A DNA stretch of 64,000 nucleotides from NCBI GenBank assembly GCA_043822665.1, contig JBDRBM010000050.1:22038-86037 (forward strand). Reading direction: 5' to 3'. Position numbers and translations under genes: made by a program. The notes below the pieces were generated by a model that saw nothing but the letters and a program-made list of their open reading frames with translations, ran no database searches and was not told where the DNA came from. This stretch comes from Candidatus Omnitrophota bacterium (GTDB lineage: Bacteria > Omnitrophota > Gorgyraeia > Gorgyraeales > Gorgyraeaceae). The stretch's first letter is position 1, and the number at the start of each line of letters is the position of its first letter. This document shows, piece by piece, positions 1 through 64,000 of this stretch.

Positions 1-1418
1 CAAACGAACTAATAGCGCCTATTGAAAAAATAGTCTCGGAGATCCCGCCTGATGAAATGGAGGCCTTCGTGACATCTGTGGGCAATATAGCGGAAGACCG
101 CCATGACCCGTTTGCCGGACAAGCAAGCCATCTTGTCCAGGTATCAGTGTATCTGGTTCCTGAACAGGACAGAAAAAGGAATGTAGACGAGATCATTGCC
201 GAAGTCAGGGAAAAGGCAAAAGACGTCAAAGGTTTTACAGAACTAAGGTTTGATAAGCCTCAATCAGGTCCACCTGTAGGTAAGGCTGTAGAGGCCAGGA
301 TACGCGGGGAAAAATTCGAGACCCTTGATGTCATCTCGGGCGAATATATGGATTATCTGAAAACAATAGACGGCACAACTGACATAACATGGGACCATAA
401 ACCAGGCAAGGAAGAGATACGCGTAAAAGTGGACAATAATAAGGCGGCCCTTGCCGGGCTTGACGTAGCGCGGATAGCAAAAACTGTCAGGGCAGTCTTT
501 GAGGGCTCTATAGCCACCAAGATAAAACCGGTAAAGGCGGAAGAAGAAACAGACGTCACAGTAATGTTCCCTGAATATGCCTCAAAGGATATTTCGGTTT
601 TTGAAGATATCCTGGTACAAAATAAGTTTGGCAGCCTTATACCCATTAAAAACGTCGCCGCCATAGAAAAGGTGCCAGGCACCACCACTATACATCACCT
701 GGACGGAAAACGCGTAGTTACAGCCTCATGTAACGTAGATACCGATAAGACCACCTCTTTAAAAGTCAATAAGCTCCTTGAGAAAAAATTCAAAGATCTT
801 TCGCGCGGATATATAGGATATTCGGTAAAATACGGCGGGGAACAGGAAGAGACAATGGATTCCCTGAAGAGTTTGTTAAAGGCGTTTATTTACGCATTCC
901 TGATCATATACCTTATATTGGCCTCTACTTTTAAATCTATTATACAGCCGTTTATAATAATGCTGGCGATTCCCTTCGGCCTCATAGGGGTCGTTATAGC
1001 ATTTTTCCTACACGGTCTGCCGTTTTCTTTTATGGCAATCCTTGGCATTGTCGGGCTTAACGGAATCGTCGTTAACGATTCTATCGTGCTCGTAGATTTT
1101 ATAAATAAGCTCCGCTCTGAAGGCATGGAAAGGCGGGCATCGATAATCAAGGCCGGACAGATGAGGCTACGGCCTGTCCTTCTGACCACTATCACGACGG
1201 CAGGCGGGCTAATGACAGTCGCCTACGGAATAGGCGGCAAAGACCCATTCCTGGTGCCAATGGCGCTTGCTATATGCTGGGGGATTTTATTCGCGACACT
1301 GCTTACTCTCATAGTCATACCCTGTATCTATTCAATAGTAGATGACGTAGCCCTAAAATTGACAAAACATTCGAGTATGATCAGGATTGCCAAGGTAAAC
1401 AATAACAACCACGGGTAG
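1..1418 (+). CDS. RND (AcrB/HAE1-family) efflux permease, C-terminal portion. The 5' end is truncated by the window edge.
   Basis: The reading frame is open from nt 3 into the ORF at 57. The translation shows the C-terminal 6-TM bundle of RND pumps (…LIIYLILASTFKSIIQPFIIMLAIPFGLIGV…, …ICWGILFATLLTLIVIPCIYS…). Confidence 0.8.
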   Translation, partial: NELIAPIEKIVSEIPPDEMEAFVTSVGNIAEDRHDPFAGQASHLVQVSVYLVPEQDRKRNVDEIIAEVREKAKDVKGFTELRFDKPQSGPPVGKAVEARIRGEKFETLDVISGEYMDYLKTIDGTTDITWDHKPGKEEIRVKVDNNKAALAGLDVARIAKTVRAVFEGSIATKIKPVKAEEETDVTVMFPEYASKDISVFEDILVQNKFGSLIPIKNVAAIEKVPGTTTIHHLDGKRVVTASCNVDTDKTTSLKVNKLLEKKFKDLSRGYIGYSVKYGGEQEETMDSLKSLLKAFIYAFLIIYLILASTFKSIIQPFIIMLAIPFGLIGVVIAFFLHGLPFSFMAILGIVGLNGIVVNDSIVLVDFINKLRSEGMERRASIIKAGQMRLRPVLLTTITTAGGLMTVAYGIGGKDPFLVPMALAICWGILFATLLTLIVIPCIYSIVDDVALKLTKHSSMIRIAKVNNNNHG

Positions 1419-1424
1419 GTTTTG

Positions 1425-1829
1425 TTATATATTATCTGAAACAGAATCAATGACTTGTTCTTCCGCGAAGATAGGCGCATCAGCGCGTATTGCCAGCGCA
1501 ATGCTATCGCTTGGACGGGCATCTATTTCTTCTAATCTGCCGTTTACCTGCAGAATCAACTTAGCAAAAAACGTATTATTCTCCAGCTTTGTAATAATAA
1601 CCTTGTCCAGCCTGGCCCCCACTTGATTCATAATAGCATACAGAAGGTCATGAGTCATAGGCCTTGGCGGGGTAACGCCGCTTATCTTCATCTTTATGGC
1701 AGTTACTTCCATGATACCTATGACGATAGGCAAGAATCTGTTTCCATCCTTTTCCTTAAGGACGATAACCTGCTCTCCCCTATTTTCGTCTATCCTGATT
1801 TTATTTAATTCCATCTCAACCATAGCCAT
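1425..1829 (-). CDS. Bifunctional nuclease (BFN/DUF151) domain protein.
   Basis: 134 aa. The conserved PMTHDLL motif and overall BFN-domain layout are present. Confidence 0.6.
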   Translation of the reverse strand: MAMVEMELNKIRIDENRGEQVIVLKEKDGNRFLPIVIGIMEVTAIKMKISGVTPPRPMTHDLLYAIMNQVGARLDKVIITKLENNTFFAKLILQVNGRLEEIDARPSDSIALAIRADAPIFAEEQVIDSVSDNI

Positions 1830-1888
1830 AATTAAAACAAGATTATCACACGCCTTTTATATTGTCAATAACTTTACATTTCTTAGCT

Positions 1889-1969
1889 AAGCAGCATAAG
1901 ATGCTGCGACTACATTTTAGGCTGCAGTTGCAGCGCCTTGCGCTGCTTATTCCATACAACAAGTTAAGC
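1889..1969. repeat. Composite dispersed repeat, copy 1 (hairpin element A plus AAGTTAAGC-type tail E).
   Basis: AAGCAGCATAAGATGCTGCGACTACATTTTAGGCTGCAGTTGCAGCGCCTTGCGCTGCTT (7-bp terminal inverted repeat with an internal GCAGCGC-ctt-GCGCTGC hairpin), followed by a degenerate E tail. Confidence 0.7.
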
Positions 1970-1981
1970 AAATTGCATGTC

Positions 1982-2431
1982 TTAAGCGGGGGTTAAATGT
2001 AAAATTATCTCACCAACTGCCTTTTTGACTTCCTCGCTAAGGCCCTCGCCTAATTTATTGGACTTTGGATGTATACCAAGGATATAGATATCAGCCCTTA
2101 TTGATTCCTTCAGGTATTGTATCAGAAGCTTGGGCGAGACATCATGCGTGGATATCTTGCCCGAGCGAAGGTCTTCGCCCGAAAATAATCTTACATCCCC
2201 TGGTTTACCCTCAAACAATACAGCATCTATTATAATAATAGTATCCGGCTCTGATTTTATTATAATACCTGTGTAATTTTCAGGTGTCATGCCGGCATCT
2301 ATGACTTCATAATCACTACTTTCTTTTATAGCGTTGGCAATAGCCGGGCCCGCGCCATCATCTCCCCTGTCAGGATTCCCAAGGCAGAGGATTATGGTTT
2401 TACCTTTTAAAATACTTCGAATATCAATCAT
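1982..2431 (-). CDS. hycI: Hydrogenase maturation endopeptidase (HycI/HyaD family).
   Basis: 149 aa with N-terminal GNPDRGDDGAG metal-binding motif typical of [NiFe]-hydrogenase C-terminal processing proteases. It is the last gene of the hydrogenase operon. Confidence 0.8.
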   Translation of the reverse strand: MIDIRSILKGKTIILCLGNPDRGDDGAGPAIANAIKESSDYEVIDAGMTPENYTGIIIKSEPDTIIIIDAVLFEGKPGDVRLFSGEDLRSGKISTHDVSPKLLIQYLKESIRADIYILGIHPKSNKLGEGLSEEVKKAVGEIILHLTPA

Positions 2432-2482
2432 AGCCTTCAGCCTTCAGCCTTCAGCAACTGACAACTGAAAGCTGATAGCTTA

Positions 2483-3097
2483 TTATGTGTTAAGAGTAAT
2501 TTCTCTTCTACACTTTGGACAGAGGATATTTATACGATCCTGGCGGGTAAGTTCTTTTGGCCTTTCTATCTTAAGATATGCCAATTTAAGGTCTTTTAAC
2601 GCGGATAAATAAGATGTGGGGCTGGAATAGGCTAACGGCCCAAGTTTTTTCGCAACCCATATAAGATGGTCTTTGGCCCCTACAAGGCATCCGCACCCCT
2701 CACACAAAACAAGTTCCTTTTCTACTGATTCTATTGCCTCATTTCTATCAAATACAGCGAGATCAAACTTATTGGACAGCTTTATACCTTCCTGCGTAAT
2801 GCAAGCTGCCTGGCACTGACCGCAGAATATACAACTATCCAAATGAAGCTCCAACTTTCTGGAAGGCTTCTCAGATTCAACAGAATCAGTGACCTTAATG
2901 CATTGCGCCGGACAGACTTCACTGCATGCGGCGCATCCCACGCAACCGTCTTTGTTATATTCCGGCTTTCCCCTGAAGCGTTTCTCAGGTGTATGCGGCT
3001 TAAAAGGATAACCCGAGGTATAAGGCCTGCTGATCAGTGATTTTACTGCTTCTATTAATTCTCGTATTTTAGGGTATCGCATATGGTTTTGGCACAC
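2483..3097 (-). CDS. Hydrogenase 4Fe-4S subunit (NuoI/MbhN/HycF-like).
   Basis: Two CxxCxxCxxxCP ferredoxin motifs (CVGCAACSEVCP, CIFCGQCQAAC). Size and position match the NuoI-type subunit of group-4 hydrogenases. Confidence 0.75.
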   Translation of the reverse strand: MCQNHMRYPKIRELIEAVKSLISRPYTSGYPFKPHTPEKRFRGKPEYNKDGCVGCAACSEVCPAQCIKVTDSVESEKPSRKLELHLDSCIFCGQCQAACITQEGIKLSNKFDLAVFDRNEAIESVEKELVLCEGCGCLVGAKDHLIWVAKKLGPLAYSSPTSYLSALKDLKLAYLKIERPKELTRQDRINILCPKCRREITLNT

Positions 3098-3195
3098 TAA
3101 AGTGTGCCCTACGCATTTGTCGCAAAGGCCTTCATAAGCGCCTTCTGTAGGGGAGGCTTAAGCCTCCCCTACAGAATACATTATAGCCTTTGCCT

Positions 3196-3522
3196 TTATT
3201 TACCATCTTCCCCATACTTGTCTACTACGCTCTTTTCCCACAGCTTTACGCCTGATTTATAGGCGCCCCGCGCAAGGGCATGCGCAGATACAGGAGACGT
3301 CAATATAAGAAACAACATGCACAAAAGCGCCTTTATGCCTATAGCTGTAATCCCATGAATAAGAAAGGCTCCAAAAAGTATACTGCATGTGCCAAGCGTT
3401 ATGCATTTTGTAGATGCCTGCAGCCTATTATAGACATCAGGAAGCCTTACCAGGCCCAGGCATCCTATAAAATCAAAGAAAAGCCCTATAGATATAAAAA
3501 TAATGCCGATTGTATTAATCAT
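3196..3522 (-). CDS. Mrp antiporter subunit G-like (MnhG/MbhC-like).
   Basis: 108 aa, 3 TM segments, and the LVRLPDVYNRLQAS motif typical of MnhG. Confidence 0.7.
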   Translation of the reverse strand: MINTIGIIFISIGLFFDFIGCLGLVRLPDVYNRLQASTKCITLGTCSILFGAFLIHGITAIGIKALLCMLFLILTSPVSAHALARGAYKSGVKLWEKSVVDKYGEDGK

Positions 3523-3889
3523 CCAATGATTTTCCCTCTAAAAATTTTGCCAAAGCAAGTGTGGCTATGAAACTTTGCAGTGCCCAGGCAATAGCTATAT
3601 CTATATACCAGCTTCTGTTAGTGGAAATCCCTGTTATAACACAGAAGCCGACTATCAGCACACCCAGCATGTCAAGCGTAACCGCCCTGTCAGCCGCGGT
3701 CGGACCCCTGGCAATTCTGTAAAGACACAATCCGCATGAGAATAAAAGTATAAAAAAAGCCCTTTTTAAAAACCCCGTGTAAGGCAGGCCCTTATAAAAA
3801 AGTATCGGCAGCGGATAAAATAATATCACTCCCAGAATACCCAATATAAAAACAGCCCCTATAATGTAACGCCGCCTATTCTTTTTCAT
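3515..3889 (-). CDS. Mrp antiporter subunit F-like.
   Basis: GPTAADRAVTLD motif characteristic of MrpF/MnhF. Small 3-TM protein. Confidence 0.7.
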   Translation of the reverse strand: MKKNRRRYIIGAVFILGILGVILFYPLPILFYKGLPYTGFLKRAFFILLFSCGLCLYRIARGPTAADRAVTLDMLGVLIVGFCVITGISTNRSWYIDIAIAWALQSFIATLALAKFLEGKSLDD

Positions 3890-4383
3890 TCCTCAAATAT
3901 CCTTTTAAGTATCTTCTCGAATTTCTCGACTATAGCCTTTGTCGCCTTCTCTATGTCCTTGTGCTTCACCTCAATCCAATGAATATAAAGGTATCCATTT
4001 TCTTTATCCACATCAACGGTTAATGTGCCGGGTGTAAGCGTTATTGAATTCGATAGAAATGTAAGCGCTGTCTCGGATTTAAGGATTGTCTTTACCTTTA
4101 CTATACCAGGGTGTATAGGTAAATCAGGGTGTATTACCCTGTATGCCACATCAATATTTGCCTTAAAGCACTCCCATAAAAAAACAGGGACATAATATAA
4201 AAACCACAGGTAGCGCATGGGGTGCGTAAATAGATGCGTCCTTTTTACAAAGAAATCCCCTGTCATATACGCGACAAATGCCGACACAATTATGCCTATG
4301 AATATGTGCTGCCAGTCAAACGCCCAACTCAACAATAACCATGTTATAAATCCCAGTATAAATAAAGTAATTCTACTAATCAT
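3886..4383 (-). CDS. Mrp antiporter subunit E-like.
   Basis: MnhE signature region (…ANIDVAYRVIHPDLPIHPGIV…SNSITLTPGT…). Confidence 0.7.
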   Translation of the reverse strand: MISRITLFILGFITWLLLSWAFDWQHIFIGIIVSAFVAYMTGDFFVKRTHLFTHPMRYLWFLYYVPVFLWECFKANIDVAYRVIHPDLPIHPGIVKVKTILKSETALTFLSNSITLTPGTLTVDVDKENGYLYIHWIEVKHKDIEKATKAIVEKFEKILKRIFEE

Positions 4384-4391
4384 TATTTAAT

Positions 4392-5888
4392 TTACCTTAT
4401 AGCCACGAATGCGGCCTTTGCGTAATCCTTACCCGCTAAAATCGCGTCCATGGCTGGACCAAGAAAACTTTCACGAATCCCCGGCAGTAAAAGTAACCCT
4501 CCTGCCAAACAGGCAGCAGCCAGTAATACCATTGACAATTTCATGAAAAATGGGCATTCTTTTATATTACTTAACTCTTTTTTTAATTCGCCGAAAAAGG
4601 CATATCTCTGGACTTTCATAAAATAAGCTAAGGTTAGCACGCTTGTCAAAACTGCCAATACAGCATACACAAAGTGTTGCGCCTGGATGCACGCTACTAT
4701 TATTATCAGCTTGCTCCAGAAACCATTAAAAGGCGGTATGCCGGCTATGGACATGGAACCTATTAAAGAGGTGGCAGATGTAACAGGCATCCTTTCTTTT
4801 AACCCGCCCATCTTCTGCAAATCTCTTGTGCCTGTAGCATACTCAACTGCTCCTGAATTTAAGAATAAGAGCGACTTAAACACAGAATGGTTTAATAAAT
4901 GAAAAAAACCTCCGAGGATCCCTAGTGGAGTGCCAAGGCCAATCCCAAGTATTACATACCCAATTTGACTAATAGAGCTATATGCTAAAAGTCTTTTGAA
5001 ATCCCATTGTCCAAGCGCAAGACACCCCCCAACAATCATTGATAAAGCGCCCAACAGCATTAGGGCATTTAATATCTGAGGTGTCGTGCCAAAAACACTG
5101 AAGAATATCCTTATCATTGCATAAACACCAAGGGACTTTATAAGAACTCCTGAAAGCATGGCTGAGATAGGGGCTGGAGCGGACGGATGGGCGTCGGGGA
5201 GCCATGCGTGAAACGGGACAAGCGCTGACTTTAGGCCAAATCCCATCAAGAAAAAGACGCTCACGAGCATTATTATACGCGGGCTCCCGCCTTTTGCGAT
5301 CTCCAACGACATGTCAGCCATATTTAAGGTAGAAGTAACGCTATATAAAAATACTATTCCTAAAAGTATAAACGAAGACGCCAGTGTTCCCATTACAGCG
5401 TATTTAAACGCTGCCTCAAGTTCTTCGTGCTCTGTGCCAAATGCGACCAGCGCATAGCTTGAAATAGCGGCTATTTCAAGAAATACATAAAGATTGAATA
5501 AATCTCCACTTATTATGACACCGTTCAGGCCGGCCACCATCAATAAGAACAGGCAATAGAAGACCCATTTTTCAGTGTATCTTTCCATGTAATCTATTGA
5601 ATATACGCTTATAAGAAACGCGATAATATTGACTGTAACCGCCATGAAGATAGTTAATCCGTCCATTACCATTGAAATGCCTATTGGCGGCGCCCACCCT
5701 CCCACTTTATACACTATCATGCCTGTCTCTTTAAAAAACAGCACATAGTATATTGAGAGGCAGGCAAGCGAAAAAGTAGCCGCGGCTGAAAGGATATCGG
5801 AAAATCCCTTTACCCTTTTCCCGAAAAGAGAATTTATAAACGCGGCGCCTAACGGAATTGCTACAAATAAAGGTAATAGTTTATGCAT
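4392..5888 (-). CDS. Mrp subunit D / NuoM-N-like antiporter-type membrane subunit.
   Basis: 498 aa, 14 predicted TM segments. The WLPDAHPSAPAPISAMLSGVLIKSLGVYAMIRI signature of the complex I antiporter-like family is present. Confidence 0.8.
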   Translation of the reverse strand: MHKLLPLFVAIPLGAAFINSLFGKRVKGFSDILSAAATFSLACLSIYYVLFFKETGMIVYKVGGWAPPIGISMVMDGLTIFMAVTVNIIAFLISVYSIDYMERYTEKWVFYCLFLLMVAGLNGVIISGDLFNLYVFLEIAAISSYALVAFGTEHEELEAAFKYAVMGTLASSFILLGIVFLYSVTSTLNMADMSLEIAKGGSPRIIMLVSVFFLMGFGLKSALVPFHAWLPDAHPSAPAPISAMLSGVLIKSLGVYAMIRIFFSVFGTTPQILNALMLLGALSMIVGGCLALGQWDFKRLLAYSSISQIGYVILGIGLGTPLGILGGFFHLLNHSVFKSLLFLNSGAVEYATGTRDLQKMGGLKERMPVTSATSLIGSMSIAGIPPFNGFWSKLIIIVACIQAQHFVYAVLAVLTSVLTLAYFMKVQRYAFFGELKKELSNIKECPFFMKLSMVLLAAACLAGGLLLLPGIRESFLGPAMDAILAGKDYAKAAFVAIR

Positions 5889-5945
5889 TATGTTCTCGTG
5901 TACCGTGTATCGTGTACCGTATATCGGGTATCGTTCATATAAAAA

Positions 5946-6284
5946 CTACCCTTTTAAGCTACGTATCTTCGTTATATCAAAGGTGCCGTATTTTTCATAC
6001 ACCCTCATGGCTATGGCCGCAATCAGGGCAGTAACCGCCAGGCCTATGACTATAGCGGTAAGGACAAGCGCCTGAGGTAATGGATCAACCATATCAAGTA
6101 TGGTCTGGTCAGGAGAATGTATCGGCGCTCGGCCGCCTATCTTATAGCCAATCAAAATAAAGAATAGATTTACGGCATACTCCATAACAGTTATGCCTAT
6201 AATAATCTTTATAAGATTCCTTTTTCTAACTATACAATATAGCCCTATGCAAAAAAGCACAAGGCACAAAAAATAGACTGTCAT
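5946..6284 (-). CDS. MrpC / NuoK-like small membrane subunit.
   Basis: 112 aa, 3 TM segments, NuoK/MnhC-like sequence. Confidence 0.7.
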   Translation of the reverse strand: MTVYFLCLVLFCIGLYCIVRKRNLIKIIIGITVMEYAVNLFFILIGYKIGGRAPIHSPDQTILDMVDPLPQALVLTAIVIGLAVTALIAAIAMRVYEKYGTFDITKIRSLKG

Positions 6285-6733
6285 TTTTTCTCGTCCTTTT
6301 TAGCAATCTTAAATAACACCAGCATTACAACGATAATAAAAAGTCCGGATCCTACTTTAAAACTTATGGCAATGTTGTATAAAGGTATAAGGCCCGAGCT
6401 GAATAGCTTAAAAGGCTCACCTTTTGATAGAAAATTCAAAAAGAAATACCCGCCGGCAATACCGAGAAGAGCTAATGTTATAAAAATTATAGCGCCTATA
6501 TTTTCAAAGAAAGAAGCAACGCCTTGGTTTATCTTCTTAAAGGCATCTTCTTTGCCAAAGGCCAGCATTATGTGGATAAACGAAAGCGCGATAATCACAC
6601 CCCCCGCAAAACCTCCTCCAGGGCTTAAGTGGCCATGAGCGACAATATAGATACCGAATAAGAGTATCAGGCCTACTGTAAGCCGAGTGATTGTCTTTAC
6701 TATTATTGTCATGCCTTTCTCCTGCTCTCTCAT
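6281..6733 (-). CDS. MrpB-like (MnhB domain) membrane subunit.
   Basis: GHLSPGGGFAGG motif (MnhB domain). Confidence 0.7.
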   Translation of the reverse strand: MREQEKGMTIIVKTITRLTVGLILLFGIYIVAHGHLSPGGGFAGGVIIALSFIHIMLAFGKEDAFKKINQGVASFFENIGAIIFITLALLGIAGGYFFLNFLSKGEPFKLFSSGLIPLYNIAISFKVGSGLFIIVVMLVLFKIAKKDEKK

Positions 6734-7248
6734 TTTTTCCTGCCTATCTTTCTCATGACTGCCACTACACCCATTACAGCTGTAAATAATATAGTTGCCT
6801 CTCCAAGTGTATCATATGCCCTGTAATCCAAAACTATAGATGTTATCAGATTTGCGGCGCCTGTTTCCTTTAGGCCCTGGCCCACAAAATGCTGGGCAAT
6901 TTTCATTATAGGACTGCCGAACTGGGGCAAGTCCCTCATGCAATAATAACCAAACCCTATAAATACCGCGAGGAAAATAAAAGTAATGAGCGTATTAAAA
7001 AACCACCTTCCGCTTGTCGAGAATGGCAAGTCCTTCCTTATGGTAGCTCTTATAAGGATTATAACACAGAGTATTTCTACTACGAGCTGGGCTATCGCGA
7101 GATCAGGGGCCTTAAGTATCAAAAACGCCAGGGACAAGCCAAGGCCTACTACCCCTACAGCAATAACAGAAGACAAAAGATCTTTTGTCTTTACTGCTAT
7201 AAGAGCACCTATAATCATGAATATTAAAAGAACTTGCAGTTCAATCAT
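6730..7248 (-). CDS. MrpA C-terminal-like (DUF4040, MbhD/E-like) membrane subunit.
   Basis: APDLAIAQLVVE motif and TM layout match the DUF4040 region of MrpA, which Mbh-type hydrogenases encode as a separate gene. Confidence 0.6.
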   Translation of the reverse strand: MIELQVLLIFMIIGALIAVKTKDLLSSVIAVGVVGLGLSLAFLILKAPDLAIAQLVVEILCVIILIRATIRKDLPFSTSGRWFFNTLITFIFLAVFIGFGYYCMRDLPQFGSPIMKIAQHFVGQGLKETGAANLITSIVLDYRAYDTLGEATILFTAVMGVVAVMRKIGRKK

Positions 7249-7252
7249 CTAC

Positions 7253-9055
7253 TTACCTCACGAAACTAAAAAGAAAAACCATCATGCCCAATAAGCACCA
7301 TACAAGATACGTAGGCAATACGCCGTTATGTAAATACTGGAATATGCCTATAAAGAAAAATACGAGTTTCTTGCCCTGCTCGTATATATCGAATGCCTTG
7401 TTCTCTGCCTTTTTATATAACCTTTTTATTAAAGGCATCTCTTCTATTGCCCTATAGAATTCTGTGCCGGAAAGTCTCATGTCACTATCAAGTTCTTCCC
7501 CGCCAATATAAGAACCCGTCTCTCTTATGCCTTTAAGATTACCCGCGAGATATATCAAAAGACCTATGCCAAGGCCTATTATTAAAAACACGGCGGCCTT
7601 TAAAGAAGGCCACATTCCGATAAAGGCAAAGTTTACTCCTCCCTCAGGCAGTGAGGGTATTATAAAATATTTCAAAGGAATAGTATACGCTAATACTCCA
7701 AAGACTATACAAAACCCCGCAAGTATCATCGGTGGAAGCCACATGGGCCAGGAGACATCTTTCTTCGATGCTTGATGCTCGATATTCGATGATTGTTTGC
7801 CTAAAAATATTGCGTGAATCAACTTGATAAACGACGCCAGCGTCAGGCCGCTTCCAAACATTGCCGCAACAAGACAAAAGATCCACAACACCCCTCCCGA
7901 CTTAGCCTTTTCCACCAGCCCCTGATAAACCATCCATTTTGAAAAGAAACCATTGAACGGCGGAATGCCTGATATAGATAAGGAAGCTATTAAAGTAGCT
8001 AAAAATGTCAGAGGCATTACTTTTGCCAACCCTCCGAGTGAATCCAGCTCCGAAGTCTTGGTCCTAAATTCCACATTCCCTCCTGACATAAACAGGCAGC
8101 ATTTATATATCGCATTATTAAGCATATGAAACAGCCCGCCCGCGATACCTATAGGATTACCTGTGCCAATGCCAAGCACCATATAACCTACCTGGCTTAC
8201 CGCATGATAACCTAATAATTTCTTAAAATCATGCTGGACGAGCGCCATCATTACAGCGGCTATTATTGTCACAGCGCCTATTACCATCAGAAGCGCGCAT
8301 GTGAAGCTATTCAATATAAATACATTCAATACCAACCTCGCTAAAAGATAGATGCCGAGTAATTTATCAAGACTGGCAGGCAGAAATGCGGTAACAGGTA
8401 TAGGCGCCTCTTTTGCTGTGTCAGGTATCCAAGTATGAAAGGGCATTGCGCCTGCCTTTGCAAACGCGCCAATGGCTATTAATAAAAACGCCCAGAACGT
8501 TATAGGGCTATCTATGACTATCTTTATATTGCTTAAATTCAAATCTCCCGTGATAAGCCAGACCAGGGCAAAGCCAAAAATCATCAAACTGTCGGAGCCG
8601 CCTATAATAATAAAGGTCTTTTTGCTCACGCCTGCGGCTTTGGATCCCCCTGCGTTAATCAACATGTAAAGCGTAAAACCCAGGAACCCCCAGGCCACTA
8701 TTAAAAGTACAATGTTATTCGAGATAGCGGCTAATATTGAAAATCCTATAGTCCATATAATATACGCGTAATATGAACGAAATTCTCTATAATAGGCCAT
8801 AAAGCGCCATGAATACAAAGTAACCAGGGCGCCAAAAAGCCCGATTGCCAGGACTATAAACCTGGAAAGTCCGTCCGCGTAAAGGTAATTCGCGTTGATC
8901 GGCGAATTAATAAATATCCTAACGCATCCGGCTAATAAATACAGCGCCGTAAGAAGGCTGAATGTCTCTACGATCTTTCTGAACCTCTTTGGAATCAAAA
9001 AGATTAAAATACCCGCTAATATCGAAATTAATATTGGTTGCAGTAATATTTTCAT
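7253..9055 (-). CDS. MrpA / NuoL-like antiporter-type membrane subunit.
   Basis: 600 aa, polytopic. The WIPDTAKEAPIPVTAFL…HAVSQVGYMVLGIG motifs of NuoL/MrpA are present. Confidence 0.8.
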   Translation of the reverse strand: MKILLQPILISILAGILIFLIPKRFRKIVETFSLLTALYLLAGCVRIFINSPINANYLYADGLSRFIVLAIGLFGALVTLYSWRFMAYYREFRSYYAYIIWTIGFSILAAISNNIVLLIVAWGFLGFTLYMLINAGGSKAAGVSKKTFIIIGGSDSLMIFGFALVWLITGDLNLSNIKIVIDSPITFWAFLLIAIGAFAKAGAMPFHTWIPDTAKEAPIPVTAFLPASLDKLLGIYLLARLVLNVFILNSFTCALLMVIGAVTIIAAVMMALVQHDFKKLLGYHAVSQVGYMVLGIGTGNPIGIAGGLFHMLNNAIYKCCLFMSGGNVEFRTKTSELDSLGGLAKVMPLTFLATLIASLSISGIPPFNGFFSKWMVYQGLVEKAKSGGVLWIFCLVAAMFGSGLTLASFIKLIHAIFLGKQSSNIEHQASKKDVSWPMWLPPMILAGFCIVFGVLAYTIPLKYFIIPSLPEGGVNFAFIGMWPSLKAAVFLIIGLGIGLLIYLAGNLKGIRETGSYIGGEELDSDMRLSGTEFYRAIEEMPLIKRLYKKAENKAFDIYEQGKKLVFFFIGIFQYLHNGVLPTYLVWCLLGMMVFLFSFVR

Positions 9056-10248
9056 TATATTTTATTTTTTGCGCTTCCTTGTCTCAATCTTTCTGTTTTC
9101 TCCTGCGAAAGACGTATCAAATCCTGGCCATCCATGACCTTTTTGCCGGTATTACAATCTACGACTGCCATGCGTTCAGTACAGCAATAGCACGGGTCAA
9201 CAGCGGCAAGTATTATTGTCGCGTCAGAAATAGTTCCCCCTATTACCGCTTTTTTATTGGATGCTATATTTACATAGCTCGGTGCCCTGACTTTATGCCT
9301 CGCGGGGCTATTACCGCCATCTGACATTACATAATGAAACACCTCTCCTCTTGGCGCCTCATGCCTGCCTATGCCCTCTCCTGGAGGCATATCCTTTATA
9401 TTAAGGTCTATGGGCCCTTTTGGCATCTTATCAAGGCATTGCAATATTATATTGGCGGATTCATAGAGCTCTAATATCCTGACAACCGCCTTTGCGAATA
9501 CGTCTCCGCCTTCCTGTGTGATAACCTTCCATTCTACTTTGTCGTATGCCGCATATGGGTCGTCTTTTCTTACATCTATCATGACGCCGGATGCCCTTGC
9601 GGTAGGGCCTACGCACGCGTAATCATGGACGTCTTGCCTTGTTAATACTCCTACGCCCTCTGTTCTTGCCCTTATCACAGGATCATCTATAACAGCGCCT
9701 TTAAACATGTCAAACTTAGGTATCAGATCCTTTAATGTCTTTTTTATCCATGGGAAATCCGCCTCATCAAGGTCCCTTCTTACTCCGCCTGGTTTAAACA
9801 TAGCATAGTGATTTCTGTTTCCGGAAATTCTTTCAAATATATCTAGTATAGGTTCCCTATATCTCCATGCCCACATCCATACAGTATTATATCCCAAAAA
9901 ATGCCCGGCAAGCCCGAGCCATAGAAGATGGCTGTGTATCCTTTCAAGTTCTCCGATTATGGTCCGTATATAAAGCGCCCTTTCAGGCACTTCCATGCCT
10001 AAAATATCATCTATCGCATTAGTGTAGGCAAAGGGGTGTGATGTTGAGCATATACCGCAAATCCTTTCAACAAGAAACGTCACCTGGTCATAGCTTTTTG
10101 ACTCGGCTATCTTTTCTATCATCCTGTGGTTATACCCGATCTCTATGTCGATATCAACAACTGTCTCGCCGTCCACATGCAACCTGAAAAACTCAGGTTC
10201 TTCCTGCAGCGGGTGATATGGCCCTATTGGTATAATTTTATCTGACAT
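9055..10248 (-). CDS. Group 4 [NiFe]-hydrogenase large (catalytic) subunit, NuoD/HycE/MbhL-like.
   Basis: N-terminal RICGICSTSH (RxCGxC) and C-terminal DPCYCCTER (DPCxxCxxR) Ni-Fe ligand motifs. A 46-aa C-terminal extension follows the Arg-Met site, which is the kind of site a HycI protease cleaves. Confidence 0.9.
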   Translation of the reverse strand: MSDKIIPIGPYHPLQEEPEFFRLHVDGETVVDIDIEIGYNHRMIEKIAESKSYDQVTFLVERICGICSTSHPFAYTNAIDDILGMEVPERALYIRTIIGELERIHSHLLWLGLAGHFLGYNTVWMWAWRYREPILDIFERISGNRNHYAMFKPGGVRRDLDEADFPWIKKTLKDLIPKFDMFKGAVIDDPVIRARTEGVGVLTRQDVHDYACVGPTARASGVMIDVRKDDPYAAYDKVEWKVITQEGGDVFAKAVVRILELYESANIILQCLDKMPKGPIDLNIKDMPPGEGIGRHEAPRGEVFHYVMSDGGNSPARHKVRAPSYVNIASNKKAVIGGTISDATIILAAVDPCYCCTERMAVVDCNTGKKVMDGQDLIRLSQEKTERLRQGSAKNKI

Positions 10249-10311
10249 AACGTAGCTTTCGGCTGTCAGCTATCAGCTATCAGCTTAGTGCTGATGGCTG
10301 AGGACTGATGG

Positions 10312-10749
10312 CTATTGCTGGTCTCTCCTCAAAGGATAATTCCCCTCTGGCCAGTCATCTTTCAAAAGTAAATGCTTTAAATTTGGGTGCCCCTTGAAAT
10401 CCACACCAAACATCTCATGTATCTCACGCTCTATCCACTCAGCGCATTTCATTATAGAAGCAAGGCTCTCTATTTCAAGGCCTGGTTTTTCTATAATAAC
10501 TCTCAGGGTGATTATAAGCCCAATTTCATCTATTGAGAAATGATAGAGTATTTCAATGGCATTCCTTGTGTCAACTCCTGACGCGGTAACAAACCTGGCT
10601 TTTACCTCGTTAAAAAGATATCTTACTATCTTTGGCAGGGCTTCTCTTTTTATAGTAAAATAAGTTCTGCGCTTTGATCTGTCAACAAAATCCACAAGGT
10701 CTTTACCTGAACGCACCTTTATATTTTCTATTATCTGTGTTTTTTTCAT
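10312..10749 (-). CDS. NuoC-like (30-kDa) hydrogenase subunit.
   Basis: 145 aa. The conserved E…HEMFGV…GHP…LLL block of NuoC/HycE N-domain/MbhK is present. Confidence 0.8.
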   Translation of the reverse strand: MKKTQIIENIKVRSGKDLVDFVDRSKRRTYFTIKREALPKIVRYLFNEVKARFVTASGVDTRNAIEILYHFSIDEIGLIITLRVIIEKPGLEIESLASIMKCAEWIEREIHEMFGVDFKGHPNLKHLLLKDDWPEGNYPLRRDQQ

Positions 10750-10798
10750 TTATTCTCTTTGGCGCTGTAGGGCAGGTTTAAACCTGCCCTGCCTATTC

Positions 10799-11224
10799 TC
10801 AGCCTTTGCCTTGAAGTTTTTTTATCAATTTTACTATTGCCGCTATCATTGCCTCTGGTTTTGGAGGGCATCCTGGGATATACGCGTCGACCGGTAGAAC
10901 TGAATCTACCGGATTAGGCGTATTTGGCCCTTTCGCGAATATGCCCTGCCCGCACGCGCACGCGCCTATAGCTATGACAACGCACGGTTTCGGGGCCTGT
11001 TCATAGATCCTTTTTATCCTTGGCATAGTCTTTAAATTCAGGGCGCCTGTAACAAGAATCGCGTCAGCATGCCTTATGCTTCCGACCAGAGTTATACCAA
11101 ACCTCTCAACATCAAACCTAGGAGTCAAAAGGTCAAGGATTTCTATGTCACAGTTATTACAACTGCCTGTTGACATATGATAAACCCAGATAGATTTGGT
11201 TAATGCCTTTAGCTTGAGACTCAT
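10799..11224 (-). CDS. NuoB-like hydrogenase small subunit (proximal 4Fe-4S).
   Basis: CxxC…GxCxxxG…GCPP cysteine pattern (…GACACGQGIF…YIPGCPPKPE…). Confidence 0.85.
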   Translation of the reverse strand: MSLKLKALTKSIWVYHMSTGSCNNCDIEILDLLTPRFDVERFGITLVGSIRHADAILVTGALNLKTMPRIKRIYEQAPKPCVVIAIGACACGQGIFAKGPNTPNPVDSVLPVDAYIPGCPPKPEAMIAAIVKLIKKLQGKG

Positions 11225-11239
11225 TAGATATTACCTCAC

Positions 11240-12146
11240 TTACATGCCTAACATTGCGAGCAATGCCGCTATTATAGCCAAAGAGGTCATTTTTCCCCAG
11301 AAAAATCTAAGCGCCTGGTCAATTCTGACCCTTGGATTTGTATTCCTGATAAGGATTATTATAACCAGTAAAATTATGTATTTCCAGACATTAAATCCGC
11401 CCCAGAATATTGAAGTCAAAAATACAGGCAACGCAACCATCATAATGGCCTTTGTAAGCTTTAAAACAGCTAAGAGGATGCCTGAGTATTCTATATATAT
11501 GCCGCCCATTATCTCTGTCTCTGCCTCTGCCATATCAAAAGGCACTAGGCCAAGTTTTGCCTGCATACAAAATATAGCCACCAATGTAGCGAGTATGCCT
11601 GAAATATTCCAGGCAAACGCCCCATTTATTATCTGATATGCTATAATATCCGTTATTCTTAAAAGGCCTCCGCTTTTAATAATAGGCACTGTAATACAAA
11701 CTATAAAAGGTAATTCATAGGCCAATATCAACTTTATTTCTCTTGATACACCAAGAGACGCCAGAGGATTTCCGCTCGCGGAAGAACCTAATATAAGAGC
11801 AATGGCCGGCACTGTCATTAAATATAAAACTACTATAATATCCCCTGTGAAACCACCCGCGCCTAATTTTATATTGGCCTGCCATATAAAGGTAGAGGCC
11901 AGGACAACAGCGCTAAGGCCAAAAAGAGGGGCTAAAAGAAAAACTGCCTTTTGGGCATTCTTTGGTATAGTAATTTCTTTTATGCTCAATTTAACAAGAT
12001 CCATAAGAGGCTGGTACCAAGGCGGCCCTACCCTCCACTGCACGCGAGCTGTAACCTTGCGATCTATCCAGCTTGCCACAAGGCCTATCGCGGCTGTAAA
12101 TAAGAAACCCGGAAATATTATAAAATCAAATAGATATTTAAGCATA
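11240..12146 (-). CDS. NuoH/HycD/MbhM-like membrane anchor subunit.
   Basis: Polytopic NuoH-family sequence. The ORF track starts at 12169 (TTG), but an in-frame ATG at 12146 (MLKYLFDF…) is the more plausible start. Confidence 0.8.
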
Positions 12147-12245
12147 AACTTTAAAACCCTAAATCCCAAACTCTAAATCCTAAACAAACCCTAAACCCCA
12201 AATCCCAAACCCAAAACTTTTCTTTAGAGTTTAGGGTTTCTCATT

Positions 12246-12728
12246 CTAAGGATGATACTTCTTCCACGGCTTAGCATGCACCGCTATATTCTTGCTTATT
12301 AAAAATATGTCGTCTTTTTCTGATTCTTCTATTTCTATAAATTTTATCGCGCCGCTTATAGAACATGTCTTTGAACATAGAGGATCATCATTGTCGCATC
12401 TGTCTATGCACGCATCGCATCCAGACACGATATACGGCACTGTATCTACAGGTATAGCTCCAAAGGGGCACGCCAGGCTGCAAGACTTACAGGATATACA
12501 GCGCATGGTATAACGCTTTACAACTCCGTCAGGCTGTTTTTCCAGAGCCTCTTTTGGACAGGCGCTTACGCATGGGGCTTCCTCGCATTTCCTGCATATA
12601 TAAAGATACTGGCCCATTTCTCTCAGACGTGTAATTCCTGAATTCTCAGGGTGATAATAATAACTGCATTCCGCCGTAGGAGTTTCGCGGCTATATAATT
12701 TTTCTAAATCTATAAATAGTCTCTTCAT
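12246..12728 (-). CDS. HycB/HydN-like poly-ferredoxin electron-transfer subunit.
   Basis: Three Cys clusters (CRKCEEAPCVSACP, CISCKSCSLACP, CDACIDRCDN…C). It sits between the NAD(P)H module and the hydrogenase core. Confidence 0.6.
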   Translation of the reverse strand: MKRLFIDLEKLYSRETPTAECSYYYHPENSGITRLREMGQYLYICRKCEEAPCVSACPKEALEKQPDGVVKRYTMRCISCKSCSLACPFGAIPVDTVPYIVSGCDACIDRCDNDDPLCSKTCSISGAIKFIEIEESEKDDIFLISKNIAVHAKPWKKYHP

Positions 12729-12803
12729 ATTTTTAGCTTTAAGCTATAAGAAAAAGATTTCGGTATATTTTGTTTTAAAAAAACTTAAAGCTTATAGCTG
12801 TTT

Positions 12804-13628
12804 TCAATCCCAGATTTCGTGTATATTATTTATCTTGTCATATCTAAATACCGGGCCGTCTTTACACGCGTAAAAATTTCCTATCCTGCAATGGCCGCAT
12901 TTACCTATGCCACAGCTCATGTTTTTTTCCATTGACAGATAAATCTGCTCGTTCTTATAACCTACCTCAAGCAGTTTAAACGTAGTAAATTTCATCATTA
13001 TAGGAGGGCCGCATACAATAACAACGCTATTTTTTAGATCTATCTTCAAATTATCCAGAGTCGTAGTGACAAGTCCAACATTGCCTTTCCAATCGTCGTC
13101 TTTTTTATCCACTGTAATTCTGAAATTTACTTTTTTGCTAATCTTCTGCCATTCATCCAGTACGCGGTCTTTATATATGATGTCGGAAGGTGTCCTTGAG
13201 CCACAGCAGAATAATATAGCTTTATATCTATCAAGATCATGAACCAGCGCTAAAAATAACGCCCTTAATGGCGCAAGCCCTACACCCCCTCCTACCAGGA
13301 GGATTTCTTTTCCCTCAAACTCAGAAAGAGGGTACTCGTTGCCATATGGCCCTCTCAAGCCTACTATATCCCCTTTTTTCAATTCATGGATCCTTGCTGT
13401 CACCCTGCCTGCTTTCATGACGCTGATCTCAAGTTTGCTTTTTTCATACGGAGAAGAAGACGGCGTAAAAGGCGCCTCTCCTACGCCTGGTATGGTCATC
13501 TCAATAAACTGGCCTGCCTTAAAATGCAGCGGCTTCTCAGGCTTTAAGGAAATGGTCTTAATAGTAGGGCTTTCTTCAGTAACCCTGACTACTTCTGTCT
13601 TTATTGGAGCGTATGGGTTATCTATCAT
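12804..13628 (-). CDS. FAD/NAD(P)-binding oxidoreductase subunit with C-terminal [2Fe-2S] (sulfhydrogenase gamma HydG / AsrB-like).
   Basis: Ferredoxin-NADP reductase fold motifs (LLVGGGVGLAPL, GSRTP) and C-terminal CGIGKCGHCRIG…C cluster. A 4-nt overlap (ATGA) couples it to the upstream gene. Confidence 0.75.
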   Translation of the reverse strand: MIDNPYAPIKTEVVRVTEESPTIKTISLKPEKPLHFKAGQFIEMTIPGVGEAPFTPSSSPYEKSKLEISVMKAGRVTARIHELKKGDIVGLRGPYGNEYPLSEFEGKEILLVGGGVGLAPLRALFLALVHDLDRYKAILFCCGSRTPSDIIYKDRVLDEWQKISKKVNFRITVDKKDDDWKGNVGLVTTTLDNLKIDLKNSVVIVCGPPIMMKFTTFKLLEVGYKNEQIYLSMEKNMSCGIGKCGHCRIGNFYACKDGPVFRYDKINNIHEIWD

Positions 13629-14650
13629 GATTGAAATTTACTCAGCACCTCATCGATGCGTATCTTTCCGGGACATGCCTCGCTGCACCTTCCACAGCCA
13701 GTACAGCCGAATTTCCCTATAACATTAGGAAAGAAATTAAATTTTTTATCAAAGCGATTGCGCAGCCGCGAGGCTAAGAGCTTCCTGGGATTTGCCCCTC
13801 CCGCCACCATTGCGAAAGAAAATAAAAGACACGAATCCCATAATCTCAATCTTTCAAAATTACCGTCTTTTCCCTGATCTTTTAACACAAAACAGTGGCA
13901 TGCCGGGCATATCACATTACAGGCGCCGCACTCAACACAGGTCTTGACGGTCTCCTCCCATAAGCCTGAGTCGAATTTTTTCTTGAAAAGAGGCTGTATT
14001 GAATCTTTCTCGGGAATATTTTTATTTTTTACATGCTCAAAAAGTTCTTCTTTTAGCCTTTTTCTATTCTCTTCTCTTTTATCTTTATAAAGTCCAGCTC
14101 CCTGAAAAAGCTTAAAGTGCTCTTTTGTTAGTTTTTCTCCCTTTTCAGAACCCACATCTACCACATATCCGCTCTCTATTTCAGAAAGATTGATGTCGAA
14201 GTCTTCTGTCGGGTACGGCATTATACCCAGGGCAACACAAAAACAGCTTTGCCCATAACAAGCGCAATCACTCGAAATTATAAGGCCTTCTTCTCTCCTC
14301 TGGATATAAAAAGGATCTTTAAGGGAATCCTGCCTGAATACGTAATCCATTATTTTTAACGAAGCTAAATCACATGACTTGGCGCCTAAGATTGCTGCTG
14401 GCCTGATTTTTTTACCCGGGAGGTCTTCTGAAAAATAATCGCTTACCTTTGTGCGGACAGGGAGGAAAAAACTCTTTATGCTTTGGACAGGCCTTATCTC
14501 TCCGAGAATAGCCTCACCCAACCCCTCATCTCCCACCTTTTTATAATACCTGTGGTCGCCCGACTTTACAGGCGCATAGGCCTTGTATGTCCTGGAAAGA
14601 GCTTTTACGAATCTATCCAGGTTGGGCCTATTGATAAAGTAAGTATCCAA
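13625..14650 (-). CDS. Fe-S subunit (sulfhydrogenase beta HydB / AsrA-like).
   Basis: CVECGACNVICPACHC and FGCTGCGRCSEACP motifs, paired with the HydG-like gene. It is the first gene of the operon. Confidence 0.7.
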   Translation of the reverse strand: MDTYFINRPNLDRFVKALSRTYKAYAPVKSGDHRYYKKVGDEGLGEAILGEIRPVQSIKSFFLPVRTKVSDYFSEDLPGKKIRPAAILGAKSCDLASLKIMDYVFRQDSLKDPFYIQRREEGLIISSDCACYGQSCFCVALGIMPYPTEDFDINLSEIESGYVVDVGSEKGEKLTKEHFKLFQGAGLYKDKREENRKRLKEELFEHVKNKNIPEKDSIQPLFKKKFDSGLWEETVKTCVECGACNVICPACHCFVLKDQGKDGNFERLRLWDSCLLFSFAMVAGGANPRKLLASRLRNRFDKKFNFFPNVIGKFGCTGCGRCSEACPGKIRIDEVLSKFQS

Positions 14651-14669
14651 GAAAATTAACCTCTGGAAT

Positions 14670-14699
14670 CAAAGTTTGTGAAAATTATCACAAACTTTG
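14670..14699. promoter_or_regulatory. CRP/FNR-family type operator: perfect 12-bp inverted repeat caaagtTTGTGAaaattaTCACAAactttg.
   Basis: TGTGA-N6-TCACA core with 12-bp arms. It lies between the predicted -10 box and the start codon of the hydrogenase operon, i.e. in the 5' UTR. Confidence 0.55.
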
Positions 14700-14726
14700 A
14701 AAAAAATAAAAAATAACTTCTTTTTG

Positions 14727-14755
14727 ACTATAATACAAAGATCTTTTTATGTCAA
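14727..14755 (-). promoter_or_regulatory. Sigma70-like promoter (TTGACA-17 bp-TATAGT) for the hydrogenase operon.
   Basis: Read on the minus strand, TTGACA lies at ~14755-14750 and TATAGT at ~14732-14727, 17 bp apart. This is ~75 nt upstream of the hydB-like start codon. Confidence 0.5.
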
Positions 14756-14784
14756 GGGGTTTTTACTGGAAACTAAGTCAAGTT

Positions 14785-14880
14785 AAGCAGCATAAGATGC
14801 CGCGGCTACAGTTTAGGCTGTAGTTGCAGCGCCTTGCGCTGCTTGTAAAAAGAAAATTCCTATACTATACTATCAAGTTA
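14785..14880. repeat. Composite dispersed repeat, copy 2 (A+E).
   Basis: Near-identical to copy 1 (~90% over 60 nt), followed by AAAGAAAATTCCTATACTATACTATCAAGTTAAGC. Confidence 0.7.
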
Positions 14881-14881
14881 A

Positions 14882-14921
14882 GCACATTAGTAGGGGACCC
14901 TTAAGGGTCCCCTACTAATGT
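14882..14921. repeat. Perfect 40-bp palindrome CACATTAGTAGGGGACCCTT|AAGGGTCCCCTACTAATGTG.
   Basis: Perfect 20-bp arms with no spacer. Member of a 3-copy family sharing the GACCCTTAAGGGTC core. Confidence 0.75.
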
Positions 14922-14927
14922 GTGCCT

Positions 14928-14960
14928 ACAAAAAGGAATTTCCTACTATATCAAGTTACG
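14928..14960. repeat. E-type repeat (AAAAAGGAATTTCCTACTATATCAAGTTA) immediately 3' of the NIL-ferredoxin gene stop codon.
   Basis: Shares ~25/28 nt with the copies at 14849, 54047 and 62571. Confidence 0.6.
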
Positions 14961-14966
14961 CGCTTA

Positions 14967-15374
14967 TTAAAAGTGTAACTCCATGGCCCGAGGCGGACAG
15001 GCCTTTATGCACAATTCACACGCAATACACTTATCATTGTAAAAAAGCACCTTGCGCGTAGCGGGTTCTATTACAAGGGCCTCGGTCGGGCATATTGGCA
15101 CACACGCGCCGCAATGGGTACACTTTGACTCGTTTCTCTTTATATCCTTTGAAAGAGGTTGAACTGTCACGCCTATTGATTTCGCGTATTTAATTGCCTT
15201 GTCAAAATTCTTTTGTTCTCCAGTCAGCTCAAGAACCAATAATCCCTCTTCCCTTGGCGTAACATATGCCTTAAGTATATTGAACTGAAGGTCAAAGTCC
15301 TTTACCATTTTGTATACTATGGGCTGGTCAACGAGTCTGTGCGGAAATTTTAGAACAATTCGCCTGGATACCAC
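14967..15374 (-). CDS. NIL-domain / 2x[4Fe-4S] ferredoxin.
   Basis: N-terminal NIL domain (…DFDLQFNILKAYV…) fused to CTHCGACVPICP and CIACELCIKACP motifs. The start is GTG per the ORF track; it overlaps the upstream gene by 47 nt. Confidence 0.7.
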   Translation of the reverse strand: MVSRRIVLKFPHRLVDQPIVYKMVKDFDLQFNILKAYVTPREEGLLVLELTGEQKNFDKAIKYAKSIGVTVQPLSKDIKRNESKCTHCGACVPICPTEALVIEPATRKVLFYNDKCIACELCIKACPPRAMELHF

Positions 15375-16119
15375 AGCTGCCTCCGTCTAATATTATATCT
15401 CCCCTCACCCCAAAATCCCTGCCGTAAATGATCAGCGCGCCCTTGATACCTTTTATAGAAACAGCGAAATTAAGAGCGGCCTTAATATCCTCGGCTTTTT
15501 TTACCCTATTACAAGCAGCTGTCGCGACAGCATCAGCCAAAGATGTGGATTTAGATATTATAACACAGGCATCGGCATTTCCAAAGCTTAAAGAATGGCC
15601 TACTGTACCAGACGAAGTACAGATACCGAGCGGTGTTTCTTCCGGTTTTATCTTTATAAAAATTTTATTAGTTAGAGGGGATTCTCCCGCATAAATGGCT
15701 ATGGTTCGTTCGATTTCAGTTCTTATAAAAATATCCCCTCCGTTTTCTACTATTACTTCTTTTGTGCTTTCCAGGAGAGTTTTTCCGACAAATTCAGCTA
15801 TCGCGCCAGCAACACTGGCCATGGGGCCAACTCCTGCCAGCGCAGACGAACGCGTCATTTCCTTTATGATATCTGAGGAATCAGGATCTAGCTTTAGAGG
15901 CTTAAGGCTCGTTTCAAAATCAGCACGTGTCTTTATGTAATCCTCTATCTGGCCCCTGTATTTTTTAACCAAATCCTCGGCAATCCCGCTTACATCTTTT
16001 CCGGCAGAGACAAAAAGATCAGTTTCCCCTACTATAACCTCACGCGTAATAAGGCCTTTCGCCTTAACCCATTTCCTGTAAAATCTTTTTTGGTAAGCCA
16101 TGTCAGGCCTTGACCTCAC
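15328..16119 (-). CDS. UPF0280-family (ApbE-like superfamily) protein.
   Basis: 263 aa. Resemblance to UPF0280 proteins (…GVGPMASVAGAIAEFVG…); low-confidence family assignment. It sits between hypA and the NIL ferredoxin. Confidence 0.45.
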   Translation of the reverse strand: MRSRPDMAYQKRFYRKWVKAKGLITREVIVGETDLFVSAGKDVSGIAEDLVKKYRGQIEDYIKTRADFETSLKPLKLDPDSSDIIKEMTRSSALAGVGPMASVAGAIAEFVGKTLLESTKEVIVENGGDIFIRTEIERTIAIYAGESPLTNKIFIKIKPEETPLGICTSSGTVGHSLSFGNADACVIISKSTSLADAVATAACNRVKKAEDIKAALNFAVSIKGIKGALIIYGRDFGVRGDIILDGGSCGIQANCSKISAQTR

Positions 16120-16456
16120 TAACTTCTATGGACTCTACATAAACCCCGGAACCTGAGATAATATCATTTACCTTGCTTGCGCAGCGTGGACAGCCCGCGA
16201 TTCCCTCTTCAGCTGAAAATTCATTCTCGCAGTTTCCGCACTTGAATCTTGCCTCTATCTTTTTAAAATTTAACGTGGCTTCTTCAAGTAAAGTCCCTTT
16301 TATCCGCTCCATGAAATGAAACTTAAAATGTTCCACTGTTACATGTTCCAGTTCGCCTATGCATATATTAACAACCTTGACCTTTGAATCCTTTAAGGCC
16401 TTGAGTCTGTCTTTTATTGTGCGAACAATATCATCAACCAGTCCAATTTCATGCAT
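16103..16456 (-). CDS. hypA: Hydrogenase nickel-incorporation protein HypA.
   Basis: Begins MHEIGL. The zinc site has two CxxC pairs (CGNC…CPRC). 117 aa. Confidence 0.85.
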   Translation of the reverse strand: MHEIGLVDDIVRTIKDRLKALKDSKVKVVNICIGELEHVTVEHFKFHFMERIKGTLLEEATLNFKKIEARFKCGNCENEFSAEEGIAGCPRCASKVNDIISGSGVYVESIEVSEVKA

Positions 16457-16500
16457 CTATGTATCTCCTGTTTAGGCAATTGGTCTTTTGAAATAAGGCA

Positions 16501-17496
16501 TTAGCAAATGCGCGGAAGATGTTCTCCGCTCAACATGTCAATTATCTTTTTCCCGCCTATCCTTGTCTCAAGATAAACCTTTTTGCCTTTCTCTTTTTTG
16601 ACCTCACCGATTATAGCGCTTTTCCCGCCAAGAGGGTGTTTTTTCATTTTAGATAATATCCTCGACGCGGCCTGAGAAGCAACAATGGCTACAACCTTGC
16701 CTTCATTGGCCATATATAAAGGATCCATGCCCAGCGCTTCACACAAGGCCCTTACGCTCTCTTTGACAGGCACGCTCGATTCGGCCAGGCAAATATTATA
16801 CCCTGCCTCAGCGGATATTTCATTTAAGGTAGTAGCAATACCTCCGCGCGTGGGGTCTCTCATGAACTTAATATCACTGCTTATAATGGACGCTATCAGG
16901 CTATCAAGAGAAGCGCAGTCGCTGGAAATTCTTGCCTTAAATTTTAACTCTTCTCTGGCCAGAAGCACTGCTGCGCCATGATCACCTATTGTCCCGTTTG
17001 TAATAACTTTATCGCCCGGCCTTATACGCTCTACAGAAAGTTTTGTATGTTTGTAAACCTCTCCTATCCCGCATGTAGTTATAAAAATTTTATCTACGGC
17101 GCCTTTTTCAACGACCTTAAAATCCCCTGTGACCACATCGATCCCTGCCTTCCTGCAGGCCATCCTTACCGATAACACTATCCTTTCCAGATCAGTGTAA
17201 CCAAACCCCTCCTCTACAATAACAGCGCATGACAAATATCTCGGCCTTGCGCCACTCACGCATAAATCATTTACCGTCCCGCAGATCGACAACTTTCCGA
17301 TATCCCCTCCCGGAAAAAATATTGGGCTGACAACAAATGAATCTGTTGTAAACGCGAGTTTATAGCCTGCCTTAAAAACAGCCGCGTCTCCTAATTTATT
17401 CAAAAGAGGGTTGCCCAGTTCTTTAACGAATACCTCTTTTATTAAATCATGCATTAATCTTCCGCCGCTGCCATGAGCGAGAGTTATTCTCTTCAT
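16501..17496 (-). CDS. hypE: Hydrogenase maturation carbamoyl dehydratase HypE.
   Basis: AIR-synthase-like fold, N-terminal …AHGSGG… and the diagnostic C-terminal PRIC. Confidence 0.9.
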   Translation of the reverse strand: MKRITLAHGSGGRLMHDLIKEVFVKELGNPLLNKLGDAAVFKAGYKLAFTTDSFVVSPIFFPGGDIGKLSICGTVNDLCVSGARPRYLSCAVIVEEGFGYTDLERIVLSVRMACRKAGIDVVTGDFKVVEKGAVDKIFITTCGIGEVYKHTKLSVERIRPGDKVITNGTIGDHGAAVLLAREELKFKARISSDCASLDSLIASIISSDIKFMRDPTRGGIATTLNEISAEAGYNICLAESSVPVKESVRALCEALGMDPLYMANEGKVVAIVASQAASRILSKMKKHPLGGKSAIIGEVKKEKGKKVYLETRIGGKKIIDMLSGEHLPRIC

Positions 17497-18581
17497 CTTC
17501 TATACCTATAATATGCCGCGCAGCTGCCTTCGCTTGAGACCATGCATGCGCCTTTTGGTTTTTCAGGAGCGCATGTCTTCGCGAATGAGGGGCAGTCAAA
17601 AGGCACTTTTATACCTTTAAGGATACTGCCACAGATACAGCCTGTATCAGGCCTTGTCTTTAAAGGTCTCGTCGGAAAAACCTTTTCAGCGTCAAAGCCT
17701 GAATATTTGCTATTAAGAAAAAGGCCGCTTCGCCTGATTGTCCCAATACCCCGCCATTCAGAATCTTTAATCGAAAAAACCTCGTTTATTAAAGCGAGGG
17801 CTTTTTTGTTGCCAGAATTTTTTGCCACTCTTGTGTACTGATTTTCAACTTTCACTCTTTTTAATCTTATTTGTTCTAAGATCATCCATATGCCCTGCAG
17901 TATATCCACTGGCTCAAACCCTGTTATAACGCACGGGATTTTATATCTACCTGCTATAAGCGCGTAAGGCCGGGCTCCTATAATAGTGCTCACGTGGGCT
18001 GGGCAAAGAAACCCGTCTATCTTTACGTCTCCGCCTTTTACCAGAGCCTCCATTGCGGGCAATATAACCTTATGCCCTGAAAACACAAAAAAGTTTTTCA
18101 GATCTTTCTTTCTCGTGTATACAAGACTGGCCGCAACTGTTGGAGAGGTAGTCTCAAATCCTATGCCCAGAAAAATCACTTTTTTATCTGGATTTTTTTG
18201 AGCAAGTTCTACCGCGTCCAGCACAGAATATACGATTCTGACATGTCTCCCCTTTGCCTTTTCTTCCGCTAGACTGGAATTTGAACCAGGCACTCTTGTC
18301 ATGTCTCCGAAAGTCGTTAAAATAACTTTGGGGTTCCTTGATAAGGCTATTGTCTTATCAATATAAGACTTGGGCGTGACACAGACAGGACAGCCAGGCC
18401 CTGAAATAAGATTTACGCTATCGGGCAGTATGTCTTTTATACCAAAATTACATATGGCCATTGTGTGAGTACCACACACCTCCATTATATTAAGGGGCTT
18501 TAGGCCTTCGGCCGTTCTTGATATAGCTCCCGACAGACTCTTTACGATTTTAGTATCCCTGAATTCGTCTATGTATTTCAT
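17493..18581 (-). CDS. hypD: Hydrogenase maturation factor HypD.
   Basis: CGTHT, GPGCPVC and FxxPAHVS motifs. Translationally coupled to hypE. Confidence 0.9.
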   Translation of the reverse strand: MKYIDEFRDTKIVKSLSGAISRTAEGLKPLNIMEVCGTHTMAICNFGIKDILPDSVNLISGPGCPVCVTPKSYIDKTIALSRNPKVILTTFGDMTRVPGSNSSLAEEKAKGRHVRIVYSVLDAVELAQKNPDKKVIFLGIGFETTSPTVAASLVYTRKKDLKNFFVFSGHKVILPAMEALVKGGDVKIDGFLCPAHVSTIIGARPYALIAGRYKIPCVITGFEPVDILQGIWMILEQIRLKRVKVENQYTRVAKNSGNKKALALINEVFSIKDSEWRGIGTIRRSGLFLNSKYSGFDAEKVFPTRPLKTRPDTGCICGSILKGIKVPFDCPSFAKTCAPEKPKGACMVSSEGSCAAYYRYRR

Positions 18582-18661
18582 CTTCGATTAGGCGCCATAT
18601 ACGTGTAGTGTAGTTGCAGCGTCTTGCGCTGCAAATCTTGTAGTCTTTCAATATAACCAAG

Positions 18662-18868
18662 CTATATACTTTTAAGCATGCGAAGGGTTTCTTCAGCTTT
18701 TTTAGGATCAAGTTTTTCTATGGCAAAACCCGCGTGCACCATGACATAATCCCCTATCCTGGGGCTGCTGAGAAAATTTATGCCTATCTTGCGCTCCACC
18801 TTTCCGGCAGACACAATCGCCCTGTCGCCCTCTATTTTTAAAATCTTCATTGGAATCGCCAGACACAT
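18662..18868 (-). CDS. hypC: Hydrogenase assembly chaperone HypC.
   Basis: Starts MCLAIP (conserved Cys2). 68 aa. Confidence 0.9.
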   Translation of the reverse strand: MCLAIPMKILKIEGDRAIVSAGKVERKIGINFLSSPRIGDYVMVHAGFAIEKLDPKKAEETLRMLKSI

Positions 18869-18870
18869 AT

Positions 18871-19998
18871 CTATTTCCCCGCGGCCATAACTGCCTGACC
18901 CAAAGCAATATTCCCATCGTGGGCAGGTAAGCTTTTATGACAATACACATTGAATCTCTCCTTTACCAGAAGAAGCCTAATGCGCGCTATCAAATAGCTA
19001 TTCTGAAATACCCCGCCGCTCAGACATACTTTGTTTACCCTGTATTTCTTTCTCAATAAGAGGCAAACATCTTTTACCATATGACAAACAGCATTATGAA
19101 ATTTCAATGAAATCTCACTTTTACTCTTTTTACTTTTCAAATCCTCAACAACCCCTTTAATCACAGGCGCCCAATCAATTATAATTAATCCTTTGCTGTC
19201 TAAATACTTAAAATCGTATCCTCTCTTATAGCTGATATCCGATAGCTGACAGCTGACAGCCTTCTCTAGTTCAATCGCCGCTTCGCCTTCATAATCCGCC
19301 TTATCGCAAACCCCTGCCAGCGACGAAACAGCGTCAAATAGCCTTCCCATGCTGGATGTAAGCGGGGAATTTATCTTCTTGTCTATAATCTGAGAGATAA
19401 GCTCTATTGACTGCTTATCTAATCTGCTGACAAATTCCCCGGCCGAAATGTAAAGCCTCCTGCCGTATGTACTATAAAGGTAACTTACTGCCATGCGCCA
19501 TGGCTCTCTGACAGCTGCTTCAGCGCCTGGCATAGGGATATATTTTAAATGCGCGGCCCTTTTAAATTTTTTTACAGTACCAATAAAAAATTCTCCGCCC
19601 CAGATATTCCCGTCCAAGCCAAAACCTGTACCGTCAAACGCGACACCTATTACTCTGCCGCTAACTTCATTATCAGTTATACAGCTTGCTATGTGCGCTT
19701 CGTGGTGCTGAACATTCTTTACTTTCCCGAGCATCATCTTGTTTGCATATTTTGATGTAATATATTCGGGATGAAGATCGCAGGCTACTATATCCGGTTT
19801 AATTCTGATTCTATTTTGAACTCTCTTTATATGCCGCTGGAAATTCGCAAAATTTTCCATGTCTCCCATGTCCCCGAAAGACTCATAAAAATAGGCGTTA
19901 TCCTTGTTCAAAAAACAAAAACTACCCTTTGACTGCGCGCCCAGCGCAAGAATTGTATTGCTTTTTCGCATCGGGAGTTTTACTTTAATATGCTTCAT
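18871..19998 (-). CDS. hypF: HypF C-terminal Kae1/YgjD-like carbamoyltransferase domain only (split or truncated HypF).
   Basis: 375 aa starting at …ILALGAQSKGSFCFL… (start of the HypF Kae1-like domain), with the HEAH and FDGTGFG motifs. No acylphosphatase, Zn-finger or YrdC domains. The gene upstream is unrelated. Confidence 0.75.
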   Translation of the reverse strand: MKHIKVKLPMRKSNTILALGAQSKGSFCFLNKDNAYFYESFGDMGDMENFANFQRHIKRVQNRIRIKPDIVACDLHPEYITSKYANKMMLGKVKNVQHHEAHIASCITDNEVSGRVIGVAFDGTGFGLDGNIWGGEFFIGTVKKFKRAAHLKYIPMPGAEAAVREPWRMAVSYLYSTYGRRLYISAGEFVSRLDKQSIELISQIIDKKINSPLTSSMGRLFDAVSSLAGVCDKADYEGEAAIELEKAVSCQLSDISYKRGYDFKYLDSKGLIIIDWAPVIKGVVEDLKSKKSKSEISLKFHNAVCHMVKDVCLLLRKKYRVNKVCLSGGVFQNSYLIARIRLLLVKERFNVYCHKSLPAHDGNIALGQAVMAAGK

Positions 19999-20081
19999 AT
20001 AGAATTTATTATAAAAGCCTATTTTGTCATTTCATTTTAACGAGGTTTTGAAAATTGCCTAATTTTAAGGGTAGGTAGCGG

Positions 20082-21116
20082 TTATTGTAAGTTATCCTTG
20101 GCCTGCCTGGAGACAAGAGCAAGTTTATTAATAATAATGCCTGCCAGATCCTGAGAAAGCGTACCCATCCCGCAGCTTGGCGTGATAAGGGAACGGGATA
20201 ATAATAAATCCCGGGAAATCTTTTTCTTCTCCAGCTTATCTATCTCAGCGGAAAGCCTGAAAAAAAGCGTCTCTTCTGTCTCTTTTACGACTGCTTCAGA
20301 CGTCGGGATTATGCCCCACGCAAGATAGCCGCCTCTTTTTAAAAACCTTGTTATCTCATCGGGGTAAAGTGAAAGGCCCTCGGCATAGGCATAGGCATCA
20401 AAATTTATAACATCAACTTCTGTCTCCGCAAGGAGCGACCAGTCTGTATTGCCACAACAATGAATCGCGCTCAATGCGCCTTTGGAATGTATCTTCTCTA
20501 TGATGGAATTCAGCATCAAAATAACCTCCTGGCGCTCTATGCTCACAAAGCTCGAACCAAAACTTGTCAGGTAAGGCTCATCGATGAAAATGATAACATT
20601 GTTGGAAATTTCTTTCAATCTCGCTATCTGAAAACCAGCCTTTATCTCCAGTAGTTTGATAAAACCTTCCTTAAGCATGTCATTATATATAATCGATTTA
20701 CCTTTCTCATCAACCACGCTGAGGCCAAAACTGACAGGACCTGTGATCTGGCCTTTTACATAACCAGGATTAAATCCTCCTGCCAGCTCAAGAAATTTAT
20801 AAAATCCTTCCGCTGATTCTCTTGAAAGACCAAGCAGCTCATAGTCACCCGAGAGGTATGTCTCATATATCTTTCCCAGCCCTTCGCTCAGATCTTTTGT
20901 AGTATCTACGAATATTTTCCGATTTTTCTCATCTATTATTAAGGCTGGCAGGCCCTCGGCAAACTGGACATACATGCTTTCTTTAAATCCCTTTTTGGGA
21001 AGCTGGGGCCAGAAAGGTATATCAAATCCAGCGCATATCTCCCTGACACCTTTTATGGCGTCCAGATACGGCAGACTGCCTATGCCGGTAGTTAAAAATC
21101 TTTCCTTTATTTTCAT
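20082..21116 (-). CDS. Cobalamin-independent methionine synthase C-terminal-like / URO-D-like methyltransferase family protein.
   Basis: 344 aa TIM-barrel-like sequence with the Zn-ligand pattern (H…C…E…C) of the MetE C-domain family. Family-level call only. Confidence 0.45.
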   Translation of the reverse strand: MKIKERFLTTGIGSLPYLDAIKGVREICAGFDIPFWPQLPKKGFKESMYVQFAEGLPALIIDEKNRKIFVDTTKDLSEGLGKIYETYLSGDYELLGLSRESAEGFYKFLELAGGFNPGYVKGQITGPVSFGLSVVDEKGKSIIYNDMLKEGFIKLLEIKAGFQIARLKEISNNVIIFIDEPYLTSFGSSFVSIERQEVILMLNSIIEKIHSKGALSAIHCCGNTDWSLLAETEVDVINFDAYAYAEGLSLYPDEITRFLKRGGYLAWGIIPTSEAVVKETEETLFFRLSAEIDKLEKKKISRDLLLSRSLITPSCGMGTLSQDLAGIIINKLALVSRQAKDNLQ

Positions 21117-21186
21117 AATTACCTATTCTAACACCCTGAGCTATCTCGGTCAATTTTAATATAACGTATATTAAATTTGACTTATC

Positions 21187-21224
21187 CACAATGTAGGTGA
21201 CCCTTAAGGGTCACCTACATTGTG
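21187..21224. repeat. Perfect 38-bp palindrome CACAATGTAGGTGACCCTT|AAGGGTCACCTACATTGTG.
   Basis: Lies in the intergenic region upstream of the metE-like gene. The sequence CTTATCCACAATGTAGGTGACCCTTAAGGGTCACCTAC is shared with the 61562 copy in opposite orientation. Confidence 0.75.
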
Positions 21225-21558
21225 CCCTTGCCAGAGCAAAAAGACGAACAAGCGCAGACGAGTTATAAATCGCATCGGACAACGGAAGTTCTCAGTGCCG
21301 AATGATCTCAGGCTGACTTAGATATAGCATTGGCTTATTTCATCTTCAGGTGCTTTCCTAACTCGCTTATAACGTATTTTCGCGTCATGCGGCCCTGCGT
21401 ATCATATCTGTAAACTATCGCGTTATCCTTGTCCAAAAAATACATCACATTGCTTTCTCCTGAAAACAATAAATTAGCGGGAAGTAACGGCTGGCAGGTT
21501 ACCCTTTTTGAAAAAACTGAGAAAAGGAGCCATGCGCAGATAAAACCTATCGCGAATA

Positions 21559-22230
21559 TCAGGGCCTTATTTTCTTTAACCATCTTATCCTCCTTCTTCT
21601 TCTATCCCTATTATAACAAACAACCCCCAGGACATTAATGCCTGAAAGTTCTTCTATTATTGAAGGGTTTGTTTTTACAGCAAGATCTTTTTTTATGCGG
21701 CTGGCATAATTAAATATCACGCCGGCTATCGTTATGCCTTCAGCCTTTAGCATGCCTATGGTCATAATCGTGTGGTTTATTGTGCCGAGGTTCGGCCTTG
21801 CGACTAGGATAACAGGCAATTTCATTTTTGATATCATATCGCGCACATAAAATATTCTTTTCCCTGTCTTTTTTAAAGGTACCATCAATCCGCCAATGCC
21901 TTCTACTATCATAATATCTCTGTTCGAGCAAAGCTCCTCAAAACTCTGCCATATAATACTCAAATCTATTTTCTTTTTTTCCAGTCTCCCTGCCGCAAGA
22001 GGCGCCAGCGGATATCTTAATGCCACCGGGTTTATAAGATTTAAATCTGCCTTGAAATAGGCGGCTTTTTTTAAAATCCTGGCGTCAGAACAAGCCCTCC
22101 TGACACCTGTTGCCACTGGTTTCATCACAGCTACCTTTAGCCCTTTACGCGAGAAATACCTTGCCAGGCACGCCGCGACTTCTGTCTTTCCAACGCCTGT
22201 ATCAGTCCCTGTTATAAAAAATCCCCTCAT
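21559..22230 (-). CDS. bioD: Dethiobiotin synthetase.
   Basis: N-terminal P-loop GTDTGVGKT and overall BioD length/sequence. Confidence 0.85.
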   Translation of the reverse strand: MRGFFITGTDTGVGKTEVAACLARYFSRKGLKVAVMKPVATGVRRACSDARILKKAAYFKADLNLINPVALRYPLAPLAAGRLEKKKIDLSIIWQSFEELCSNRDIMIVEGIGGLMVPLKKTGKRIFYVRDMISKMKLPVILVARPNLGTINHTIMTIGMLKAEGITIAGVIFNYASRIKKDLAVKTNPSIIEELSGINVLGVVCYNRDRRRRRIRWLKKIRP

Positions 22231-23389
22231 TCTTTAGCCTCCGGAAAGCATCTATGGCTTTATCAATATGGGTATCTTTATGCGTGGCCATTATAGAAAC
22301 CCTTATCCTGCATTTATTTTTAGGCACTGTAGGCGGCCTTACGCCGGGCGCAAATATACCCATATCAAATAATCTTTCAGCTGTCCTCATTGTACTGGAA
22401 ACATCTCCTGTCAATACAGGCACTATTTGAGTCTCCGATCCCATTGTGTCAAAACCCAAACCTTTTAAGCCTGTTTTAAATCTTTCCGCGTTTTGCCATA
22501 ATCTTTTTCTTAAATCTTTATCTTTTATTGCTATTTCTATGGCCTTTATGCAACCTGAGACTATTGCGGGAGGCAGCCCAGTGGTATATATAAAAGATCT
22601 TGCCCTGTTACGTATATACTCTACAAGAGATCTGGATCCTGCTATATACCCGCCTAACGAACCAAATGCCTTACTGAGCGTCCCCATCTGTATATCCACA
22701 CCTTCTTTTATGCCGAAATGCTCGCATGTGCCCCTGCCTGTTTCACCAAGAACGCCGGCAGCATGAGCATCGTCTATCATTAACATCGCGCTAAATTTTT
22801 TTGCGATCCTCGCCAGATCAGGAATAGGCGCTATATCGCCATCCATACTGAAAACACCGTCTGTAATAATCAGTTTTTTCTTATACGCTGTTTCTTTTTT
22901 TAGGATCTCTTCTAATTTTCTTAGATTTTTATGCGGATAAACCCTGAGCCTTGCGCGGCTCAGCCTGACGCCGTCAAAGATACTGGCATGATTCAGTTTG
23001 TCGCATATCACAAGGTCATCTTCCCGGACAAGAGAGCTTATGGCGCCTACATTAGTCATATACCCGGTCGGAAAAACAATCGAGCGTTCTGTGTTTTTGA
23101 AATCAGCTATTTCCCGCTCAAGTTCCTCATGCAGGCTCATATTGCCTGAAATAAGGCGGGATGCGCAGGAGCCTGCGCCAAATTCTTTTACAGCATCAAT
23201 CTGAGCCTTTATTACTTCTGGATGGTTTGCTAAACCGAGATAATTATTAGAGGAAAAAAGGATTACTTCTCGTCCGTCGATTTTTACAACAGGGCCCTGG
23301 GCTGAATCAATTCTCTTCATCTCCTTGAAGAGCCCGAGTTTCCTTAATTCATCCAGCTCCTGCTGTAGCAATAAATCCAAGCCAACCAT
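22202..23389 (-). CDS. bioF: 8-amino-7-oxononanoate synthase (class II aminotransferase).
   Basis: PLP-enzyme motifs (…DDAHAAGVLG…, Lys in TLSKAFG) and the bio operon context. Confidence 0.8.
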   Translation of the reverse strand: MVGLDLLLQQELDELRKLGLFKEMKRIDSAQGPVVKIDGREVILFSSNNYLGLANHPEVIKAQIDAVKEFGAGSCASRLISGNMSLHEELEREIADFKNTERSIVFPTGYMTNVGAISSLVREDDLVICDKLNHASIFDGVRLSRARLRVYPHKNLRKLEEILKKETAYKKKLIITDGVFSMDGDIAPIPDLARIAKKFSAMLMIDDAHAAGVLGETGRGTCEHFGIKEGVDIQMGTLSKAFGSLGGYIAGSRSLVEYIRNRARSFIYTTGLPPAIVSGCIKAIEIAIKDKDLRKRLWQNAERFKTGLKGLGFDTMGSETQIVPVLTGDVSSTMRTAERLFDMGIFAPGVRPPTVPKNKCRIRVSIMATHKDTHIDKAIDAFRRLKNEGIFYNRD

Positions 23390-23406
23390 AATTAAAAAAT
23401 TCTACC

Positions 23407-24381
23407 CTATCTTACTACCATGGGCATGAATTCTGTTGAGCCAAACATGCCGTATATTCTGTGCTTCTTAAGCCAAAGCGCTCGTTTCATATAGCCAAGA
23501 GCAGGCCCTATCACATTGGCTGCCATGGAAGTCTCATCTCCGAGTATAAATCTGTGGCAGGATCGTTTACCTTCAAAGGTAACGCCTGTAAGTGTCATTG
23601 TGGTAGAAACCGGTTTTTTAGCATGCCGTGTATCCATCACACCGCCTACTGAAACTTTATCAAGAGAATCAATAACACCTGCTTTTTTAAGCAGTATATC
23701 GTCAGCGTGTTCCATATCGCGAAGAACAAGCCTTCCATCTGTCTTATTCAAGAGTTGTTCCACCTCTTCATCAGTCATTCTTTTTGCCCTGTTAACTGTA
23801 TACCCCGGCAGATGCGCGATATCTTCTCTGATTGTTGCCTTGTACGCGTCCCAGTTGGAAATACCTACTCCCCACCAAATATTCACATCTTCGATCTTTG
23901 TAAACGACTGCGCCGCCAAAACTGCCGCGGCTGACAAAATGCCAGGTGTCGCGCCACATCCGGCTATATACACGCTCTTATTCCTCTTTAATCCCGGGCT
24001 CAATCTCATCATCAACCTCATTGCGCTCGTACGTTTTAACGCACAGGTAAAGACTCCGCTATAACCTGCTTTTATAAAGCGTTTTAACACGCCGGGGATG
24101 AATTCATTTGGCAGATTTGGAAGAGCGGCAAAAATTCCGTCATATCTATCTTTGAGCTTTATAATCTCGCGTATCGAATCCTTTGAAGGTTTCATCTTAC
24201 TAAGGTCATTTACAGTTATTCCGTCCTTACAATATAAATATCCGCGCGAATCGCAAATAGCTACAACTTTTGCCTCTCTTTTTTTTGCCGCGACTTCAAG
24301 ACACGCCCTGCCAATGCCTCCTGCTCCCAGCACCGCAATCTTAATCTTCTTCATAATCCCTCCTATTAAGTTCAAAACCAA
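23407..24381 (-). CDS. Saccharopine-dehydrogenase-like NAD(P)-Rossmann protein. Candidate BioU-type (BioA-replacing) DAPA-forming enzyme.
   Basis: N-terminal IAVLGAGGIGRA dinucleotide-binding motif. 324 aa. It is embedded between bioB and bioF in an operon that lacks bioA. The functional assignment is inference from context. Confidence 0.5.
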   Translation of the reverse strand: MVLNLIGGIMKKIKIAVLGAGGIGRACLEVAAKKREAKVVAICDSRGYLYCKDGITVNDLSKMKPSKDSIREIIKLKDRYDGIFAALPNLPNEFIPGVLKRFIKAGYSGVFTCALKRTSAMRLMMRLSPGLKRNKSVYIAGCGATPGILSAAAVLAAQSFTKIEDVNIWWGVGISNWDAYKATIREDIAHLPGYTVNRAKRMTDEEVEQLLNKTDGRLVLRDMEHADDILLKKAGVIDSLDKVSVGGVMDTRHAKKPVSTTMTLTGVTFEGKRSCHRFILGDETSMAANVIGPALGYMKRALWLKKHRIYGMFGSTEFMPMVVR

Positions 24382-25327
24382 GATCCTTTACCATCTGTAA
24401 ATCCTCTTCCACAGACCTTCCTTTTGTCGTGAGATACCCTCCTATGATCATGCCGTTTGCTCCTGCCATAAATGCCATGGCCTGTAAGTCCCGCAGGCCC
24501 TGCTCTCTGCCGCCTGCTACCTTTATTATTGCTTTAGGCAAGATCAGCCTGAAGACCGCTATTGTCTTAATCGCCTCTAATGGCTCAACGGGTTTAACAT
24601 GCTCGAGCGGGGTGCCTTTTCCCGGATTAAAAATATTTACCGGAACACAGCCTATGTTCATCTCCTTCAACGTAAATGCCAGATTTAATCTTTCTTCAGG
24701 GCCTTCTCCCAGCCCTATTATACCGCCGCAACACGGCCTTACTCCTGTTTTTTTCAGCATACCAACCATGCTTAGCCTGCTGTCATAGGAATGCGTAGTG
24801 CATATATTTTTGTAAAATCCCCGCGACGTTTCCAGATTATGGTTAAACCTGTCAATCCCCAGCGCCTTTAACTCTCTAATCATCCCTATGTTAAGCTTGC
24901 CGAGAGAACAATCTACCTTGATACGAACTATTTTATTTATCTTCCTTATAGCCTCTTTTATTTTTTCAAATTCTTCTTCGGTAGGGCCTTTTCCGCTTAT
25001 TACAATGCAAAAATTTGATGCGCCTTGTTTTTTCGCGGCCTTGGCTGAGCCTATCATCTTACTGACACTTACCAGCGGATAAGTCTTGCGCCCTGTCTTA
25101 TATCTCGACGACTGGCTGCAGAATCCGCAATCTTCCGAACATAATCCGCTCTTGGCGTTAATCAAAGAACACAGATCCATCTTATTGCCGCAAAATTTCC
25201 TCCGTATTAAATCAGCAGTATGCATCAGGAGTAATAAATCTTCGCTTTTGGCGGCCAGGAGTTTCTCTGCTTCTCTAAATCCTAACTCTTTCCCGGAAAG
25301 TATTTCTTCAAGAATAGATTTAATCAT
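24341..25327 (-). CDS. bioB: Biotin synthase (radical SAM).
   Basis: CSEDCGFC radical-SAM motif and BioB-like length and sequence. Confidence 0.85.
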   Translation of the reverse strand: MIKSILEEILSGKELGFREAEKLLAAKSEDLLLLMHTADLIRRKFCGNKMDLCSLINAKSGLCSEDCGFCSQSSRYKTGRKTYPLVSVSKMIGSAKAAKKQGASNFCIVISGKGPTEEEFEKIKEAIRKINKIVRIKVDCSLGKLNIGMIRELKALGIDRFNHNLETSRGFYKNICTTHSYDSRLSMVGMLKKTGVRPCCGGIIGLGEGPEERLNLAFTLKEMNIGCVPVNIFNPGKGTPLEHVKPVEPLEAIKTIAVFRLILPKAIIKVAGGREQGLRDLQAMAFMAGANGMIIGGYLTTKGRSVEEDLQMVKDLGFELNRRDYEED

Positions 25328-25333
25328 AACGCT

Positions 25334-25376
25334 CTTAACTTGACGAAACTTACATTGTAAGAATCGTTAAGTTAAG
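25334..25376. promoter_or_regulatory. Nested inverted repeats immediately upstream of bioB (candidate operator).
   Basis: The outer arms cttaacttgacg / cgttaagttaag have 1 mismatch. They enclose a perfect 13-bp palindrome cttacaTtgtaag, 7-50 bp upstream of the bioB start codon. Confidence 0.35.
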
Positions 25377-25442
25377 GAAGGTAAGCTTTGGATATAGCTA
25401 TATTTTACATTGAATATCTAAATTGTCAACCTAAGCATAAAA

Positions 25443-26444
25443 TCAGGTTAACGATCGGCAGGAATTGCGCTCTATGAGTTCAACCGGCAGGACTATCTTC
25501 TTACAGCCCTTGCTCTTGCCGGTTAATATGTTATGCAATGTTTCTGTAGCTACCATGGCCATTTTATGGAGCGGTTGTCTCATAGTAGTAATAGGAATGG
25601 GAGAAAAACTCAAAGCCAAGGGATTATCATCAAAACCCATTACAGACATATCTCCGGGTACACTGACTCCGGCTTCCAGGCAGACCTGTATAACACCAAC
25701 AGCCATTTCATCGCTTGCCGCGAATATGGCCGTGGGAGGTTTTTTTAATTTTATAAGCTCTTTTGTCGCTTTTATAGCTGAAGCTCTACCAAAATCTCCA
25801 TAACTGATATAGCTGCCTTTTTTTTCTATACTGTTTTTCTCCAAGGCCTTAATATAACCGTCCAACCTGTCTATGGCTACCTGAGATTTCAGTTCCCCTG
25901 TGATAGTAGCGATCATGGAATGACCCTGTTTTATAAGATACTCTGTGGCCTTAAAGCCTGCGTTAAAATTGTCTACGGCCACGCAGGATACAGGCAGATC
26001 TTTTGTCAGATAATTCATAATAACGCACGGCACTTTTCTCTCCAGTATATTATCCACCTGCTCCTCGTTACCTATAATATCAGAAAAAATGACCCCTCCT
26101 ACCGCTGACAGATTCAGGAAACTTTCGCCATTAGTAATATGCAGTAAGAGGTCCAGATTTAGTCTTTCGACAGCCAAACCCACGCCCTGCAGGACCTGCA
26201 GCGCGTAGAAAGAATGGAATATGTCAGTATATCTCGGTATAATCAGGCCTATGGCGTTATTGTATTTTGACGCCAGGCGCTGCGCGCTGACATTAGGATT
26301 GAACTTCAGATTTTTTACAGCGGCTTCGACCTTTATCTTATTCGATCTTTTTACGGTAGACAGTTTATTCATGACTCTTGAAACAGTTGCTATTGAAACT
26401 CCGGCTTCCCTGGCAACGTCTTTTATATTTACTATTTTATTCAT
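25443..26444 (-). CDS. LacI-family transcriptional regulator.
   Basis: N-terminal HTH (IKDVAREAGVSIATVSRVMN) followed by a periplasmic-binding-protein-like domain. Confidence 0.85.
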   Translation of the reverse strand: MNKIVNIKDVAREAGVSIATVSRVMNKLSTVKRSNKIKVEAAVKNLKFNPNVSAQRLASKYNNAIGLIIPRYTDIFHSFYALQVLQGVGLAVERLNLDLLLHITNGESFLNLSAVGGVIFSDIIGNEEQVDNILERKVPCVIMNYLTKDLPVSCVAVDNFNAGFKATEYLIKQGHSMIATITGELKSQVAIDRLDGYIKALEKNSIEKKGSYISYGDFGRASAIKATKELIKLKKPPTAIFAASDEMAVGVIQVCLEAGVSVPGDMSVMGFDDNPLALSFSPIPITTMRQPLHKMAMVATETLHNILTGKSKGCKKIVLPVELIERNSCRSLT

Positions 26445-26590
26445 TTTTGCATTCTCCTTATATTCCTACAATTAAGCGTCATCCCTCGACTTTGCCCCTC
26501 GACAAGCTCGGGACTTTGCCCGGGACAGGTAAGATGGCGCAGTCACCGCCTTGTGTTACCAATCCTGCGGTTCTTTGAACTTCCACGCAA

Positions 26591-28099
26591 TCATTGTAAT
26601 CTCTCGCCTTTCTGGCTTAGGATACTCGCTGTCACAAAAATTAAAAGATTCTTTCTCTGGACATTGTCTGAATCTTTTCTAAACAACCCTCCCAATAAAG
26701 GTATATCTCCCAGAAACGGCACCTTGGTCCGCGTATTTGTCCTTGTCTCCTTAACCAGGCCGCCAAGGACAATAGTATCGCCGTTTTTCACAACTATATT
26801 AGTATTCAAATTCCTTGTGGTAAACTTCGGTAATTTTACTTCTCCGCTAAAAGTAAAGGCATCAGGGGTTGCCTCGCTCACCTCTGGATTTAATGTCAAT
26901 GTTATGGTCTCTTTATCAGCGCCCACGCTGGGCGTCACTTTAAGTATAATGCCTATATCCCTTGTTTCAAACCCCTGCGGCACATTTACGAACCTTGTCT
27001 CCCTCACGCCGTCAACCACGTCAAGAAAAGTCCCGTTGTTATTCAGGTCCTGTTTTATCAGGGTCGGCTCATATCTGGATGGATATACAAATTCGTCAGC
27101 TATCTCTATTGTAGCAGTCTGATTATTCAAGGTTGTAATCTTCGGGGCTGAAAGCGTCTTGAGTTTTGTCTTTCTCTGAAGGGCATGCAGCACTGCTGAA
27201 AACTGGGGTTTTGTAAGCATACCCTGATATGTAAGGTTAAGCCCTTCATTGGGCGCGCCAGTAAAGGCCGAAAAACTTGAGCCTGTACCGCCTGATAATT
27301 GCGTCACTGCCGCACCATCATCCTTAAAAAACACCAACGGAGTATCCAGTGTTAGATTAACGCCCAATTCGCTCAGGTCTGTCACATCTACCTCTATGAA
27401 TCTCGTCTCTATGAGGATCTGGGCCGCGTCTACATCAAGGTTATAAAGAATCTTTTCTACAACCTTTAAATTAGACGGCGTGTTCGTCACTATCAGGGCG
27501 CCTGTGCGTTCATCTAAATTTATCTTGGAGTCACTCGGCCATGCCACAGCATTCTCAAGCACGTCCTTAATTGTATTTACCTTTGATATGCTGGCTACAC
27601 CGCCGAGTCCACTGCTTATGTCACCGGAAACACTCTGATCGAATTCAGTAAACATGGCCAGGCCCTGATTCAAATAATAGATCCTGGTCTCTGGCGTCTC
27701 TTCTTCCATTGCGTCAAATGTATCCACCCACACAGCATTCTTCTCAACCCTATAGGCCAGCCCTTCATTCCTGAAAATATACTTCAAAAGGCCCTCGAGC
27801 TGCATATCTTTCACGCGTATGGTCACTTTTTTTTCATCCGGTTTAACGCTATTGCCTAAAATGATGTTCACGCCTGTCGCGTCCGAGAGAAAATCAATAA
27901 CATAGCCAAGGCTTACGTCCCTGAAATCCACGGTTATGAGAGTCTCGAGCTTCTTTCTTATCTCGGGCACCAGGACCACAGAAAACTTATCTACATCAGA
28001 ACCGTCTCTAAGTGACCTTACTTCATAAGCGTATACAGACACTATACCGGCAAAAAAGACAGCTAATAAAAATACTGTAAAGACGCGCCTTTTTATCAT
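26591..28099 (-). CDS. Secretin (PilQ/GspD family), short form.
   Basis: Signal peptide. C-terminal secretin domain with …NGDTIVLGGLVKETRTNTRTKVPFLGDIPLLGGLFR…. Confidence 0.8.
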   Translation of the reverse strand: MIKRRVFTVFLLAVFFAGIVSVYAYEVRSLRDGSDVDKFSVVLVPEIRKKLETLITVDFRDVSLGYVIDFLSDATGVNIILGNSVKPDEKKVTIRVKDMQLEGLLKYIFRNEGLAYRVEKNAVWVDTFDAMEEETPETRIYYLNQGLAMFTEFDQSVSGDISSGLGGVASISKVNTIKDVLENAVAWPSDSKINLDERTGALIVTNTPSNLKVVEKILYNLDVDAAQILIETRFIEVDVTDLSELGVNLTLDTPLVFFKDDGAAVTQLSGGTGSSFSAFTGAPNEGLNLTYQGMLTKPQFSAVLHALQRKTKLKTLSAPKITTLNNQTATIEIADEFVYPSRYEPTLIKQDLNNNGTFLDVVDGVRETRFVNVPQGFETRDIGIILKVTPSVGADKETITLTLNPEVSEATPDAFTFSGEVKLPKFTTRNLNTNIVVKNGDTIVLGGLVKETRTNTRTKVPFLGDIPLLGGLFRKDSDNVQRKNLLIFVTASILSQKGERLQ

Positions 28100-30723
28100 T
28101 GTTCCCGCCCTACCTGGTCAGCTTGCGGCGAAACCGGTACGCTTGCCATTATATTGTCCTCTTTATTTAGAACAGTGGCTGTAACAAATATTAAAAGATT
28201 CCTGCGCTCTTTGCTGTCTATGCTTTTCCTGAATAACCCGCCTACAAACGGCAGATCCCCCAGCAATGGAACCTTTGTCTTTATATTGGTATCTGTCTCT
28301 TTTATAAGCCCTCCCAGCATCACTGTCTCTCCGCTCTCAACTATAACACTCGTCGAGAGATTTCTTGTCTTGAATTGCGGTATTGAAACATCTCCTGAAT
28401 AGGAAAAAGAACCTGAATCCTCGCTTACTTCCGGAGTCAATGCCAGGGTGATAGTCTTATTGTCCGCGCCAACGCTCGGTTTAACATGTAATAAGATGCC
28501 TACGTCTCTGGTTACGAAATCCTGTGGTATATTAGCCCATTCTGTCTCACCCGCGTCATCAAAATCTCCATCTCCGTTTATATCGAATTGCACAAGACTA
28601 ACCTCATACCTTGTAGGATAGATATATTCGTCTATAACTTCTATTGTCGCTCTCTGATTATTTAACGTTGTTATCCTCGGCGCGGACAAAGTCTTCACAT
28701 TCTGCTTTTCATTTAGGGCATGCATCACGGCCTGAAACTGCGGGTGGCTCAGGATCCCCTGGTATGTAAGATTAAAGCCTTCGTCTGATCTTGTAAAATC
28801 TGAAAAATCCACTCCGCCTCCGGAAGAAAATCCATGTATATTCTGTTTTGAGTTAGTCTGTTTAACCCCCCAATCACTATTGAGCTTCCATTCTATGCCA
28901 AGTTCATCCGTATCAGTAACCTTTACCTCTAAAAACCTGGCCTCGACCAATACCTGCACAGGCGTAACATCCAATGTATAAAGAAGATTCTCTATTGTTT
29001 CGAGGTTTGAAGGTATATTGCTTATTATCAGGGCTCCTGTGCGTTCATCCAGCGTCAATTTAGAGTCCTTTGGCCAATCCACGGCATTCTCGAGGATATC
29101 TTTAACCGTCTTCACCTCCGTAGAGGATGCGCTGGAGTCTTTACCGCCAGAAGAAACATTAAAGTCAGTAAACCTGCCTATGCCCTGGTTCAAAAAATAT
29201 ACCCTGGTATCTATGCTTTCATTTTTCAGCTCTTCTTTGGTCGCGACCCATACCGCGTCCTCTTCTATCCTGTAAACAAGATCTTGGGCTTTCAATATAT
29301 ACCTCAGGGCATCCTCAAGCGGCATATCTTTTATCTTCATGGTCACCTTTTTTTCAGACATCTCTATCTCACTTGAAGGCACTATATTTACGCCTGTGGC
29401 ATCTGATAAAAAAGAAAGCACATAATCAAGCTCCACATCTTTAAAATCCACGCTTATGGGTATCCCGAGCCTCTGCCTCACCTCAGGCACTTTCACGATG
29501 GGGGTTATCTTCTTCTTGTTTTCCAGAGTCCCTGTCTTTATCTCAGGAAGTAAATGTTTCTTCGCTACTTCCAGAAGCATCTTTTCTTCTGTGATTTCCC
29601 TGGCTCTACCCAATGCCTTTTCTTCAAGATGTATTTTCTGCAATTCTATATAATGCCCTATATCTTTAAATCTCTCGTTTTCAGGGAATTCTTCCATGGC
29701 CTGCGTCAGTGTTTTCTCCGCATCCTCAAAGTTATTGTCTCTTACCTGCTGGCGTATGGTATTCATCAACCCGTCTAATTTAGCTATCTTCTCCCTTATT
29801 ATCCGATCTTTAAGCCTTGCCTCGAAAATCTTCCTAAGTCTCGTTTTCTGCCTGTCCATCTTCTCTTTCTGCTTTAGCCTTAACTCTTCTTTAAGCGCCA
29901 GGCGTTTCTTTTCCTGTTCTAATTCCATATTAGCCTCCCTGGCCGCCTCCATCCTGACCAATAATTCCTTTTCTTCGTTTTCTTTTATCTGGGCCTGGGC
30001 CCTTTCTATAAAAGAATCTGACTGGCTGGCTAGTCTATTTTCCCGATCCAATTCCTTGACTCTTTTAAATTCCACTATGGCAGCCGGGTAATTTTGTTCG
30101 TTATAATATCCAAGGGCCCTCTCGTATGTGGACCGTACCTTTTTTTCCAGCTCAAGCGCCTTTTTTTTCTCAGTTTCTTCGGCAGAGCTTCTTTTTAACT
30201 CCTCTTCGCGTTTAATGCGCTTTTCTTCCTCTTCGCTGGCCTTTCTTACATTCTTCTCTGCCTCCTGCTGAACAACCTTTTCCGCTTCGCTTATAACATC
30301 GTTTTTCATCCTGGCCCATTTTCTATCCTCCAGAACAAGTCTCTCGCTGAGCCTGTCCTTTGATTTCTCAATATAGATCTCGGCAAAAGGCGTGAAATAT
30401 GATTCGTTCTGGGATTTTTCTATAGCCATCAGGTTTTCAAACACAGCAATAGCTTCTTCATATTTACCGCTTTCAAAAAGAGACATGGCTTTTTCAAAAT
30501 ATTTGCGAAGATCGACCCTTGAATACATCGCGGCCCTATTATTGTAAGCCGACGGCGAAGCCAAGGCAAAGGCCTGACTAAAAAATATGGACGAAAATAC
30601 GCCCACTAGCATAAAAACGCTTATTTTACATAATAATTTATGGTATGGAATTTCAAAAAGCAAAATTCCAACCACTGAAAATCTCAGAAAGTTATCGCCG
30701 AAAGCGATTTTCTTGTTTTTCAT
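28096..30723 (-). CDS. Secretin (PilQ/GspD family) with ~400-aa N-terminal TPR/Glu-Lys-rich coiled-coil extension.
   Basis: C-terminal secretin domain (…SGETVMLGGLIKETDTNIKTKVPLLGDLPFVGGLFR…). The N-terminal half is TPR-like followed by an E/K/R-rich low-complexity helix. Confidence 0.8.
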   Translation of the reverse strand: MKNKKIAFGDNFLRFSVVGILLFEIPYHKLLCKISVFMLVGVFSSIFFSQAFALASPSAYNNRAAMYSRVDLRKYFEKAMSLFESGKYEEAIAVFENLMAIEKSQNESYFTPFAEIYIEKSKDRLSERLVLEDRKWARMKNDVISEAEKVVQQEAEKNVRKASEEEEKRIKREEELKRSSAEETEKKKALELEKKVRSTYERALGYYNEQNYPAAIVEFKRVKELDRENRLASQSDSFIERAQAQIKENEEKELLVRMEAAREANMELEQEKKRLALKEELRLKQKEKMDRQKTRLRKIFEARLKDRIIREKIAKLDGLMNTIRQQVRDNNFEDAEKTLTQAMEEFPENERFKDIGHYIELQKIHLEEKALGRAREITEEKMLLEVAKKHLLPEIKTGTLENKKKITPIVKVPEVRQRLGIPISVDFKDVELDYVLSFLSDATGVNIVPSSEIEMSEKKVTMKIKDMPLEDALRYILKAQDLVYRIEEDAVWVATKEELKNESIDTRVYFLNQGIGRFTDFNVSSGGKDSSASSTEVKTVKDILENAVDWPKDSKLTLDERTGALIISNIPSNLETIENLLYTLDVTPVQVLVEARFLEVKVTDTDELGIEWKLNSDWGVKQTNSKQNIHGFSSGGGVDFSDFTRSDEGFNLTYQGILSHPQFQAVMHALNEKQNVKTLSAPRITTLNNQRATIEVIDEYIYPTRYEVSLVQFDINGDGDFDDAGETEWANIPQDFVTRDVGILLHVKPSVGADNKTITLALTPEVSEDSGSFSYSGDVSIPQFKTRNLSTSVIVESGETVMLGGLIKETDTNIKTKVPLLGDLPFVGGLFRKSIDSKERRNLLIFVTATVLNKEDNIMASVPVSPQADQVGREQ

Positions 30724-31286
30724 TTACCTTTAGACTCCGGCCCTTCATCTTTAGCGCTGCTTTTCTCTTTATCCTCTCTTTTGACAGCGCTCAATATTAC
30801 TTCTTCGCCGCCTTTCTTCTTCAGGACAACACTGCTCTCGTCTATGCTGGATACAAGAAAATCTCCAACCATGTCACCTTCCTGGACAAAGGAGCTTTTG
30901 CCTGTATTCTGATCCTCTATAATCACCATGACCTTTGCGCCCATCATCACCCTGCCTTTATATTTAAGTACGGCCTTTTTAGGGAGCTCTTTAACAGGTA
31001 TAGGTTCGGCCTTTTTAATCTTTTCTTCAGGCTTTATCCTGAAAAACAGGCTTCTGTCCAGGAGACTTTTATAGTTTTCGATATCTTCAGCAACTTTCAT
31101 CTTTACAAAATCCCATTTATCTCTTTCTTCTTTTATCTTGACCTTTGACCTCTTAGAAACCAGCTCTATATCTTGTTTCAACTCTTCTACCGCTGCCTTT
31201 TTATTGCCCTGCGAGGTAAGGCCAAGTATCAAAATAGCGGCAAAGATTGCTGCAAGAAGCCAAAATATTATCTTTTCTTTAATCAT
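30720..31286 (-). CDS. PilP-like pilot/periplasmic protein (putative).
   Basis: Signal-anchor followed by a charged linker and a C-terminal beta-sandwich-like segment (…KGRVMMGAKVMVIIEDQNTGKSSFVQEGDMVGDFLVSSIDESSVVL…). Lies between the PilO-like and secretin genes. Confidence 0.4.
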   Translation of the reverse strand: MIKEKIIFWLLAAIFAAILILGLTSQGNKKAAVEELKQDIELVSKRSKVKIKEERDKWDFVKMKVAEDIENYKSLLDRSLFFRIKPEEKIKKAEPIPVKELPKKAVLKYKGRVMMGAKVMVIIEDQNTGKSSFVQEGDMVGDFLVSSIDESSVVLKKKGGEEVILSAVKREDKEKSSAKDEGPESKGK

Positions 31287-32046
31287 TATCCTTGGCCCTC
31301 GTTATCTTAAACGTGCTCAATACAAGACTGGCTTCTATCTGATCAACACCTGTTTCGCTGCTTCTGATGTGTACTTCTTTCACTGAAACAGGCGGGCTGG
31401 CATTTTTTAGCCCCACCAGAAGCCCTATAAAGGCCTCGGTACCGGTCTTTATAGATATCTGCACAGGTAATTCTGTATAAAACACCTTTTTGCTTAAGGG
31501 TTCTATATAATCTATTGCCTTGAGCGGTTTTATAGCCGAAAATTCTACGCTATTGTTTTTTAATAGAGTGTCAACTGCCAGCTCAACTATCTCAAGCTGT
31601 CTCAATAAAGAGTCTACCATATTTTCTTTTGGAAGCCCGTCTCCGAATCCAAGATTTTGAGGAATCTTGATGTCTCTGGAGGATGCCTCTTCTGAGAACT
31701 TCTTTATACAACCGTGGAGCCTTTCTATGAAATACAGGCCTGCCTCGCTATTTGTCTCAGAAATGCGTGTCTTCTGCGGGTCAATAAAATCCTCGAGCTC
31801 TTCTAATTTCGACTTCATGCCAGTTTCTTCTTTCTTGAGTTTCTCAAAACCTTCTCTTGAAGGAAGGGTGCCTGTGCGGGCAATATACTTTTTCATCTCT
31901 AAGGTCTTGCGTTCAAGTTCTTCATCCAATATTGAACTGCCTTCTTTTAAAAATGGGCTCAGGACAAAAAAGTAGAGCCCCGCTGCAACCGCAAGCGTCA
32001 GTATGCCCTGTTTAAAAATAGTCTTTTCTCTGGCTGTTTTGAACAT
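31279..32046 (-). CDS. PilO/GspM-like inner-membrane assembly protein (putative).
   Basis: Single N-terminal TM, coiled-coil, then a periplasmic domain. Lies between the PilMN and PilP-like genes. Confidence 0.4.
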   Translation of the reverse strand: MFKTAREKTIFKQGILTLAVAAGLYFFVLSPFLKEGSSILDEELERKTLEMKKYIARTGTLPSREGFEKLKKEETGMKSKLEELEDFIDPQKTRISETNSEAGLYFIERLHGCIKKFSEEASSRDIKIPQNLGFGDGLPKENMVDSLLRQLEIVELAVDTLLKNNSVEFSAIKPLKAIDYIEPLSKKVFYTELPVQISIKTGTEAFIGLLVGLKNASPPVSVKEVHIRSSETGVDQIEASLVLSTFKITRAKDND

Positions 32047-32048
32047 GA

Positions 32049-33572
32049 TTAACTCTCTCCAGTCACAACATCCATAGTAATGCTGAATTTCACTATCTCT
32101 TCACCGGTCTTCTCGTCCGTATCTATGGAAGAAGATATGGGTTTGACTTCTCTAAGCCGGGACGAGGACTTCAGGCTCGAGACAAAATTATTAACAGCCT
32201 GGTACGACAATGCCTTCCCTCCTAAATCTAATCTGCCAAGTCCACTCTGTTCCAGCGACATAATCCCAGAGACATCTGTAATCCAGACATCTTTAGGTAA
32301 TATATCCGAAATGGCCTTAAACACAGAGAGCCAAATAGCCCTTGAGCCTTGGGTCTGGTATAAGATATCTGTTTTTGCCTTTAAAATATCTTCCCTATCC
32401 TGCAGTTGTTTTATCTTTGGCTCGTATGTATTATACAGATCCAGCATCTTGTCGATCTCGTCAAGCTTCACCCTTTTTACAGCATAATCCTGTCTCATAA
32501 AAACAGAAAAACTTATCACTACCAGCGCGGCCATTATAATGGAAAGTCTGGTATACAGGTTCTTCTGCCTTGATATACGGGATACAGAAAGTATCTCTTT
32601 AAGAAAATTTATCTCTATCTTAAGAGATGTAAGGCCGCGCAGCGCCAAGCCAACTGCTATCGAAAACTGGCTCTTGATTCCTTTTTCCTGCAGGCTCGCA
32701 AAGACCTCTTTGGAGACCCGAAGTTTTCTGAACGGGTCAAATGTCTTTGGTTTTACATTGAGTCTTTCGGCTATGCGGGATTCAAGCCCGTCTATAGCGC
32801 TGCCCCCGCCTGTCAGGATTAATTCGTCGAGCTTTTTCTCTCCCTTAAGCTCTTCTCCTTCCTGCATGAAATAATATTCTATGGAACGCTCTATCTCTCC
32901 GGCAAGTTCATCTATGCCCTGGTCTTTTGCCTCTTCAATGCGCTCGGCCGCTATAGGAAAACTCCTTACCCAGATATTGCCTTTTTTAAATATAACAAGG
33001 TTTGTGGCCTTTGTGCCTATATCCAGGATAATACCCAGGCCTTCTTCCTTGTAATCCTCATTAAATACCATACAGTTATACAGGCTAAGGGGGGATACAT
33101 CGATAACTCTAGTGGATAACTTTATGCTGTTTAATTTAGAGGTCATTTCATCTACCAGATTCTTTTTTATGGCGGCGATAACCGCCTTCTTTGTGGCCTT
33201 TGAGCCTGTATCAAGTAAACACCAGTCCCATGCGACCTCGTTCATGGAAAAAGGTATCTGGTTCTGCGCCTCGAACCTCATGGTCTGCCTTAACTTATCT
33301 TCTTTGGCCTGAAGGAGCTTTACAAACCTGATAAAGACAGATTGGCCAGCGGCGCAAATATTAACACTGCGGCCTTTTATATTATTCTCTGATAATAACT
33401 GCGATATCAATTGAAATGTTATTTTGTCCCTGTCCAGCTTCACGTCTTTAGGGATCTCCTTTATGCCAAATTTATTTAATATAATATTATCCCCTGACCT
33501 CTTCAGTTCTACGAGCTTTATAAAATGACTGCCTATATCCAGCCCTATAGAGCTTTTACTGAACTTTCGCAT
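32049..33572 (-). CDS. PilM (actin-like ATPase fold) - PilN fusion protein.
   Basis: N-terminal IGLDIGSHFIKLVEL (PilM/FtsA-like) through ~aa 330. A TM helix follows (LSIIMAALVVISFSVF) and then a PilN-like periplasmic domain. Confidence 0.65.
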   Translation of the reverse strand: MRKFSKSSIGLDIGSHFIKLVELKRSGDNIILNKFGIKEIPKDVKLDRDKITFQLISQLLSENNIKGRSVNICAAGQSVFIRFVKLLQAKEDKLRQTMRFEAQNQIPFSMNEVAWDWCLLDTGSKATKKAVIAAIKKNLVDEMTSKLNSIKLSTRVIDVSPLSLYNCMVFNEDYKEEGLGIILDIGTKATNLVIFKKGNIWVRSFPIAAERIEEAKDQGIDELAGEIERSIEYYFMQEGEELKGEKKLDELILTGGGSAIDGLESRIAERLNVKPKTFDPFRKLRVSKEVFASLQEKGIKSQFSIAVGLALRGLTSLKIEINFLKEILSVSRISRQKNLYTRLSIIMAALVVISFSVFMRQDYAVKRVKLDEIDKMLDLYNTYEPKIKQLQDREDILKAKTDILYQTQGSRAIWLSVFKAISDILPKDVWITDVSGIMSLEQSGLGRLDLGGKALSYQAVNNFVSSLKSSSRLREVKPISSSIDTDEKTGEEIVKFSITMDVVTGES

Positions 33573-33791
33573 CTACCGTGTCCTTCCCATTATCGCCTTA
33601 AGTCTTTTTATCTCGTCTTCTGTGTACTCGCGCCATCCATTCAGGGCATTACGTCCTGGTTTCGGGAATACCTTTTTATTTTCATATCTTATCAAAGTCT
33701 GTTTGGATATACCCAGAAACTGAGCAGTCTGTTCAGCTGAATAATATTTTACCTTTTTCATAAAAAGCACCTCGTTCATTAATGACTCCAT
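33573..33791 (-). CDS. Small MerR/excisionase-type HTH DNA-binding protein.
   Basis: 72 aa. Contains …YSAEQTAQFLGISKQTLIRYENKKVFP…, a MerR-like HTH. Confidence 0.55.
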   Translation of the reverse strand: MESLMNEVLFMKKVKYYSAEQTAQFLGISKQTLIRYENKKVFPKPGRNALNGWREYTEDEIKRLKAIMGRTR

Positions 33792-34103
33792 TTCAAGTTA
33801 ACTCGCTTCGCTCGTAACTTGTCCAAAGGGGCTTCGCCCCTATGGCGCTCCGCAATGCTCCTATTCGTCGCATTTCTCCGCTGTTACCCCTTGAGGGGGT
33901 GCCTACACCCCCTCAAACTCCTCCAGCAGTATTTAGGAAAGTATTTTATACTTTCCTAAATACTGTAAAAATAATTTACCTAGAACAAAAAACCCCTGAT
34001 AGGGGGTGATATAACTATATACTACCTGATAGTATTTGTCAAGGAAAGGCATTGGCTCATAGCTCATAGATCATAGCTCATCATATTGAAAACAAAAGAG
34101 TTA

Positions 34104-34146
34104 CAAAAAAATAGGGGGTTAGAATTTTCTTATCTAACCCCCCTAT
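34104..34146 (-). terminator. Rho-independent terminator downstream of the 607-aa gene.
   Basis: The ~11-bp GC-rich stem TAGGGGGTTAG / CTAACCCCCTA has a ~11-nt loop. On the minus strand it is followed by a T-run. Confidence 0.6.
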
Positions 34147-34168
34147 GACCTATGAGCTATGAGCTATT

Positions 34169-35992
34169 TTACTCTTCTTTCCAGAACCTAAATGGTTTCT
34201 TCTTTTGTGATTCTGGCTTTATAGCGCCTTTTGTGTTTATAGTCCATGTCCTTTCTTCAGGCACTGGATCTATCTCATCGGAGTCTATTTCGCCGTTATT
34301 ATTTACGTCTTTTGCGGCCTGGACTTTAAAATAGTGATTACCTTCTGATAGGCCCTCTTTCTTTGCGGAGTTCTCGATTAACCAGTCAGACCACTCCTCA
34401 TTGTCAAACTTCCATCTGAACACACATCCGCTTGTAGTAGCCTTAAATGTAAACAGGGCCTCTGTGGAAGCGGTAATAAGATTTGGCCCGCTGGTTATTA
34501 TGGTGTCCGGCGCTATTATTACAAGCTCTATGGTATCATTAAATATCTCGGATGTATTACCCGCGTTATCCTTAAACTTCACATAGACCTTTCTCGTGCC
34601 GCTTATAGCAGGCAATATCCAGTTATCCTTTTTAACGCTAAACGACTCCCATGGTTCAGTATCAAATACTCCGTCATTAGAGACAGACATGCTCTTAATG
34701 CCTGTATTGGAATCAACCGCGTTTATGGTTAGACTTACATAAACAGAATTGGTAAGCGAATCCTGATTGTTAATAATTATCGAGCCAGTGGGAGCAGCTG
34801 TATCCACAACGAAACTCCAGACCAGCGGCGAGGTCTTATTGCCCACGATATCGCTCACTTCAAACGATACGACATTGTCGCCATCGCTCAAAGGTATTGA
34901 AGGGACATAAATTACGCTTTGAATATTCTGGTCATAACTTGCCTGGACACTCGCGTGATTTATCTTCATTGTTATGCCATCAGGATTAACGCCGCTTTTA
35001 TCATCTGAAACACTTATGGAAATAGTAGGGGCATCAGTAGCCATAATAGTCCCGTTAGAAGGAGAATAATTCCCTACCACAGGAGAGCCCCTGTCTATCC
35101 ATATCTCAAAATTAGCGGTTTCTGTCCAGTTTCCAGCTGTATTCTGCGCCTTAAGATTAAACACCCTTACGCCATCATTAAGTAAGTTTCCCTGTGCCTG
35201 ATAGGACGTGCTCTTTGTATCAATCTGATCATCAGGTAAGCTGCCCCATGCATAGCTGTATCCGGCAACGTCTATTCCTGTAACAGGATATTCCCAATAG
35301 AGATAAGGCGTTGCGCATCCCTGCCATAATTTAGCAGGTATATTTGCGCCTGCGGGAGATACTCTTGCCCATATCACAGGGGCATCCAGGGCAGTTGTAC
35401 TAAGCCTGAAACCTCTCTGCGCCACCTGCCACCCTGAATAATCATAGCCATCGTTGACCCTTACACGCCACCTGTAACTAATACCCTGCTCATCTGTAGG
35501 AAGTATTGGGGTCGTAAAACTGTTATCGGAAGAAGAGATAAGAGTAGAGTCCACTATAAAGGTCTTAAAATTATCCTTTGAAACCTGGACCTGGTAATAA
35601 CGCTGTGGGTCTGTATCCTTGTCTTCATATGACCAGCTAAGTGCCGGAGTATCATCTAAAACAATTTCACCATCGTTAAAAGATGTAATGTTGACAGTGG
35701 GTATACTGTTCATGGTAGAAAGTATACCTGCGTAAATCTTGTAATTAGTGCCTATGGCGGGCTTGGTGCCCAAAGGAAAACCCATACTATTTTCAGCATT
35801 ATAACTGTCGGAGGCCCCTTTCATGCCTCCTCCGTCAACTGCCGCGGTATACAGCTTATAACTCTTACTGCTGGAAATAGCGGCCAAGGAAGTGCCTATA
35901 AAAATAAAAAAGACTATTATAAAAAATATAATAGCTTTTTTCTGTAAATTTATATTTCTGAAATTGAAATATAGATTAAGCATATTCAACAC
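34169..35992 (-). CDS. Large secreted/anchored beta-rich (Ig/FN3-like repeat) protein.
   Basis: N-terminal hydrophobic anchor. 607 aa rich in T/S/N/D/G beta-strand repeats. Lies within the pilus/secretion block. Confidence 0.5.
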   Translation of the reverse strand: MLNMLNLYFNFRNINLQKKAIIFFIIVFFIFIGTSLAAISSSKSYKLYTAAVDGGGMKGASDSYNAENSMGFPLGTKPAIGTNYKIYAGILSTMNSIPTVNITSFNDGEIVLDDTPALSWSYEDKDTDPQRYYQVQVSKDNFKTFIVDSTLISSSDNSFTTPILPTDEQGISYRWRVRVNDGYDYSGWQVAQRGFRLSTTALDAPVIWARVSPAGANIPAKLWQGCATPYLYWEYPVTGIDVAGYSYAWGSLPDDQIDTKSTSYQAQGNLLNDGVRVFNLKAQNTAGNWTETANFEIWIDRGSPVVGNYSPSNGTIMATDAPTISISVSDDKSGVNPDGITMKINHASVQASYDQNIQSVIYVPSIPLSDGDNVVSFEVSDIVGNKTSPLVWSFVVDTAAPTGSIIINNQDSLTNSVYVSLTINAVDSNTGIKSMSVSNDGVFDTEPWESFSVKKDNWILPAISGTRKVYVKFKDNAGNTSEIFNDTIELVIIAPDTIITSGPNLITASTEALFTFKATTSGCVFRWKFDNEEWSDWLIENSAKKEGLSEGNHYFKVQAAKDVNNNGEIDSDEIDPVPEERTWTINTKGAIKPESQKKKPFRFWKEE

Positions 35993-36005
35993 AAGTTAGG
36001 CAGAA

Positions 36006-36045
36006 CAAGCTTTGCGGTTACAACTCTATGTAGCTGCAAAGCTTG
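36006..36045 (-). terminator. Hairpin (caagctttgc…gcaaagcttg) downstream of the giant pseudopilin gene.
   Basis: 10-bp perfect stem, ~20-nt loop, no clear T-run. This may be an attenuator or RNA-processing site rather than a strong terminator. Confidence 0.3.
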
Positions 36046-36131
36046 CTTTGCCATTCCGCACTTTCAAATTCCATACAATTAATTATATTCTCCCAGTCTT
36101 AAAAAATCAAGGGTTTTTTATCTTTTATGCC

Positions 36132-39100
36132 TTACCGCTCAAAGACCGCCCAGATCTTTTTTTCTGAAAGGACTTTGTCTTTTTCCATGACTTGACCGGT
36201 TACGATAATACGATAGACGTCGGAATGTACAGTAATAAGATTTGAGATCTGTTTAAACCTGAGTTTTTTATCTGACTCTTCTGAACCCAAGGCATCCGCT
36301 GAAACTAGATCGCCTATGCCAAACCCCAGATTGTTTTTATTGCCAAATACCCTGTTACTTATAATGCTATCCGCGACCTGTTCATTGATCCCGGGTAAAA
36401 CATTCAATACCTTCTTTGAAGCAGTATTTATGTTTATTCTGCCATCCATTGAGTTTACAGGGTCAAGTCTTATAAAATCAAAATGCGCGGCGCCTGTCTT
36501 AGAGGTATTTTTTATCTTTAATTCAAGGGTGCCTTTTGGCGTGGATATAGGACTGCCTGTTCCGACTTCTATATTACCAAAAAGTATGCTTCCATCAGGA
36601 CCAGGAGTAAGAAAAGGGGTAAAAGCGCTCCACGTGCCATCGGCTAAATGAAGTGACGCTGATATCTCTTCTTCCTCTTCTCCAAATATCCTCAAGACAT
36701 AATATCCGTCTTTCAACCCATCTTTTGATTCCCAGCGCCACATGCCTATAGAATCCACTTTACCGCTTTCAAAATGGTCTGTATAAGGAAACGCCCTTTG
36801 AACAAGCTTCCATCCGCCTTCTTCTCCTTCTGCTATATGCCCTTCCGCCTCAAGCCTTAAGCCAAATACTGTCAGTCTGTCAGCTATCTTTGCAACATCG
36901 CTCATTGAGATTTGCTCCCATTCTTTCAGGCTCAATGCCACATAGGCAATCTCTCCGGGTGATGAGAAATTTTTATTCTTCACATTGACCTCTGTTACAT
37001 CGTGTTCTATTATCTCCTCCTCTATCTCCTCTTCCATGCCATCATTGTCATTCGGCAGCCCTGGCGTTGCGCCCTTTTCAGCTTTTGAAGAATACCAATT
37101 ATCCGGCACGCCGTTAGAATTAGAGTCGAGGATATAGCTGGGGTCTGATTTTTCCATGCTTATATTAAAGCTGACATTCCCGCTAAAGTATTCTTCTGTA
37201 TCTACTATATGTCCCATAGGGTCTTTTAGTGTAATTATATTCCCTCCAGGGAAAACATCGTTGGAAAGAAGATCGGAGTCAGGGGTAATTGAGCGTAAAA
37301 AATGCAACTCTACTGAGCTTTCCTTGCCCCAGATGGATAAAAATGATATTCCATTGTTTCCAATGCCTTCCCGAGAATCATCTTTATCCACACAAAGAGC
37401 TAGATGACCGTGCGGCTGAATAATTGTTCCTAACGGGATAGAGGCAGGCCACCCCTCTCTACTTGGCCCTTCTATGCTCCAGCCTCCGAGGTCGACTTCT
37501 CTGGGTGTAAGATTTACCAGTTCTATGCATTCTCCGTCAGGCTCCTGGCTCAATTCTATAGACCTAAAGGATGTCGAACCTGTTGTAAGATTATTTTGGA
37601 CGCTGATAGTCAGTTTTCCTCTGCTAACCTTGACTGTCTTGCCAGCTCCAAATAAATCCCCATCCAGCATGTTCCTTGAATGAGAACCATCTATCTCCAC
37701 ATCTCCTATTGCCTGTCCTGAACCGCTCCCGAACAACTTTACATAATAAGTTCCTTCGGGTATGTCCTTCCATATCCATATCCCCTCGCCTGTGCGGCCG
37801 CCGTTTGGCTCATTATTCTGGTAGTAACCTCCCTGCCAATGCCAGTCACCGCCTGGCTCCTGGCCGCTAAAAGTGCCTCTGGCAATAACAGGTTTAACCA
37901 TTATTTCATTTATCCTTATGCCTTCTATGCCCCGCACCTCTAAAGAACTAAAACCTTCCTGTCCCAACCTCGGATACAATTCCAGGCGAGAAAAATAACA
38001 GGCTCTATCCTCTTCTGAGTTAGTAATAGTCAGGTTCAATATCCTGTTTTCAAACAAAACAGGGCCTATCCTCAATATCTCTCCGTGTTTAACAGATGAT
38101 TGTGTCATGCCATTTATATCAATATCCCCGATCAATTCGTCCCCGACACCGAATACCCCGATATAATATTCCCCTTCCGGCAAATTCATCCAGCTGATGA
38201 CAAGTGGATCCCCTTTTGACACATCGCTTTCATAATGACCGTTTTTCCAGATCCAGTCACCTATAGGCCCTCTATTTATAGCATATATACCGCTATATAA
38301 TTTTGTAACAATGCTCTGGCTAAAATCCTCATCACAGGCATCTATTATATTAACCGCTTTCTGAAATGGGTCTGTGCATCCGGATTCTTCCATGAGTATT
38401 GCCAAAGATGAGGCCTTCATGAAATTTATATTCTCGCGCAGGCGGCCCTCTACATCGGTATTCTTATCTACGGAATAAGATGTTATATATGCGTATATGT
38501 TGTTGAATTTATCCTTGGCCATGGAGCCTATCTTCGCAAGTTCAAAAGGTGTCTGGAAGGGATTATCATCACCGTAAGGCGAATCCGGAACAAATTCCAT
38601 TGGCTCATCTATCCCCTCGCCAGCCTCGTCGATTAACCCGTCCGCATTATTATCTATCCCGTCAGAACCAAGCGCCCTCTGGTTTTGATTATCATCAACA
38701 CCAGCCTCGCCAGGGCCTCCATCCAAGCCATACCTATGATTAATTATACCCTCATAAACTTTTTCGGAATCGGCTAGGTTGAAAAAAGTAAGAAATTGTT
38801 TGAGATCCAATTCGTAGGGTGTCCAGCCTTCTGTCAGTTTTAAAGGAGATTGGTTATGCGTATTTGCGATATTTATATTCAAAAGACTTGTCTCGTCTCT
38901 CACTAAAACCGCGTAACGGCCTACCGCGTCACCCGCGTCATCATATATATATATCCATTTTGAATCATTTTCTCCGTCACCATCATTATCAATATCAGAA
39001 CCAGTAAAAACCGTATACCATTTGTCTTCGAAACTATCTATTTTTCTATCATCTTCCTTAAGCACTGCCTGGGCGTAGTCAATGCCGGCCTCGGCAAGAT

Positions 39101-39242
39101 AAGTTGCCCTTGTTGCCTCAAGATAATTAGTCGCGGCCTTTAATTCAAGCCGCATTGTAAAGGCAAAGGAAACCGCCATTATGCCTGTAACAGCCAGTAC
39201 ACTTACAACCAGTATTAAAGCGATACCCTCATTATTTTTCAT
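36132..39242 (-). CDS. Giant GspK/PilX-like minor pseudopilin (1036 aa) with a large central insertion.
   Basis: N-terminus GIALILVVSVLAVTGIMAVSFAFTMRLELKAA matches the T2SS-K family. The C-terminus has the GspK helix-hairpin-helix (GRININTASKKVLNVLPGI…). The central ~700 aa contain three repeats of a W-x-W…G-Y-Y module. Confidence 0.6.
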   Translation of the reverse strand: MKNNEGIALILVVSVLAVTGIMAVSFAFTMRLELKAATNYLEATRATYLAEAGIDYAQAVLKEDDRKIDSFEDKWYTVFTGSDIDNDGDGENDSKWIYIYDDAGDAVGRYAVLVRDETSLLNINIANTHNQSPLKLTEGWTPYELDLKQFLTFFNLADSEKVYEGIINHRYGLDGGPGEAGVDDNQNQRALGSDGIDNNADGLIDEAGEGIDEPMEFVPDSPYGDDNPFQTPFELAKIGSMAKDKFNNIYAYITSYSVDKNTDVEGRLRENINFMKASSLAILMEESGCTDPFQKAVNIIDACDEDFSQSIVTKLYSGIYAINRGPIGDWIWKNGHYESDVSKGDPLVISWMNLPEGEYYIGVFGVGDELIGDIDINGMTQSSVKHGEILRIGPVLFENRILNLTITNSEEDRACYFSRLELYPRLGQEGFSSLEVRGIEGIRINEIMVKPVIARGTFSGQEPGGDWHWQGGYYQNNEPNGGRTGEGIWIWKDIPEGTYYVKLFGSGSGQAIGDVEIDGSHSRNMLDGDLFGAGKTVKVSRGKLTISVQNNLTTGSTSFRSIELSQEPDGECIELVNLTPREVDLGGWSIEGPSREGWPASIPLGTIIQPHGHLALCVDKDDSREGIGNNGISFLSIWGKESSVELHFLRSITPDSDLLSNDVFPGGNIITLKDPMGHIVDTEEYFSGNVSFNISMEKSDPSYILDSNSNGVPDNWYSSKAEKGATPGLPNDNDGMEEEIEEEIIEHDVTEVNVKNKNFSSPGEIAYVALSLKEWEQISMSDVAKIADRLTVFGLRLEAEGHIAEGEEGGWKLVQRAFPYTDHFESGKVDSIGMWRWESKDGLKDGYYVLRIFGEEEEEISASLHLADGTWSAFTPFLTPGPDGSILFGNIEVGTGSPISTPKGTLELKIKNTSKTGAAHFDFIRLDPVNSMDGRININTASKKVLNVLPGINEQVADSIISNRVFGNKNNLGFGIGDLVSADALGSEESDKKLRFKQISNLITVHSDVYRIIVTGQVMEKDKVLSEKKIWAVFER

Positions 39243-39271
39243 TATTAACCATTATATATAATAGACAACTA

Positions 39272-39309
39272 AATTGCAAACTTGCAATTAAATTGCAAAC
39301 TTGCAATTA
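39272..39309. promoter_or_regulatory. Tandem duplicated 19-bp palindromic motif (aattgcaaacttgcaatta x2) upstream of the giant pseudopilin gene.
   Basis: Two perfect copies lie 30-67 bp upstream of the start codon. An AT-rich TATATATAAT box sits between the repeats and the ATG. Confidence 0.45.
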
Positions 39310-39339
39310 AAAAACCCCGTCCGCTGTCTGCGGACGGGG
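39309..39339 (-). terminator. Rho-independent terminator of the 39369-40043 gene.
   Basis: The hairpin CCCCGTCCGC-tgtc-GCGGACGGGG is followed on the minus strand by a T-run. Confidence 0.7.
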
Positions 39340-39368
39340 TATGTATCTGAGAGAAGTCCGGTAAGCTA

Positions 39369-40043
39369 TTATTTATTTTTTATCTTTGCAATAAGATCCT
39401 GTATCAGCTTGCCTGCAATGTCCTTTGAGCCCAGTCCTACCGCTATAGCAAAAGCAAGACCCATGGAAGCCAATATGATGTTTATGGCAAGGTTTAATAC
39501 AGACGACGCGATATTGAGCTGTTCCAGAGTTATTATCACGGCAAATATCATGATAACTGTCTGTGTGACCTGTCCGAGGAATTTTGCCTGTGGTACTCCG
39601 GAATTACTGGAAGCTGTGCGCACTACTGTGCCTATCATACTGGAGAAAAATATACCCAAGGCCAGGATAAACACAGCCGCGATTACGTTGGGTATATACA
39701 GAATAACTTTATCCAGCAATGAAGCTGCAACTGTCATGCCAAAGGCATTTAAGGCAGTCATGAATACCAATAACATTACAAGCCAATAGATGAGCACGCC
39801 TATTAATTCAGATAACGTGTGCCTTATGCCGCCCCGTCTCAATACATCGGTAAGCCCTGACTTTTCACTGGCTGTATCCAGCTGGATAAGCTTCAATAGT
39901 TTTATCACTACATTCTTAAGGATCCCGGCTATGATCCATCCTACAATAAGTATAACAAATACACCTATAAGTGTAGGTAAAAACCCGGCCACCCTTGCCA
40001 GCATCTCTTTTACTGGCTCCATAACTACAAAATTCCAGTCCAT
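39369..40043 (-). CDS. Small polytopic membrane protein with conserved TM-helix repeats (MscS-associated family-like).
   Basis: 224 aa with repeated hydrophobic helix motif. Family call is tentative. Confidence 0.45.
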   Translation of the reverse strand: MDWNFVVMEPVKEMLARVAGFLPTLIGVFVILIVGWIIAGILKNVVIKLLKLIQLDTASEKSGLTDVLRRGGIRHTLSELIGVLIYWLVMLLVFMTALNAFGMTVAASLLDKVILYIPNVIAAVFILALGIFFSSMIGTVVRTASSNSGVPQAKFLGQVTQTVIMIFAVIITLEQLNIASSVLNLAINIILASMGLAFAIAVGLGSKDIAGKLIQDLIAKIKNK

Positions 40044-40169
40044 ATAACCCTCCCTTCTTTCTAAAACAAGAAGTATACATTACCAATATGCAATCGTCAA
40101 GGGCACCCCCTTCAAATCCCTTCAAAACAAAGCGCGGCTAAAGCTCACCGTTGTGGTTGCAGGTCAGGA

Positions 40170-40925
40170 TTATTTTTTTGCCTTGCCTTGTTTGGCCACA
40201 GACTCCATGGCCTTTCTCACTTTTTCAGGGTCACCCAAGTAGTAGCGCTTGATGGGGGTTAAATCAGGGTTGAGTTCGTATAATAGAGGTATGCCTGTAG
40301 GGATATTTAATTTCACTATTGCCTCATCTGAAACATTATCCAGATATTTTACAAGGGCCCTTAGACTGTTACCATGCGCGGCTATAATGACCTTTTTGCC
40401 TGACTTTATAGCAGGCGCGATAGTCTCGTGCCAGTATGGCAGAAACCTATTTACTGTATCCTTTAAACATTCTGTCAACGGAATATCTTTTTCATCCAAA
40501 TCTTTATATATAGGATCATTTCCGGGATAACGCGGGTCATCTTTCTTTAAAGTCTCGGGCGGTATATCATAACTCCTTCTCCATATGAGTACTTGCTCAT
40601 CTCCAAACTTCCGCGCTGTTTCTGATTTATTCAAGCCCTGCAATGCGCCGTAATGCCTTTCGTTTAATCTCCATGAACGGTAAACAGGTATCCATATTAA
40701 ATCCATCTCGTCCAGCACAATCCACAATGTCCTTATAGCCCTTTTTAAGACAGATGTAAACGCGATATCAAATACATAACCTTCTTTCTTCAGGACCCTG
40801 CCCGCTTCCTTTGCCTCCTCTATGCCTTTACTGGACAAATCCACATCTGTCCACCCAGTGAATTTATTCTCTTTATTCCAGATACTTTCTCCATGCCTTA
40901 AAAGCACCAGTTTTATGTCTTTCAT
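40170..40925 (-). CDS. gpmA: 2,3-bisphosphoglycerate-dependent phosphoglycerate mutase.
   Basis: [26 protein letters not shown] catalytic-His motif. The likely start is MKDIKL at 40925; the ORF track extends to 40976. Confidence 0.85.
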
Positions 40926-41113
40926 AGATGATCTCCTTATTTTTTTTAATATACACCAATGTTGTACAAAAATCAAAGAAAATCTTTATCGGAGTTAATC
41001 TCATAACGATCTTTGTAACTACTCTTTTCGTCAGAGATTCCTATGCTGGAAACAGCTTGTTCTTGTATTTTCTTTATGCTAATATAATAAACATACTTGA
41101 TCAGGTATTCTGA

Positions 41114-41836
41114 TTGATGAAGATAATAAAGATAATGATTAAATTAATATTAAATAAGATCTTCTCTAAATGCAAAGTTTTTGAGAAAGAAAGAATCTCT
41201 AATAAAAATATTAATAAATATTCTTATAATAAAGATAAGGCGAGATATATATTTGCCAAGAAATTCATTATTGGCAACAGAATTCTTAATATAGCGTGCG
41301 GGGAAGGATACGGGTCAGCCCTCCTTTCCCAGAATAATGATCATTTTATTTACGGATTAGACCTGTCGGAAAAGGCAATATCTTTTGCTAAAGCGAATTT
41401 TATAAATAAAAAATTAACGTTTTATGTAGGCGATGCTTATAACACAAAGTTTGAAAATAATTTATTTACATCCATAGTTTCAATAGAAACCCTGGAGCAT
41501 CTTAAAGACCATGCCGGGTTTTTGTCAGAACTCAGGAGAATTTTAAAGAAAGATGGGTTGCTGATCATATCTTCTTCTGAAAAAGTTATTAAGGATAAAT
41601 TTTTTGACAATCCTCATCATATAAACTTATTATACAAAGATGGCATAGAAAATTTATTAAAAAAATACTTTACTGTAACCGCTATTTATTGTCAGGCGCC
41701 TCTAATAAAAAATCCTTCTTTCATGCTTTACCCGAGTCTGGCCTTTTCTAGTATATTCTTAAGTAGAAAAATTGTTAAAGATAGATCATGTTTGACTGGT
41801 ACAAATTGCATATTTATTTGCAGAAATAATCTGTAA
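41114..41836 (+). CDS. Class I SAM-dependent methyltransferase.
   Basis: Motif I NILNIACGEGYGSALL. Typical ~240-aa size. Confidence 0.7.
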   Translation: MMKIIKIMIKLILNKIFSKCKVFEKERISNKNINKYSYNKDKARYIFAKKFIIGNRILNIACGEGYGSALLSQNNDHFIYGLDLSEKAISFAKANFINKKLTFYVGDAYNTKFENNLFTSIVSIETLEHLKDHAGFLSELRRILKKDGLLIISSSEKVIKDKFFDNPHHINLLYKDGIENLLKKYFTVTAIYCQAPLIKNPSFMLYPSLAFSSIFLSRKIVKDRSCLTGTNCIFICRNNL

Positions 41837-41843
41837 CTTTGAA

Positions 41844-43445
41844 TTGTCAGTTTTTATTATGCCTAAGAGAAGAATGAATTTTGAAAAATTAGCCCTGTTA
41901 ATCCTTGTAGGAACGGTTTTTTTTCACGCGCTGGTGAATTTTTATATTTTAGATCAAAGTAGGCTCCTCAGGGAAAACGATGAAGAAGGATATATCTATG
42001 AAAGTATTGAGTTTTACCAAAAGTTAATATCCGGACAACCTGAATATGGAGCAATAGCCACTGGTTTGTGGCATGAATATTCAAGCCGAGGATTTATTCA
42101 CTATGCTGAAGGTTTAATTTTGATCTTTTTAAATAAAATAGATTTAAAAGATGTTAACCTGATGATTGTGCTCACAAATGCTTTCTTCCTTCTTATTCTT
42201 CTGATAGCTACATACAAAATTGGTTCACTGCTTTACAACAAAAAGGTAGGCCTGCTTGCGGCTGTTTTACTTTCCTTTAGTCCTCAACTTTTTAGCCACT
42301 TAAGACTAAACATGTTAGATTTCCCTGTAGCTGCCATGGTTTCTTTATTTTTTTTATGTTTGTTAAAAACTAATAGGCTGACTTCAACATTTTTTAGCCT
42401 GCTTTCGGGCATCATTTTTATGTTAGCTGAGGCTACCAAGGAAACAGCTGTCATATTTATTTTTCCGGTAGTGTTATTTTATTTCTTTACATCCTTGTCG
42501 TTTAGAGAAAAAAGAAAAAGAAGAGTCATAAATTTTATTATTATTTTTATACTGTTATTTTCCCGCGTTGCGATGGTTTATTTTTGTAATAATAGATTTC
42601 TTATGCGATACGGATTGTGGAAAATATTCTGGAAAAATAACGCTGGTGATATTTTTTATTACATAAAAAGTATCCCTTTGTACTATTTTGGCCTGATTCT
42701 TTCGATCGCTTTAATCTTGCCTCTTTTTTCTTATGCGTTAAATATCCGGAAAAGAAATAAATTTTTATTTTCTTGGCTATTTATTCCATTCTTATTATTT
42801 TCTTTTTCTATTAATAAGACGTCGCGATTTTTACTCCCCGCTTTACCTCCTTTTTTTTTACTTTTAATTGCGGAATTATTTACACGGGTATCTAAATTTC
42901 GAAGAGTATATATTCCTATTTTATTCGCTCTGGCTATTTTTCAATACGCGATATTAAGTTTTTTTCCTAACCTCAGCGCATTGTATCCTAAATTTGAAAT
43001 GGGCTTATTGTCTATCAAAAAGGATCCTGAGTTCTATAAATTTGAAAGACTGATGAGCATCTTTGCGCAGGAACAATCTCTTTCTTCTAAAAAAAATAGA
43101 GTTGTATTTACCGCCTATACCTCATATAGTAATGTCTTGGATTATGAATTTAAAATAAAAAATATGCCTTTTTTTGTAGATCGGTCTCAAAGAGAAATTT
43201 TAACAAATCTTAACCCGCCACGTATAAAAGATTTGAGGAAATATTTATTGACCGCTGATTACGTGGTAGATAATACAGATGCCCCTTGGGAATGCGCGGG
43301 TCCGTTGGAAGAGATGACCAGGGCTCTTAAAGAAAATTTAAGGCTTAACTATAAGATGTATATCAAAATAGGCGGATTTAATATCGAAAACAAAAAATCT
43401 ATAAATGTATATAAGAGAATAAAAAAATATGGTGCCGCTTCTTAG
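41844..43445 (+). CDS. GT39/ArnT-PMT-like polytopic glycosyltransferase.
   Basis: 533 aa with ~12 TM segments and extended loop regions resembling the dolichyl-phosphate-mannose / undecaprenyl-phosphate-sugar transferase family. Confidence 0.55.
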   Translation: MSVFIMPKRRMNFEKLALLILVGTVFFHALVNFYILDQSRLLRENDEEGYIYESIEFYQKLISGQPEYGAIATGLWHEYSSRGFIHYAEGLILIFLNKIDLKDVNLMIVLTNAFFLLILLIATYKIGSLLYNKKVGLLAAVLLSFSPQLFSHLRLNMLDFPVAAMVSLFFLCLLKTNRLTSTFFSLLSGIIFMLAEATKETAVIFIFPVVLFYFFTSLSFREKRKRRVINFIIIFILLFSRVAMVYFCNNRFLMRYGLWKIFWKNNAGDIFYYIKSIPLYYFGLILSIALILPLFSYALNIRKRNKFLFSWLFIPFLLFSFSINKTSRFLLPALPPFFLLLIAELFTRVSKFRRVYIPILFALAIFQYAILSFFPNLSALYPKFEMGLLSIKKDPEFYKFERLMSIFAQEQSLSSKKNRVVFTAYTSYSNVLDYEFKIKNMPFFVDRSQREILTNLNPPRIKDLRKYLLTADYVVDNTDAPWECAGPLEEMTRALKENLRLNYKMYIKIGGFNIENKKSINVYKRIKKYGAAS

Positions 43446-44571
43446 GTATATTGATATTTTATTAGGTAGAATATTGTATAGTATCTTTAATCAGGCCCCT
43501 TTTTTGAACAAATCAGCTGATAATATTAATGGCGCGGTTAAAAAGATACTTCTGATAAAACTTTGGGGAATAGGTAACCTTACGATCATTTGGCCGCTTA
43601 TTCATAAAATAAGAGAGGCGTATCCTGATTCTCATATTTTTTTTCTTACCTTTGATTTAAACAGGGCTTTTATGGAGAAGAATAGATGCATTGATAAAAT
43701 CATTTATTTTAGATTTACAAAAAATATTTTTATAATAATAATTAACTACTTTAGGGCTTTGGTAAAACTTAGGGTGGAGAGGCTGGACCTGGTTATTAAC
43801 TTTGAAACCTTTAATAACGCGTCATCTTTATTTTCTTTTCTCACTAATGCCCATATACGCCTAGGCATAAACAATAAATATGAGAAAATATTTTATAATC
43901 ACTGGGTTAACAATAGCCCTGACTTACATATTTCACAAATATATACAAACCTTCTAAAATTATTGCCTATTAATTTTGATTATAATTATTTCTATTTCTC
44001 CAAATCAAAAGAAAATGATAGAAAAATAGCTGGTTTACTGCAAGATTTAAAAATAGATCGATTTATTTGTATTCACCCGGGAACAAGTGAAAATTTTAAA
44101 GGTAAAAGGTGGCCGTGGTTTAATTTTTCTGAATTATCGAATCTAATGCTGCAGCGATATAACATTCCTTTAATTTTTACAGGTACCGAGTTAGAAAAAA
44201 GGACCGTGGCAAATATAATCAAAAAGATAAAACCAAAAGATAAAATTTTTAACTTTGTAGGGCATCTAAATATCTGGGAATATGTAGAATTAATAAGGAG
44301 GAGTTTTTTATTTATTTCAAATGATACAGGGCCAGCTCACCTTGCGGCATCACTGGGGATAAATACCGTTATTTTTTATGGGCCGACTTCTCCTCTTAGA
44401 TATAGGCCTCTTACGAAAAATTCCGTTATTTACTATAAGAATTTAAAATGCGGGCCATGCGTTGGGTCTAATTATCTAAATAAAAAATGTCGAAATAAAT
44501 TTAAGTGTCTGGATTTTACGCCTAAGGAAATAGTGTTGAAAATTTCGGAAAAATTTTTTAATGAAAAGTAA
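43429..44571 (+). CDS. ADP-heptose:LPS heptosyltransferase-like (glycosyltransferase family 9).
   Basis: GT9 motifs (ILLIKLWGIGNLT…, …SNDTGPAHLAASLGINTVIFYGPTSP…). Confidence 0.8.
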   Translation: MVPLLRYIDILLGRILYSIFNQAPFLNKSADNINGAVKKILLIKLWGIGNLTIIWPLIHKIREAYPDSHIFFLTFDLNRAFMEKNRCIDKIIYFRFTKNIFIIIINYFRALVKLRVERLDLVINFETFNNASSLFSFLTNAHIRLGINNKYEKIFYNHWVNNSPDLHISQIYTNLLKLLPINFDYNYFYFSKSKENDRKIAGLLQDLKIDRFICIHPGTSENFKGKRWPWFNFSELSNLMLQRYNIPLIFTGTELEKRTVANIIKKIKPKDKIFNFVGHLNIWEYVELIRRSFLFISNDTGPAHLAASLGINTVIFYGPTSPLRYRPLTKNSVIYYKNLKCGPCVGSNYLNKKCRNKFKCLDFTPKEIVLKISEKFFNEK

Positions 44572-44596
44572 CCGGCCTCTAATTAATAGAGGCCGG

Positions 44597-45151
44597 TTAC
44601 TTAGGAAGTGTTATATCTTTTTGGGCCTGGTATCTGCCCTTACGGTCAGAATAAGAAACCTCGCACTCCTTATCTGACTCAAAGAATATCACCTGCGCAA
44701 TGCCTTCATTCGCGCAAATCCGCACCGGGGCCGGCGAGGTATTGCTTATCTCCATTGTAATGTAACCTTCCCAGCATGGCTCCAGAGGAGTGACATTTAC
44801 TATAACCCCTATCCTGGCATATGTGCTCTTGCCTGTACAGAGACACATAACATTTCTCGGGATTTTTAAGTATTCGAAAGAACGCGCGAGGATAAATGAA
44901 TTAGGCGGAATTACGCATACGCTGCCTTTAAAGTCACTGAATAAATCTGGATTTACTTTCTTGGGATCTATGGCAGTTGAAACCGCGGTACCTTTAAACA
45001 GCTTAAATTCGTCTGCTGCCCTAATATCATAACCGTAACTTGAAAGGCCGTATGAGATATTATTATTTCGTATCTGTCCTGATTCAAATGGCCTTATCAT
45101 TCCGTGTTCAAGCGCCATTCTCTTAATCCACGCGTCCGGCCTTATAGACAT
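44597..45151 (-). CDS. dcd: dCTP deaminase.
   Basis: 184 aa with the MSIRPD…WI…G…I…P N-terminus and a dUTPase-like fold sequence. Confidence 0.85.
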
Positions 45152-45155
45152 GACT

Positions 45156-48100
45156 TCAACATTTGGAATATCCGCAGGAACGACAGACTACGCAGCCTTC
45201 TTCGTGCCTTAACGCGGCTCCGCAATCAGGGCACACGCCTACCACATTCCCCAGCTTATCCTCTATCATTGTATGAGGAGATCTCTTTTCAGATTCCTCT
45301 TTTTTATCGTGCATCTTGCCGTTTCCAAGTCTCAGCTCAAGGACCCTTGAAATCGCATCCGCGCATGAAAAGATCCTGCCGCTCTTTTCCCATGAAGGTG
45401 ACGGACAGCGTATTCCGCGCAACTGGTCCACTATCTTCTTGTTCTCCACGCCTGAGCGTAATGCCAGCGAAACAAGCCTTCCTATCGCCTCAAGCTGACT
45501 TGCCGCGCAGCCTCCAGCTTTGCCCATCTGTATAAACACCTCGAAAGGCATACTATTATCGTCGACATTTATAGTAATATAAAGGTTGCCGCATCCTGTC
45601 ATGACCTTCGTAGTGGTGCCTGTAGTTACAACAGGCCTGGGTCTTGGCGCCACGAATTTCTTATCCCTGACCTCTAAGGGTTTTTCTGTTGTTTCTTTCT
45701 TGTTTGAACTTATATTCAACACCTGCTCCTCCCTGCTTTTATCCCTGTAGATTGTTACGCCCTTGCAGCCTAATTTATAGGCCAGCATATATACTTCCCT
45801 CACATCCTCCATAGCCGCCTCATGATGAAAATTTACTGTCTTCGAAACCGCGTTGTCAGTGTGCCTCTGAAAAGCAGCCTGCATCCTTATGTGCCACAGC
45901 GGGGCTATGTCATGTGAAGTAACAAATACCTTTTTATATTTTTCAGGCACCTCTTCTATGCCCTCTAACGAGCCTTTCTCAGCGATTTCTTCCATAAGCT
46001 TCCTTGAATAAAAACCTTCTCTTTTCGCAATTTCTTCAAACAGGGGATTTACCTCAACCAGCTTGTCATTATCCATAACATTCCTGTAGAAAGAAATGGC
46101 AAACAACGGTTCTATTCCGCTCGAAACATTCGAGATAATAGATATGGTCCCTGTTGGAGCAATGGTAGTCAATGTAGCATTCCTTCTCGGGCTTGAGTTA
46201 TCTTCCGCAAGCTTACTGTCATTATAGGAGGGGAACGCGCCTCTGGACGCCGCAAGCTCTTCGGACTTCTTCCTGGCCTCTTCGTTAATAAAACTCATCA
46301 CTCTCTCAGCCAGATCAACTGCCTGGTCGCTATTATAAGGTATCTCAAGATGTATCAATAGATCGGCCCACCCCATGATACCAAGGCCTATTTTTCTATT
46401 TGTCCTTGTCATTTTCCTTATCTCATCCAGAGGGAACTTATTCATATCTATTACGTTATCCAGAAAATGAACACCGAGATGCACAAGCCTTTTCAAATTG
46501 TCCCAGTCAATATCTTTTTTGCCATTGCCGGAGACTATCTTTGAAAGATTTATAGAGCCTAAATTACAGCTTTCAAAAGGCAAAAGAGGCTGCTCGCCGC
46601 AATCGAGTGAAACAAAACCGTTTGTAACAAAAGTGTAAGTCTTGGGTTCTGTAAGATCGTAAACGTCTTCTTTTCCTATCTTTTCTATGTTTTCTATCTT
46701 CTCTTCAAAACTGTCACTATAATATTTCTTAGCATAAAACTTGCTGACCTTTCCTTTATGCTTATCGCACAAAAAACCTATACTTGCAAAAAATTTAATA
46801 ACCGACTCTCGCGAAATCTCCAATTCATAACATATCCCATCTAATAGATATTTCTTTATCTCGCCATTTTTCGTAACATAGTCAAATCCGTATCTTTCCT
46901 TTCTGCTTCTATCGTATATTCGAGATTTAATTCCTAGATTTAAAAGCAACAATTGAACTCCTTTTAGTAATTTCAAAGATTTGGCTGTTAGTCTAACGTA
47001 AGAAGAATAATTTACTTTGAAATTAACCGTCCCATCAGCGCTAAATAACCCCTGCAGAAATCCTATCACCGCTTCTTTTGATGCCGTATAGATTGATTCA
47101 GGGACAGTCTTTTCGTCCGATCGCCCTGTCTTAACTCCTAACATTCTGAAGAATTCGACGAAATATCTGCTATGGTACGAAAGATGAGTAACGCCATTTT
47201 CTCTTTCTACTTCTTTTATGTCATATCCATACCAATTATTAAGAATGGGCTTTAGGTAATTCAATATTTCTTTATCGCTCCTGCTAAACGTTAAGCCCAG
47301 TCTGCAATTTTTATCTCCTTCTCTTAACCAGCCATCACCTACGATCCAGCCTAACACCTGTCCTAACTCCTTGCTCCACGAAGAAGGCATGTCAAACTTA
47401 TATCTCCTTCCGTTTTCTCCCATAAAATTATTTATCACGGGAAACGACAGGCTTTTATCTTCGTTGAACTTTCCCTCGCCTGATTGCATTAATATCCTAT
47501 GGTAATTTTTTTTCAGGGCCGTCAGCTTAACCCACCCTTCCTGAGTCATTATCTTGTGGTCAGCCGTCGCTTGTAATTCATAACCGGATTTAGTAACTAA
47601 CCTGAAAACGTCCTTATGCCCGGTAAAAAAAGCCTTACTTATAGAATTAAAGGTAATACCTGTTTTCGGATCTGCCTTTACCAACAAACCACCGCATTCT
47701 TTTTCAGAATATAAAATTTCCTGAACCCTGTCATCGGTACCAATACGAACCCCCCCCTGCGCAAAAGATTTGACAATATCCCTCATTCTCATAAGGCCGT
47801 GTTCGGTACAAACCAGAGTATCTCCGGTAACGCATGGATTAGTCGATTCGATATCGCCTAATTTCGGAGTAGGATTGTCCTTATTGATCCTGTCTATAAA
47901 GACAATGCCTGGTTCGCCGTTCTTCCATGCCTTTTCAACAATCAACTCGAATACATCTTTTGCCTTTAACTTCATGGTCTCCTTTTTCGTATGCGGGTCG
48001 ATCAGGGGATATTCTTTATCCTCTATGACCTTATCCATAAAATCTTCTGTAATGGCAACTGATATATTAAAATTTGTTATCTCCTTGTCGTTTTCTTTGC

Positions 48101-51100
48101 ATTGAATAAACTCGAGGATGTCAGGATGATCTACCCGTAAAATACCCATGTTGGCCCCACGACGTGTGCCCCCCTGCTTCACGGCCTGCGTGGCCGCGTT
48201 AAATACCTTCATAAAGGAAACCGGGCCGCTCGAAACTCCGCCTGTAGAACGGACAACACTGTTTTTCTGCCTCAATCTTGAAAAATTAAATCCTGTACCA
48301 CCGCCTGAATTGTGAGAAACAAAGCCGTTTGCCAGATAACAATGTTTAAACGGAATGGTTAAATCATAGGTCTCCATTATTCCGACGGGACTCACATTAG
48401 AAATCCTTGCAAAATAGCAATCTTCTTTCAAGAGAGTTTTAAAAAATTGCGGAACAACTGAATTGCTTTCGATTGTTGAAACAAGTCTTTGTCTTGTCAG
48501 TTCTCTGGGCTTAGCGATTCTGTTTATAATATCATCGAATAAGCGGCGAGCTTCATACCTCTCCGGAATGCTGTCAAGGTCGTCATACCATAACCTAATC
48601 CGGCCTTTCTGGTGCGGGATGACTTCGGCTCGCTTAAAGATTTCCGAAGAAATAATACCATCCAATCTTTCATTCTTTCTTTTAAGTAAAAATCCGACTT
48701 TTTCTCTGAAATTTAAAAATCCTTTTTTACTGCATATAGAAACTTGAAAACTATTAGTGGATCCAAAATATTTTCTACGCGTAGGTATTCCTATATAGAG
48801 CATAAGGGTTTGCAGTTCTTTGGAGAGCATCTCGGAACTTGTAGTTAAAGTTATATGGCCTGACTTACGGATACAACCATCAGTCGAAAACAAACCTCTC
48901 AGAAAAGCGCCTATAATATCTTCTGATGCTCCAAAAATAACTTCAGGAATTTTAACTTCCCGCGCCAAAGGTTTACTTATACCCAGAAATTCAAACCACT
49001 GCTTTATTATCGTGCTTAAAATCGCGACTTCATAATTTCCATTGGAAGTAAGGCTAAATGTTGCTTTTCGCTTGAATACTATTTTTGACAATCTATCGAT
49101 TATATCGACCATCTCTCTATCGTCTTTGCCAACCGAAAACCTGATACCGTCTCTGTGTTTAGAGCCGTCACCTATATAAATACCGATAAGCCCTGCCAGC
49201 TCTCTTGTCATCTTAGCGGGAAGTCTCACCTTTTGAGCCCTAAACTGACCTGAATTTAAAACGGGTCTGGGTTTGTATTTAAAAGACGGCAAGCTATTAT
49301 CTCCGCCTTCTAATTTACTATAAGGTTTCATCACCACCCAATCGCCCTTTTTAAGGCCTCCTATCTCCCGCCAAATATAATCGCCATTTTCAGCTACAAC
49401 TAAAAGCTTATGCTCAGCAGTTCCTCTGATCGTATATCCCCTGTCTGTAACGACTTCAAAAACAATCTGTTTTCCATTATTATAAACTTCCTTTGCCGGG
49501 AAATATCCTTCGTCTGTTTGTATCTGCATACCCCTTTTTATATCTTTTATTCTCTTTATGCCGCTTTTGGTTTTAACCATTGTGTCCGGAGTTAAACATT
49601 TATGTATCATAGCGGTGTTCTTTATCGCGTCAAATATAGACTCCATGGAATCATCTACAGGCAGGACAAAGCAATTATGAACACTGACCATATTTGCGCA
49701 GTATGAATGGTCTTCCTCAACCTCAAGATTATAGACTTCATCTTGATAAGGCTGTTTTATTATTTCGGTGATAGGCGTCAAAAGCGTATCTCCGCGAACT
49801 ACAGTCCGAATATAACTTTTGCCATTATGGGTGATATCGGTATCTAAAAGTTCGCTCATAAATTTGGTGCCGCTTTCTCCGCTAACTGTGCATCTGACTG
49901 GCAAAGTTCTACCAAGTTTAGGCATTGATTCAAAATTAAGTGCAGCAAAATGTCCGGCTCTCATAACCAACTGCCATGCTGCATAAACTAAATTCATATT
50001 ACACATAACAAGCCTTGTGGAGAAATTATTGCCATTTTTAAACGTACAGCTATCTCCACGAAACATTCCTGCCAGGAGACCTTTTTGTTTTTCTATAGGA
50101 AGGAACATAATCCACGAGGGTATCTTTTTTGATGCATAGCCTGTTCCAAATAAATTTTCAAAAAATCCAGCCACTATTTTTGAATGAAATCTTATCGATA
50201 ACCATCGCTGGTCAGGGGAGTTAGTTTCCTCAATACTGGAACTAAGTCTGAATTTTTCCTTCATTATCTTAAGAATATCTTCGCAATAATCTCTTTCTTT
50301 TTCAGAGAAAACAAAGCGTAAGGTAGTATTATCACTAACACATCCTTCGGATAGGTAGTATCCAAACAATCTCATTAGATCCGCATCGATCTCTATTCTG
50401 CTTCTAATAGGCGTAACCTGCTGGGAAATCTTTCCTGACCTATTCCTATTTTGAATATACACACTACCGTCTCTTCTAACTGTGCGTCTTATATCAGTAT
50501 TTTTTCCGTATAAAACACCGTTCCTACCAATAAATTTGTTATCATTAATAAAATCCAGTATTTTAATATCCCTAACGTCAACAACCTCTTTAGGAAAGCT
50601 TACTGCTATATAATCTCCCACAGACAAATCCTTTATTTGAATCCACATAGGATTATCGCTGCTTCCCTTTTTAACCGCGAGTATAGGATGTTCTCCTGTT
50701 ACCTTAAGGGTCTCGGTAGGAAGTTTATAGGCGTTAAGGATATAAATTTCATTTGATTTCCTGACAAATATTTTAGTTATCTCCCTGAACCTGTTTTTAT
50801 GGGTTAATACCAATTCTCCATTCTTTATTTCGGATATTCGCTTCGGTCCAGATTCAGTTATAACAATCTGGTCCGGCGTAAAGCAAGCTGACAACTGGCC
50901 CAGGTCCTTACCCGCGTTCATAAGAGTGGGGCTATTGGGCATGAATTCAAAATTTGACATAATACTGTAAAAATTTTCTTTTGTTATTTTGACTTCCCTG
51001 TCATTGGCTTCATAGATCCTGTCTGCCTCAGCTATGTGTAACGCGACCCTTCTGAACATTTCCTCAGGGGTCTCAATAATCTTCCCGTCTTTGTCTTTTT

Positions 51101-51212
51101 TGAGGTATCTTTTTTCAAGGACCTTAAGGCAGTTTTCGGAGATCTTCAATTTCTTTTCGTTGTTTTCTTTGACCTGCATCAAAATCCCCTTTCTGGTTGG
51201 TAGGAAATCCAT
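45156..51212 (-). CDS. nrdJ: Class II (adenosylcobalamin-dependent) ribonucleotide reductase NrdJ interrupted by three inteins.
   Basis: The extein (~773 aa) carries NrdJ N-terminal consensus, LSAC|[17 protein letters not shown], the ESTNP|CGEQPLLP active site and a C-terminal Cys4 Zn ribbon. Three in-frame Hint + LAGLIDADG insertions interrupt it. Confidence 0.85.
46602..47834 (-). mobile_element. Intein 3 (411 aa) inserted at the NPCGE active site, LAGLIDADG type.
   Basis: Starts CVTGDTLV… after STNP and ends …TNGFVSLD before the +1 Cys of CGEQ. The C-terminal residue is apparently Asp, not Asn. The motifs are LGWIVGDGW and [13 protein letters not shown]. Confidence 0.6.
48309..49598 (-). 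mobile_element. Intein 2 (430 aa) with LAGLIDADG homing-endonuclease domain.
   Basis: Starts CLTPDTMV… and ends …ANGFVSHN before +1 Ser of the [10 protein letters not shown] extein motif. The motifs are [13 protein letters not shown] and [13 protein letters not shown]. Confidence 0.7.
49674..50885 (-). mobile_element. Intein 1 (404 aa) with LAGLIDADG homing-endonuclease domain.
   Basis: Starts CFTPDQIV… after LSA and ends …MVSVHN before +1 Cys. The LAGLIDADG-type motifs are LFGYYLSEG and LLAGMFRGD. Boundaries were verified codon-by-codon against the nucleotide text. Confidence 0.7.
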
Positions 51213-51332
51213 TTAAGAATAAAAATAAGTATATCACTTAAATTTTTCATGTCAAGCCAAAAAATACTATATATTGGTATTTTTTTTCGGTTTATAGCTA
51301 TATGTTGTGGTTCTACTAACTTGCGCCTGCAA

Positions 51333-52088
51333 CTAGATTATCTCGACGGTGTCACTGGGAAGCCATCCCCTGAGGTCTTTTGAAAGGTCTATTTCATACC
51401 ACCCCTGGCCCTCTTTTACCACCCTGATTTCCGCGCCTTCATGCAATGTAAACTGCAGAAGATAATCCTCTTTTGGTCCGCTGCGCACATCTATCTTCTC
51501 AGATGTGACAACAGCGTATCTTGTATAATTTTCAGTGTGAATCTTTAACACCAGGAAAATCAAAAAAGTAATCAACGCCGCGGCGGATGCCCCAGCAGCA
51601 TAAAACAATACCCTTCTCTTTGTAATAAAAAATATAGAAAATATTAAAAAAGCTATAATACTAAGATAGACTGAAGAAACAATGACCGTCAGCTGGTTTA
51701 TATTCATCCTGTCATAAGGCAGTAGAATTACTTTTATAAGAAATCCTTTTTCAGGTTGTTCTATCTTATCAACTGCTGAGGCGCGGGCTAGTTTTAAATT
51801 ATGTTGTATGTCCCTGCCACCCGGATCCAATCTCAACGCCCTTTTGTAATTCACTATGGCCTTCCCTGTCTTTTTTATCTTAAAATAAGAATTACCGAGA
51901 TTATAGTATACCTCAGGGCTAACCCTGTCCATTTTCAAAAGCATTTCGTAAAGCGATATAGCGTTTTTGTAATCTTCATTTTCATAATTTAGGCCCGCCT
52001 TCCTGTATAGCTCTTCGGCGGACTGGGCAAAAAGCGGTACAGTTGACGCGAAAAAAGTAAAAATAAAGAATATTAATATCTTTTTCAT
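51333..52088 (-). CDS. BatE-like TPR + C-terminal SH3b protein.
   Basis: Signal peptide and TPR repeats, then a TM segment and a C-terminal bacterial SH3-like domain (…GWYEIDLS…GWLPSDTVEII). Terminal gene of the Bat operon. Confidence 0.6.
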   Translation of the reverse strand: MKKILIFFIFTFFASTVPLFAQSAEELYRKAGLNYENEDYKNAISLYEMLLKMDRVSPEVYYNLGNSYFKIKKTGKAIVNYKRALRLDPGGRDIQHNLKLARASAVDKIEQPEKGFLIKVILLPYDRMNINQLTVIVSSVYLSIIAFLIFSIFFITKRRVLFYAAGASAAALITFLIFLVLKIHTENYTRYAVVTSEKIDVRSGPKEDYLLQFTLHEGAEIRVVKEGQGWYEIDLSKDLRGWLPSDTVEII

Positions 52089-53959
52089 GCCCGTTTCTCC
52101 AGCTCTGTAATTATCTCAGACGCCCCTTGAAGAGACCTCTGCATATCTTCCCTGTTAAATTTACCGGACGCGAACCTCGCCATGTCACAGACATCAAAAA
52201 GGCCGCTAAGTTTTTTTATATTCTCTCCGGAATAACCCTTTTCCGCCAGGCGTTGTTCAAGAATATCCTTTGTGATCGAGGGATGAGGTATATTCAATTT
52301 GTCAGCTACATATTCTATAACTGCCCTGTATATCTCGGCATAAAACGCATTGACGTCATTTTTCAGCATAATATTTTTTGCCGCCTTAAGCCTTTTCCCT
52401 GCTGTGCCTTTTGCGCGGCGTGAACGCGCATAACCCACATCTGTCCTCAATCGTTCTTTGTGAATCTCATATATATAAAAGAATACCAATAGCAATAGCG
52501 GGAAAACATTAAATCCTATAAATATTCTATTCTTATAAAGAAATGAATTTTTCGGACCAAAATGAGGCATGGAAGTCTTTATATACGCAATGTCTTTTTT
52601 AAGCAGCTTGACCTCTTCTTTTGTCAAACCTGGAAATAAAACAATGCTTTCAGGCGCGGGTTGTTCTTTTGATTTTGTCGAGGTTATGCTTATAGGCCCG
52701 GCCTTTTTCTCGACGTACCTTTTATCTACAGGGTCAAAATAGGAATATCTTATCGGACCTATGATAAAGGTACCTGGTTTCTTTGGTATGACAACCTTTT
52801 CAAAGATCTTATCCCCCTCTACGACATAATCTATCTTTGAGATATTCTCAGAGCTTCCTGAATCATATAACTTCATATCGTCTATCTCCGGCAATTGAGG
52901 GGATGATATGGTCTTTATGTTACCCCTGCCGTTTATCTTTATCTTAAGAGTTACCGGCTGATTTTCCTCCACGCTATTTTTATCCACATCTGCCATGATA
53001 TCATAACCACCGACATCGCCCTTGAAATCCTGCGGCTTACCCTGTTCCGGCAGGGGAAGGATCTCTAATTTTATAGGCTCTGTCGTAAGTATAATGGGTT
53101 TCCCCGCGCGAAACATGCTGAAGGGGTCCCTATCAAAGATGTCAAACGGGCTCCTTGAGAACATCTTTTGCAGGTCTTCAATGCTTGCCTCAAGCCTGGC
53201 AGGGCCTATAGTAAACTCTCCCGGGCCTGTTGCGAAAAGAGCTGTTTTAATCTCTGTCACAAGGTATCTTGTCCCGTTTATCTCCTTATAATATTTCTTC
53301 TGCGGAGGCATGTCTTCTAACCAGAAGCCAGTGGTTGAAGGCGGGTTGTATATGGGATTCTGGAATAGATCTACTGACTGGTAAAATGCGAATGTAAGGG
53401 TAATCTGTTCGTTTACATATGCCCTGAGCTTATCTACATAGGCCTCTATAAACAATTCTTTGCCGGTCTGTTGGTCGTGCTCCTGGCCTTGTCCGTAACC
53501 TCCCTGCGGCCGTGGAGGCTGTGGATAATTGTATGATGGGGTTTGCGCTGAATTACTTGTCCCTCTCGGAGTGACTTTTATGCTTATAGGCCCGGCAGAA
53601 TATGTCTGGCCTTTGTAATCAATAGTAAAAGGCCCTAATGTATAACCTCCTGTATCATTAGGCACAAGTATATAATTAAACGCGACTGAACTTGTGACCT
53701 GGCCGTTTATAATAGAGATATTCTGCGATCTGCCTGAAGAATAGGCGATAAATCCATTCATGACCGGAATCTTAGGCTGTGGGATGTTCGAGATATTACC
53801 GTTTACTGTTATGGTAAGCGTGAGTTGTTCGTCAAGCGCAATCTCCTGCCTATCCACATCAGCAGAAATAGATATATCATCCGCGTAAGAATACGCGGCA
53901 ATAGACAAAAACAATAGAAACGCTATAAAAAGATTAACTTTTAACTTTAAACTTTTCAC
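52085..53959 (-). CDS. BatD-like oxygen-tolerance-family protein.
   Basis: 624 aa. Signal peptide, large beta-rich periplasmic region, TM and cytoplasmic tail, with BatD-like N-terminus. Confidence 0.6.
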   Translation of the reverse strand: MKSLKLKVNLFIAFLLFLSIAAYSYADDISISADVDRQEIALDEQLTLTITVNGNISNIPQPKIPVMNGFIAYSSGRSQNISIINGQVTSSVAFNYILVPNDTGGYTLGPFTIDYKGQTYSAGPISIKVTPRGTSNSAQTPSYNYPQPPRPQGGYGQGQEHDQQTGKELFIEAYVDKLRAYVNEQITLTFAFYQSVDLFQNPIYNPPSTTGFWLEDMPPQKKYYKEINGTRYLVTEIKTALFATGPGEFTIGPARLEASIEDLQKMFSRSPFDIFDRDPFSMFRAGKPIILTTEPIKLEILPLPEQGKPQDFKGDVGGYDIMADVDKNSVEENQPVTLKIKINGRGNIKTISSPQLPEIDDMKLYDSGSSENISKIDYVVEGDKIFEKVVIPKKPGTFIIGPIRYSYFDPVDKRYVEKKAGPISITSTKSKEQPAPESIVLFPGLTKEEVKLLKKDIAYIKTSMPHFGPKNSFLYKNRIFIGFNVFPLLLLVFFYIYEIHKERLRTDVGYARSRRAKGTAGKRLKAAKNIMLKNDVNAFYAEIYRAVIEYVADKLNIPHPSITKDILEQRLAEKGYSGENIKKLSGLFDVCDMARFASGKFNREDMQRSLQGASEIITELEKRA

Positions 53960-53990
53960 TTTAAACTACCACCCCTTACGCTCGTGACAG

Positions 53991-54080
53991 GTAAGATGCT
54001 GCGACTACATTTTAGGCTGTAGCTGCAGCGCCTTGCGCTGCTTCTAAAAAGGCAATCCCTATACTCTAAATTTAACTTTT
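53991..54080. repeat. Composite dispersed repeat, copy 3 (5'-truncated A plus E) between batC and batD.
   Basis: GTAAGATGCTGCGACTACATTTTAGGCTGTAGCTGCAGCGCCTTGCGCTGCTT, followed by CTAAAAAGGCAATCCCTATACTCTAAATTTAAC. Confidence 0.7.
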
Positions 54081-54087
54081 AACCAAA

Positions 54088-54888
54088 TCACCAATCCTTC
54101 TCCACTCTGTACCTGCCTTCGGCTGGTTGATTCCTTAATTCTTTTTGCAGGTCCTTTTCGTCGTCCTTCAGGGCATCAAGAAGCCTGACAGCATCTTCCT
54201 TTGACATCTCGCCGTCTTTCGATTCCTGTTGTCTTTGTTCCTCTTCCTTGACAGGCTTTTTCTCTTTTTGCTCACCCTCTTCTGTTTTTTCTTCTTTGGC
54301 CTGCGATTCCTGCTGTTCCTTTCCCCCTTCTTCTTCCGCTCCCTGTGCCTGCTGTTGCTCTTGCGCCTGAGATCTCTCTTCTTTAGCCTCCTCTTTATCT
54401 TTCTGATTCTGCTCTTGCGGCTGGGACTGCTGAGATTCTTCCTTTTGCGGATTCTCTTTTATCTTTTTCCTTACAAATTCTATGTTATATTTTGCGTCTT
54501 CATCGTCAGGGTTTATATCCAGGGTTTTTTTATAATACTCGATTGCTTCAGGCAGTTTACCCATCCTGTAAAAAGAATTCCCTATATTATAATACGTTTT
54601 TGCGTGAATTTCAGCATCTTTTGAGCTTAAAGATTTCTCATATTCTCCAGACGCGTCTTCATATTTTTTCTGCCGATAGAGGGCGCTTCCTATATTATAA
54701 TGCAGCTCTTCTTTATCAGGAGAATCTATCTGCGCGTCGCGCCATTTTAAAAGCGCCTCATCTATCCTGCCCTCTTTATACAGTTTTACACCTTCTTTAT
54801 TTTTCTTTGCAAGAGGGCCCTGCCATATCCACCCGACGCTGGAAAGATAAAACAAGCCTGTTAGCGCTATTACAAAAAATCTCTTCAT
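54088..54888 (-). CDS. BatC-like TPR protein with Glu/Gln/Lys-rich C-terminal tail.
   Basis: TPR repeats (…YYNIGNSFYRMGKLPEAIEYYKKTLDINPDD…) followed by the low-complexity acidic tail. Confidence 0.6.
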   Translation of the reverse strand: MKRFFVIALTGLFYLSSVGWIWQGPLAKKNKEGVKLYKEGRIDEALLKWRDAQIDSPDKEELHYNIGSALYRQKKYEDASGEYEKSLSSKDAEIHAKTYYNIGNSFYRMGKLPEAIEYYKKTLDINPDDEDAKYNIEFVRKKIKENPQKEESQQSQPQEQNQKDKEEAKEERSQAQEQQQAQGAEEEGGKEQQESQAKEEKTEEGEQKEKKPVKEEEQRQQESKDGEMSKEDAVRLLDALKDDEKDLQKELRNQPAEGRYRVEKDW

Positions 54889-55886
54889 CTCTTTCTTCTG
54901 TCTCCTATGGCAGACTCAACACACAACAATATCAGCGCTATTGCCAAAAAATACTGAAACCTGTCCTCATATTGCGTAAAAAGCCTGTTGGAAAGTTCTT
55001 TCTTTTGCATCTTGCTGATCTCGTCGTATATCTTATCGAGTTCAAACTCGCTCGGCGAGGCATTATAGTATTTACCCTCTGTAACAAGCGCTATTTTCTG
55101 AAGCGTGGCATCGTCAAGTTTAGACAAGACCACATTACCATCCTTATCTTTTTTGTGGCCTGTAATTCTGCCGTTCTCATCTACTACGGGTATAGGCTCC
55201 CCGCTCTTTGTGCCAATCCCTATGGTATACACAATCACGCCTTGTTTTCTTGCTTCTTGAGCAGCCTCAACAGGATTTGTCTCATGGTCCTCCCCGTCAG
55301 TCATAACGATCAGGATCTTATATTTCTTTTCCTTTTTAATAAATGACCCTGTCGCGGTCCTTATGGCATCGCCAATGGCTGTGCCGGGCTTCGGCATCAT
55401 GCCCGCCTCTACGATGCTGAGAAACATCTTTGCCGCATTGTAGTCTAATGTGAGCGGGCACTGGACAAAACTATCACCTGAAAATGTAAGCATGCCGACT
55501 CTGTCCCCTTTTAATCTATCGATAAGCGACGATATCTCAAGCTTTGCCTTTTCTAAACGATTCGGCTTTATGTCCTCGGCAAGCATGCTTGCCGAGGTAT
55601 CTATCGCTATAATCACATCCACGCCTTGACGCCTGGTCATCGCAAGCCTTGTGCCTATCTGCGGCCTTGCAAGGCTTATTACTAGAAATCCTGCGGCACT
55701 AATCAATAAAACCCTTTTCCATCTCTCCTTTACAACGCTTTTTGATAGAGAAAGTTTCTCCAGAATGCCCCTCGCCCCGAATCTGTCCATGCTTTGCCTT
55801 TTCTTTGCCGATACAAAGACAAAGAACGCTATAAGGATAGGAAGCAAAATAAGAAGATTTAAATATACGGGCGAACCCCAATGCAT
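54885..55886 (-). CDS. BatB: von Willebrand factor A (VWA) domain membrane protein.
   Basis: N-terminal TM pair and VWA MIDAS motif (DTSASM…). Confidence 0.8.
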   Translation of the reverse strand: MHWGSPVYLNLLILLPILIAFFVFVSAKKRQSMDRFGARGILEKLSLSKSVVKERWKRVLLISAAGFLVISLARPQIGTRLAMTRRQGVDVIIAIDTSASMLAEDIKPNRLEKAKLEISSLIDRLKGDRVGMLTFSGDSFVQCPLTLDYNAAKMFLSIVEAGMMPKPGTAIGDAIRTATGSFIKKEKKYKILIVMTDGEDHETNPVEAAQEARKQGVIVYTIGIGTKSGEPIPVVDENGRITGHKKDKDGNVVLSKLDDATLQKIALVTEGKYYNASPSEFELDKIYDEISKMQKKELSNRLFTQYEDRFQYFLAIALILLCVESAIGDRRKR

Positions 55887-55950
55887 ATGGCTGTTTCCTA
55901 GTCGATTTGTTTGTGTAACGTGTAACGTGTAACGTGTGATTTTTCAAAAA

Positions 55951-56940
55951 TCATGGTATTTTCCTAAAGACTGTATTAGCCAAGGTTGTTTCCAGAAGTA
56001 ATATTATAAGCGCGGGCAAGAGAAGGTATCCCGCGAGTTCGGTATAATTCGCGTATTCCTTTGTCTCTATTTTCGTTTTCTCGAGCTTGCCTATGGTTTC
56101 GTAAATCTCCCTGAGGCCTTTCTCATCCTTTGCCCTGAAATACATGCCGCTTGTTTCATCCGCTATCTGTTTAAGCAATACCTCGTCTATTTCTGTATTC
56201 ATTTGCACATATCTCTTGCCAAAAATAGGGTCTTCTACTGGATAAAGCGCGCCTCCTGGCCTGCCTGCTCCTATTGTATATATCTTTATACCCAGCGCTT
56301 TCGCGGCCTTTGCCGCAGTCAAAGGGTCAATCTTACCCGCGTTATTGATCCCGTCTGTAAGGAGTATTATGACCTTGCTTTTAGCAGTAGAATCCCTGAG
56401 TCTATTCACTGAATTCGCAATCGCGGTGCCTATAGCAGTGCCGTCTTCTATCATGCCTATATGGATTTTATCAAGCAGGTTCAGCAATACCCCGTAATCA
56501 AGTGTCAGAGGACATTGTGTAAAGCTAAACCTTGAAAAGACCACCAATCCTATCCTGTCATTAAGCCTGGATTTTATAAATTCCTCCATGACCTCTTTTG
56601 CGGCGCCCAGCCTATTCTGCGGTTTAAAATCCTCTGCCTTCATGCTCCCGGATGTATCAAGTGTAAGCACAATGTCTATACCTTCTGTTATAATCTCTTC
56701 CTCTTTCTGACCCGCCTGCGGCCTGGCCATGGCAAGGATAAGAATAAAAAGCACTGTCATTCTCAGGATCATCGACGCATGCCTGTATCTGGCGCGGAAC
56801 CCAGGCCTTATGCCTTTGAACACTGATATATCTGAAAATACAATGCCTGAATCCTTGGCCAGACTACGCCTGAAATAATCCCAGACAAATAACGGGATAA
56901 CACTTAATAATACTAGGAATAATGGGTTGGCAAATCGCAT
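55951..56940 (-). CDS. BatA: VWA domain membrane protein.
   Basis: VWA MIDAS motif DTSGSM. N- and C-terminal TM segments. Confidence 0.8.
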   Translation of the reverse strand: MRFANPLFLVLLSVIPLFVWDYFRRSLAKDSGIVFSDISVFKGIRPGFRARYRHASMILRMTVLFILILAMARPQAGQKEEEIITEGIDIVLTLDTSGSMKAEDFKPQNRLGAAKEVMEEFIKSRLNDRIGLVVFSRFSFTQCPLTLDYGVLLNLLDKIHIGMIEDGTAIGTAIANSVNRLRDSTAKSKVIILLTDGINNAGKIDPLTAAKAAKALGIKIYTIGAGRPGGALYPVEDPIFGKRYVQMNTEIDEVLLKQIADETSGMYFRAKDEKGLREIYETIGKLEKTKIETKEYANYTELAGYLLLPALIILLLETTLANTVFRKIP

Positions 56941-57044
56941 ATTATGTTAATGTCAAATGACAAAGCGCAAAATTCAAAATAAATTCAAAGCACAAATAAT
57001 AAAACTAAACATTTTGGAATTTGAATTTGGCCCTTCGACGCTGC

Positions 57045-58019
57045 TCAGGGCCAATCCTGAGCGGAGTCGAAGGATTGGATTTGTTTTGTGCTTTTAATTT
57101 TGTCATTTGTCATTTTCTCCATAGATATTTCTATTATCTCTTTCGCCTTGCTGTAAATCTCCTCTATTTCCTTTTGGTCCGGTATATATTTCGCGAATTT
57201 CACAAGGTCACAATCTTCCAGAAAATCCTTGATCTTATCCGCGGGCTGTCTCTGGATCTTTTTCGCGCGCATCTCCTGACAGATCTCCCATGTAGTCATG
57301 TCCAGGGCAAATATCCTGAATCTTCCTTCAATATATTTACGCATTATATCTGAGATCTCTATGTAATACTCCTTGATCATCCCTTTTTCTATCAGTTTTT
57401 TCTCCAGCAAGGCCTGTAATTCTTCCATTGCAATATCCTCTGGCGGCCTTAACGGTATGGCAGGCATTGATTCGATACGTCTTTTTCTCTTAAAATATAT
57501 AAATCCCGAGACCGCTCCCAGCGCCAGCAGTAATAGTATAATCAGTAACAGCGCGGGAAAACCCTCTCTTATTTCAGCAGGCCCTTTGAGTGGCCTTATG
57601 TCATCTTTGTCGTTAGGGCCTTTTTTTACACTTTCGACTTTTATCTTTATCTCTTCCGAGAATATCTTTTTCTCATTACCTGCCTGGTCTTTGTATTTTA
57701 CTGTCACAGGCGGAATCGTAAAGTCGCCTGTTGTAAACGTGGTCACTATGTAAGTGGACCTGGATATCCATTTATTATCCTTGGCCTTTTTCGGTTCTTC
57801 TACGCGATAATCCTTTACCTCAAACTCTCCGAGGTTTTCGCCCATCACCTGCGGCTCCACCTCAATGCCATCGTCATATTCCACAATAACTTCATATCTA
57901 ATTCTGTCTCCGATAGTTATAGTGTCCTTATCAACCTTTACATCAAGCTTAACAGGCTCGGCAAACACGGCACTATTCGCGATTAATAAAAAGATTGCTA
58001 TCAGAAAATATTTTTTCAT
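57045..58019 (-). CDS. Bat-operon-associated membrane protein (DUF4381-like).
   Basis: Signal peptide, beta-rich N-terminal region, a single TM segment (ALLLIILLLLALGAVSGFIYF) and a cytoplasmic tail. Lies between the DUF58 and batA genes. Confidence 0.45.
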   Translation of the reverse strand: MKKYFLIAIFLLIANSAVFAEPVKLDVKVDKDTITIGDRIRYEVIVEYDDGIEVEPQVMGENLGEFEVKDYRVEEPKKAKDNKWISRSTYIVTTFTTGDFTIPPVTVKYKDQAGNEKKIFSEEIKIKVESVKKGPNDKDDIRPLKGPAEIREGFPALLLIILLLLALGAVSGFIYFKRKRRIESMPAIPLRPPEDIAMEELQALLEKKLIEKGMIKEYYIEISDIMRKYIEGRFRIFALDMTTWEICQEMRAKKIQRQPADKIKDFLEDCDLVKFAKYIPDQKEIEEIYSKAKEIIEISMEKMTNDKIKSTKQIQSFDSAQDWP

Positions 58020-58237
58020 TGTAGTTCCACTATTTTTTTACAACTTTTCTCACCCGATACAATTCTTATTTTGCCTTTCTTTATGCCGAATTTTTCTGAG
58101 AGTAATTCTATCACTCTTTTATTGGCCTTCCCGTTTTCGGGAGGGGCCAGCACTTTTATCCTATAGCGATCATCCGCTATTTTCTCTATGCCTTCCCGCT
58201 TCGCCTTCGTTATAACCTTCAGCTCTATCCTGCGCAT
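58016..58237 (-). CDS. DUF167 / YggU-family small protein.
   Basis: 73 aa with a …PENGKANKRVIELL… motif. Confidence 0.5.
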   Translation of the reverse strand: MRRIELKVITKAKREGIEKIADDRYRIKVLAPPENGKANKRVIELLSEKFGIKKGKIRIVSGEKSCKKIVELQ

Positions 58238-58292
58238 ATCTTAAATAAAATAGTGATCCACCTATCCTTCATGGCAACCTCCATCTAAAATT

Positions 58293-59171
58293 TCACCTGA
58301 ATCTCCGGGCGCGCATCTTAAAAAAAAGCATCAATGGCTTTATGTATGATTTATCCGTAGATATATCTACGGAATCCAGGCCCATTGACCTGAATGCCTT
58401 GTTGCGGGCCGCTATAAAAGCAGTTCTTCTCCTGGCAAGTTCCTGCCTTAAAAGACTGTCGCCCGTATCCAGGAAAATGTTTTTGCCTGTCTCCGCATCC
58501 TCAAATTCCAGCAGGCCTACGTCAGGGATGTCTGATTCTCTGGGATCCTGAATAGAGATACCTACAATATCGTGGCGCTTGTTGATGATACGAAGCACCT
58601 TTTCATAGCCTGAATCCATGAAGTCAGATATTAAAAATACGACTGCCTTTTTCTTCAGAACCTTGCCGAGATATTCCAGGGCTGAATTTATACTGGTCCC
58701 GCGGCCGGAAGGCTTATAGTACAATAGCTCCCTTATCACCCTTAGTACGTGCGGCCGGCCTTTTTTTGGCGCTATGAATTTCTCAACATGGTCTGTAAAA
58801 AGCAAAAGTCCCACCCTGTCATTATTTTTTATCGCGCTGAATGCCAGAAGGGCGCCTATCTCAGCCATTATCTCTGACTTCATCTTGCTAGACGAGCCAA
58901 AATAACCGGAGCCGCTCATGTCAGCCATCAATAATACCGTAAGTTCCCTCTCCTCGATAAATTTCTTAACATGCGGGCGGCCCGTGCGGGCAGTGACATT
59001 CCAGTCAATAGAGCGGATGTCGTCTCCGGGCGCGTATTCCCGTACTTCGTGAAATTCCATGCCACGGCCTTTGAATATAGACTCGTACTGGCCGGCAAAC
59101 ACGTCATTAACCAACCTGCCTGTTCTGATTTCAATTTGCCTGACTTTTTTTAATATCTCTTTGGGAATCAT
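58293..59171 (-). CDS. DUF58 family protein (MoxR partner).
   Basis: …FKGRGMEFHEVREYAPGDDIRSIDWNVTAR… signature. Confidence 0.75.
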   Translation of the reverse strand: MIPKEILKKVRQIEIRTGRLVNDVFAGQYESIFKGRGMEFHEVREYAPGDDIRSIDWNVTARTGRPHVKKFIEERELTVLLMADMSGSGYFGSSSKMKSEIMAEIGALLAFSAIKNNDRVGLLLFTDHVEKFIAPKKGRPHVLRVIRELLYYKPSGRGTSINSALEYLGKVLKKKAVVFLISDFMDSGYEKVLRIINKRHDIVGISIQDPRESDIPDVGLLEFEDAETGKNIFLDTGDSLLRQELARRRTAFIAARNKAFRSMGLDSVDISTDKSYIKPLMLFFKMRARRFR

Positions 59172-59174
59172 ACT

Positions 59175-60182
59175 CTATGGGACTTCTATTTTATCAAAGA
59201 CCTTTTTCACAATATCCTCACTGGTCAATTCTTCCGCTTCTGCCTCGTATGTTATAATAACACGATGCCGCAATACATCCATGCCCACTGCCTTTACGTC
59301 CTCAGGCGTAACATAGCCCCTTCCACAGATAAAGGCATTAGCCTTAGACGCTATATTAAGGTATATAGAGGCCCTTGGCGAAGCGCCGTATGCGATAAAG
59401 TTCTTTATATCAAGCTTATATTCTTCAGGGGTCCTTGTGGCATATATTAAATTAACGATATAGTCCTTGATCTTATCGTCCATGTAGATCTCATTGACTA
59501 CCCCCCTTGCCTTTAGTATGTCTTTGGGATTGATTATGGCGTTTACCTCGGCAGGTTCATGCCCTGCCATACGCTCCATGATCTCTTTTTCCTCTTTTTT
59601 GTCCGGATATTCTATTTTTATCTTCAACATAAAGCGGTCCATTTGCGCTTCAGGAAGAGGATATGTGCCCTCCTGCTCAATAGGGTTCTGCGTGGCGAGG
59701 ACCAAAAACGGTTCCTCGAGAGGAAAGGTATTTTCTCCTATAGTAACCTGCCTCTCCTGCATGGCTTCCAGGAGAGCGCTCTGTACTTTAGCGGGGGCCC
59801 TATTGATTTCGTCGGCAAGTATAAGATTTGAGAATATAGGGCCTTTTTTCGTGGTAAAATTGCCGTCTTTGGGATTATAGATGAGCGTACCTATTAAATC
59901 CGCCGGCAATAAGTCAGGTGTAAACTGTATTCTTTGAAATTTTGTCTGGATGCATTTGGAAAGTGTTTTGACAGCAAGTGTTTTTGCCAGGCCAGGCACG
60001 CCCTCTATCAATATGTGGCCGTTCGCGAGAAGCGCTATCAGGAGCCGTTCTGTAAGATATTTCTGGCCTATTATTACCTTTGACAATTCAGCGCTGATCT
60101 CGTGAATAAAAAGGCTGGCCTCCTTGACTTTTTCGTTTATTTCCCTGATATTCTGTCCGTATTTAGGGCTGAAATCCGGCAT
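59175..60182 (-). CDS. MoxR-family AAA+ ATPase.
   Basis: Walker A GVPGLAKT and MoxR-type sequence throughout. 335 aa. Confidence 0.9.
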   Translation of the reverse strand: MPDFSPKYGQNIREINEKVKEASLFIHEISAELSKVIIGQKYLTERLLIALLANGHILIEGVPGLAKTLAVKTLSKCIQTKFQRIQFTPDLLPADLIGTLIYNPKDGNFTTKKGPIFSNLILADEINRAPAKVQSALLEAMQERQVTIGENTFPLEEPFLVLATQNPIEQEGTYPLPEAQMDRFMLKIKIEYPDKKEEKEIMERMAGHEPAEVNAIINPKDILKARGVVNEIYMDDKIKDYIVNLIYATRTPEEYKLDIKNFIAYGASPRASIYLNIASKANAFICGRGYVTPEDVKAVGMDVLRHRVIITYEAEAEELTSEDIVKKVFDKIEVP

Positions 60183-60253
60183 GATTACCTCCTATTTGTA
60201 CATTAGCAAAGCAAACTTTACAACTACACTTGCTCTGCCCGTGGCCATAAAAA

Positions 60254-61102
60254 CTACATCTTCATGTTGTTCAATATTTCCACTCTTTTCTGTATAGGGG
60301 GATGGGTACTGAAAAGAGCTGCTATGCCTTGACCGCGCAATGGATTCACTATAAAAATATGCGCTGTGGTCGGATTGGCATTCATTGGAAATGATTTTGC
60401 GCCTTTTTCCAATTTTAAAAGCGCGTTCGCGAGGCCATTGGGCGTACCTGCTATATATGCGCCTCTTTTATCAGCCGCATATTCTCTCGACCTGGAAATA
60501 GCAAGCTGTATGAGCATTGCGGCAATCGGGGCAAGTATCAGCATAAATAAATAGCTTAAGGCATTACCATCTCTCCTGCCTCCTCCCCTGCCGCCAAAAC
60601 CTCCGAATATAGCTGCCCATCTTGCCCAGTTCGCCAGCATTGTTACAGCGCCTGCTATAGTAGCCGCAACAGTCATTATAAGAGTATCTCTATTTTTTAT
60701 GTGTGACAACTCATGCGCGATTACACCTTTCAATTCTTCGCGGTTTAAGATATTCAATATGCCTTGTGTCACGCATACTGCTGAATGACGCGGGTTGCGG
60801 CCTGTCGCGAATGCATTGGGAGAATTCTGCGGGGAGATATAGAGCCTGGGCATTGGAAGCCTGACAGAGGCTGTTAATTCTTTCACTATACCATAAAGCT
60901 CCGGCACCTCTGCTCTTGATACCTCTTTGGCGCCATACATTGAGAGGACTATCTTATCGCTGAACCAATACGCCCCTACATTCATAACCAGAGCGAACAT
61001 AAACGCGTAACCAGCGCCTGCCTGACCCCCAAAATAACCACCTATCCATACAAAAATCATGGTAAGGGCCGCCAATAACAGACCTGTTTTAATATAATTC
61101 AT
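60254..61102 (-). CDS. htpX: HtpX-like M48 zinc metalloprotease.
   Basis: HELSHIKNRD (HExxH) motif with 4 TM segments. The likely start is MNYIKTGLLLAALT at 61102; the ORF track extends to 61144. Confidence 0.85.
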   Translation of the reverse strand: MNYIKTGLLLAALTMIFVWIGGYFGGQAGAGYAFMFALVMNVGAYWFSDKIVLSMYGAKEVSRAEVPELYGIVKELTASVRLPMPRLYISPQNSPNAFATGRNPRHSAVCVTQGILNILNREELKGVIAHELSHIKNRDTLIMTVAATIAGAVTMLANWARWAAIFGGFGGRGGGRRDGNALSYLFMLILAPIAAMLIQLAISRSREYAADKRGAYIAGTPNGLANALLKLEKGAKSFPMNANPTTAHIFIVNPLRGQGIAALFSTHPPIQKRVEILNNMKM

Positions 61103-61180
61103 TATACGCACCCCCCTAAATAGAGATAGGCCTCTAAAAGACAAGGCCTATCCTGGTATTTTTCTGACTATTTTAAAGAA

Positions 61181-61402
61181 CTACTTTTTTTCTTCCTTAT
61201 CCTTTACCTCTTCTTTTTTTGCCTGGCTGGCATCCTTGATCTCGCTCACTCCCGCGAAAAATGCCGCAAAACCACCAAGCATAAGTATGACTGGCACAGA
61301 GCCCTTTAAAAGTATAATAAAATGCCACTTCCAGGCCCAGATACCCCATAATCCAAGAACAATGCATATAAGGCCGCCTAGCACCGTTACATATTTACCC
61401 AT
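61181..61402 (-). CDS. Small 2-TM membrane protein with Lys/Glu-rich tail (hypothetical).
   Basis: 73 aa, two hydrophobic helices. No recognisable family. Confidence 0.3.
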   Translation of the reverse strand: MGKYVTVLGGLICIVLGLWGIWAWKWHFIILLKGSVPVILMLGGFAAFFAGVSEIKDASQAKKEEVKDKEEKK

Positions 61403-61478
61403 ATTTTCCTCCTTTTGTAACCAATCTACTCTATTATGTTTACTAACTTTTTATACCACTTAAAATCTCTTTTGTCAA

Positions 61479-61561
61479 TAATCATTTCTTAATCATTTCT
61501 TAATCATTTCTTAATCATTTCTTAAACATAATCAAATTCTGCCCGTAATCAAATTCTGCCC
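61479..61561. repeat. Tandem repeats: (AATCATTTCTT)x4 followed by (AATCAAATTCTGCCCGTA)x2.
   Basis: Direct tandem copies in the divergent promoter region, immediately adjacent to palindrome copy 3. Confidence 0.7.
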
Positions 61562-61599
61562 GTAGGTGACCCTTAAGGGTCACCTACATTGTGGATAAG
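61562..61599. repeat. Palindrome-family copy 3 (GTAGGTGACCCTTAAGGGTCACCTAC plus shared flank ATTGTGGATAAG).
   Basis: 26-bp perfect palindrome plus a 12-nt flank identical to the 21181 copy. It sits in the divergent intergenic region 61403-61672. Confidence 0.7.
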
Positions 61600-61672
61600 T
61601 TGAATTTAAAGCTTCACACAACAATTATCCTTCCAGAAAAATTATAACTAGTGTATACTAATCTGTAACACT

Positions 61673-62467
61673 ATGAAGATGCTGATTAAATACTTACTTA
61701 CTATATGGTTTTTGACCGTTCAGGGTTTGACATATGCCGAAGAGATATCGCCCACATTTATGCCTGAAAGCGAACATAAGGAAATCATTTATGTTGATAA
61801 GGCTACTGGTGAATTACGGTCAAGATGGAATATCTCCTTGAAAAAGACATTTAAGGACAAGCGCGCAGTCTATGAAATATCATCGACTGGCAAAGGCGAC
61901 TATGACAAATATCGAGACGCCATCTGGGATGTCAAGGCGGAAATAGAGGAAAGAGGTAACCTCCTTTACCCCCTATACAGCATTGTTGCCTTAAAAAAAA
62001 CAGACGGCCTGGAAATTAAATATGAAAAACGCTTTGAATATGGTAAACAAAAGATATTTTATACTATATCGGATAGCGAAGGCAATATTATCGAAGAAAC
62101 TACATTCCCCATAAAGGGATTGACCGCTGACAGCGTTACGATGACATATATACTAAAAACATTCATAGCCTGCCGCGATGACAAGGCATACAAAGATTTT
62201 TATCTACTGTCTGATAGAGGAAAACTTTATCGGGTGACTCTTAAACTCATAGATAGAGAAATGTTAGATTTGCCTTTGGGAAGCGTGGAAGCTATTAAAT
62301 TAAGGCTAATCCCTAACCTGGGGCCGCTTACAGGCATAATCGGCTCTTTAATACCTCCGACTTTTGTCTGGTATATCGACCAGCCTCCTTATGAATGGCT
62401 GCAATACCAAGGGCTAGAAACAGGCATAGGCTCAACCCACATAAGGGCATATCTTTTCAAGAGATAA
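61673..62467 (+). CDS. Secreted hypothetical protein.
   Basis: 264 aa with N-terminal signal peptide (…LTVQGLTYAEE). No confident family call. Confidence 0.5.
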   Translation: MKMLIKYLLTIWFLTVQGLTYAEEISPTFMPESEHKEIIYVDKATGELRSRWNISLKKTFKDKRAVYEISSTGKGDYDKYRDAIWDVKAEIEERGNLLYPLYSIVALKKTDGLEIKYEKRFEYGKQKIFYTISDSEGNIIEETTFPIKGLTADSVTMTYILKTFIACRDDKAYKDFYLLSDRGKLYRVTLKLIDREMLDLPLGSVEAIKLRLIPNLGPLTGIIGSLIPPTFVWYIDQPPYEWLQYQGLETGIGSTHIRAYLFKR

Positions 62468-62504
62468 AACAATAAATTAACCCTCGCCTTCGGCTCGGGC
62501 ACTT

Positions 62505-62564
62505 GATTACACAGATTTTAACAACAGATTACACAGATTAAACCTTATTTACATCTGTGTAATC
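62505..62564. terminator. Inverted repeat in the convergent intergenic region (GATTACACAGAT x2 … ATCTGTGTAATC). Possible bidirectional terminator.
   Basis: A 12-bp arm is repeated twice directly and once inverted between the convergently transcribed 61673-62467 (+) and 62611-63096 (-) genes. Confidence 0.4.
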
Positions 62565-62570
62565 ACTTTA

Positions 62571-62605
62571 AAAAAGGAAATTCCTATACTATCAAGTTAT
62601 AACCC
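62571..62605. repeat. E-type repeat (AAAAAGGAAATTCCTATACTATCAAGTTA) immediately 3' of the ACT-domain gene.
   Basis: Best-conserved copy of the E motif. Confidence 0.6.
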
Positions 62606-62610
62606 TCGCT

Positions 62611-63096
62611 TCATACTGAATTAAGGATCCTAAACGCCTCATTGTTATCTGCTGTTGAAAGCACTATTTTGGCCGGACAGCCGCCTGAACAGGTCGTACA
62701 GTAAAGATAATCTATATTTATCCCATTTCCGGCAAGCACTTCAGAAATATTCTTCAATGTCCCGGGCCTATTTTCAAGCTCCATTACAATAACTTCCCTT
62801 TCCTCAATATCCTCATATTCATTATTAATTAACTCGTCGATTGATTTTTGATTATTATCGGTTATAAATACAAGCATGCCTTCAGTACCGGTTTGATTCG
62901 AATATCCTGCTACTGTCTCTATATTTATGCCGTGGTTTACCAAAAATGACATCATCCGAGCCAGCGCCCCAACTTCATTCCTGGTCCTTACGCTGATCTC
63001 TTTTGCTCTTACCAAGTTTCTAATCACGCGGGTCTCCTTTAAACAGTAAGAACTATTCCCAATTATTAATACCTCTTGTATCTGCTGGCAGGACAA
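62611..63096 (-). CDS. Tandem ACT-domain protein.
   Basis: Two ACT-like segments (…ISVRTRNEVGALARMMSFLVNHGINI… and …NRPGTLKNISEVLAGNGINI…). The start is uncertain; it overlaps the upstream gene by 44 nt. Confidence 0.5.
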   Translation of the reverse strand: MSCQQIQEVLIIGNSSYCLKETRVIRNLVRAKEISVRTRNEVGALARMMSFLVNHGINIETVAGYSNQTGTEGMLVFITDNNQKSIDELINNEYEDIEEREVIVMELENRPGTLKNISEVLAGNGINIDYLYCTTCSGGCPAKIVLSTADNNEAFRILNSV

Positions 63097-63979
63097 GAAC
63101 CCTTGTGCCTTTTGCGCCAGAGGTAAACTTGCCGTTCCTGGTTATATATCCTTTATTCCCTGTCATTGATTTAATATGGTCCAGTTTTTTCTGTATCTTG
63201 ACTTTTTTAAGATAAGTTTCTCTCTTTATCTCACGCATGGCTAAACGCAGTTCTTTTGGGTCGTGAAGCCTGGTGTCCAAAGCCCTATTCCAGTTAGAAA
63301 GCTTGTTAACCTCACTTTTGAGTTTAGCTATATCTTTCTTTAACGTCTCTCTTTCGCTATTAAATTTCATTCTCTCAGAGTCCAGCAGGCCTTCAGCCTG
63401 GACTAAAAGAACTTTTGCGTCATCTAACTCAACCTGCAAGGCTTTTTTCTCTTTTAGTGTAGAGTCAAAAGCTGATTTAAGCCTGGATCGTTCTTTTTCT
63501 GTATAAGAAAGCGCGGTATTTAATGAATCCTGAATAGAAGTAAAGGCCCTATTTTGAAAGATAAATAAAGCCGCCCCTCCCAGCGTAGCTATTATCAATA
63601 GAGCATAAAGGAGATACTCTTTGCAGCGCGCACGCAGCCTTTGTCTATCCATGGCTTTATCTACCCGTTTTAAGATAAAAGCCCTGTCTTGGCCGCTTAT
63701 ATCAATAAATTCAGCGCCCACCCTAAAGCCCTGCCTTACCTTCTTAGACCAGATTGGTTTAACGCACGCTGGGATTGTCAATACAGATTTCAAACGCGGA
63801 TTAGAAAACCTGAGTTCGCCTTTTATGTCAGGCAGGTTAATAATATCGACTTTACTTTTAAAGCATAATCCTCCGCGGCTTAGGTCTTCAAGAGGATATA
63901 CCCTATTATCCCCTGCCTTGTCTAAAACAAATATACTGTCTTCCTTTGCCCTGTAAGACTTTCTTCTCTCTATAATCAT
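63053..63979 (-). CDS. PilZ-domain protein with TM segment and C-terminal coiled coil.
   Basis: N-terminal RRKSYR … DLSRGGLCF c-di-GMP-binding PilZ motifs. A TM helix and a long coiled-coil follow. Confidence 0.65.
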   Translation of the reverse strand: MIIERRKSYRAKEDSIFVLDKAGDNRVYPLEDLSRGGLCFKSKVDIINLPDIKGELRFSNPRLKSVLTIPACVKPIWSKKVRQGFRVGAEFIDISGQDRAFILKRVDKAMDRQRLRARCKEYLLYALLIIATLGGAALFIFQNRAFTSIQDSLNTALSYTEKERSRLKSAFDSTLKEKKALQVELDDAKVLLVQAEGLLDSERMKFNSERETLKKDIAKLKSEVNKLSNWNRALDTRLHDPKELRLAMREIKRETYLKKVKIQKKLDHIKSMTGNKGYITRNGKFTSGAKGTRVLVLPADTRGINNWE

Positions 63980-64000
63980 ATTTACACCTTTATATATTAT

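Follow-up and report, generated by a model that had tools for sequence, protein, structure and literature searches.

The gene between bioB and bioF in this operon, called X below, encodes an ortholog of the Synechocystis enzyme Slr0355 and belongs to the BioU family. The operon, bioB-bioU-bioF-bioD plus a small ORF, is very likely a biotin ring-assembly unit in which BioU, and not BioA, supplies the 7-amino group. The enzyme is of a known kind; what is new is the lineage, in which it has been missed by public annotation and by recent metabolic surveys. The genes lie on the minus strand of the 64-kb stretch of DNA analysed here (the window):

24341..25327, minus strand: bioB, biotin synthase, 328 aa (TIGR00433, with Radical_SAM and BATS domains)
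23407..24354, minus strand: bioU (gene X), NAD(P)-dependent, 315 aa (Slr0355 homology, BioU profile, fold and catalytic residues)
22202..23389, minus strand: bioF, 8-amino-7-oxononanoate synthase, 395 aa (TIGR00858, Aminotran_1_2 domain)
21559..22230, minus strand: bioD, dethiobiotin synthase, 223 aa (TIGR00347)
21335..21583, minus strand: 82-aa ORF with an N-terminal hydrophobic helix, conserved

All four bio ORFs, in the order bioB-X-bioF-bioD, are where the original prediction placed them, and its description of overlapping or abutting genes agrees with the measured junctions: bioB and X overlap by 14 nt, a gap of 17 nt separates X from bioF, and bioF and bioD overlap by 29 nt. It had counted four genes; the unit also has a fifth conserved ORF, of 82 aa, which shares 25 nt with the end of bioD. 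Its length for X, 324 aa from TTG 24381 (a 41-nt overlap with bioB), needs correction. Because an AGGAGG ribosome-binding site stands 7 nt upstream of ATG 24354 and the homologs of X are 315 aa long, this ATG is the likely start and X a protein of 315 aa.

The identities of bioB, bioF and bioD had been taken as clear, and each product indeed scores above the curated cutoff of its own NCBIfam equivalog model: 390 bits versus 225 for bioB (TIGR00433), 474.6 versus 426.45 for bioF (TIGR00858) and 178.7 versus 83.3 for bioD (TIGR00347). TIGR00858 is the sole BioF/Kbl-type model that bioF passes; the Kbl models remain under their own cutoffs. The bioB product contains C63xxxC67xxC70, Cys107 and the Arg of VAGGRE, and has Cys53 where the E. 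coli enzyme has Ser43; its Cys-at-+37 motif, as defined for the types of biotin synthase (PMC10813225), classes it by sequence as Type I. The 82-aa ORF has no match in Pfam or NCBIfam. It occurs at the same position, with 60-70% identity, in Omnitrophota loci L001-L004, L006 and L007, is missing from L009 and L031, and in this clade is probably the operon's fifth gene. That this membrane-anchored product, translationally coupled to bioD, represents a new accessory of the BioU route is improbable.

The original prediction had described X as a BioU candidate with a GAGGIGRA motif, and had proposed aligning it to Slr0355, DapB and LysDH and inspecting the catalytic lysine of BioU. The motif is present, and the candidate holds up as BioU at every level. 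A phmmer search against the PDB aligns X with Slr0355 end to end (E 5.2e-97), residues 11-324 in the 324-aa numbering matching 6ir4 chain residues 19-343, with about 52% identity over trimmed alignment columns. The NCBIfam BioU profile (NF047886) is covered whole, at positions 1-323 of 323 (E 1.3e-115). The AlphaFold model of X (pLDDT 94, pTM 0.90) superposes in Foldseek on the BioU structures 6itd, 6k37, 6ir4, 6k36 and 6k38 with TM 0.96-0.97, rmsd 1.2-1.4 Å and E 1e-47; the hit that follows is at TM 0.59 with 16% identity. The family stands apart: searched exhaustively, 1.84 billion cluster representatives gave just 14 clusters at E<=1e-30.

Other identities for X were rejected. DapB and LysDH are both remote, with structural TM of 0.43 and 0.58, respectively; meso-DAP dehydrogenase gives a TM of about 0.59, and all three are at 11-18% identity. 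Taken together, these oxidoreductase families span TM 0.43-0.61 at 10-18% identity. Sequence matches to DapB, LysDH, meso-DAP dehydrogenase and saccharopine-dehydrogenase-like proteins are confined to the first ~115 residues, for the most part the Rossmann stretch at the N-terminus, at E 2e-4 or weaker. In Pfam the sole match of X is a short one in the N-terminal Rossmann region (ELFV_dehydrog, residues 10-75), and there is no match to Aminotran_3 (PF00202), the domain of BioA.

The catalytic residues of BioU are retained. Lys107 of X (Lys116 in the 324-aa numbering) aligns with the amino donor Lys124 of Slr0355, the residue changed in PDB 6itd/6k37 (K124A). His216 aligns with His233, changed in PDB 6k38 (H233A), and lies within a DMEHADD motif. 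The NAD(P)-binding Rossmann loop GxGGxG, conserved family-wide, is GAGGIG at residues 10-15. The 39 aligned homologs, drawn from Omnitrophota, cyanobacteria, Melainabacteria, Sumerlaeota/BRC1, Poribacteria, a Woesearchaeota-labelled MAG and haloarchaea, show no variation at Lys124 or His233, in the DMEHADD motif or in the GxGGxG loop; across all clades 51 residues are strictly invariant, Lys124 and His233 included. The only full-length relatives that lack one of the Lys/His pair are the most distant, P0129 (37% identity) and P0131 (30%).

Published work describes what K124 does and how the suicide reaction of BioU proceeds in three steps (PMC12704756, PMC12915131), and by homology we infer the same chemistry and single-turnover behaviour for X. 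The operon would be read from one sigma-70-type promoter under BirA repression. BioF would form 8-amino-7-oxononanoate (AON/KAPA) by condensing alanine with a pimeloyl thioester. Lys107 of X would then be reductively ligated to AON with NAD(P)H as reductant, the Lys107-AON conjugate would be carboxylated, and NAD(P)+-dependent oxidation would free DAN-carbamic acid. Each BioU molecule could be used only once, because the enzyme ends without its lysine amine. BioD would close the ureido ring, after which BioB would insert sulfur.

Where the pimeloyl thioester comes from is a separate matter. The operon may be real and yet serve only the late pathway, with pimelate or a later intermediate imported, in line with the host-dependent lifestyle proposed for Omnitrophota. 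We hold this to be possible, though the less probable case. No bioC, bioH, bioW, bioI or bioZ was found within the 64-kb window or beside the operon, the sole BioC-like methyltransferase in the window scoring 54 bits versus a cutoff of 185, and published accounts describe Omnitrophota as partly host-dependent and their cofactor pathways as incomplete. Against this, biotin-prototrophic cyanobacteria likewise lack any known early-pathway gene (PMC12903740), and the examined part of the genome is 64 kb. Import is in any event compatible with the BioU assignment, because it concerns the supply of substrate and not the function of X.

A different objection accepts X as a BioU-family protein and makes it a multi-turnover enzyme, such as an amine dehydrogenase carrying out reductive amination of AON from ammonia or a free amine donor, Lys107 being catalytic and not consumed. 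The nearest non-BioU structures are true multi-turnover amine, D-amino-acid and meso-DAP dehydrogenases, and BioU biochemistry from outside cyanobacteria was not found in the searchable literature. However, X is 52% identical to a characterised enzyme, its predicted fold matches at TM 0.97, and the invariance of Lys124, His233 and 51 residues in all gives no hint of a changed active site; we consider multi-turnover chemistry very unlikely.

A BioA is missing from the region. Among the window ORFs of >=150 aa that were scanned with Pfam, none has an Aminotran_3 domain, and six-frame tblastn with PDB-validated E. coli BioA gave zero matches in the window even at E<=10, so that the earlier statement that the window holds no class III aminotransferase stands on both counts. 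Indeed, no BioA-like coding was detected in 470 kb comprising the window and 39 related loci. Cyanobacteria carry either BioU or BioA (PMC12903740). As counter-evidence, a preprint lists matches to K00833 (bioA) in 66/176 complete Omnitrophota genomes; 64 kb of this genome was visible, and from the remainder bioA is presumably, though less surely, missing as well. The reading of X as a generic saccharopine-dehydrogenase-like, DapB-, LysDH- or meso-DAP-type oxidoreductase unrelated to biotin, with DAPA made through a bioA elsewhere in the genome, can draw on its NCBI name ("saccharopine dehydrogenase-like oxidoreductase"), its short Pfam Rossmann match and the 64-kb view of the genome, but is effectively refuted and has a negligible chance of being right: those families match N-terminally or weakly as opposed to E ~1e-97 and TM 0.97 for BioU, the catalytic Lys and His are kept, and the bioB-X-bioF placement is conserved from Omnitrophota to haloarchaea. 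With X a BioU, the fallback of an unexplained DAPA synthesis is not needed.

The order bioB-bioU-bioF-bioD is kept in ten Omnitrophota loci and, preceded by a LacI-family gene, is conserved across Omnitrophota loci. It is also found in three haloarchaea (loci L033, L035 and L038). A Woesearchaeota-labelled locus contains bioB, bioF, bioU and bioD with a biotin-protein ligase, and Melainabacteria loci contain bioU-bioD. At least eight lineages besides Omnitrophota have BioU homologs that keep the catalytic Lys and His. The proposal that the pathway extends to this lineage was correct, although the extension is not unique to Omnitrophota, and haloarchaea share even the operon order.

The flanks of the operon carry the following elements:

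25425..25452, minus strand: candidate BirA operator tcGTTAACC-N14-GGTTGACaa (consensus match, conserved position)
25402..25429, minus strand: sigma-70-type promoter TTGACA-16-TAAAAT (11/12 consensus positions)
25334..25376, minus strand: 43-bp imperfect palindrome in the bioB 5' untranslated region (two 21-nt arms, 86% complementary)
21187..21224, minus strand: perfect hairpin 3' of the 82-aa ORF (19-nt arms, 100% complementary)

The promoter outranks every other site in 5.8 kb of scanned sequence, and both hexamers are kept in 8/8 aligned Omnitrophota loci. The candidate operator overlaps its -35 box, and the final codons and TGA stop of the LacI-family gene upstream lie under the left half-site of the operator. 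The operator agrees with the BirA consensus TTGTAAACC-[N14/15]-GGTTTACAA (PMC545781, Tables 1 and 11) and with near-identical Geobacter/Desulfuromonas bioB sites from the same source. The motif occurs once in the 64-kb window, where 0.32 matches with <=2 mismatches are expected by chance, and it recurs at the same place in 6-7 related loci (L002-L005, L007, L008). No BirA with a DNA-binding domain and no biotin-protein ligase was found within the 64-kb window. The operon is probably repressed by BirA. The compact operon and the BirA-type operator support a biotin role independently of the Synechocystis experiments.

The 43-bp palindrome has no counterpart in L002-L007, and in L008 its place is taken by a long hairpin unrelated to it. 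The palindrome is genome-specific and is probably an inserted hairpin element, not a conserved regulator. Downstream, the perfect hairpin (-35.4 kcal/mol, z = -7.2, U-tract not clear) is the probable 3' boundary of the operon, acting as a terminator or an RNA-stabilising structure. Beyond it the next gene, MetE-like, has a separate promoter-like site, TTGACC-17-TAGAAT at 21153-21125.

Public annotation has missed these proteins. On NF047886, X scores 385.9 bits, under the curated equivalog cutoff of 600, and because it falls below this cutoff a protein identical to X bears the oxidoreductase name quoted above. Synechocystis salina (636 bits) and Acaryochloris (615) pass. Under the cutoff are Poribacteria (493), BRC1 (440), Caenarcaniphilales (419), the Woesearchaeota-labelled MAG (393), Melainabacteria (372) and one haloarchaeon (341), as well as Gloeobacterales at 575 bits, for which the scanned sequence was N-terminally truncated and covered profile positions 11-323. 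Since only crown cyanobacteria pass, the cutoff delimits these and not the catalytic family.

In 2026, 176 complete Omnitrophota genomes were surveyed for just four biotin genes, bioF, bioA, bioD and bioB; the authors concluded that the full set is present in 0/176 and took this as support for host dependence. BioU probably explains the "partial" label on Omnitrophota biotin pathways. Going further, we lean slightly towards the view that the BioU route is the standard means of DAPA synthesis in much of Omnitrophota, as well as in haloarchaea, Sumerlaeota, Poribacteria, Melainabacteria and other groups. On that view, the lack of any complete pathway, which was taken to mean host dependence, would largely be an artefact of annotation, since KO-based surveys and the NCBI BioU model miss these proteins. 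With bioU recognised, many of the "partial" pathways would probably count as complete in their late part, and inferences on auxotrophy and lifestyle would shift. BioU is among the few documented enzymes that sacrifice a residue for a cofactor, and the searchable literature describes it as a cyanobacterial speciality; here its ortholog is found in an uncultured, non-photosynthetic Omnitrophota bacterium. The gain lies in annotation and in a wider known distribution, the chemistry not being new.

Among known systems, X most resembles Synechocystis BioU: the two are ~52% identical over their full length with TM 0.97 and rmsd 1.2 Å, share the GxGGxG loop, the donor Lys124, His233 and the DMEHADD motif, and X lies in a genome region with bioF, bioD and bioB and without bioA. 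Unlike Slr0355, X lacks a ~10-residue insertion around residues 50-65 and in the NJ tree belongs to a distinct Omnitrophota clade that does not lie within the cyanobacteria. Cyanobacterial bioU stands alone, whereas the gene for X is closely coupled with bioB, bioF and bioD in one operon that has a BirA-type operator, in a non-photosynthetic and probably anaerobic host that encodes a membrane-bound hydrogenase. The haloarchaeal clusters (Natronolimnohabitans, Natronorubrum) have the same gene order and both catalytic residues. Their BioU proteins, archaeal and 44-45% identical to X, are longer (354-369 aa) and form the deepest branch of the NJ tree, and the LacI-family gene, the 82-aa ORF and the MetE-like neighbour were not found alongside. 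BioA carries out the same pathway step, AON to DAN, from a similar operon position; in contrast to X it is a PLP-dependent class III, catalytic SAM-dependent transaminase, unrelated in sequence, fold and cofactor. The meso-DAP, D-amino-acid, L-lysine and native amine dehydrogenases (1dap, 5loa, 3abi, 6g1m) combine Rossmann and substrate/dimerisation domains, as X does, and have NAD(P)-dependent C-N redox chemistry in common with BioU, yet they match X at TM 0.5-0.6, 10-18% identity and rmsd 7-13 Å; they work over many turnovers and have neither the LKR(T/S) donor lysine nor the DMEHADD motif.

Four minus-strand open reading frames, overlapping or abutting as the original prediction described them, occupy positions 21559-25327 of the window, and the three that it called clear (bioB, bioF and bioD) all score above their NCBIfam cutoffs:

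24341-25327, minus strand: bioB (TIGR00433, 390 bits, cutoff 225; Radical_SAM and BATS domains)
23407-24381 as first read, 23407-24354 with the preferred ATG, minus strand: X, read as bioU
22202-23389, minus strand: bioF (TIGR00858, 474.6 bits, cutoff 426.45; the sole BioF/Kbl-type model passed)
21559-22230, minus strand: bioD (TIGR00347, 178.7 bits, cutoff 83.3)

Neighboring genes are separated by 17 nt (X and bioF) or overlap by 14 nt (bioB and X) and 29 nt (bioF and bioD). The start of X is better set at the ATG at 24354, because an AGGAGG lies 7 nt upstream and 315 residues is the length of nearly all close homologs. X is therefore a protein of 315 aa, not of 324 aa as first proposed.

The proposal that X is a BioU candidate is borne out by full-length matches, by fold and by both catalytic residues. 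X matches the NCBIfam BioU model NF047886 over profile positions 1-323 of 323 (E 1.3e-115, 386 bits) and can be aligned with Slr0355, the BioU of Synechocystis sp. PCC 6803, from one end to the other (E 5e-97). Mutant chains of Slr0355 in PDB carry Ala in place of the Lys of ALKRTSA (6itd and 6k37, titled K124A) or the His of DMEHADD (6k38, titled H233A). Both residues are conserved in X, as Lys107 and His216 in the 315-aa numbering; it is the Lys124 epsilon-amino group that is ligated to 8-amino-7-oxononanoate (AON) and consumed (PMC12704756, PMC12915131). An AlphaFold model of X (pLDDT 94, pTM 0.90), built from a 39-sequence alignment, superposes on all five BioU structures with TM 0.96-0.97 and rmsd 1.2-1.4 A. 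The next folds are the meso-DAP, D-amino-acid, L-lysine, amine and carboxyspermidine dehydrogenases and DapB, at TM 0.43-0.61 and 10-18% identity; the alternatives raised with the original prediction, DapB and LysDH among them, are therefore remote.

The class III aminotransferase BioA was said to be missing from the window, and we likewise found none. Pfam scans of the submitted window ORFs of at least 150 aa detected no class III aminotransferase, and six-frame tblastn with E. coli BioA, a query first validated against PDB (995 bits), gave zero window matches even at E<=10. Nothing BioA-like is encoded in the 470 kb examined (the window plus the loci with BioU homologs), where the top tblastn E-value was 1.3. 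A methyltransferase at 41114-41836 has BioC as its best NCBIfam match; it was rejected as BioC, since it scores 54 bits where the cutoff is 185 and sits in a low-GC glycosyltransferase island. This island (40000-44600; 31-35% GC versus about 42% elsewhere) holds genes for a Methyltransf_11 protein, a PMT_2 glycosyltransferase and a family 9 heptosyltransferase. Beyond it lie a 2018-aa ORF (45156-51212, minus strand), a ribonucleotide reductase large subunit split by inteins, with Hint/intein splicing, two LAGLIDADG homing-endonuclease and C-terminal TSCPD domains, and a BatA/BatD/MoxR/VWA aerotolerance-type cluster at 52-60 kb. By the criterion of PMC10813225 the BioB of the window is Type I, since Cys107 lies at +37 from its radical-SAM motif. 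It also has Cys53, where Type II enzymes carry the swapped cysteine, and this combination occurs in a probably anaerobic lineage.

The 386 bits of X fall under the curated NF047886 cutoff of 600. In a calibration set of BioU homologs, that cutoff was passed only by crown cyanobacteria (615-636 bits); below it were Gloeobacterales (575, for a sequence shortened at its N-terminus), Poribacteria (493), BRC1 (440), Caenarcaniphilales (419), a Woesearchaeota-labelled MAG (393), Melainabacteria (372) and a haloarchaeon (341). This explains the name that NCBI gives to P0001, the protein with 100% identity to X: "saccharopine dehydrogenase-like oxidoreductase". When 1.84 billion cluster representatives were searched exhaustively with HMMER, only 14 clusters came back at E<=1e-30, about six of them full-length; on these sequence data the BioU family is compact and isolated. 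Among 39 homologs covering every clade recovered, 51 residues are invariant; Lys107, the core M-E-H-A-D-D-I motif and the dinucleotide-binding loop are among them. One catalytic residue is missing from each of the two most divergent full-length relatives: the Lys is Asp in P0129 (37% identity), and the His is Tyr in P0131 (30%). The Lys/His pair therefore marks the functional family and not the general fold, and X, as judged by these residues, lies well inside that family. P0129 and P0131 may be paralogs that do something else and are not suicide enzymes.

The source of the window is a Candidatus Omnitrophota MAG. In a large protein database, 3,389 homologs of X were found at E<=1e-10, those with names coming from Omnitrophota, Poribacteria, Desantisbacteria, Firestonebacteria and Nitrospirota. 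Among GTDB species representatives, scanning gave 38 full-length loci, with L039 as a further, weak and partial match; represented are Omnitrophota (some labelled Planctomycetia), a Woesearchaeota-labelled MAG, BRC1/Sumerlaeota, Poribacteria, cyanobacteria, Melainabacteria/Vampirovibrio/Caenarcaniphilales and haloarchaea. A quick neighbor-joining distance tree, which carries no support values, groups the Omnitrophota proteins in a clade of their own, to which the Woesearchaeota-labelled sequence is sister. This clade stands apart from the cyanobacteria, at about 52% identity, which argues against a recent transfer from them.

In ten Omnitrophota loci the gene order is LacI-family gene, bioB, bioU, bioF, bioD, MetE-like gene, HypF-C-like gene, counted over whichever portion each contig covers, and three haloarchaea have an identical bioB-bioU-bioF-bioD order. 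In one of the haloarchaea, Natronorubrum sulfidifaciens, bioU is in two overlapping ORF pieces (L038:6001-7253), reflecting either a frameshift/pseudogene or a sequencing error. The Woesearchaeota-labelled MAG carries a cluster (L010:2461-8741) with bioB, bioF, bioU, bioD and a biotin-protein ligase, and with genes for an LCM-like methyltransferase and a metallo-beta-lactamase-fold protein; the sister position of its BioU suggests horizontal transfer or a mis-binned contig. Melainabacteria have a bioU-bioD pair. The gene is solitary in cyanobacteria, Desantisbacteria, Nitrospirota and others, including the unclassified homologs that were examined for bio synteny along with those of Desantisbacteria and Nitrospirota.

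Upstream of bioB, at 25429-25402, lies a near-consensus promoter, TTGACA-16-TAAAAT, whose conservation extends over eight loci. An inverted repeat, tcGTTAACC-N14-GGTTGACaa, overlaps the -35 box of this promoter; it is the sole such site in the window and is found also in related loci. The repeat matches the BirA consensus TTGTAAACC-[N14/15]-GGTTTACAA, and the predicted bioB sites of Geobacter and Desulfuromonas are nearly identical to it (PMC545781). The operon would thus be under BirA control. Two further features flank or fall within this region:

25443-26444, minus strand: LacI-family regulator gene, immediately 5' of bioB in every close Omnitrophota relative
25334-25376: 43-bp imperfect palindrome between the promoter and the bioB start, missing in close relatives

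The left half-site of the repeat lies within the final codons of the LacI-family gene, whose stop codon falls inside the BirA-like operator. This gene was considered as a new biotin regulator and rejected as the primary one: a BirA-type operator is enough to explain why the intergenic sequence is conserved, a LacI-type operator was looked for without success, and the adjacency is confined to close relatives and missing in the homologous locus L009. Further upstream, 26591-33572 (minus strand) holds secretin, PilM/PilN-like, GspC-like and T2SS-M-like genes, a type II secretion or type IV pilus machinery. Lack of conservation led to rejection of the 43-bp palindrome as operator or attenuator. 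The leader of another Omnitrophota locus, L008, has a different hairpin of ~90 nt at the same position, pointing to repeated insertion of small palindromic elements into the bioB leader. The window has no Rfam match, to a riboswitch or other known RNA, at gathering thresholds.

Downstream of bioD lie the following:

21335-21583, minus strand: 82-aa ORF with an N-terminal hydrophobic helix, overlapping the end of bioD by 25 nt
21187-21224: strong hairpin (-35 kcal/mol, z = -7.2)
20082-21116, minus strand: MetE-like gene (344 aa; weak match to the methionine-synthase model PRK00957, E 2e-8)
18871-19998, minus strand: HypF-C-like gene, with C-terminal Kae1-like domains only
17493-18581 and 16501-17496: hypD and hypE
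~2.4-14.6 kb: membrane-bound Mbh/Mrp-type hydrogenase cluster

The 82-aa ORF has no match in Pfam or NCBIfam. It keeps the same overlapping position in seven genomes including that of the window, with 60-70% identity in six related Omnitrophota loci, and is missing from L031 and L009; it may be an accessory gene of the operon. The hairpin, together with a separate promoter-like site that follows it ahead of the MetE-like gene, marks the probable 3' end of the operon. The MetE-like gene, whose product has no Pfam match and no sequence relative in PDB, is kept directly 3' of the operon in Omnitrophota; with its own promoter-like site past the hairpin, it was rejected as an operon member. So was the HypF-C-like gene, which encodes no acylphosphatase, zinc-finger or YrdC part and belongs with hypD, hypE and the hydrogenase/Mrp cluster downstream.

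With X as BioU, AON made by BioF would be ligated reductively to Lys107 using NAD(P)H, the adduct would then be carboxylated, and NAD(P)+-dependent cleavage would free DAN-carbamic acid, destroying the lysine. BioD would close the ureido ring and BioB insert the sulfur. We infer this chemistry, and the single-turnover behavior of X, by homology with Slr0355.

BioU has been known since 2020, and crystal structures of it as well as an NCBIfam model already exist. The literature searched treats it as cyanobacterial, and the discovery paper may already mention homologs elsewhere. Among 176 complete Omnitrophota genomes, a preprint of 2026 found bioF in 79, bioA in 66, bioD in 74 and bioB in 98, and it concluded that the full set is present in none of them; our findings suggest that a missed BioU is at least part of the biotin-pathway gap reported there. 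BioU in Omnitrophota is useful for annotation and metabolic inference, and its mechanism is the one already known.

Follow-up and report, generated by a model that had tools for sequence, protein, structure and literature searches.

The window analysed, a stretch of 64,000 nucleotides of Candidatus Omnitrophota DNA, contained on its minus strand an open reading frame without interruption at 36132..39242. Translation gave a protein of 1036 amino acids, which was identical to one from a Candidatus Omnitrophota MAG. The ORF is genuine and the length given in the preliminary description was confirmed; the strand had been absent from it. The gene, referred to as K below, was found in the following surroundings, listed in the direction of transcription:

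39274..39340, minus strand, upstream control region with terminator, repeats and promoter-like signal
36132..39242, minus strand, gene K
34169..35992, minus strand, Ig-rich protein of 607 aa with Sec signal (Pfam Ig_Rha78A_N, Big_13)
33573..33791, minus strand, MerR/HTH_17-type DNA-binding protein of 72 aa, kept down to about 39% K identity
26591..33572, minus strand, pilMNOPQ-like assembly genes (Pfam, NCBIfam), comprising the next four entries
32049-33572, minus strand, PilM-PilN fusion
31279-32046, minus strand, PilO/GspM-like protein
30720-31286, minus strand, PilP/GspC-like protein
28096-30723 and 26591-28099, minus strand, two paralogous secretins, 53% identical over 458 aa

The intrinsic terminator in the control region (39340-39314) belongs to the preceding MscS-like gene. 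The region also contains two direct copies of AATTGCAAGTTTGCAATTT and a promoter-like signal, TTGCAA-17-TATAAT, and from its sequence gene K is predicted to open its own transcription unit. The order K, Ig-rich protein, HTH protein, PilM-PilN, PilO, PilP, secretin, secretin was conserved down to 31% K identity. The Ig-rich gene followed K almost wherever the downstream DNA was sufficient (about 50 loci, likewise down to 31% K identity). No other pilin gene, ATPase or prepilin peptidase was present in the 64-kb window. In mid-distance and far homologues, including L049, L041, L003 and L005, genes for GspI/PilV-like and GspJ-like pilins and for GspF were located directly before K. The position directly after the I- and J-like pilins applies to most of the family, but not to this clade. 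PilT-size ATPases occurred in or near the clusters of L003 and L041, and the major pilin of relatives carried a T2SSG domain.

Homologues were obtained from NCBI, JGI, ENA and Logan as 98 clusters from independent assemblies, most of them 1000-1060 aa long and with a shared domain order. The GTDB species representatives yielded 200 matching stretches, and at least 75 species-level genomes, SAGs among them, had the architecture of about 1000 aa. Mis-assembly, raised in the preliminary description as a possible origin of a chimeric ORF, was refuted by these clusters and GTDB stretches, as homologues of the same length were found in independent assemblies. A fused pseudogene was rejected on the same grounds and since the whole chain was covered by one confident model. 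Nothing was found in favour of either, and the probability of such an artefact is negligible.

The protein is a GspK-type minor pilin, clearly homologous but divergent. Its parts were assigned as follows:

39054..39242, minus strand, residues 1-63, prepilin-like leader and alpha-1 helix (DSSP helix 3-63; N-terminal matches to T2SS_GspK and Verru_Chthon_A)
38808..39053, minus strand, residues 64-145, pilin sheet strands 80-84, 96-100 and 106-116 with acidic loop DIDNDGDGENDSKW (model, GspK match)
38319..38807, minus strand, residues 146-308, first GspK-type alpha-subdomain (helices at 147-303 in the model; L049 profile alignment)
37959..38318, minus strand, residues 309-428, repeat R1 (HMM match 321-423, 105 bits)
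37875..37958, minus strand, residues 429-456, lamin-tail domain (LTD), its first strand GIRINEIMVKPV, split off by R2 (R2-removal test)
37545..37874, minus strand, residues 457-566, repeat R2 (138 bits), the best-conserved copy, nested in the LTD
37068..37544, minus strand, residues 567-725, rest of the Ig-like LTD (Pfam LTD 568-685, E 1.2e-7)
36843..37067, minus strand, residues 726-800, acidic linker and small mixed subdomain (secondary structure of the model)
36453..36842, minus strand, residues 801-930, repeat R3 (HMM match 805-926), a divergent copy
36243..36452, minus strand, residues 931-1000, second GspK alpha-subdomain with HhH motif GRININTASKKVLNVLPGI (Pfam HHH_3)
36132..36242, minus strand, residues 1001-1036 and stop codon, two closing sheet strands 1009-1020 and 1023-1035 (model)

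The assignment to GspK/PilX-type minor (pseudo)pilins, already made in the preliminary description, was upheld by profiles and structure. The NCBIfam family T2SS_GspK matched the N-terminus at residues 5-144 (E 1e-15), and in homologue L049 profile positions 1-238 were aligned to residues 34-299 (E 8.4e-26). The score of the 1036-aa protein with this profile (NF037980) was 58.1 bits and thus below the curated cutoff of 130. Pfam HHH_3 was detected at 935-965 with 29.5 bits (gathering score 27) and was the only GspK-type Pfam family to pass, as compared with T2SSK and T2SSK_1st. The intact protein gave no Pfam T2SSK hit, and a construct with the insert deleted reached 17.7 bits versus 24.2. T2SSK matches were located at the second alpha-subdomain in core constructs of the window protein and three homologues, and in the intact homologues P0090 and P0118. 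The full-length AF2 model had a pLDDT of 89.3 and a pTM of 0.87, and Foldseek matched it to XcpX/GspK structures (9a1f_T, 6utu_C and 3ci0_K) at probability 1.00 and a target TM of 0.38-0.43. The order of elements in the model (helix 3-63, strands 80-116, a helical region, strands 1009-1035) was that of GspK, in which the insertion follows the third strand (PMC6561018).

The leader MKNNEG is followed by the hydrophobic stretch IALILVVSVLAVTGIMAVSFAF, which lacks Glu at +5 and is in this respect GspK-like. Among 54 homologues G6, the Gly at -1, A8, L9 and V12 were conserved in at least 90%, while W96, Y110 and D116 as well as G934, N937, N939, T940 and A941 of the HhH region were invariant. The prepilin-like N-terminus and the HhH C-terminus, on which the initial assignment had been made to depend, were both recovered, by profiles and by the model. 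A 'NINxxxA' HhH-like motif was also seen in the first alpha-subdomain at about 270-305.

Two Asp/Gly-rich stretches, 83-96 and 183-216, are part of the conserved pilin/alpha-subdomain core and do not belong to the insert. The latter forms DxDxDG-like loops in the first alpha-subdomain, to which Pfam T2SSK_1st was mapped in one family member (about 121-232). The homologue alignment showed 'DVDNDGDGxxDSRW' and 'DGIDNDxDGxIDE' as conserved loop motifs. The acidic, possibly Ca-binding stretches had earlier been counted with the insert; they belong to the GspK core. GspK binds two to three Ca2+ (PMC6211770).

Sequence, profiles and the high-confidence model agreed on an insertion of about 620 residues between the two GspK alpha-subdomains, in the order R1, LTD carrying R2, linker, R3. 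The previously proposed insertion of about 700 residues of repeated beta modules was thereby supported. Three copies of a beta-sandwich were found at 321-423, 457-566 and 805-926. Smith-Waterman comparison with shuffled sequences gave z-scores of 20.6 for R1-R2, 9.7 for R2-R3 and 3.0 for R1-R3. R3 was also recovered, at 805-926, by an HMM built solely from R1 and R2 (26.1 bits over model positions 7-108; conditional E 3.6e-10). The three W-x-W repeats of the preliminary description were thus confirmed in number, but their size of about 60 aa was too small: each module has 105-120 aa and extends to the '...LTIxxxN...F..IEL' strands. The R1 region comprised just 6-12 residues in 17 of the 54 aligned homologues, and R1 was missing in the most distant family members.

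R2 modelled alone with AF2 had a pLDDT of 96.8. Foldseek matched this model to CBM6 (2cdo/2cdp, E 8.5e-4, probability 1.0), to the collagen-binding domain of ColG (probability 1.0) and to CBM35 (probability 0.87-0.99). The TM values with the CBM6, CBM35 and ColG structures were 0.40-0.55, and the identity to CBM6/35 was 13-17%. The predicted fold of the module thus resembles a CBM6/CBM35-like beta-sandwich, at the level of fold only. The module had no Pfam match, and no CBM family was among the Pfam hits of 43 module sequences at E values up to 1. It likewise had no sequence match in the PDB, where a profile search with E values up to 10 gave no CBM. The description of the module as novel was therefore correct for the sequence, but probably not for the fold. 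As a whole unit the module was found solely in the giant-GspK family. In the alignments the tryptophans of the W-x-W motif were conserved, while the x positions were variable and polar, suggesting that the tryptophans probably face the core and that the motif would be a signature of the fold rather than an obvious binding platform. The modules were no more variable than the core in close homologues, which is unlike a receptor binder engaged in an arms race.

The LTD, which had been overlooked, consists of a strand at about 440-455 and residues 567-725, with R2 inserted in between. The intact protein scored 32.5-33.4 bits with Pfam LTD (PF00932), below the gathering score of 34.3. When residues 459-562, nearly all of R2, were deleted in silico, the score rose from 33.4 to 37.8 bits and the match was extended to profile positions 7-107, and removal of the nested module from homologue P0065 increased it from 35.8 to 40.9 bits. 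Foldseek identified the lamin A/C Ig fold (1ifr/3gef) at probability 1.0 and a TM of 0.58. Residues E440, R443, N445 and E446 of the separated strand were conserved in the homologue alignment, as was 'ADRLTVxGxRLEAEGH' in the linker region 726-800. Bacterial LTDs are frequent companions of oligosaccharide-binding domains, and it was suggested that they guide proteins to membrane-associated structures (PMC6085458). The whole protein is predicted to be one rigid body, as judged from the pTM, and the model indicates a nesting at three levels, with a sandwich inside the LTD, the LTD inside the GspK alpha-domain, and the latter inside the pilin fold. One chain thus combines a pilin module with non-pilus domains, namely the LTD and three sandwiches, as do modular pilins. 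IPR012902 (N_methyl), used in the original definition of modular pilins, was not detected in the 1036-aa protein, as would be usual for GspK. The net charge of the protein was -76, with -16 for the LTD and -3 to -8 for each module, and the family mean was -67.

GspK caps the filament. We consider it somewhat probable that the protein is the cap subunit, of the GspK/PilX class, of a type IV pilus-like filament, with a head at the tip that probably binds glycans and serves in cell attachment; a tip-displayed role in binding or capture is a reasonable inference from what is known of the family. A prepilin peptidase would remove the short leader. The alpha-1 helix of 60 residues and minor pilins of the GspI and GspJ type would jointly nucleate the filament, which would place the protein at the distal tip. 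The usual alpha-domain of about 170 residues serves as the insertion platform for R1, the LTD with R2, the linker and R3. The filament would then be pushed through the channel of the secretin encoded downstream, and the head of about 115 kDa, if able to pass the secretin, would be displayed outside. Its ligand would most likely be a conserved carbohydrate or cell-envelope component on another cell or surface, and the Ig-rich neighbour may be a partner. For ultra-small, putatively host-dependent bacteria this could provide a grappling tip. T4aP are almost universal in Omnitrophota genomes, V. archaeovorus expresses T4aP, and attachment to host cells was proposed (PMC10066038). That binding modules are grafted onto pilins is well established, examples being PilB-vWA, PilC-lectin, CofB and ComZ (PMC8179133). 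Against this reading stand the variability of the modules, which does not exceed that of the core, the likeness to CBMs at fold level only, the GspK score below the cutoff and the lack of a further pilin gene, an ATPase or a prepilin peptidase in the window. A further extension is tentative and rather doubtful, namely that giant cap, Ig-rich partner and the unusual pair of paralogous secretins form a dedicated 'grappling' pilus, with which ultra-small Omnitrophota would recognise a conserved envelope glycan of host or prey cells and draw themselves onto these cells. The second secretin would let the bulky tip pass, and the rigid receptor-binding architecture would be new.

Instead of capping an extended pilus, the protein could sit at the end of a type II secretion pseudopilus that is short and stays in the periplasm. 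Its head would dock a specific folded cargo, such as the 607-aa Ig-rich protein, and push it through the secretin. We regard this as unlikely, although a type II secretion machine would accord just as well with the GspM- and GspC-like matches of the neighbours and with the GspG-type major pilin of relatives. The best HMM match was a T2SS GspK, the Ig protein with its Sec signal is almost always co-encoded, and in Omnitrophota secreted giant proteins and glycoside hydrolases are encoded beside T2SS/T4P genes (bioRxiv 10.64898/2026.06.07.730766). However, the GspC and GspM matches were weak (E 4e-5 to 1e-3), the pilM-N-O-P-Q order and the fusion of PilM with PilN resemble type IV pilus systems, and NCBIfam matched pilus families (Amuc_1101/1098, PilM, PilQ). 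The PilT-size ATPases of relatives also point to a pilus, the literature calls the Omnitrophota systems T4aP (PMC10066038), and it is not evident why a piston in the periplasm should require four beta-sandwich domains of ligand type.

A pilus-tip DNA receptor for transformation or DNA scavenging, similar to ComZ of Thermus, in which LTD and ComEA-like HhH bind DNA, appears improbable. The C-terminal region had its best PDB sequence matches in the HhH repeats of EEPD1 and ComEA, and homologue L049 gave comEA-type NCBIfam matches, but HhH is standard in every GspK (Pfam T2SSK), also in systems without a role in DNA uptake. Extracellular nucleases are among the proteins with an LTD, for example ExeM, whose activity in vitro is lowered when the LTD is deleted, yet the function of bacterial LTDs is unsettled (PMC6085458). 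ComZ itself, a pilin of GspK-like type into which a large domain is inserted, binds DNA (PMC6561018). The operon described here contains no com genes. The strongly acidic character of protein, LTD and modules also argues against DNA binding, but since ComZ likewise lacks obvious basic patches (PMC6561018), charge alone does not exclude it. It is very unlikely that the protein never enters a filament and acts as a pilin-derived machine part, that is, an inner-membrane-anchored periplasmic scaffold binding, for example, peptidoglycan or the secretin pair via its sandwiches. The co-encoded alignment-complex and secretin genes, the absence of adjacent I/J pilins in this clade and the proposed targeting of LTD proteins to membrane-associated structures (PMC6085458) would fit such a scaffold. 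On the other hand, K directly follows these pilins in most of the family, and conservation is highest in pilin alpha-1 and the closing strands, as expected under selection for incorporation into a filament.

Omnitrophota are widespread, uncultured and mostly ultra-small bacteria suspected to live on other cells. As a cap pilin of about 1000 aa, conserved throughout the phylum and with four ligand-type domains, the protein is a concrete candidate for a contact molecule. Its domains can be produced singly and assayed for binding to glycans, DNA or cells without the organism being cultured. Pilus biology gains a CBM-like sandwich sequence family that is missing from Pfam, and the conserved operon of K, Ig protein, HTH, pilMNOP and two secretins is flagged for structural study.

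Among known tip proteins, the PilY1/PilC adhesins are of similar size (about 1000 residues), have variable binding modules and provide a precedent for the passage of a large tip object through a secretin. PilY1, in contrast, is a non-pilin defined by a C-terminal beta-propeller, and the Pfam scan of the 1036-aa protein gave no beta-propeller, its sole hits being LTD, HHH_3 and, below threshold, DUF2528. The Verru_Chthon A/B/C proteins of Verrucomicrobia (TIGR02600/02598/02599) form a PVC cassette of a K-like protein of about 1300 aa and small I-/J-like pilins. Weak reciprocal matches were obtained for all three; TIGR02600 scored 32.1 bits versus a cutoff of 332.3 and matched residues 6-67 alone, the rest of the protein being unrelated. 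With CBM6/CBM35 and the ColG CBD the modules appear to share a beta-sandwich of about 110 residues, at the TM values given above and without a sequence-profile relation.

GspK/XcpX (3CI0, 5VTM/6UTU) and its T4a counterpart PilX share the prepilin-like N-terminus without Glu5, the alpha-domain after the third strand, the acidic, putatively Ca-type loops, the 'iNiNTA' HhH motif and, in most relatives, the gene position after GspI- and GspJ-like pilins. The protein described here is about three times longer (1036 aa versus about 300-330 aa) and carries the sandwich insert between the two alpha-subdomains, its HMM score is below the curated cutoff, and its gene is located in front of a pilMNOPQ-like operon and not behind G-H-I-J. 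Thermus thermophilus ComZ shares the GspK-like fold with a very large rigid insert in the sheet and was argued to fit only at the tip (PMC6561018). Its insert is one DNA-binding beta-solenoid between the penultimate and the last strand (PMC6561018), whereas here the insert is in the GspK alpha-domain and composed of Ig-like and CBM-like sandwiches. The modular pilins (PilB-vWA and PilC-lectin of S. sanguinis, CofB of ETEC) also carry extra ligand-type domains and are expected at the tip, and folds that bind carbohydrates rank among the most frequent grafts (PMC8179133). They have one or two extra domains attached C-terminally via a linker, whereas the protein of this PVC-group diderm has four, inserted within the pilin fold and one of them nested in another insert. 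The concept of the modular pilin, so far one of C-terminal grafts, is thereby widened to nested insertions deep within the GspK alpha-domain.

The gene for K, the giant GspK-type minor pilin, was a single uninterrupted ORF of 1036 codons with an ATG start (36132..39242). Stop codons occurred throughout the plus strand across this interval, placing the gene on the minus strand. The product was identical to the NCBI MAG protein ABH815_04885 of Candidatus Omnitrophota bacterium, and the G+C content of the window was 41%. A search spanning NCBI, JGI, ENA and Logan assemblies yielded 98 homologous clusters, mostly of about 940-1100 aa, annotated at source as 'GspK', 'lamin tail domain-containing' or 'helix-hairpin-helix domain-containing'. 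In GTDB species representatives 200 K-matching stretches were found and 75 loci were kept. Nearly all of these came from Omnitrophota MAGs or single-amplified genomes (SAGs), and several third-party assemblies among them bore the label 'uncultured Planctomycetia'. As homologues recurred across independent assemblies and GTDB species genomes, a mis-assembled chimera, which the preliminary description had considered, was ruled out.

The GspK-like termini proposed for K were borne out by profiles and fold. NCBIfam T2SS_GspK matched residues 5-144 and one more stretch with E 1e-15; at 58 bits the match fell short of the equivalog cutoff (130). Pfam HHH_3 matched residues 935-965 above its gathering score. 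The homologue in the related locus L049 (about 34% identity) matched T2SS_GspK with E 8.4e-26, residues 34-299 corresponding to profile positions 1-238 of 307. Pfam T2SSK was found at the same position in intact homologues and in insert-deleted core constructs. The N-terminus of K read MKNNEG followed, after the cleavage mark, by IALILVVSVLAVTGIMAVSFAF; the Gly before the mark was at least 90% conserved, and Glu was absent from position +5, as is typical of GspK. Thus, both the prepilin-like leader and the HhH, on which the assignment had been made to depend, were present. ColabFold, run on an alignment of 54 sequences, gave a model that was confident over the whole length (mean pLDDT 89.3, pTM 0.87), and the high pTM suggests a rigid head. 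The model ran from a helix (3-63) and three strands at 80-116 into a helical part, then through a long insert rich in beta structure and the HhH region to two closing strands (1009-1035). This order is that of GspK, in which the extra domain comes after the third strand (PMC6561018). Foldseek of the model against the PDB retrieved XcpX and GspK (9a1f_T, 6utu_C, 3ci0_K) at probability 1.00. The insert-deleted core gave no GspK match against PDB sequences by phmmer, so the kinship rests on HMMs and fold. K descends from the GspK/PilX lineage, although it scores below the curated GspK HMM cutoff.

The acidic, possibly Ca-binding stretches had been placed in the insert. Pfam T2SSK_1st was located at about 121-232 in one K-family member, so the stretches at 83-96 and 183-216 belong to the pilin/GspK core instead. 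For GspK and XcpX, binding of Ca2+ (two to three ions) is known (PMC6211770).

Self-BLASTP of K gave no off-diagonal matches, and detection of the repeats needed Smith-Waterman comparison with shuffles and a profile. Against shuffles, the z-scores were 20.6 (R1-R2), 9.7 (R2-R3) and 3.0 (R1-R3). The module profile was trained on R1 and R2 sequences of the K family only, with R3 excluded, and nevertheless found R3:

Residues 321-423 of K: R1, 105 bits
Residues 457-566 of K: R2, 138 bits
Residues 805-926 of K: R3, profile positions 7-108, 26.1 bits, conditional E 3.6e-10

The three repeats of the preliminary description therefore stood, but judging from the match spans the module measures about 105-120 residues and not 60. 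A lamin tail domain (LTD) in the insert had been overlooked. Pfam LTD matched residues 568-685, slightly under threshold and without the first ~20 profile positions, and the first strand, missing from this match, seems to be supplied by the motif GIRINEIMVKPV at 442-453. When residues 430-458 were fused in silico to 563-730, the LTD score, 33.4 bits before, reached 37.8 bits against a gathering score of 34.3, and coverage widened to profile positions 7-107; the same fusion in a 41%-identical homologue raised the score from 35.8 to 40.9 bits. These gains on joining the flanks place R2 inside the LTD. The full-length model matched the lamin A/C Ig fold (1ifr, 3gef) at Foldseek probability 1.0. 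R2, the LTD, the linker and R3 were present in every one of the 54 aligned homologues, while R1 was absent from the 17 most distant, which makes R1 likely to be a later duplication of an R2-like unit. Repeated beta modules are thus inserted in GspK as had been described, in a nested block of about 620 residues comprising one Ig-like and three CBM-like sandwiches.

Pfam assigned none of 43 module sequences to a family; scattered sub-threshold matches were to NAR2, CarboxypepD_reg, fn3_3 and Y_Y_Y, which are generic beta-sandwich families. The module profile had no match with E < 0.06 among PDB sequences. As a stand-alone model (pLDDT 96.8), R2 was a compact sandwich with some nine strands. Its best PDB neighbours were the agarase CBM6 2cdo/2cdp (E ~1e-3, probability 1.0), CBM35 modules and the ColG collagen-binding domain, with TM-scores of only 0.40-0.55. 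The module is therefore novel in sequence, as had been claimed, but its predicted fold resembles CBM6/CBM35. In its W-x-W motifs W was conserved and x variable and polar, which suggests that the tryptophans point into the core. Among 1.84 billion representative proteins the profile gave 399 matches at E <= 1e-3. Whole-profile matches were confined to proteins of ~240-1110 aa (most ~460-1110), with two or three stretches each. The shorter ones examined bore LTD, HHH_3 or T2SSK and are thus members or fragments of the K family. Multi-stretch matches in proteins of 2000-8000 aa spanned profile positions ~20-70 only, and the two of these proteins examined were one fn3/tenascin-like and one SprB/CHU_C protein. 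An independent mobile domain was rejected for these large proteins in view of the partial coverage and generic beta-hairpin resemblance; full-length matches occurred only in the K family and its fragments.

The surroundings of K in the window were as follows:

39274-39340: MscS-K intergenic region, with terminator, two direct copies of AATTGCAAGTTTGCAATTT and an overlapping promoter-like TTGCAA-17-TATAAT
34169-35992, minus strand: Ig607, a 607-aa Ig-rich protein with Sec signal, Ig_Rha78A_N, Big_13 and OmpL47-like domains, found after K in about 50 related loci
33573-33791, minus strand: MerR/HTH_17-type protein of 72 aa, between the Ig607 gene and pilMN, within the pilus operon
Downstream of the HTH gene, minus strand: PilM-PilN fusion, then PilO/GspM-like, then PilP/GspC-like
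26591-30723, minus strand: two tandem paralogous secretins of 875 aa and 502 aa
25443-26444: LacI-family regulator, after a biotin synthesis set

The strong terminator hairpin (11-bp stem) after the MscS-like gene lies upstream of K, which therefore begins its own transcription unit. Each AATTGCAAGTTTGCAATTT copy holds TTGCAA twice, and no other such site occurs in the window. The site may be an operator. In L001, the 69%-identical locus, it was not conserved. The HTH gene was retained in related loci with K identity as low as about 39%; its product is a possible dedicated regulator. The N-terminal region of Ig607 weakly matched PamT (E 3e-5, below cutoff), which has been proposed as the tip pilin of 'Pam', a donor-strand pilus newly described in CPR, and Ig607 had no match among PDB sequences. 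The secretins were 53% identical over 458 aa, the 875-aa one having an extra N-terminal part of ~400 aa containing TPR. Most related loci retained this pair after the K operon. A regex for class III signal peptides found no other pilin genes in the 64-kb window.

Three further minus-strand loci were observed. A 2018-aa ORF (45156-51212) was a ribonucleotide reductase large subunit broken by at least two inteins with LAGLIDADG homing-endonuclease domains (Pfam Ribonuc_red_lgN/lgC, three Intein_splicing, two LAGLIDADG_3, Hint_2, TSCPD). A BatA/BatB/BatD-type 'aerotolerance' operon (51333-59171) encoded two VWA+BatA proteins, two BatD, TPR, TPR-SH3 and DUF58 proteins. At 16501-25327, hydrogenase maturation genes (HypF C-terminal part, HypD, HypE-like) were followed by the biotin set (BioB-like radical SAM, BioF-type class I/II aminotransferase, BioD-like AAA_26 protein).

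In 80 related loci examined by tblastn, the order K, Ig607, (HTH), PilMN, PilO, PilP, secretin, secretin was kept down to 31% K identity. In mid-distance relatives, pilins of ~120 aa and ~190-230 aa with GFxLxE-type signals directly preceded K; L049 had, in this order, GspF, a PilV/GspI-like pilin at 8904-9281, a GspJ-like pilin at 9259-9942 and K. In the far relatives L003 and L005, K ended a G-(H)-I-J-K row beside GspE/PilB, a PilT-size ATPase and GspF, and in L041 a PilT-size ATPase lay ~8 kb upstream. L001 (1-9033) had a second, separate filament set ~7 kb upstream of the giant K, consisting of GspE with an MshEN domain, GspF, a GspG-like protein, two small proteins, a 398-aa PilX_N protein, PilMN and PilO; the matching window position holds gpmA and glycosyltransferase genes instead. 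L005 (4347-12898) had giant K-like paralogues of 997 and 965 aa, one on either side of a G-H-I-J-like pilin row, and L078 (10001-14254) a ~1400-aa homologue after five pilin-like genes. K-like proteins of 1327-1451 aa with LTD and/or HhH were found as well (P0085, P0092, P0093, P0098). These paralogues and larger forms suggest that the GspK alpha-domain has repeatedly served as a platform for insertions in this group.

The K family is thus deeply conserved and linked to filament assembly and secretin genes. By family resemblance, K would be processed by prepilin peptidase, would prime the filament with I/J-like pilins and would sit at its tip. A possible alternative is that K forms the tip of a type II secretion pseudopilus handling cargo such as Ig607. 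The GspK/M/C-like matches and T2SSG-type major pilins agree with this. A pilus is nevertheless favoured by the gene order pilMNOPQ, by ATPases of PilT size and by NCBIfam matches of pilus type. Conservation within K is highest in alpha-1 and the closing strands, which makes a periplasmic scaffold outside any filament less likely.

Judging from the folds and the literature, the head of a pilus-tip K probably serves to bind a ligand; a carbohydrate or a component of the cell envelope is the likeliest candidate. An adhesin role is established for modular pilins that carry lectin or vWA modules (PMC8179133), and host attachment has been proposed for the T4aP of Omnitrophota (PMC10066038). The modules were no more variable than the K core among close homologues; an arms-race receptor binder was dropped on this ground, and the absence of hypervariability fits a conserved ligand. 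By analogy with ComZ, the LTD and HhH might instead make K a DNA-receptor tip. This proposal is weakened by the strongly acidic character of K (net -76) and by the HhH being a standard GspK feature, although the ComZ precedent means that charge by itself is not decisive.

No paper was found on the K family or on GspK in Omnitrophota, the Omnitrophota literature mentions T4aP/T2SS only generically, and databases annotate the family in generic terms only. K is a candidate, amenable to testing, for the molecule with which Omnitrophota make cell contact and, on our reading of its probable tip location and ligand binding, works like a modular tip pilin. Its size and nested insertions set it apart from GspK, as does, in its clade, the position of the gene. 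Of its closest analogues, ComZ has a different insertion point and a beta-solenoid, the grafts of CofB and of S. sanguinis PilB/PilC are C-terminal, and PilY1 is not a pilin. For another of these analogues, the Verrucomicrobia Verru_Chthon cassette A/B/C, the likeness is limited to the N-terminal ~60 residues.

What the first reader, a model, noticed from the sequence alone, without database searches (positions are those of the whole stretch)
45156..51212. B12-dependent ribonucleotide reductase carrying three LAGLIDADG inteins (62% of the ORF is intein)
The 2018-aa ORF encodes a ~773-aa NrdJ extein interrupted at three conserved sites. These are the C of LSAC|FVLPV (radical-transfer Cys region), before S of [13 protein letters not shown], and inside the NPCGE catalytic motif. 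Each insert has Hint blocks (N-terminal Cys; penultimate His-Asn in two of them) plus two LAGLIDADG motifs, so each is potentially an active homing endonuclease. Triple intein load in one essential gene is notable and is a useful marker of the lineage's mobile-element exposure.
Basis: seen in the sequence. Interest (0 to 1): 0.6.

Follow-up and report, generated by a model that had tools for sequence, protein, structure and literature searches.

The report
Three-intein B12 ribonucleotide reductase gene
An Omnitrophota bacterium's vitamin-B12-dependent ribonucleotide reductase gene is interrupted by three self-splicing, endonuclease-carrying inteins at well-known insertion sites; this is a real and heavy but ordinary load of a known mobile element, and two of the three show signs of recent lateral spread.

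Summary
ORF 45156..51212 (-) is intact at 2018 aa, though the true start is probably M12 at 51179. It contains three in-frame inserts of 404, 430 and 411 aa, together 62% of the ORF. Removing them gives a 773-aa protein (762 aa from M12) that matches the NCBIfam NrdJ equivalog end to end. It also aligns without a break to Thermotoga maritima NrdJ across all three junctions.

Each insert has the Hint splicing blocks and two LAGLIDADG motifs with conserved acidic residues.

- **Sites:** they are LSA|C (redox-pair Cys, not a radical-transfer Cys), K|SGGG, and NP|CGE (the thiyl-radical Cys). The last is the most frequently used RNR intein site in the literature.
- **Intein 3:** it ends Leu-Asp and lacks the F-block and penultimate His. 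This is a recurrent variant at that site.
- **Relatives:** in the closest Omnitrophota clade, 50 clusters have no intein, 21 have one, 4 have two and none has three. Three to five inteins do occur in NrdJ elsewhere.
- **Recent spread:** inteins 3 and 1 are far closer at synonymous sites to alleles in other lineages (dS 0.17 and 0.41) than the flanking exteins, which are saturated. Intein 3 also has an apparent co-conversion tract. dN/dS in the endonuclease domains is about 0.13-0.16.

Verdict: a new member of a known kind, of modest interest.

The parts
45156..51212 (-). nrdJ precursor ORF. It is 2018 aa plus stop as the longest ORF. The probable true start is the ATG at 51179 (M12), giving 2007 aa.
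   Evidence: ORF; orthologues start at MQVKENN, with an RBS at 51185-51192.
50886..51212 (-). Extein segment E1 (aa 1-109). It holds the RNR all-alpha N-domain and ends ...GQLSA.
49674..50885 (-). Intein 1 (404 aa), at site LSA|C. It runs from Cys1 (CFTPDQIV) to ...SVHN, followed by +1 Cys, which is the homologue of T. maritima C134. Block B is VTGEHP at 50685-50702. The LAGLIDADG motifs lie at 50343-50378 ([12 protein letters not shown]) and 50049-50084 ([12 protein letters not shown]).
49599..49673 (-). Extein segment E2 (25 aa, [25 protein letters not shown]), lying between inteins 1 and 2.
48309..49598 (-). Intein 2 (430 aa), at site K|SGGG. It runs from Cys1 (CLTPDTMV) to ...VSHN, followed by +1 Ser. 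Block B is GTAEHK at 49407-49424. The LAGLIDADG motifs lie at 49164-49199 ([12 protein letters not shown]) and 48876-48917 ([14 protein letters not shown]).
47835..48308 (-). Extein segment E3 (158 aa), from [13 protein letters not shown] to ...GDIESTNP.
46602..47834 (-). Intein 3 (411 aa), at site NP|CGE. It runs from Cys1 (CVTGDTLV) to ...GFVSLD, an atypical Leu-Asp end. The +1 Cys is the thiyl-radical Cys (T. maritima C322). Block B is ATADHK at 47553-47570. The LAGLIDADG motifs lie at 47331-47366 (…GWIVGDG, D167) and 47031-47069 (…LFSADG, D267).
   Evidence: The AlphaFold2 model has pLDDT 91.9 and matches HEN-bearing inteins.
45159..46601 (-). Extein segment E4 (481 aa). It holds [16 protein letters not shown], the rest of the barrel, the TSCPD domain and the C-terminal cysteine-rich domain (45159-45233).
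   Evidence: The CRD is described in PMC5704485.
51226..51307 (-). Putative control region. It has two NrdR-box-like decamers, CAACATATAG (51298-51307) and CAATATATAG (51267-51276), 31 bp apart. A -35 hexamer TTGACA and a -10 hexamer TATACT follow.
   Evidence: The arrangement is conserved upstream of nrdJ in L001 and L003-L005. Assignment to NrdR rests on the published consensus as I recall it.
44597..45151 (-). dcd (dCTP deaminase) immediately downstream on the same strand. It is probably co-transcribed with nrdJ.
   Evidence: The synteny is kept in L001 and L003-L005.

Best explanation
This is the nrdJ gene of a Candidatus Omnitrophota bacterium. It encodes an adenosylcobalamin-dependent class II ribonucleotide reductase of the type that carries a C-terminal cysteine-rich domain. 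Three non-allelic, full-size inteins have invaded it, each made of a Hint splicing domain with a nested LAGLIDADG homing endonuclease.

The gene is translated as one precursor of about 2000 aa. Each intein then excises itself by the class 1 pathway:

1. An N-S acyl shift occurs at the intein's Cys1.
2. The +1 residue attacks: Cys for I1 and I3, Ser for I2.
3. The C-terminal residue cyclises: Asn in I1 and I2, Asp in I3.
4. A final acyl shift restores the peptide bond.

Splicing restores the redox-pair Cys, the Gly-rich SGGG motif and the thiyl-radical Cys. The enzyme therefore cannot be active until all three inteins are out.

The freed inteins act as site-specific endonucleases. They cut intein-less nrdJ alleles at the same three sites, and repair of the break copies the intein in (homing). 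I3 and I1 reached this lineage, or left it, much more recently than the host genes diverged. I2 looks older or vertically inherited.

Shown here: the anatomy, family membership, site identity, conservation, selection and discordant divergence. Inferred: actual splicing, DNA cleavage and the direction of transfer.
For: - **Contiguous extein:** the spliced product matches NF006417 end to end and aligns to 1xjk across all three junctions.
- **Family thresholds:** Pfam Intein_splicing and LAGLIDADG_3 are above cutoff for each insert.
- **Splicing residues:** the Cys1, block-B T..H and terminal residues are at least 95% conserved in 28, 34 and 83 alleles. So are the endonuclease acidic residues (I1 E180/D278, I2 D144/D240, I3 D167/D267).
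- **Fold of I3:** the model (pLDDT 91.9, pTM 0.91) matches the TliVMA intein, PI-PfuI (the P. furiosus RNR intein), 2cw7 (PI-PkoII) and PI-SceI.
- **Independent origin:** the three inteins are only 22-24% identical to one another.
- **Orthologous loci:** loci with the same neighbours, TPR/SH3 upstream and dcd downstream (BatD further upstream wherever the contig extends that far), carry 0, 1 or 2 inteins.
- **I3 discordance:** I3 versus the L001 allele is 94.6% identical in nucleotides and 90% at third positions, with dS 0.17. The exteins are 75-83% and 45-61%, with dS above 1 or saturated. Fisher p = 5e-48.
- **I3 flank:** the 14 codons upstream of the junction are identical at synonymous sites that differ in the other orthologues.
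- **I1 discordance:** I1 versus L003 has third-position identity of 79.5% against 48%, and dS 0.41 (p = 7e-26).
- **Selection:** dN/dS is 0.17 for I3 (endonuclease domain 0.13), 0.19 for I1 (0.16) and about 0.08 for I2.
- **Literature:** the site N-terminal of the thiyl-radical Cys is the most frequent RNR intein site (PMC2677866). C-terminal Asp or Gln can cyclise, and the G:6 and F:13 His are dispensable in some inteins (PMC4031507).
Against: - No experiment shows splicing or cleavage.
- I3 lacks three residues normally used in step 3 (Asn G:7, His G:6, His F:13), so its splicing could be slow or conditional.
- I2 shows no sign of recent movement: third-position identity is 50% against 46% for the exteins (p = 0.13), so its endonuclease may no longer home.
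- The source is probably a metagenome assembly. The mosaic identity pattern around I3 cannot be checked against reads here.
- The allele samples come from searches capped at 120 listed hits, and the first search was biased toward intein-bearing proteins.
Confidence: 0.9

Rival explanations
1. The inteins still splice, but one or more of the endonuclease domains is no longer an active homing enzyme. This is the late stage of the homing cycle, so the elements would now be vertically inherited passengers.
For: I2 diverges from its nearest alleles as much as the exteins do (dS about 2.2; third-position identity 50% against 46%, p = 0.13). Intein and extein identities correlate strongly for the site-109 and site-134 families (r = 0.90). 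The Pfam LAGLIDADG_3 score for I1 is low (28.4 bits).
Against: The catalytic acidic residues are at least 95% conserved in all three families. dN/dS in the endonuclease domains of I1 and I3 is 0.13-0.16. I1 and I3 show much lower dS than their exteins, and I3 has an apparent co-conversion tract. The same clade is polymorphic for presence and absence at all the sites.
Confidence: 0.25
2. Splicing is conditional, and the inteins act as post-translational switches on dNTP synthesis. Examples would be redox-gated splicing through Cys1/Cys+1 disulfides at the two catalytic cysteines, or slow Asp-dependent C-terminal cleavage of I3.
For: I1 and I3 use the enzyme's own catalytic cysteines as +1 nucleophiles. 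I3 has a non-canonical step-3 apparatus. A review notes that disulfide-switched inteins exist and that variant C-termini can be slow (PMC4031507). The gene sits next to an aerotolerance (Bat) operon.
Against: Nothing in the sequence demonstrates regulation. Insertion at catalytic residues is the general rule for inteins and is explained by the conservation of homing sites. About two thirds of the closest relatives manage without any intein.
Confidence: 0.08
3. The three-intein arrangement is an assembly chimera of co-occurring strains that each carry fewer inteins, or the gene is a non-functional pseudogene.
For: The source is probably a metagenome-assembled contig. Related strains with 0-2 inteins co-exist in public data. 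No database protein has this exact combination. The inteins have lower GC3 (0.33-0.38) than the exteins (0.48-0.54).
Against: A 6-kb frame stays open in DNA of about 40% G+C with all catalytic residues intact. Each intein is 6-28% diverged in protein from its nearest known allele, so none is a copy of a sequenced strain. Low GC3 is usual for mobile inserts. Multi-intein NrdJ genes on long contigs are common.
Confidence: 0.04

Closest known systems
Pyrococcus RNR (RIR1) inteins, including PI-PfuI (PDB 1dq3). These are inteins with LAGLIDADG endonucleases in an archaeal class II RNR.
   Same: The host enzyme family and the bifunctional Hint plus LAGLIDADG architecture are the same. I3 scores 144.5 bits on the intein region of the Pyrococcus NrdJ model NF006207. 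Its model matches 1dq3 with Foldseek E = 2e-18. The Pyrococcus gene also carries more than one intein.
   Different: The host here is bacterial (Omnitrophota). Sequence identity is low, 14% in the structural alignment. I3 ends Leu-Asp. I did not verify whether the Pyrococcus inteins occupy exactly these sites.
Trichodesmium erythraeum ribonucleotide reductase gene with four inteins (Liu, Yang & Meng 2003, as cited in PMC2874743).
   Same: Both are bacterial RNR catalytic-subunit genes carrying several non-allelic inteins. This sets the precedent for three or more inteins in one RNR gene.
   Different: The Trichodesmium gene also has group II introns. Nothing here points to introns: the ORF is continuous and Rfam found nothing. 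I could not compare the sites or sequences because the paper is not held.
Inteins with C-terminal Asp or Gln instead of Asn (Amitai, Dassa & Pietrokovski 2004; the CIV RNR intein), reviewed in PMC4031507.
   Same: I3 ends in Asp at the RNR thiyl-Cys site. In the 83-member allele family (82 database alleles plus I3), Asp (31), Gln (24) and Asn (28) termini are all common, and each co-varies with the F-block and the penultimate residue.
   Different: Whether I3 splices as those tested inteins do is untested. The Leu-Asp plus T-Y-T-F combination was seen here only in sequence.
Omnitrophota nrdJ orthologues with 0-2 inteins (P0121 none; P0004 I3-type only; P0011 I1-type only; P0018 I2-type only; P0001-P0003 I2+I3 types).
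   Same: The extein clade is the same (77-88% identity), as are the insertion sites. Every locus fetched for these (L001, L003-L005) keeps the TPR/SH3-nrdJ-dcd neighbourhood. Allele identities are 94% for I3, 85% for I1 and 72% for I2.
   Different: None of the 75 clusters in this clade has three inteins, and the combination 109+134+292 was not found in any of the 223 proteins retrieved.
Heimdallarchaeaceae NrdJ proteins with four or five inteins (P0027, P0028, P0031; 2337-2495 aa).
   Same: The enzyme type is the same, and sites 109 and 292 are occupied by related inteins. The I3-type intein is 58-59% identical and ends Leu-Asp or Val-Asp.
   Different: These are archaeal hosts with an even higher load and further sites (138, 160, 181).

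Membership tests
Class 1 intein (Hint/protein-splicing domain) | In-frame insert whose removal restores a contiguous, conserved host protein | tested here: met
   The spliced 773-aa product matches NF006417 at 4-758 of 759 positions (1252.8 bits). It aligns through all three junctions to 1xjk.
Class 1 intein (Hint/protein-splicing domain) | N-terminal nucleophile (Cys/Ser at A:1) and block B Thr-x-x-His | tested here: met
   The three N-termini are C110 (CFTPDQIV), C539 (CLTPDTMV) and C1127 (CVTGDTLV). The block-B motifs are TGEH, TAEH and TADH. All are at least 95% conserved among alleles.
Class 1 intein (Hint/protein-splicing domain) | C-terminal His-Asn (G:6-G:7) followed by a Cys/Ser/Thr +1 residue | tested here: met
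   This row covers I1 and I2 only; I3 is tested in the next row. I1 ends HN|C and I2 ends HN|S. Both match TIGR01443 intein_Cterm (26.5 and 26.8 bits; cutoff 15.6).
Class 1 intein (Hint/protein-splicing domain) | C-terminal His-Asn in intein 3 | tested here: not met
   I3 ends Leu-Asp|Cys, has no TIGR01443 hit, and has Tyr in place of the F-block His. This is a documented variant and not an exclusion: Asp and Gln termini can cyclise (PMC4031507), and 31 of 83 alleles at this site end in Asp.
Class 1 intein (Hint/protein-splicing domain) | Curated profile match (Pfam PF14890 Intein_splicing above gathering score) | tested here: met
   Scores are 43.2, 55.8 and 44.7 bits against a cutoff of 35.8.
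Class 1 intein (Hint/protein-splicing domain) | Autocatalytic splicing demonstrated | not testable with these tools
   This needs expression and detection of ligated exteins.
LAGLIDADG homing endonuclease (two-motif, monomeric, intein-nested) | Two LAGLIDADG motifs, each with the catalytic acidic residue | tested here: met
   I1 has GYYLSEG and FRGDS. I2 has IYIGDG and FSTDG. I3 has WIVGDG and FSADG. The acidic residues are at least 95% conserved, and invariant in 49 I3 alleles.
LAGLIDADG homing endonuclease (two-motif, monomeric, intein-nested) | Curated profile match (PF14528 LAGLIDADG_3) | tested here: met
   Scores are 28.4, 61.3 and 83.7 bits against a cutoff of 22.5.
LAGLIDADG homing endonuclease (two-motif, monomeric, intein-nested) | Fold: alpha-beta-beta-alpha-beta-beta-alpha pseudo-dimer inserted in the Hint domain | tested here: met
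   Tested for I3 only. The AF2 model has pLDDT 91.9. The top Foldseek hits are 7qsu, 1dq3, 2cw7 and PI-SceI, and the free-standing I-DmoI matches with TM-score (normalised to target length) of about 0.7. I1 and I2 were not modelled.
LAGLIDADG homing endonuclease (two-motif, monomeric, intein-nested) | Site-specific cleavage of the intein-less allele and homing | tested here: inconclusive
   The support is indirect. I3 and I1 have dS of 0.17 and 0.41 where the exteins are saturated. Fourteen flanking codons are identical next to I3. dN/dS is 0.13-0.16 in the endonuclease domains. I2 shows no such signal. Cleavage itself was not tested.
Class II (adenosylcobalamin-dependent) ribonucleotide reductase NrdJ, CRD-bearing type | Equivalog-level profile match over the full length | tested here: met
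   NF006417 scores 1252.8 bits (cutoff 961) and TIGR02504 NrdJ_Z scores 765.4 bits (cutoff 399.95).
Class II (adenosylcobalamin-dependent) ribonucleotide reductase NrdJ, CRD-bearing type | Active-site residues: thiyl Cys in the N-P-C-G-E motif, plus the redox Cys pair | tested here: met
   Extein C293 (NPCGE), C110 (LSAC) and C304 (ESCNLG) align to T. maritima C322, C134 and C333. The functional roles come from established knowledge of that enzyme and from PMC2677866.
Class II (adenosylcobalamin-dependent) ribonucleotide reductase NrdJ, CRD-bearing type | C-terminal TSCPD/cysteine-rich domain | tested here: met
   PF12637 TSCPD scores 80.4 bits. The C-terminus is [25 protein letters not shown]. 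The domain is described in PMC5704485.
Class II (adenosylcobalamin-dependent) ribonucleotide reductase NrdJ, CRD-bearing type | Adenosylcobalamin-dependent activity | not testable with these tools
   This is inferred from family membership only.

The most novel reading that the evidence does not exclude
The three inteins may not be mere passengers. I1 and I3 use the two catalytic cysteines as splice nucleophiles. I3 has replaced Asn, His G:6 and His F:13 with an Asp-based C-terminal cleavage apparatus. Maturation of the cell's B12-dependent RNR could therefore be gated by redox state or pH. That would make splicing a post-translational checkpoint on dNTP supply in this anaerobic, possibly host-dependent Omnitrophota lineage.
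Probability: 0.07. Interest if true: 0.55.

Novelty: new member of a known kind. Interest (0 to 1): 0.3.

Why it matters
For annotation, the gene should be called as an intact nrdJ with three inteins and a start at 51179. Several database relatives are instead named "LAGLIDADG family homing endonuclease" or "TSCPD domain-containing protein".

For biology, the locus gives a clean natural example of ongoing intein homing in an uncultivated phylum. Orthologous, syntenic loci carry 0-3 inteins at four sites. Two of the inteins show synonymous divergence far below that of their host gene.

For protein engineering, I3 belongs to a well-populated subfamily that ends in Asp and lacks both step-3 histidines. 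That could be useful for studying or exploiting alternative C-terminal cleavage chemistry.

None of this changes current understanding of inteins or RNRs.

Tried and rejected
- **Rfam scan of the whole window:** no riboswitch or other RNA was found, so there is no cobalamin riboswitch on nrdJ.
- **Other inteins in the window:** a phmmer search of the three inteins against all six-frame ORFs found none outside this gene.
- **Recent duplication of one intein:** rejected, because the three are only 22-24% identical to one another.
- **Phage vector for I3 or I1:** single-sequence scans of IMG/VR found no close relatives. A profile scan found only distant HN-type inteins (42% identity or less) at the same NP|C site in viral RNR genes. 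No vector was identified.
- **Primary paper on Asp/Gln-terminated inteins (PMID 14593103):** it is not held. I relied on the review PMC4031507 instead.
- **nrdR gene in the window:** Pfam scans of small ORFs found none.
- **InBase site names (RIR1-a, -b and so on):** they could not be checked. I report the sites by sequence and by T. maritima numbering instead.
- **Exact protein in the database:** it was not among the hits. The best hit is 76% identical, so the source genome could not be named beyond Candidatus Omnitrophota.
Full report
**1. Observation**

The mechanical ORF list gives one 2018-aa ORF at 45156..51212 on the minus strand. I located the six junction strings and obtained the following segments:

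| Segment | Residues | Window coordinates | Length and ends |
|---|---|---|---|
| E1 | 1-109 | 50886-51212 | |
| I1 | 110-513 | 49674-50885 | 404 aa |
| E2 | 514-538 | 49599-49673 | 25 aa |
| I2 | 539-968 | 48309-49598 | 430 aa |
| E3 | 969-1126 | 47835-48308 | |
| I3 | 1127-1537 | 46602-47834 | 411 aa |
| E4 | 1538-2018 | 45159-46601 | |

The inserts total 1245 aa, which is 61.7% of the ORF. The spliced product is 773 aa.

GC3 is 0.33-0.38 in the inserts and 0.48-0.54 in the extein segments.

**2. The host protein**

The spliced sequence matches the NCBIfam equivalog NF006417 (vitamin B12-dependent ribonucleotide reductase). The score is 1252.8 bits against a cutoff of 961, covering residues 16-773 of the query and positions 4-758 of 759 in the profile. 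It also matches TIGR02504 NrdJ_Z.

Pfam finds Ribonuc_red_lgN, Ribonuc_red_lgC and TSCPD.

Against solved structures the best match is T. maritima NrdJ (1xjk/1xje, E = 2e-134). The printed alignment runs uninterrupted through all three junctions. Examples are [41 protein letters not shown] against LSACFVVPVGDSIEEIFEAVKEYALITKVGGGVGSNFSELR, and [21 protein letters not shown] against STNPCGEIGLSDYEACNLGSI.

By that alignment:
- Extein C110 corresponds to Tm C134.
- Extein C293 corresponds to Tm C322.
- Extein C304 corresponds to Tm C333.

From established knowledge of this enzyme, C322 is the thiyl-radical cysteine and C134/C333 are the redox-active pair. The first insertion therefore sits at a redox-pair cysteine, not at a radical-transfer residue. 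The third sits directly N-terminal of the thiyl-radical cysteine.

The C-terminal [25 protein letters not shown] is the cysteine-rich domain described for most class II RNRs (PMC5704485).

**3. The inserts**

Each insert exceeds the Pfam gathering scores for Intein_splicing (43.2, 55.8, 44.7; cutoff 35.8) and LAGLIDADG_3 (28.4, 61.3, 83.7; cutoff 22.5). NCBIfam's intein-bearing protein models and the intein N- and C-terminal domain models also hit.

| Feature | I1 | I2 | I3 |
|---|---|---|---|
| First residue | Cys | Cys | Cys |
| Block B | TGEH | TAEH | TADH |
| Last residues and +1 | HN\|C | HN\|S | LD\|C |

PDB sequence searches match the inserts to known inteins and intein endonucleases:
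- PI-PkoII (2cw7) for all three inserts.
- The Thermococcus VMA and DnaB inteins for I2 and I3.
- The GyrA intein for I2.
- PI-PfuI (1dq3) for I3.

An AlphaFold2 model of I3, built on 49 alleles, has mean pLDDT 91.9 and pTM 0.91. Its best Foldseek matches are the endonuclease-bearing TliVMA intein (7qsu, E = 2e-21), PI-PfuI from the P. furiosus RNR (1dq3, E = 2e-18), 2cw7 (PI-PkoII) and PI-SceI. The free-standing LAGLIDADG enzyme I-DmoI matches the inner domain.

The three inteins share only 22-24% identity with one another. They are independent, non-allelic acquisitions.

**4. Are the sites known?**

I aligned the 120 best database hits of the full protein to the spliced extein and mapped every insert of 100 aa or more.

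- Site 109 (LSA|C) is occupied in 28 proteins.
- Site 134 (K|S) is occupied in 33.
- Site 292 (NP|C) is occupied in 82.
- Further recurrent sites are 93, 95, 138, 160, 181 and 303.

[quoted passage not shown] It also ranks RNR as the second most common bacterial intein host, with 211 inteins (PMC4760082).

Viral contigs carry HN-type inteins at the same NP|C site, at 42% identity or less to I3.

- Omnitrophota, 57-59% identity.
- Heimdallarchaeota, 55%.
- Rokuibacteriota, 44%.
- Parcubacteria, 43%.
- Baldrarchaeota, Actinomycetota and Clostridia, 38-40%.

**5. How unusual is three?**

A review calls multi-intein genes rare and cites the four-intein Trichodesmium RNR gene (PMC2874743).

In my sample, five NrdJ proteins have three inteins (P0005, P0007, P0026, P0087, P0093). 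Two have four (P0027, P0028) and one has five (P0031, Heimdallarchaeaceae). None has the combination 109+134+292.

An extein-only search returned close relatives, all named Candidatus Omnitrophota/Omnitrophica where a name exists. In the clade with at least 77% extein identity there are 75 clusters:
- 50 have no intein.
- 21 have one.
- 4 have two.
- None has three.

The occupied sites in that clade are 292 (9 times), 181 (8), 134 (7) and 109 (5).

The window's allele is therefore the most loaded in its immediate clade, but it is not exceptional for NrdJ. One caveat applies: the lists are capped at 120 hits, and the first search favoured intein-bearing proteins.

**6. The atypical end of I3**

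The 83-member alignment at site 292 (82 database alleles plus I3 itself) splits into three co-varying types.

| Terminal residue | Count | Penultimate residue | F-block |
|---|---|---|---|
| Asp | 31 | Leu/Arg/Val | T-[YL]-[TS]-F (no His) |
| Gln | 24 | mostly His | T-H-S-M |
| Asn | 28 | Ser/His | THSF or SNSF |

I3 belongs to the Asp type, with TYTF...SLD.

A review states that Asp and Gln termini can cyclise to cleave the C-terminal junction. It also states that His F:13 and His G:6 are dispensable in some inteins, and that about 5% of functional inteins lack His G:6 (PMC4031507). It cites the primary study, Amitai et al. 2004, which I could not read.

I3 is thus a variant of known type. 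Its splicing efficiency is unknown.

**7. Evidence that the endonucleases matter**

The catalytic acidic residues are conserved in at least 95% of alleles in each family. They are I1 E180/D278, I2 D144/D240 and I3 D167/D267, and those of I3 are invariant in 49 alleles.

I fetched five orthologous loci:

| Locus | Inteins present |
|---|---|
| L001 | I3-type only |
| L002 | none |
| L003 | I1-type only |
| L004 | I2-type only |
| L005 | I2 + I3 types |

Wherever the contig is long enough, the neighbours are the same. L001 and L003-L005 all keep TPR/SH3-nrdJ-dcd, and L003-L005 also keep BatD upstream.

Codon-by-codon comparison gave the following:

| Comparison | Intein nt identity | Intein third-position identity | Intein dS | Extein nt identity | Extein third-position identity | Fisher p |
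|---|---|---|---|---|---|---|
| I3 vs L001 | 94.6% | 90.3% | 0.17 | 75-83% | 45-61% (dS >1 or saturated) | 5e-48 |
| I1 vs L003 | 87.5% | 79.5% | 0.41 | 71-79% | 46-56% | 7e-26 |
| I2 vs L004/L005 | 72-73% | 50-53% | about 2.2 | 69-88% | 40-68% | 0.13 (vs L004) |

The 14 codons just upstream of the I3 junction are identical between the window and L001. This includes synonymous positions that differ in L002-L005. The chance of 14 matching third positions at the background rate is about 8e-5. The pattern is what a co-conversion tract from homing would leave.

dN/dS values are as follows:
- I3: 0.17 overall, 0.13 in the endonuclease domain.
- I1: 0.19 overall, 0.16 in the endonuclease domain.
- I2: about 0.08.

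Across alleles, intein and extein identities correlate at r = 0.90 for sites 109 and 134, but only r = 0.53 for site 292. One outlier is P0025, whose intein is 80% identical against 67% for its extein.

Together these results indicate that I3, and less recently I1, moved laterally between Omnitrophota lineages. They also indicate that the endonuclease domains are under purifying selection. I2 shows no sign of recent movement.

**8. Mechanism (inferred)**

1. The gene is transcribed, probably together with dcd.
2. It is translated into a precursor of about 2000 aa.
3. Three independent class 1 splicing reactions follow. The +1 nucleophiles are Cys, Ser and Cys.
4. The intein is released by cyclisation of Asn (I1, I2) or Asp (I3).
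5. The products are active NrdJ and three free LAGLIDADG endonucleases, which target empty alleles.

Two of the +1 residues are the enzyme's own catalytic cysteines, so the precursor must be inactive until it is spliced.

**9. Rivals**

- **Degenerate endonucleases:** plausible for I2 only.
- **Conditional or regulatory splicing:** not excluded, and nothing supports it directly.
- **Assembly chimera or pseudogene:** unlikely, given the intact 6-kb frame, the conserved catalytic residues, and each intein's 6-28% protein divergence from any known allele. It cannot be tested without reads.

**10. Verdict**

The finding is a new member of a known kind. The added value is the evidence for recent homing and the annotation fixes.

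Noticed in passing
window 51159-51212 (-): The longest-ORF start (51212) is probably wrong. All orthologues begin MQVKENN, which is M12, and a Shine-Dalgarno-like AAAGGGGA lies at 51185-51192. The likely start is the ATG at 51179, giving a 2007-aa precursor and a 762-aa extein.
   Followed up: yes
window 51226-51307 (-): Two NrdR-box-like decamers, CAACATATAG and CAATATATAG, lie 31 bp apart just upstream of a TTGACA/TATACT promoter. They are the only two matches to that decamer pattern (derived from these two boxes) in the 64-kb window. The arrangement is conserved, with 30-32 bp spacing, upstream of nrdJ in four orthologous loci. No nrdR gene was found among the ORFs I scanned. The assignment to NrdR rests on the consensus as I recall it.
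   Followed up: partly
window 44597-45151 (-) and 51333-58019 (-): nrdJ is followed by dcd (dCTP deaminase). It is preceded by a Bat aerotolerance-type gene set: BatA-like VWA proteins, TPR proteins, BatD proteins and a TPR-SH3 protein. The order BatD-TPR/SH3-nrdJ-dcd is kept in L003, L004 and L005. The shorter L001 shows the same TPR/SH3-nrdJ-dcd core.
   Followed up: partly
P0027, P0028, P0031 (Heimdallarchaeaceae NrdJ homologues, not in the window): These proteins carry four or five inteins. Their intein at extein site 181 is followed by Arg (…VHN|RRRGA) instead of Ser, Thr or Cys. That does not fit canonical class 1 splicing. It could mean a shifted boundary, an unusual mechanism or an inactive intein.
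   Followed up: no
L003 8415-9402: The Omnitrophota contig that carries the I1-only nrdJ allele has a second gene with an Intein_splicing hit about 2 kb downstream (1042-aa product, cut by the locus end). This suggests that several genes host inteins in this phylum. No second intein gene is present in the window itself.
   Followed up: no
L006-L013, L016, L023 (IMG/VR viral contigs): Viral RNR genes carry HN-terminated inteins at the same xxNP|C(G/S/A/V)E thiyl-cysteine site. They are 42% identical to I3 or less.
   Followed up: partly
window 28096-30723 (-) and 36132-39242 (-): Elsewhere in the window there is a secretin-family outer-membrane protein (875 aa). There is also a 1036-aa protein with a helix-hairpin-helix (HHH_3) domain and a lamin-tail-domain match just below Pfam's cutoff. 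Neither is related to the finding.
   Followed up: no
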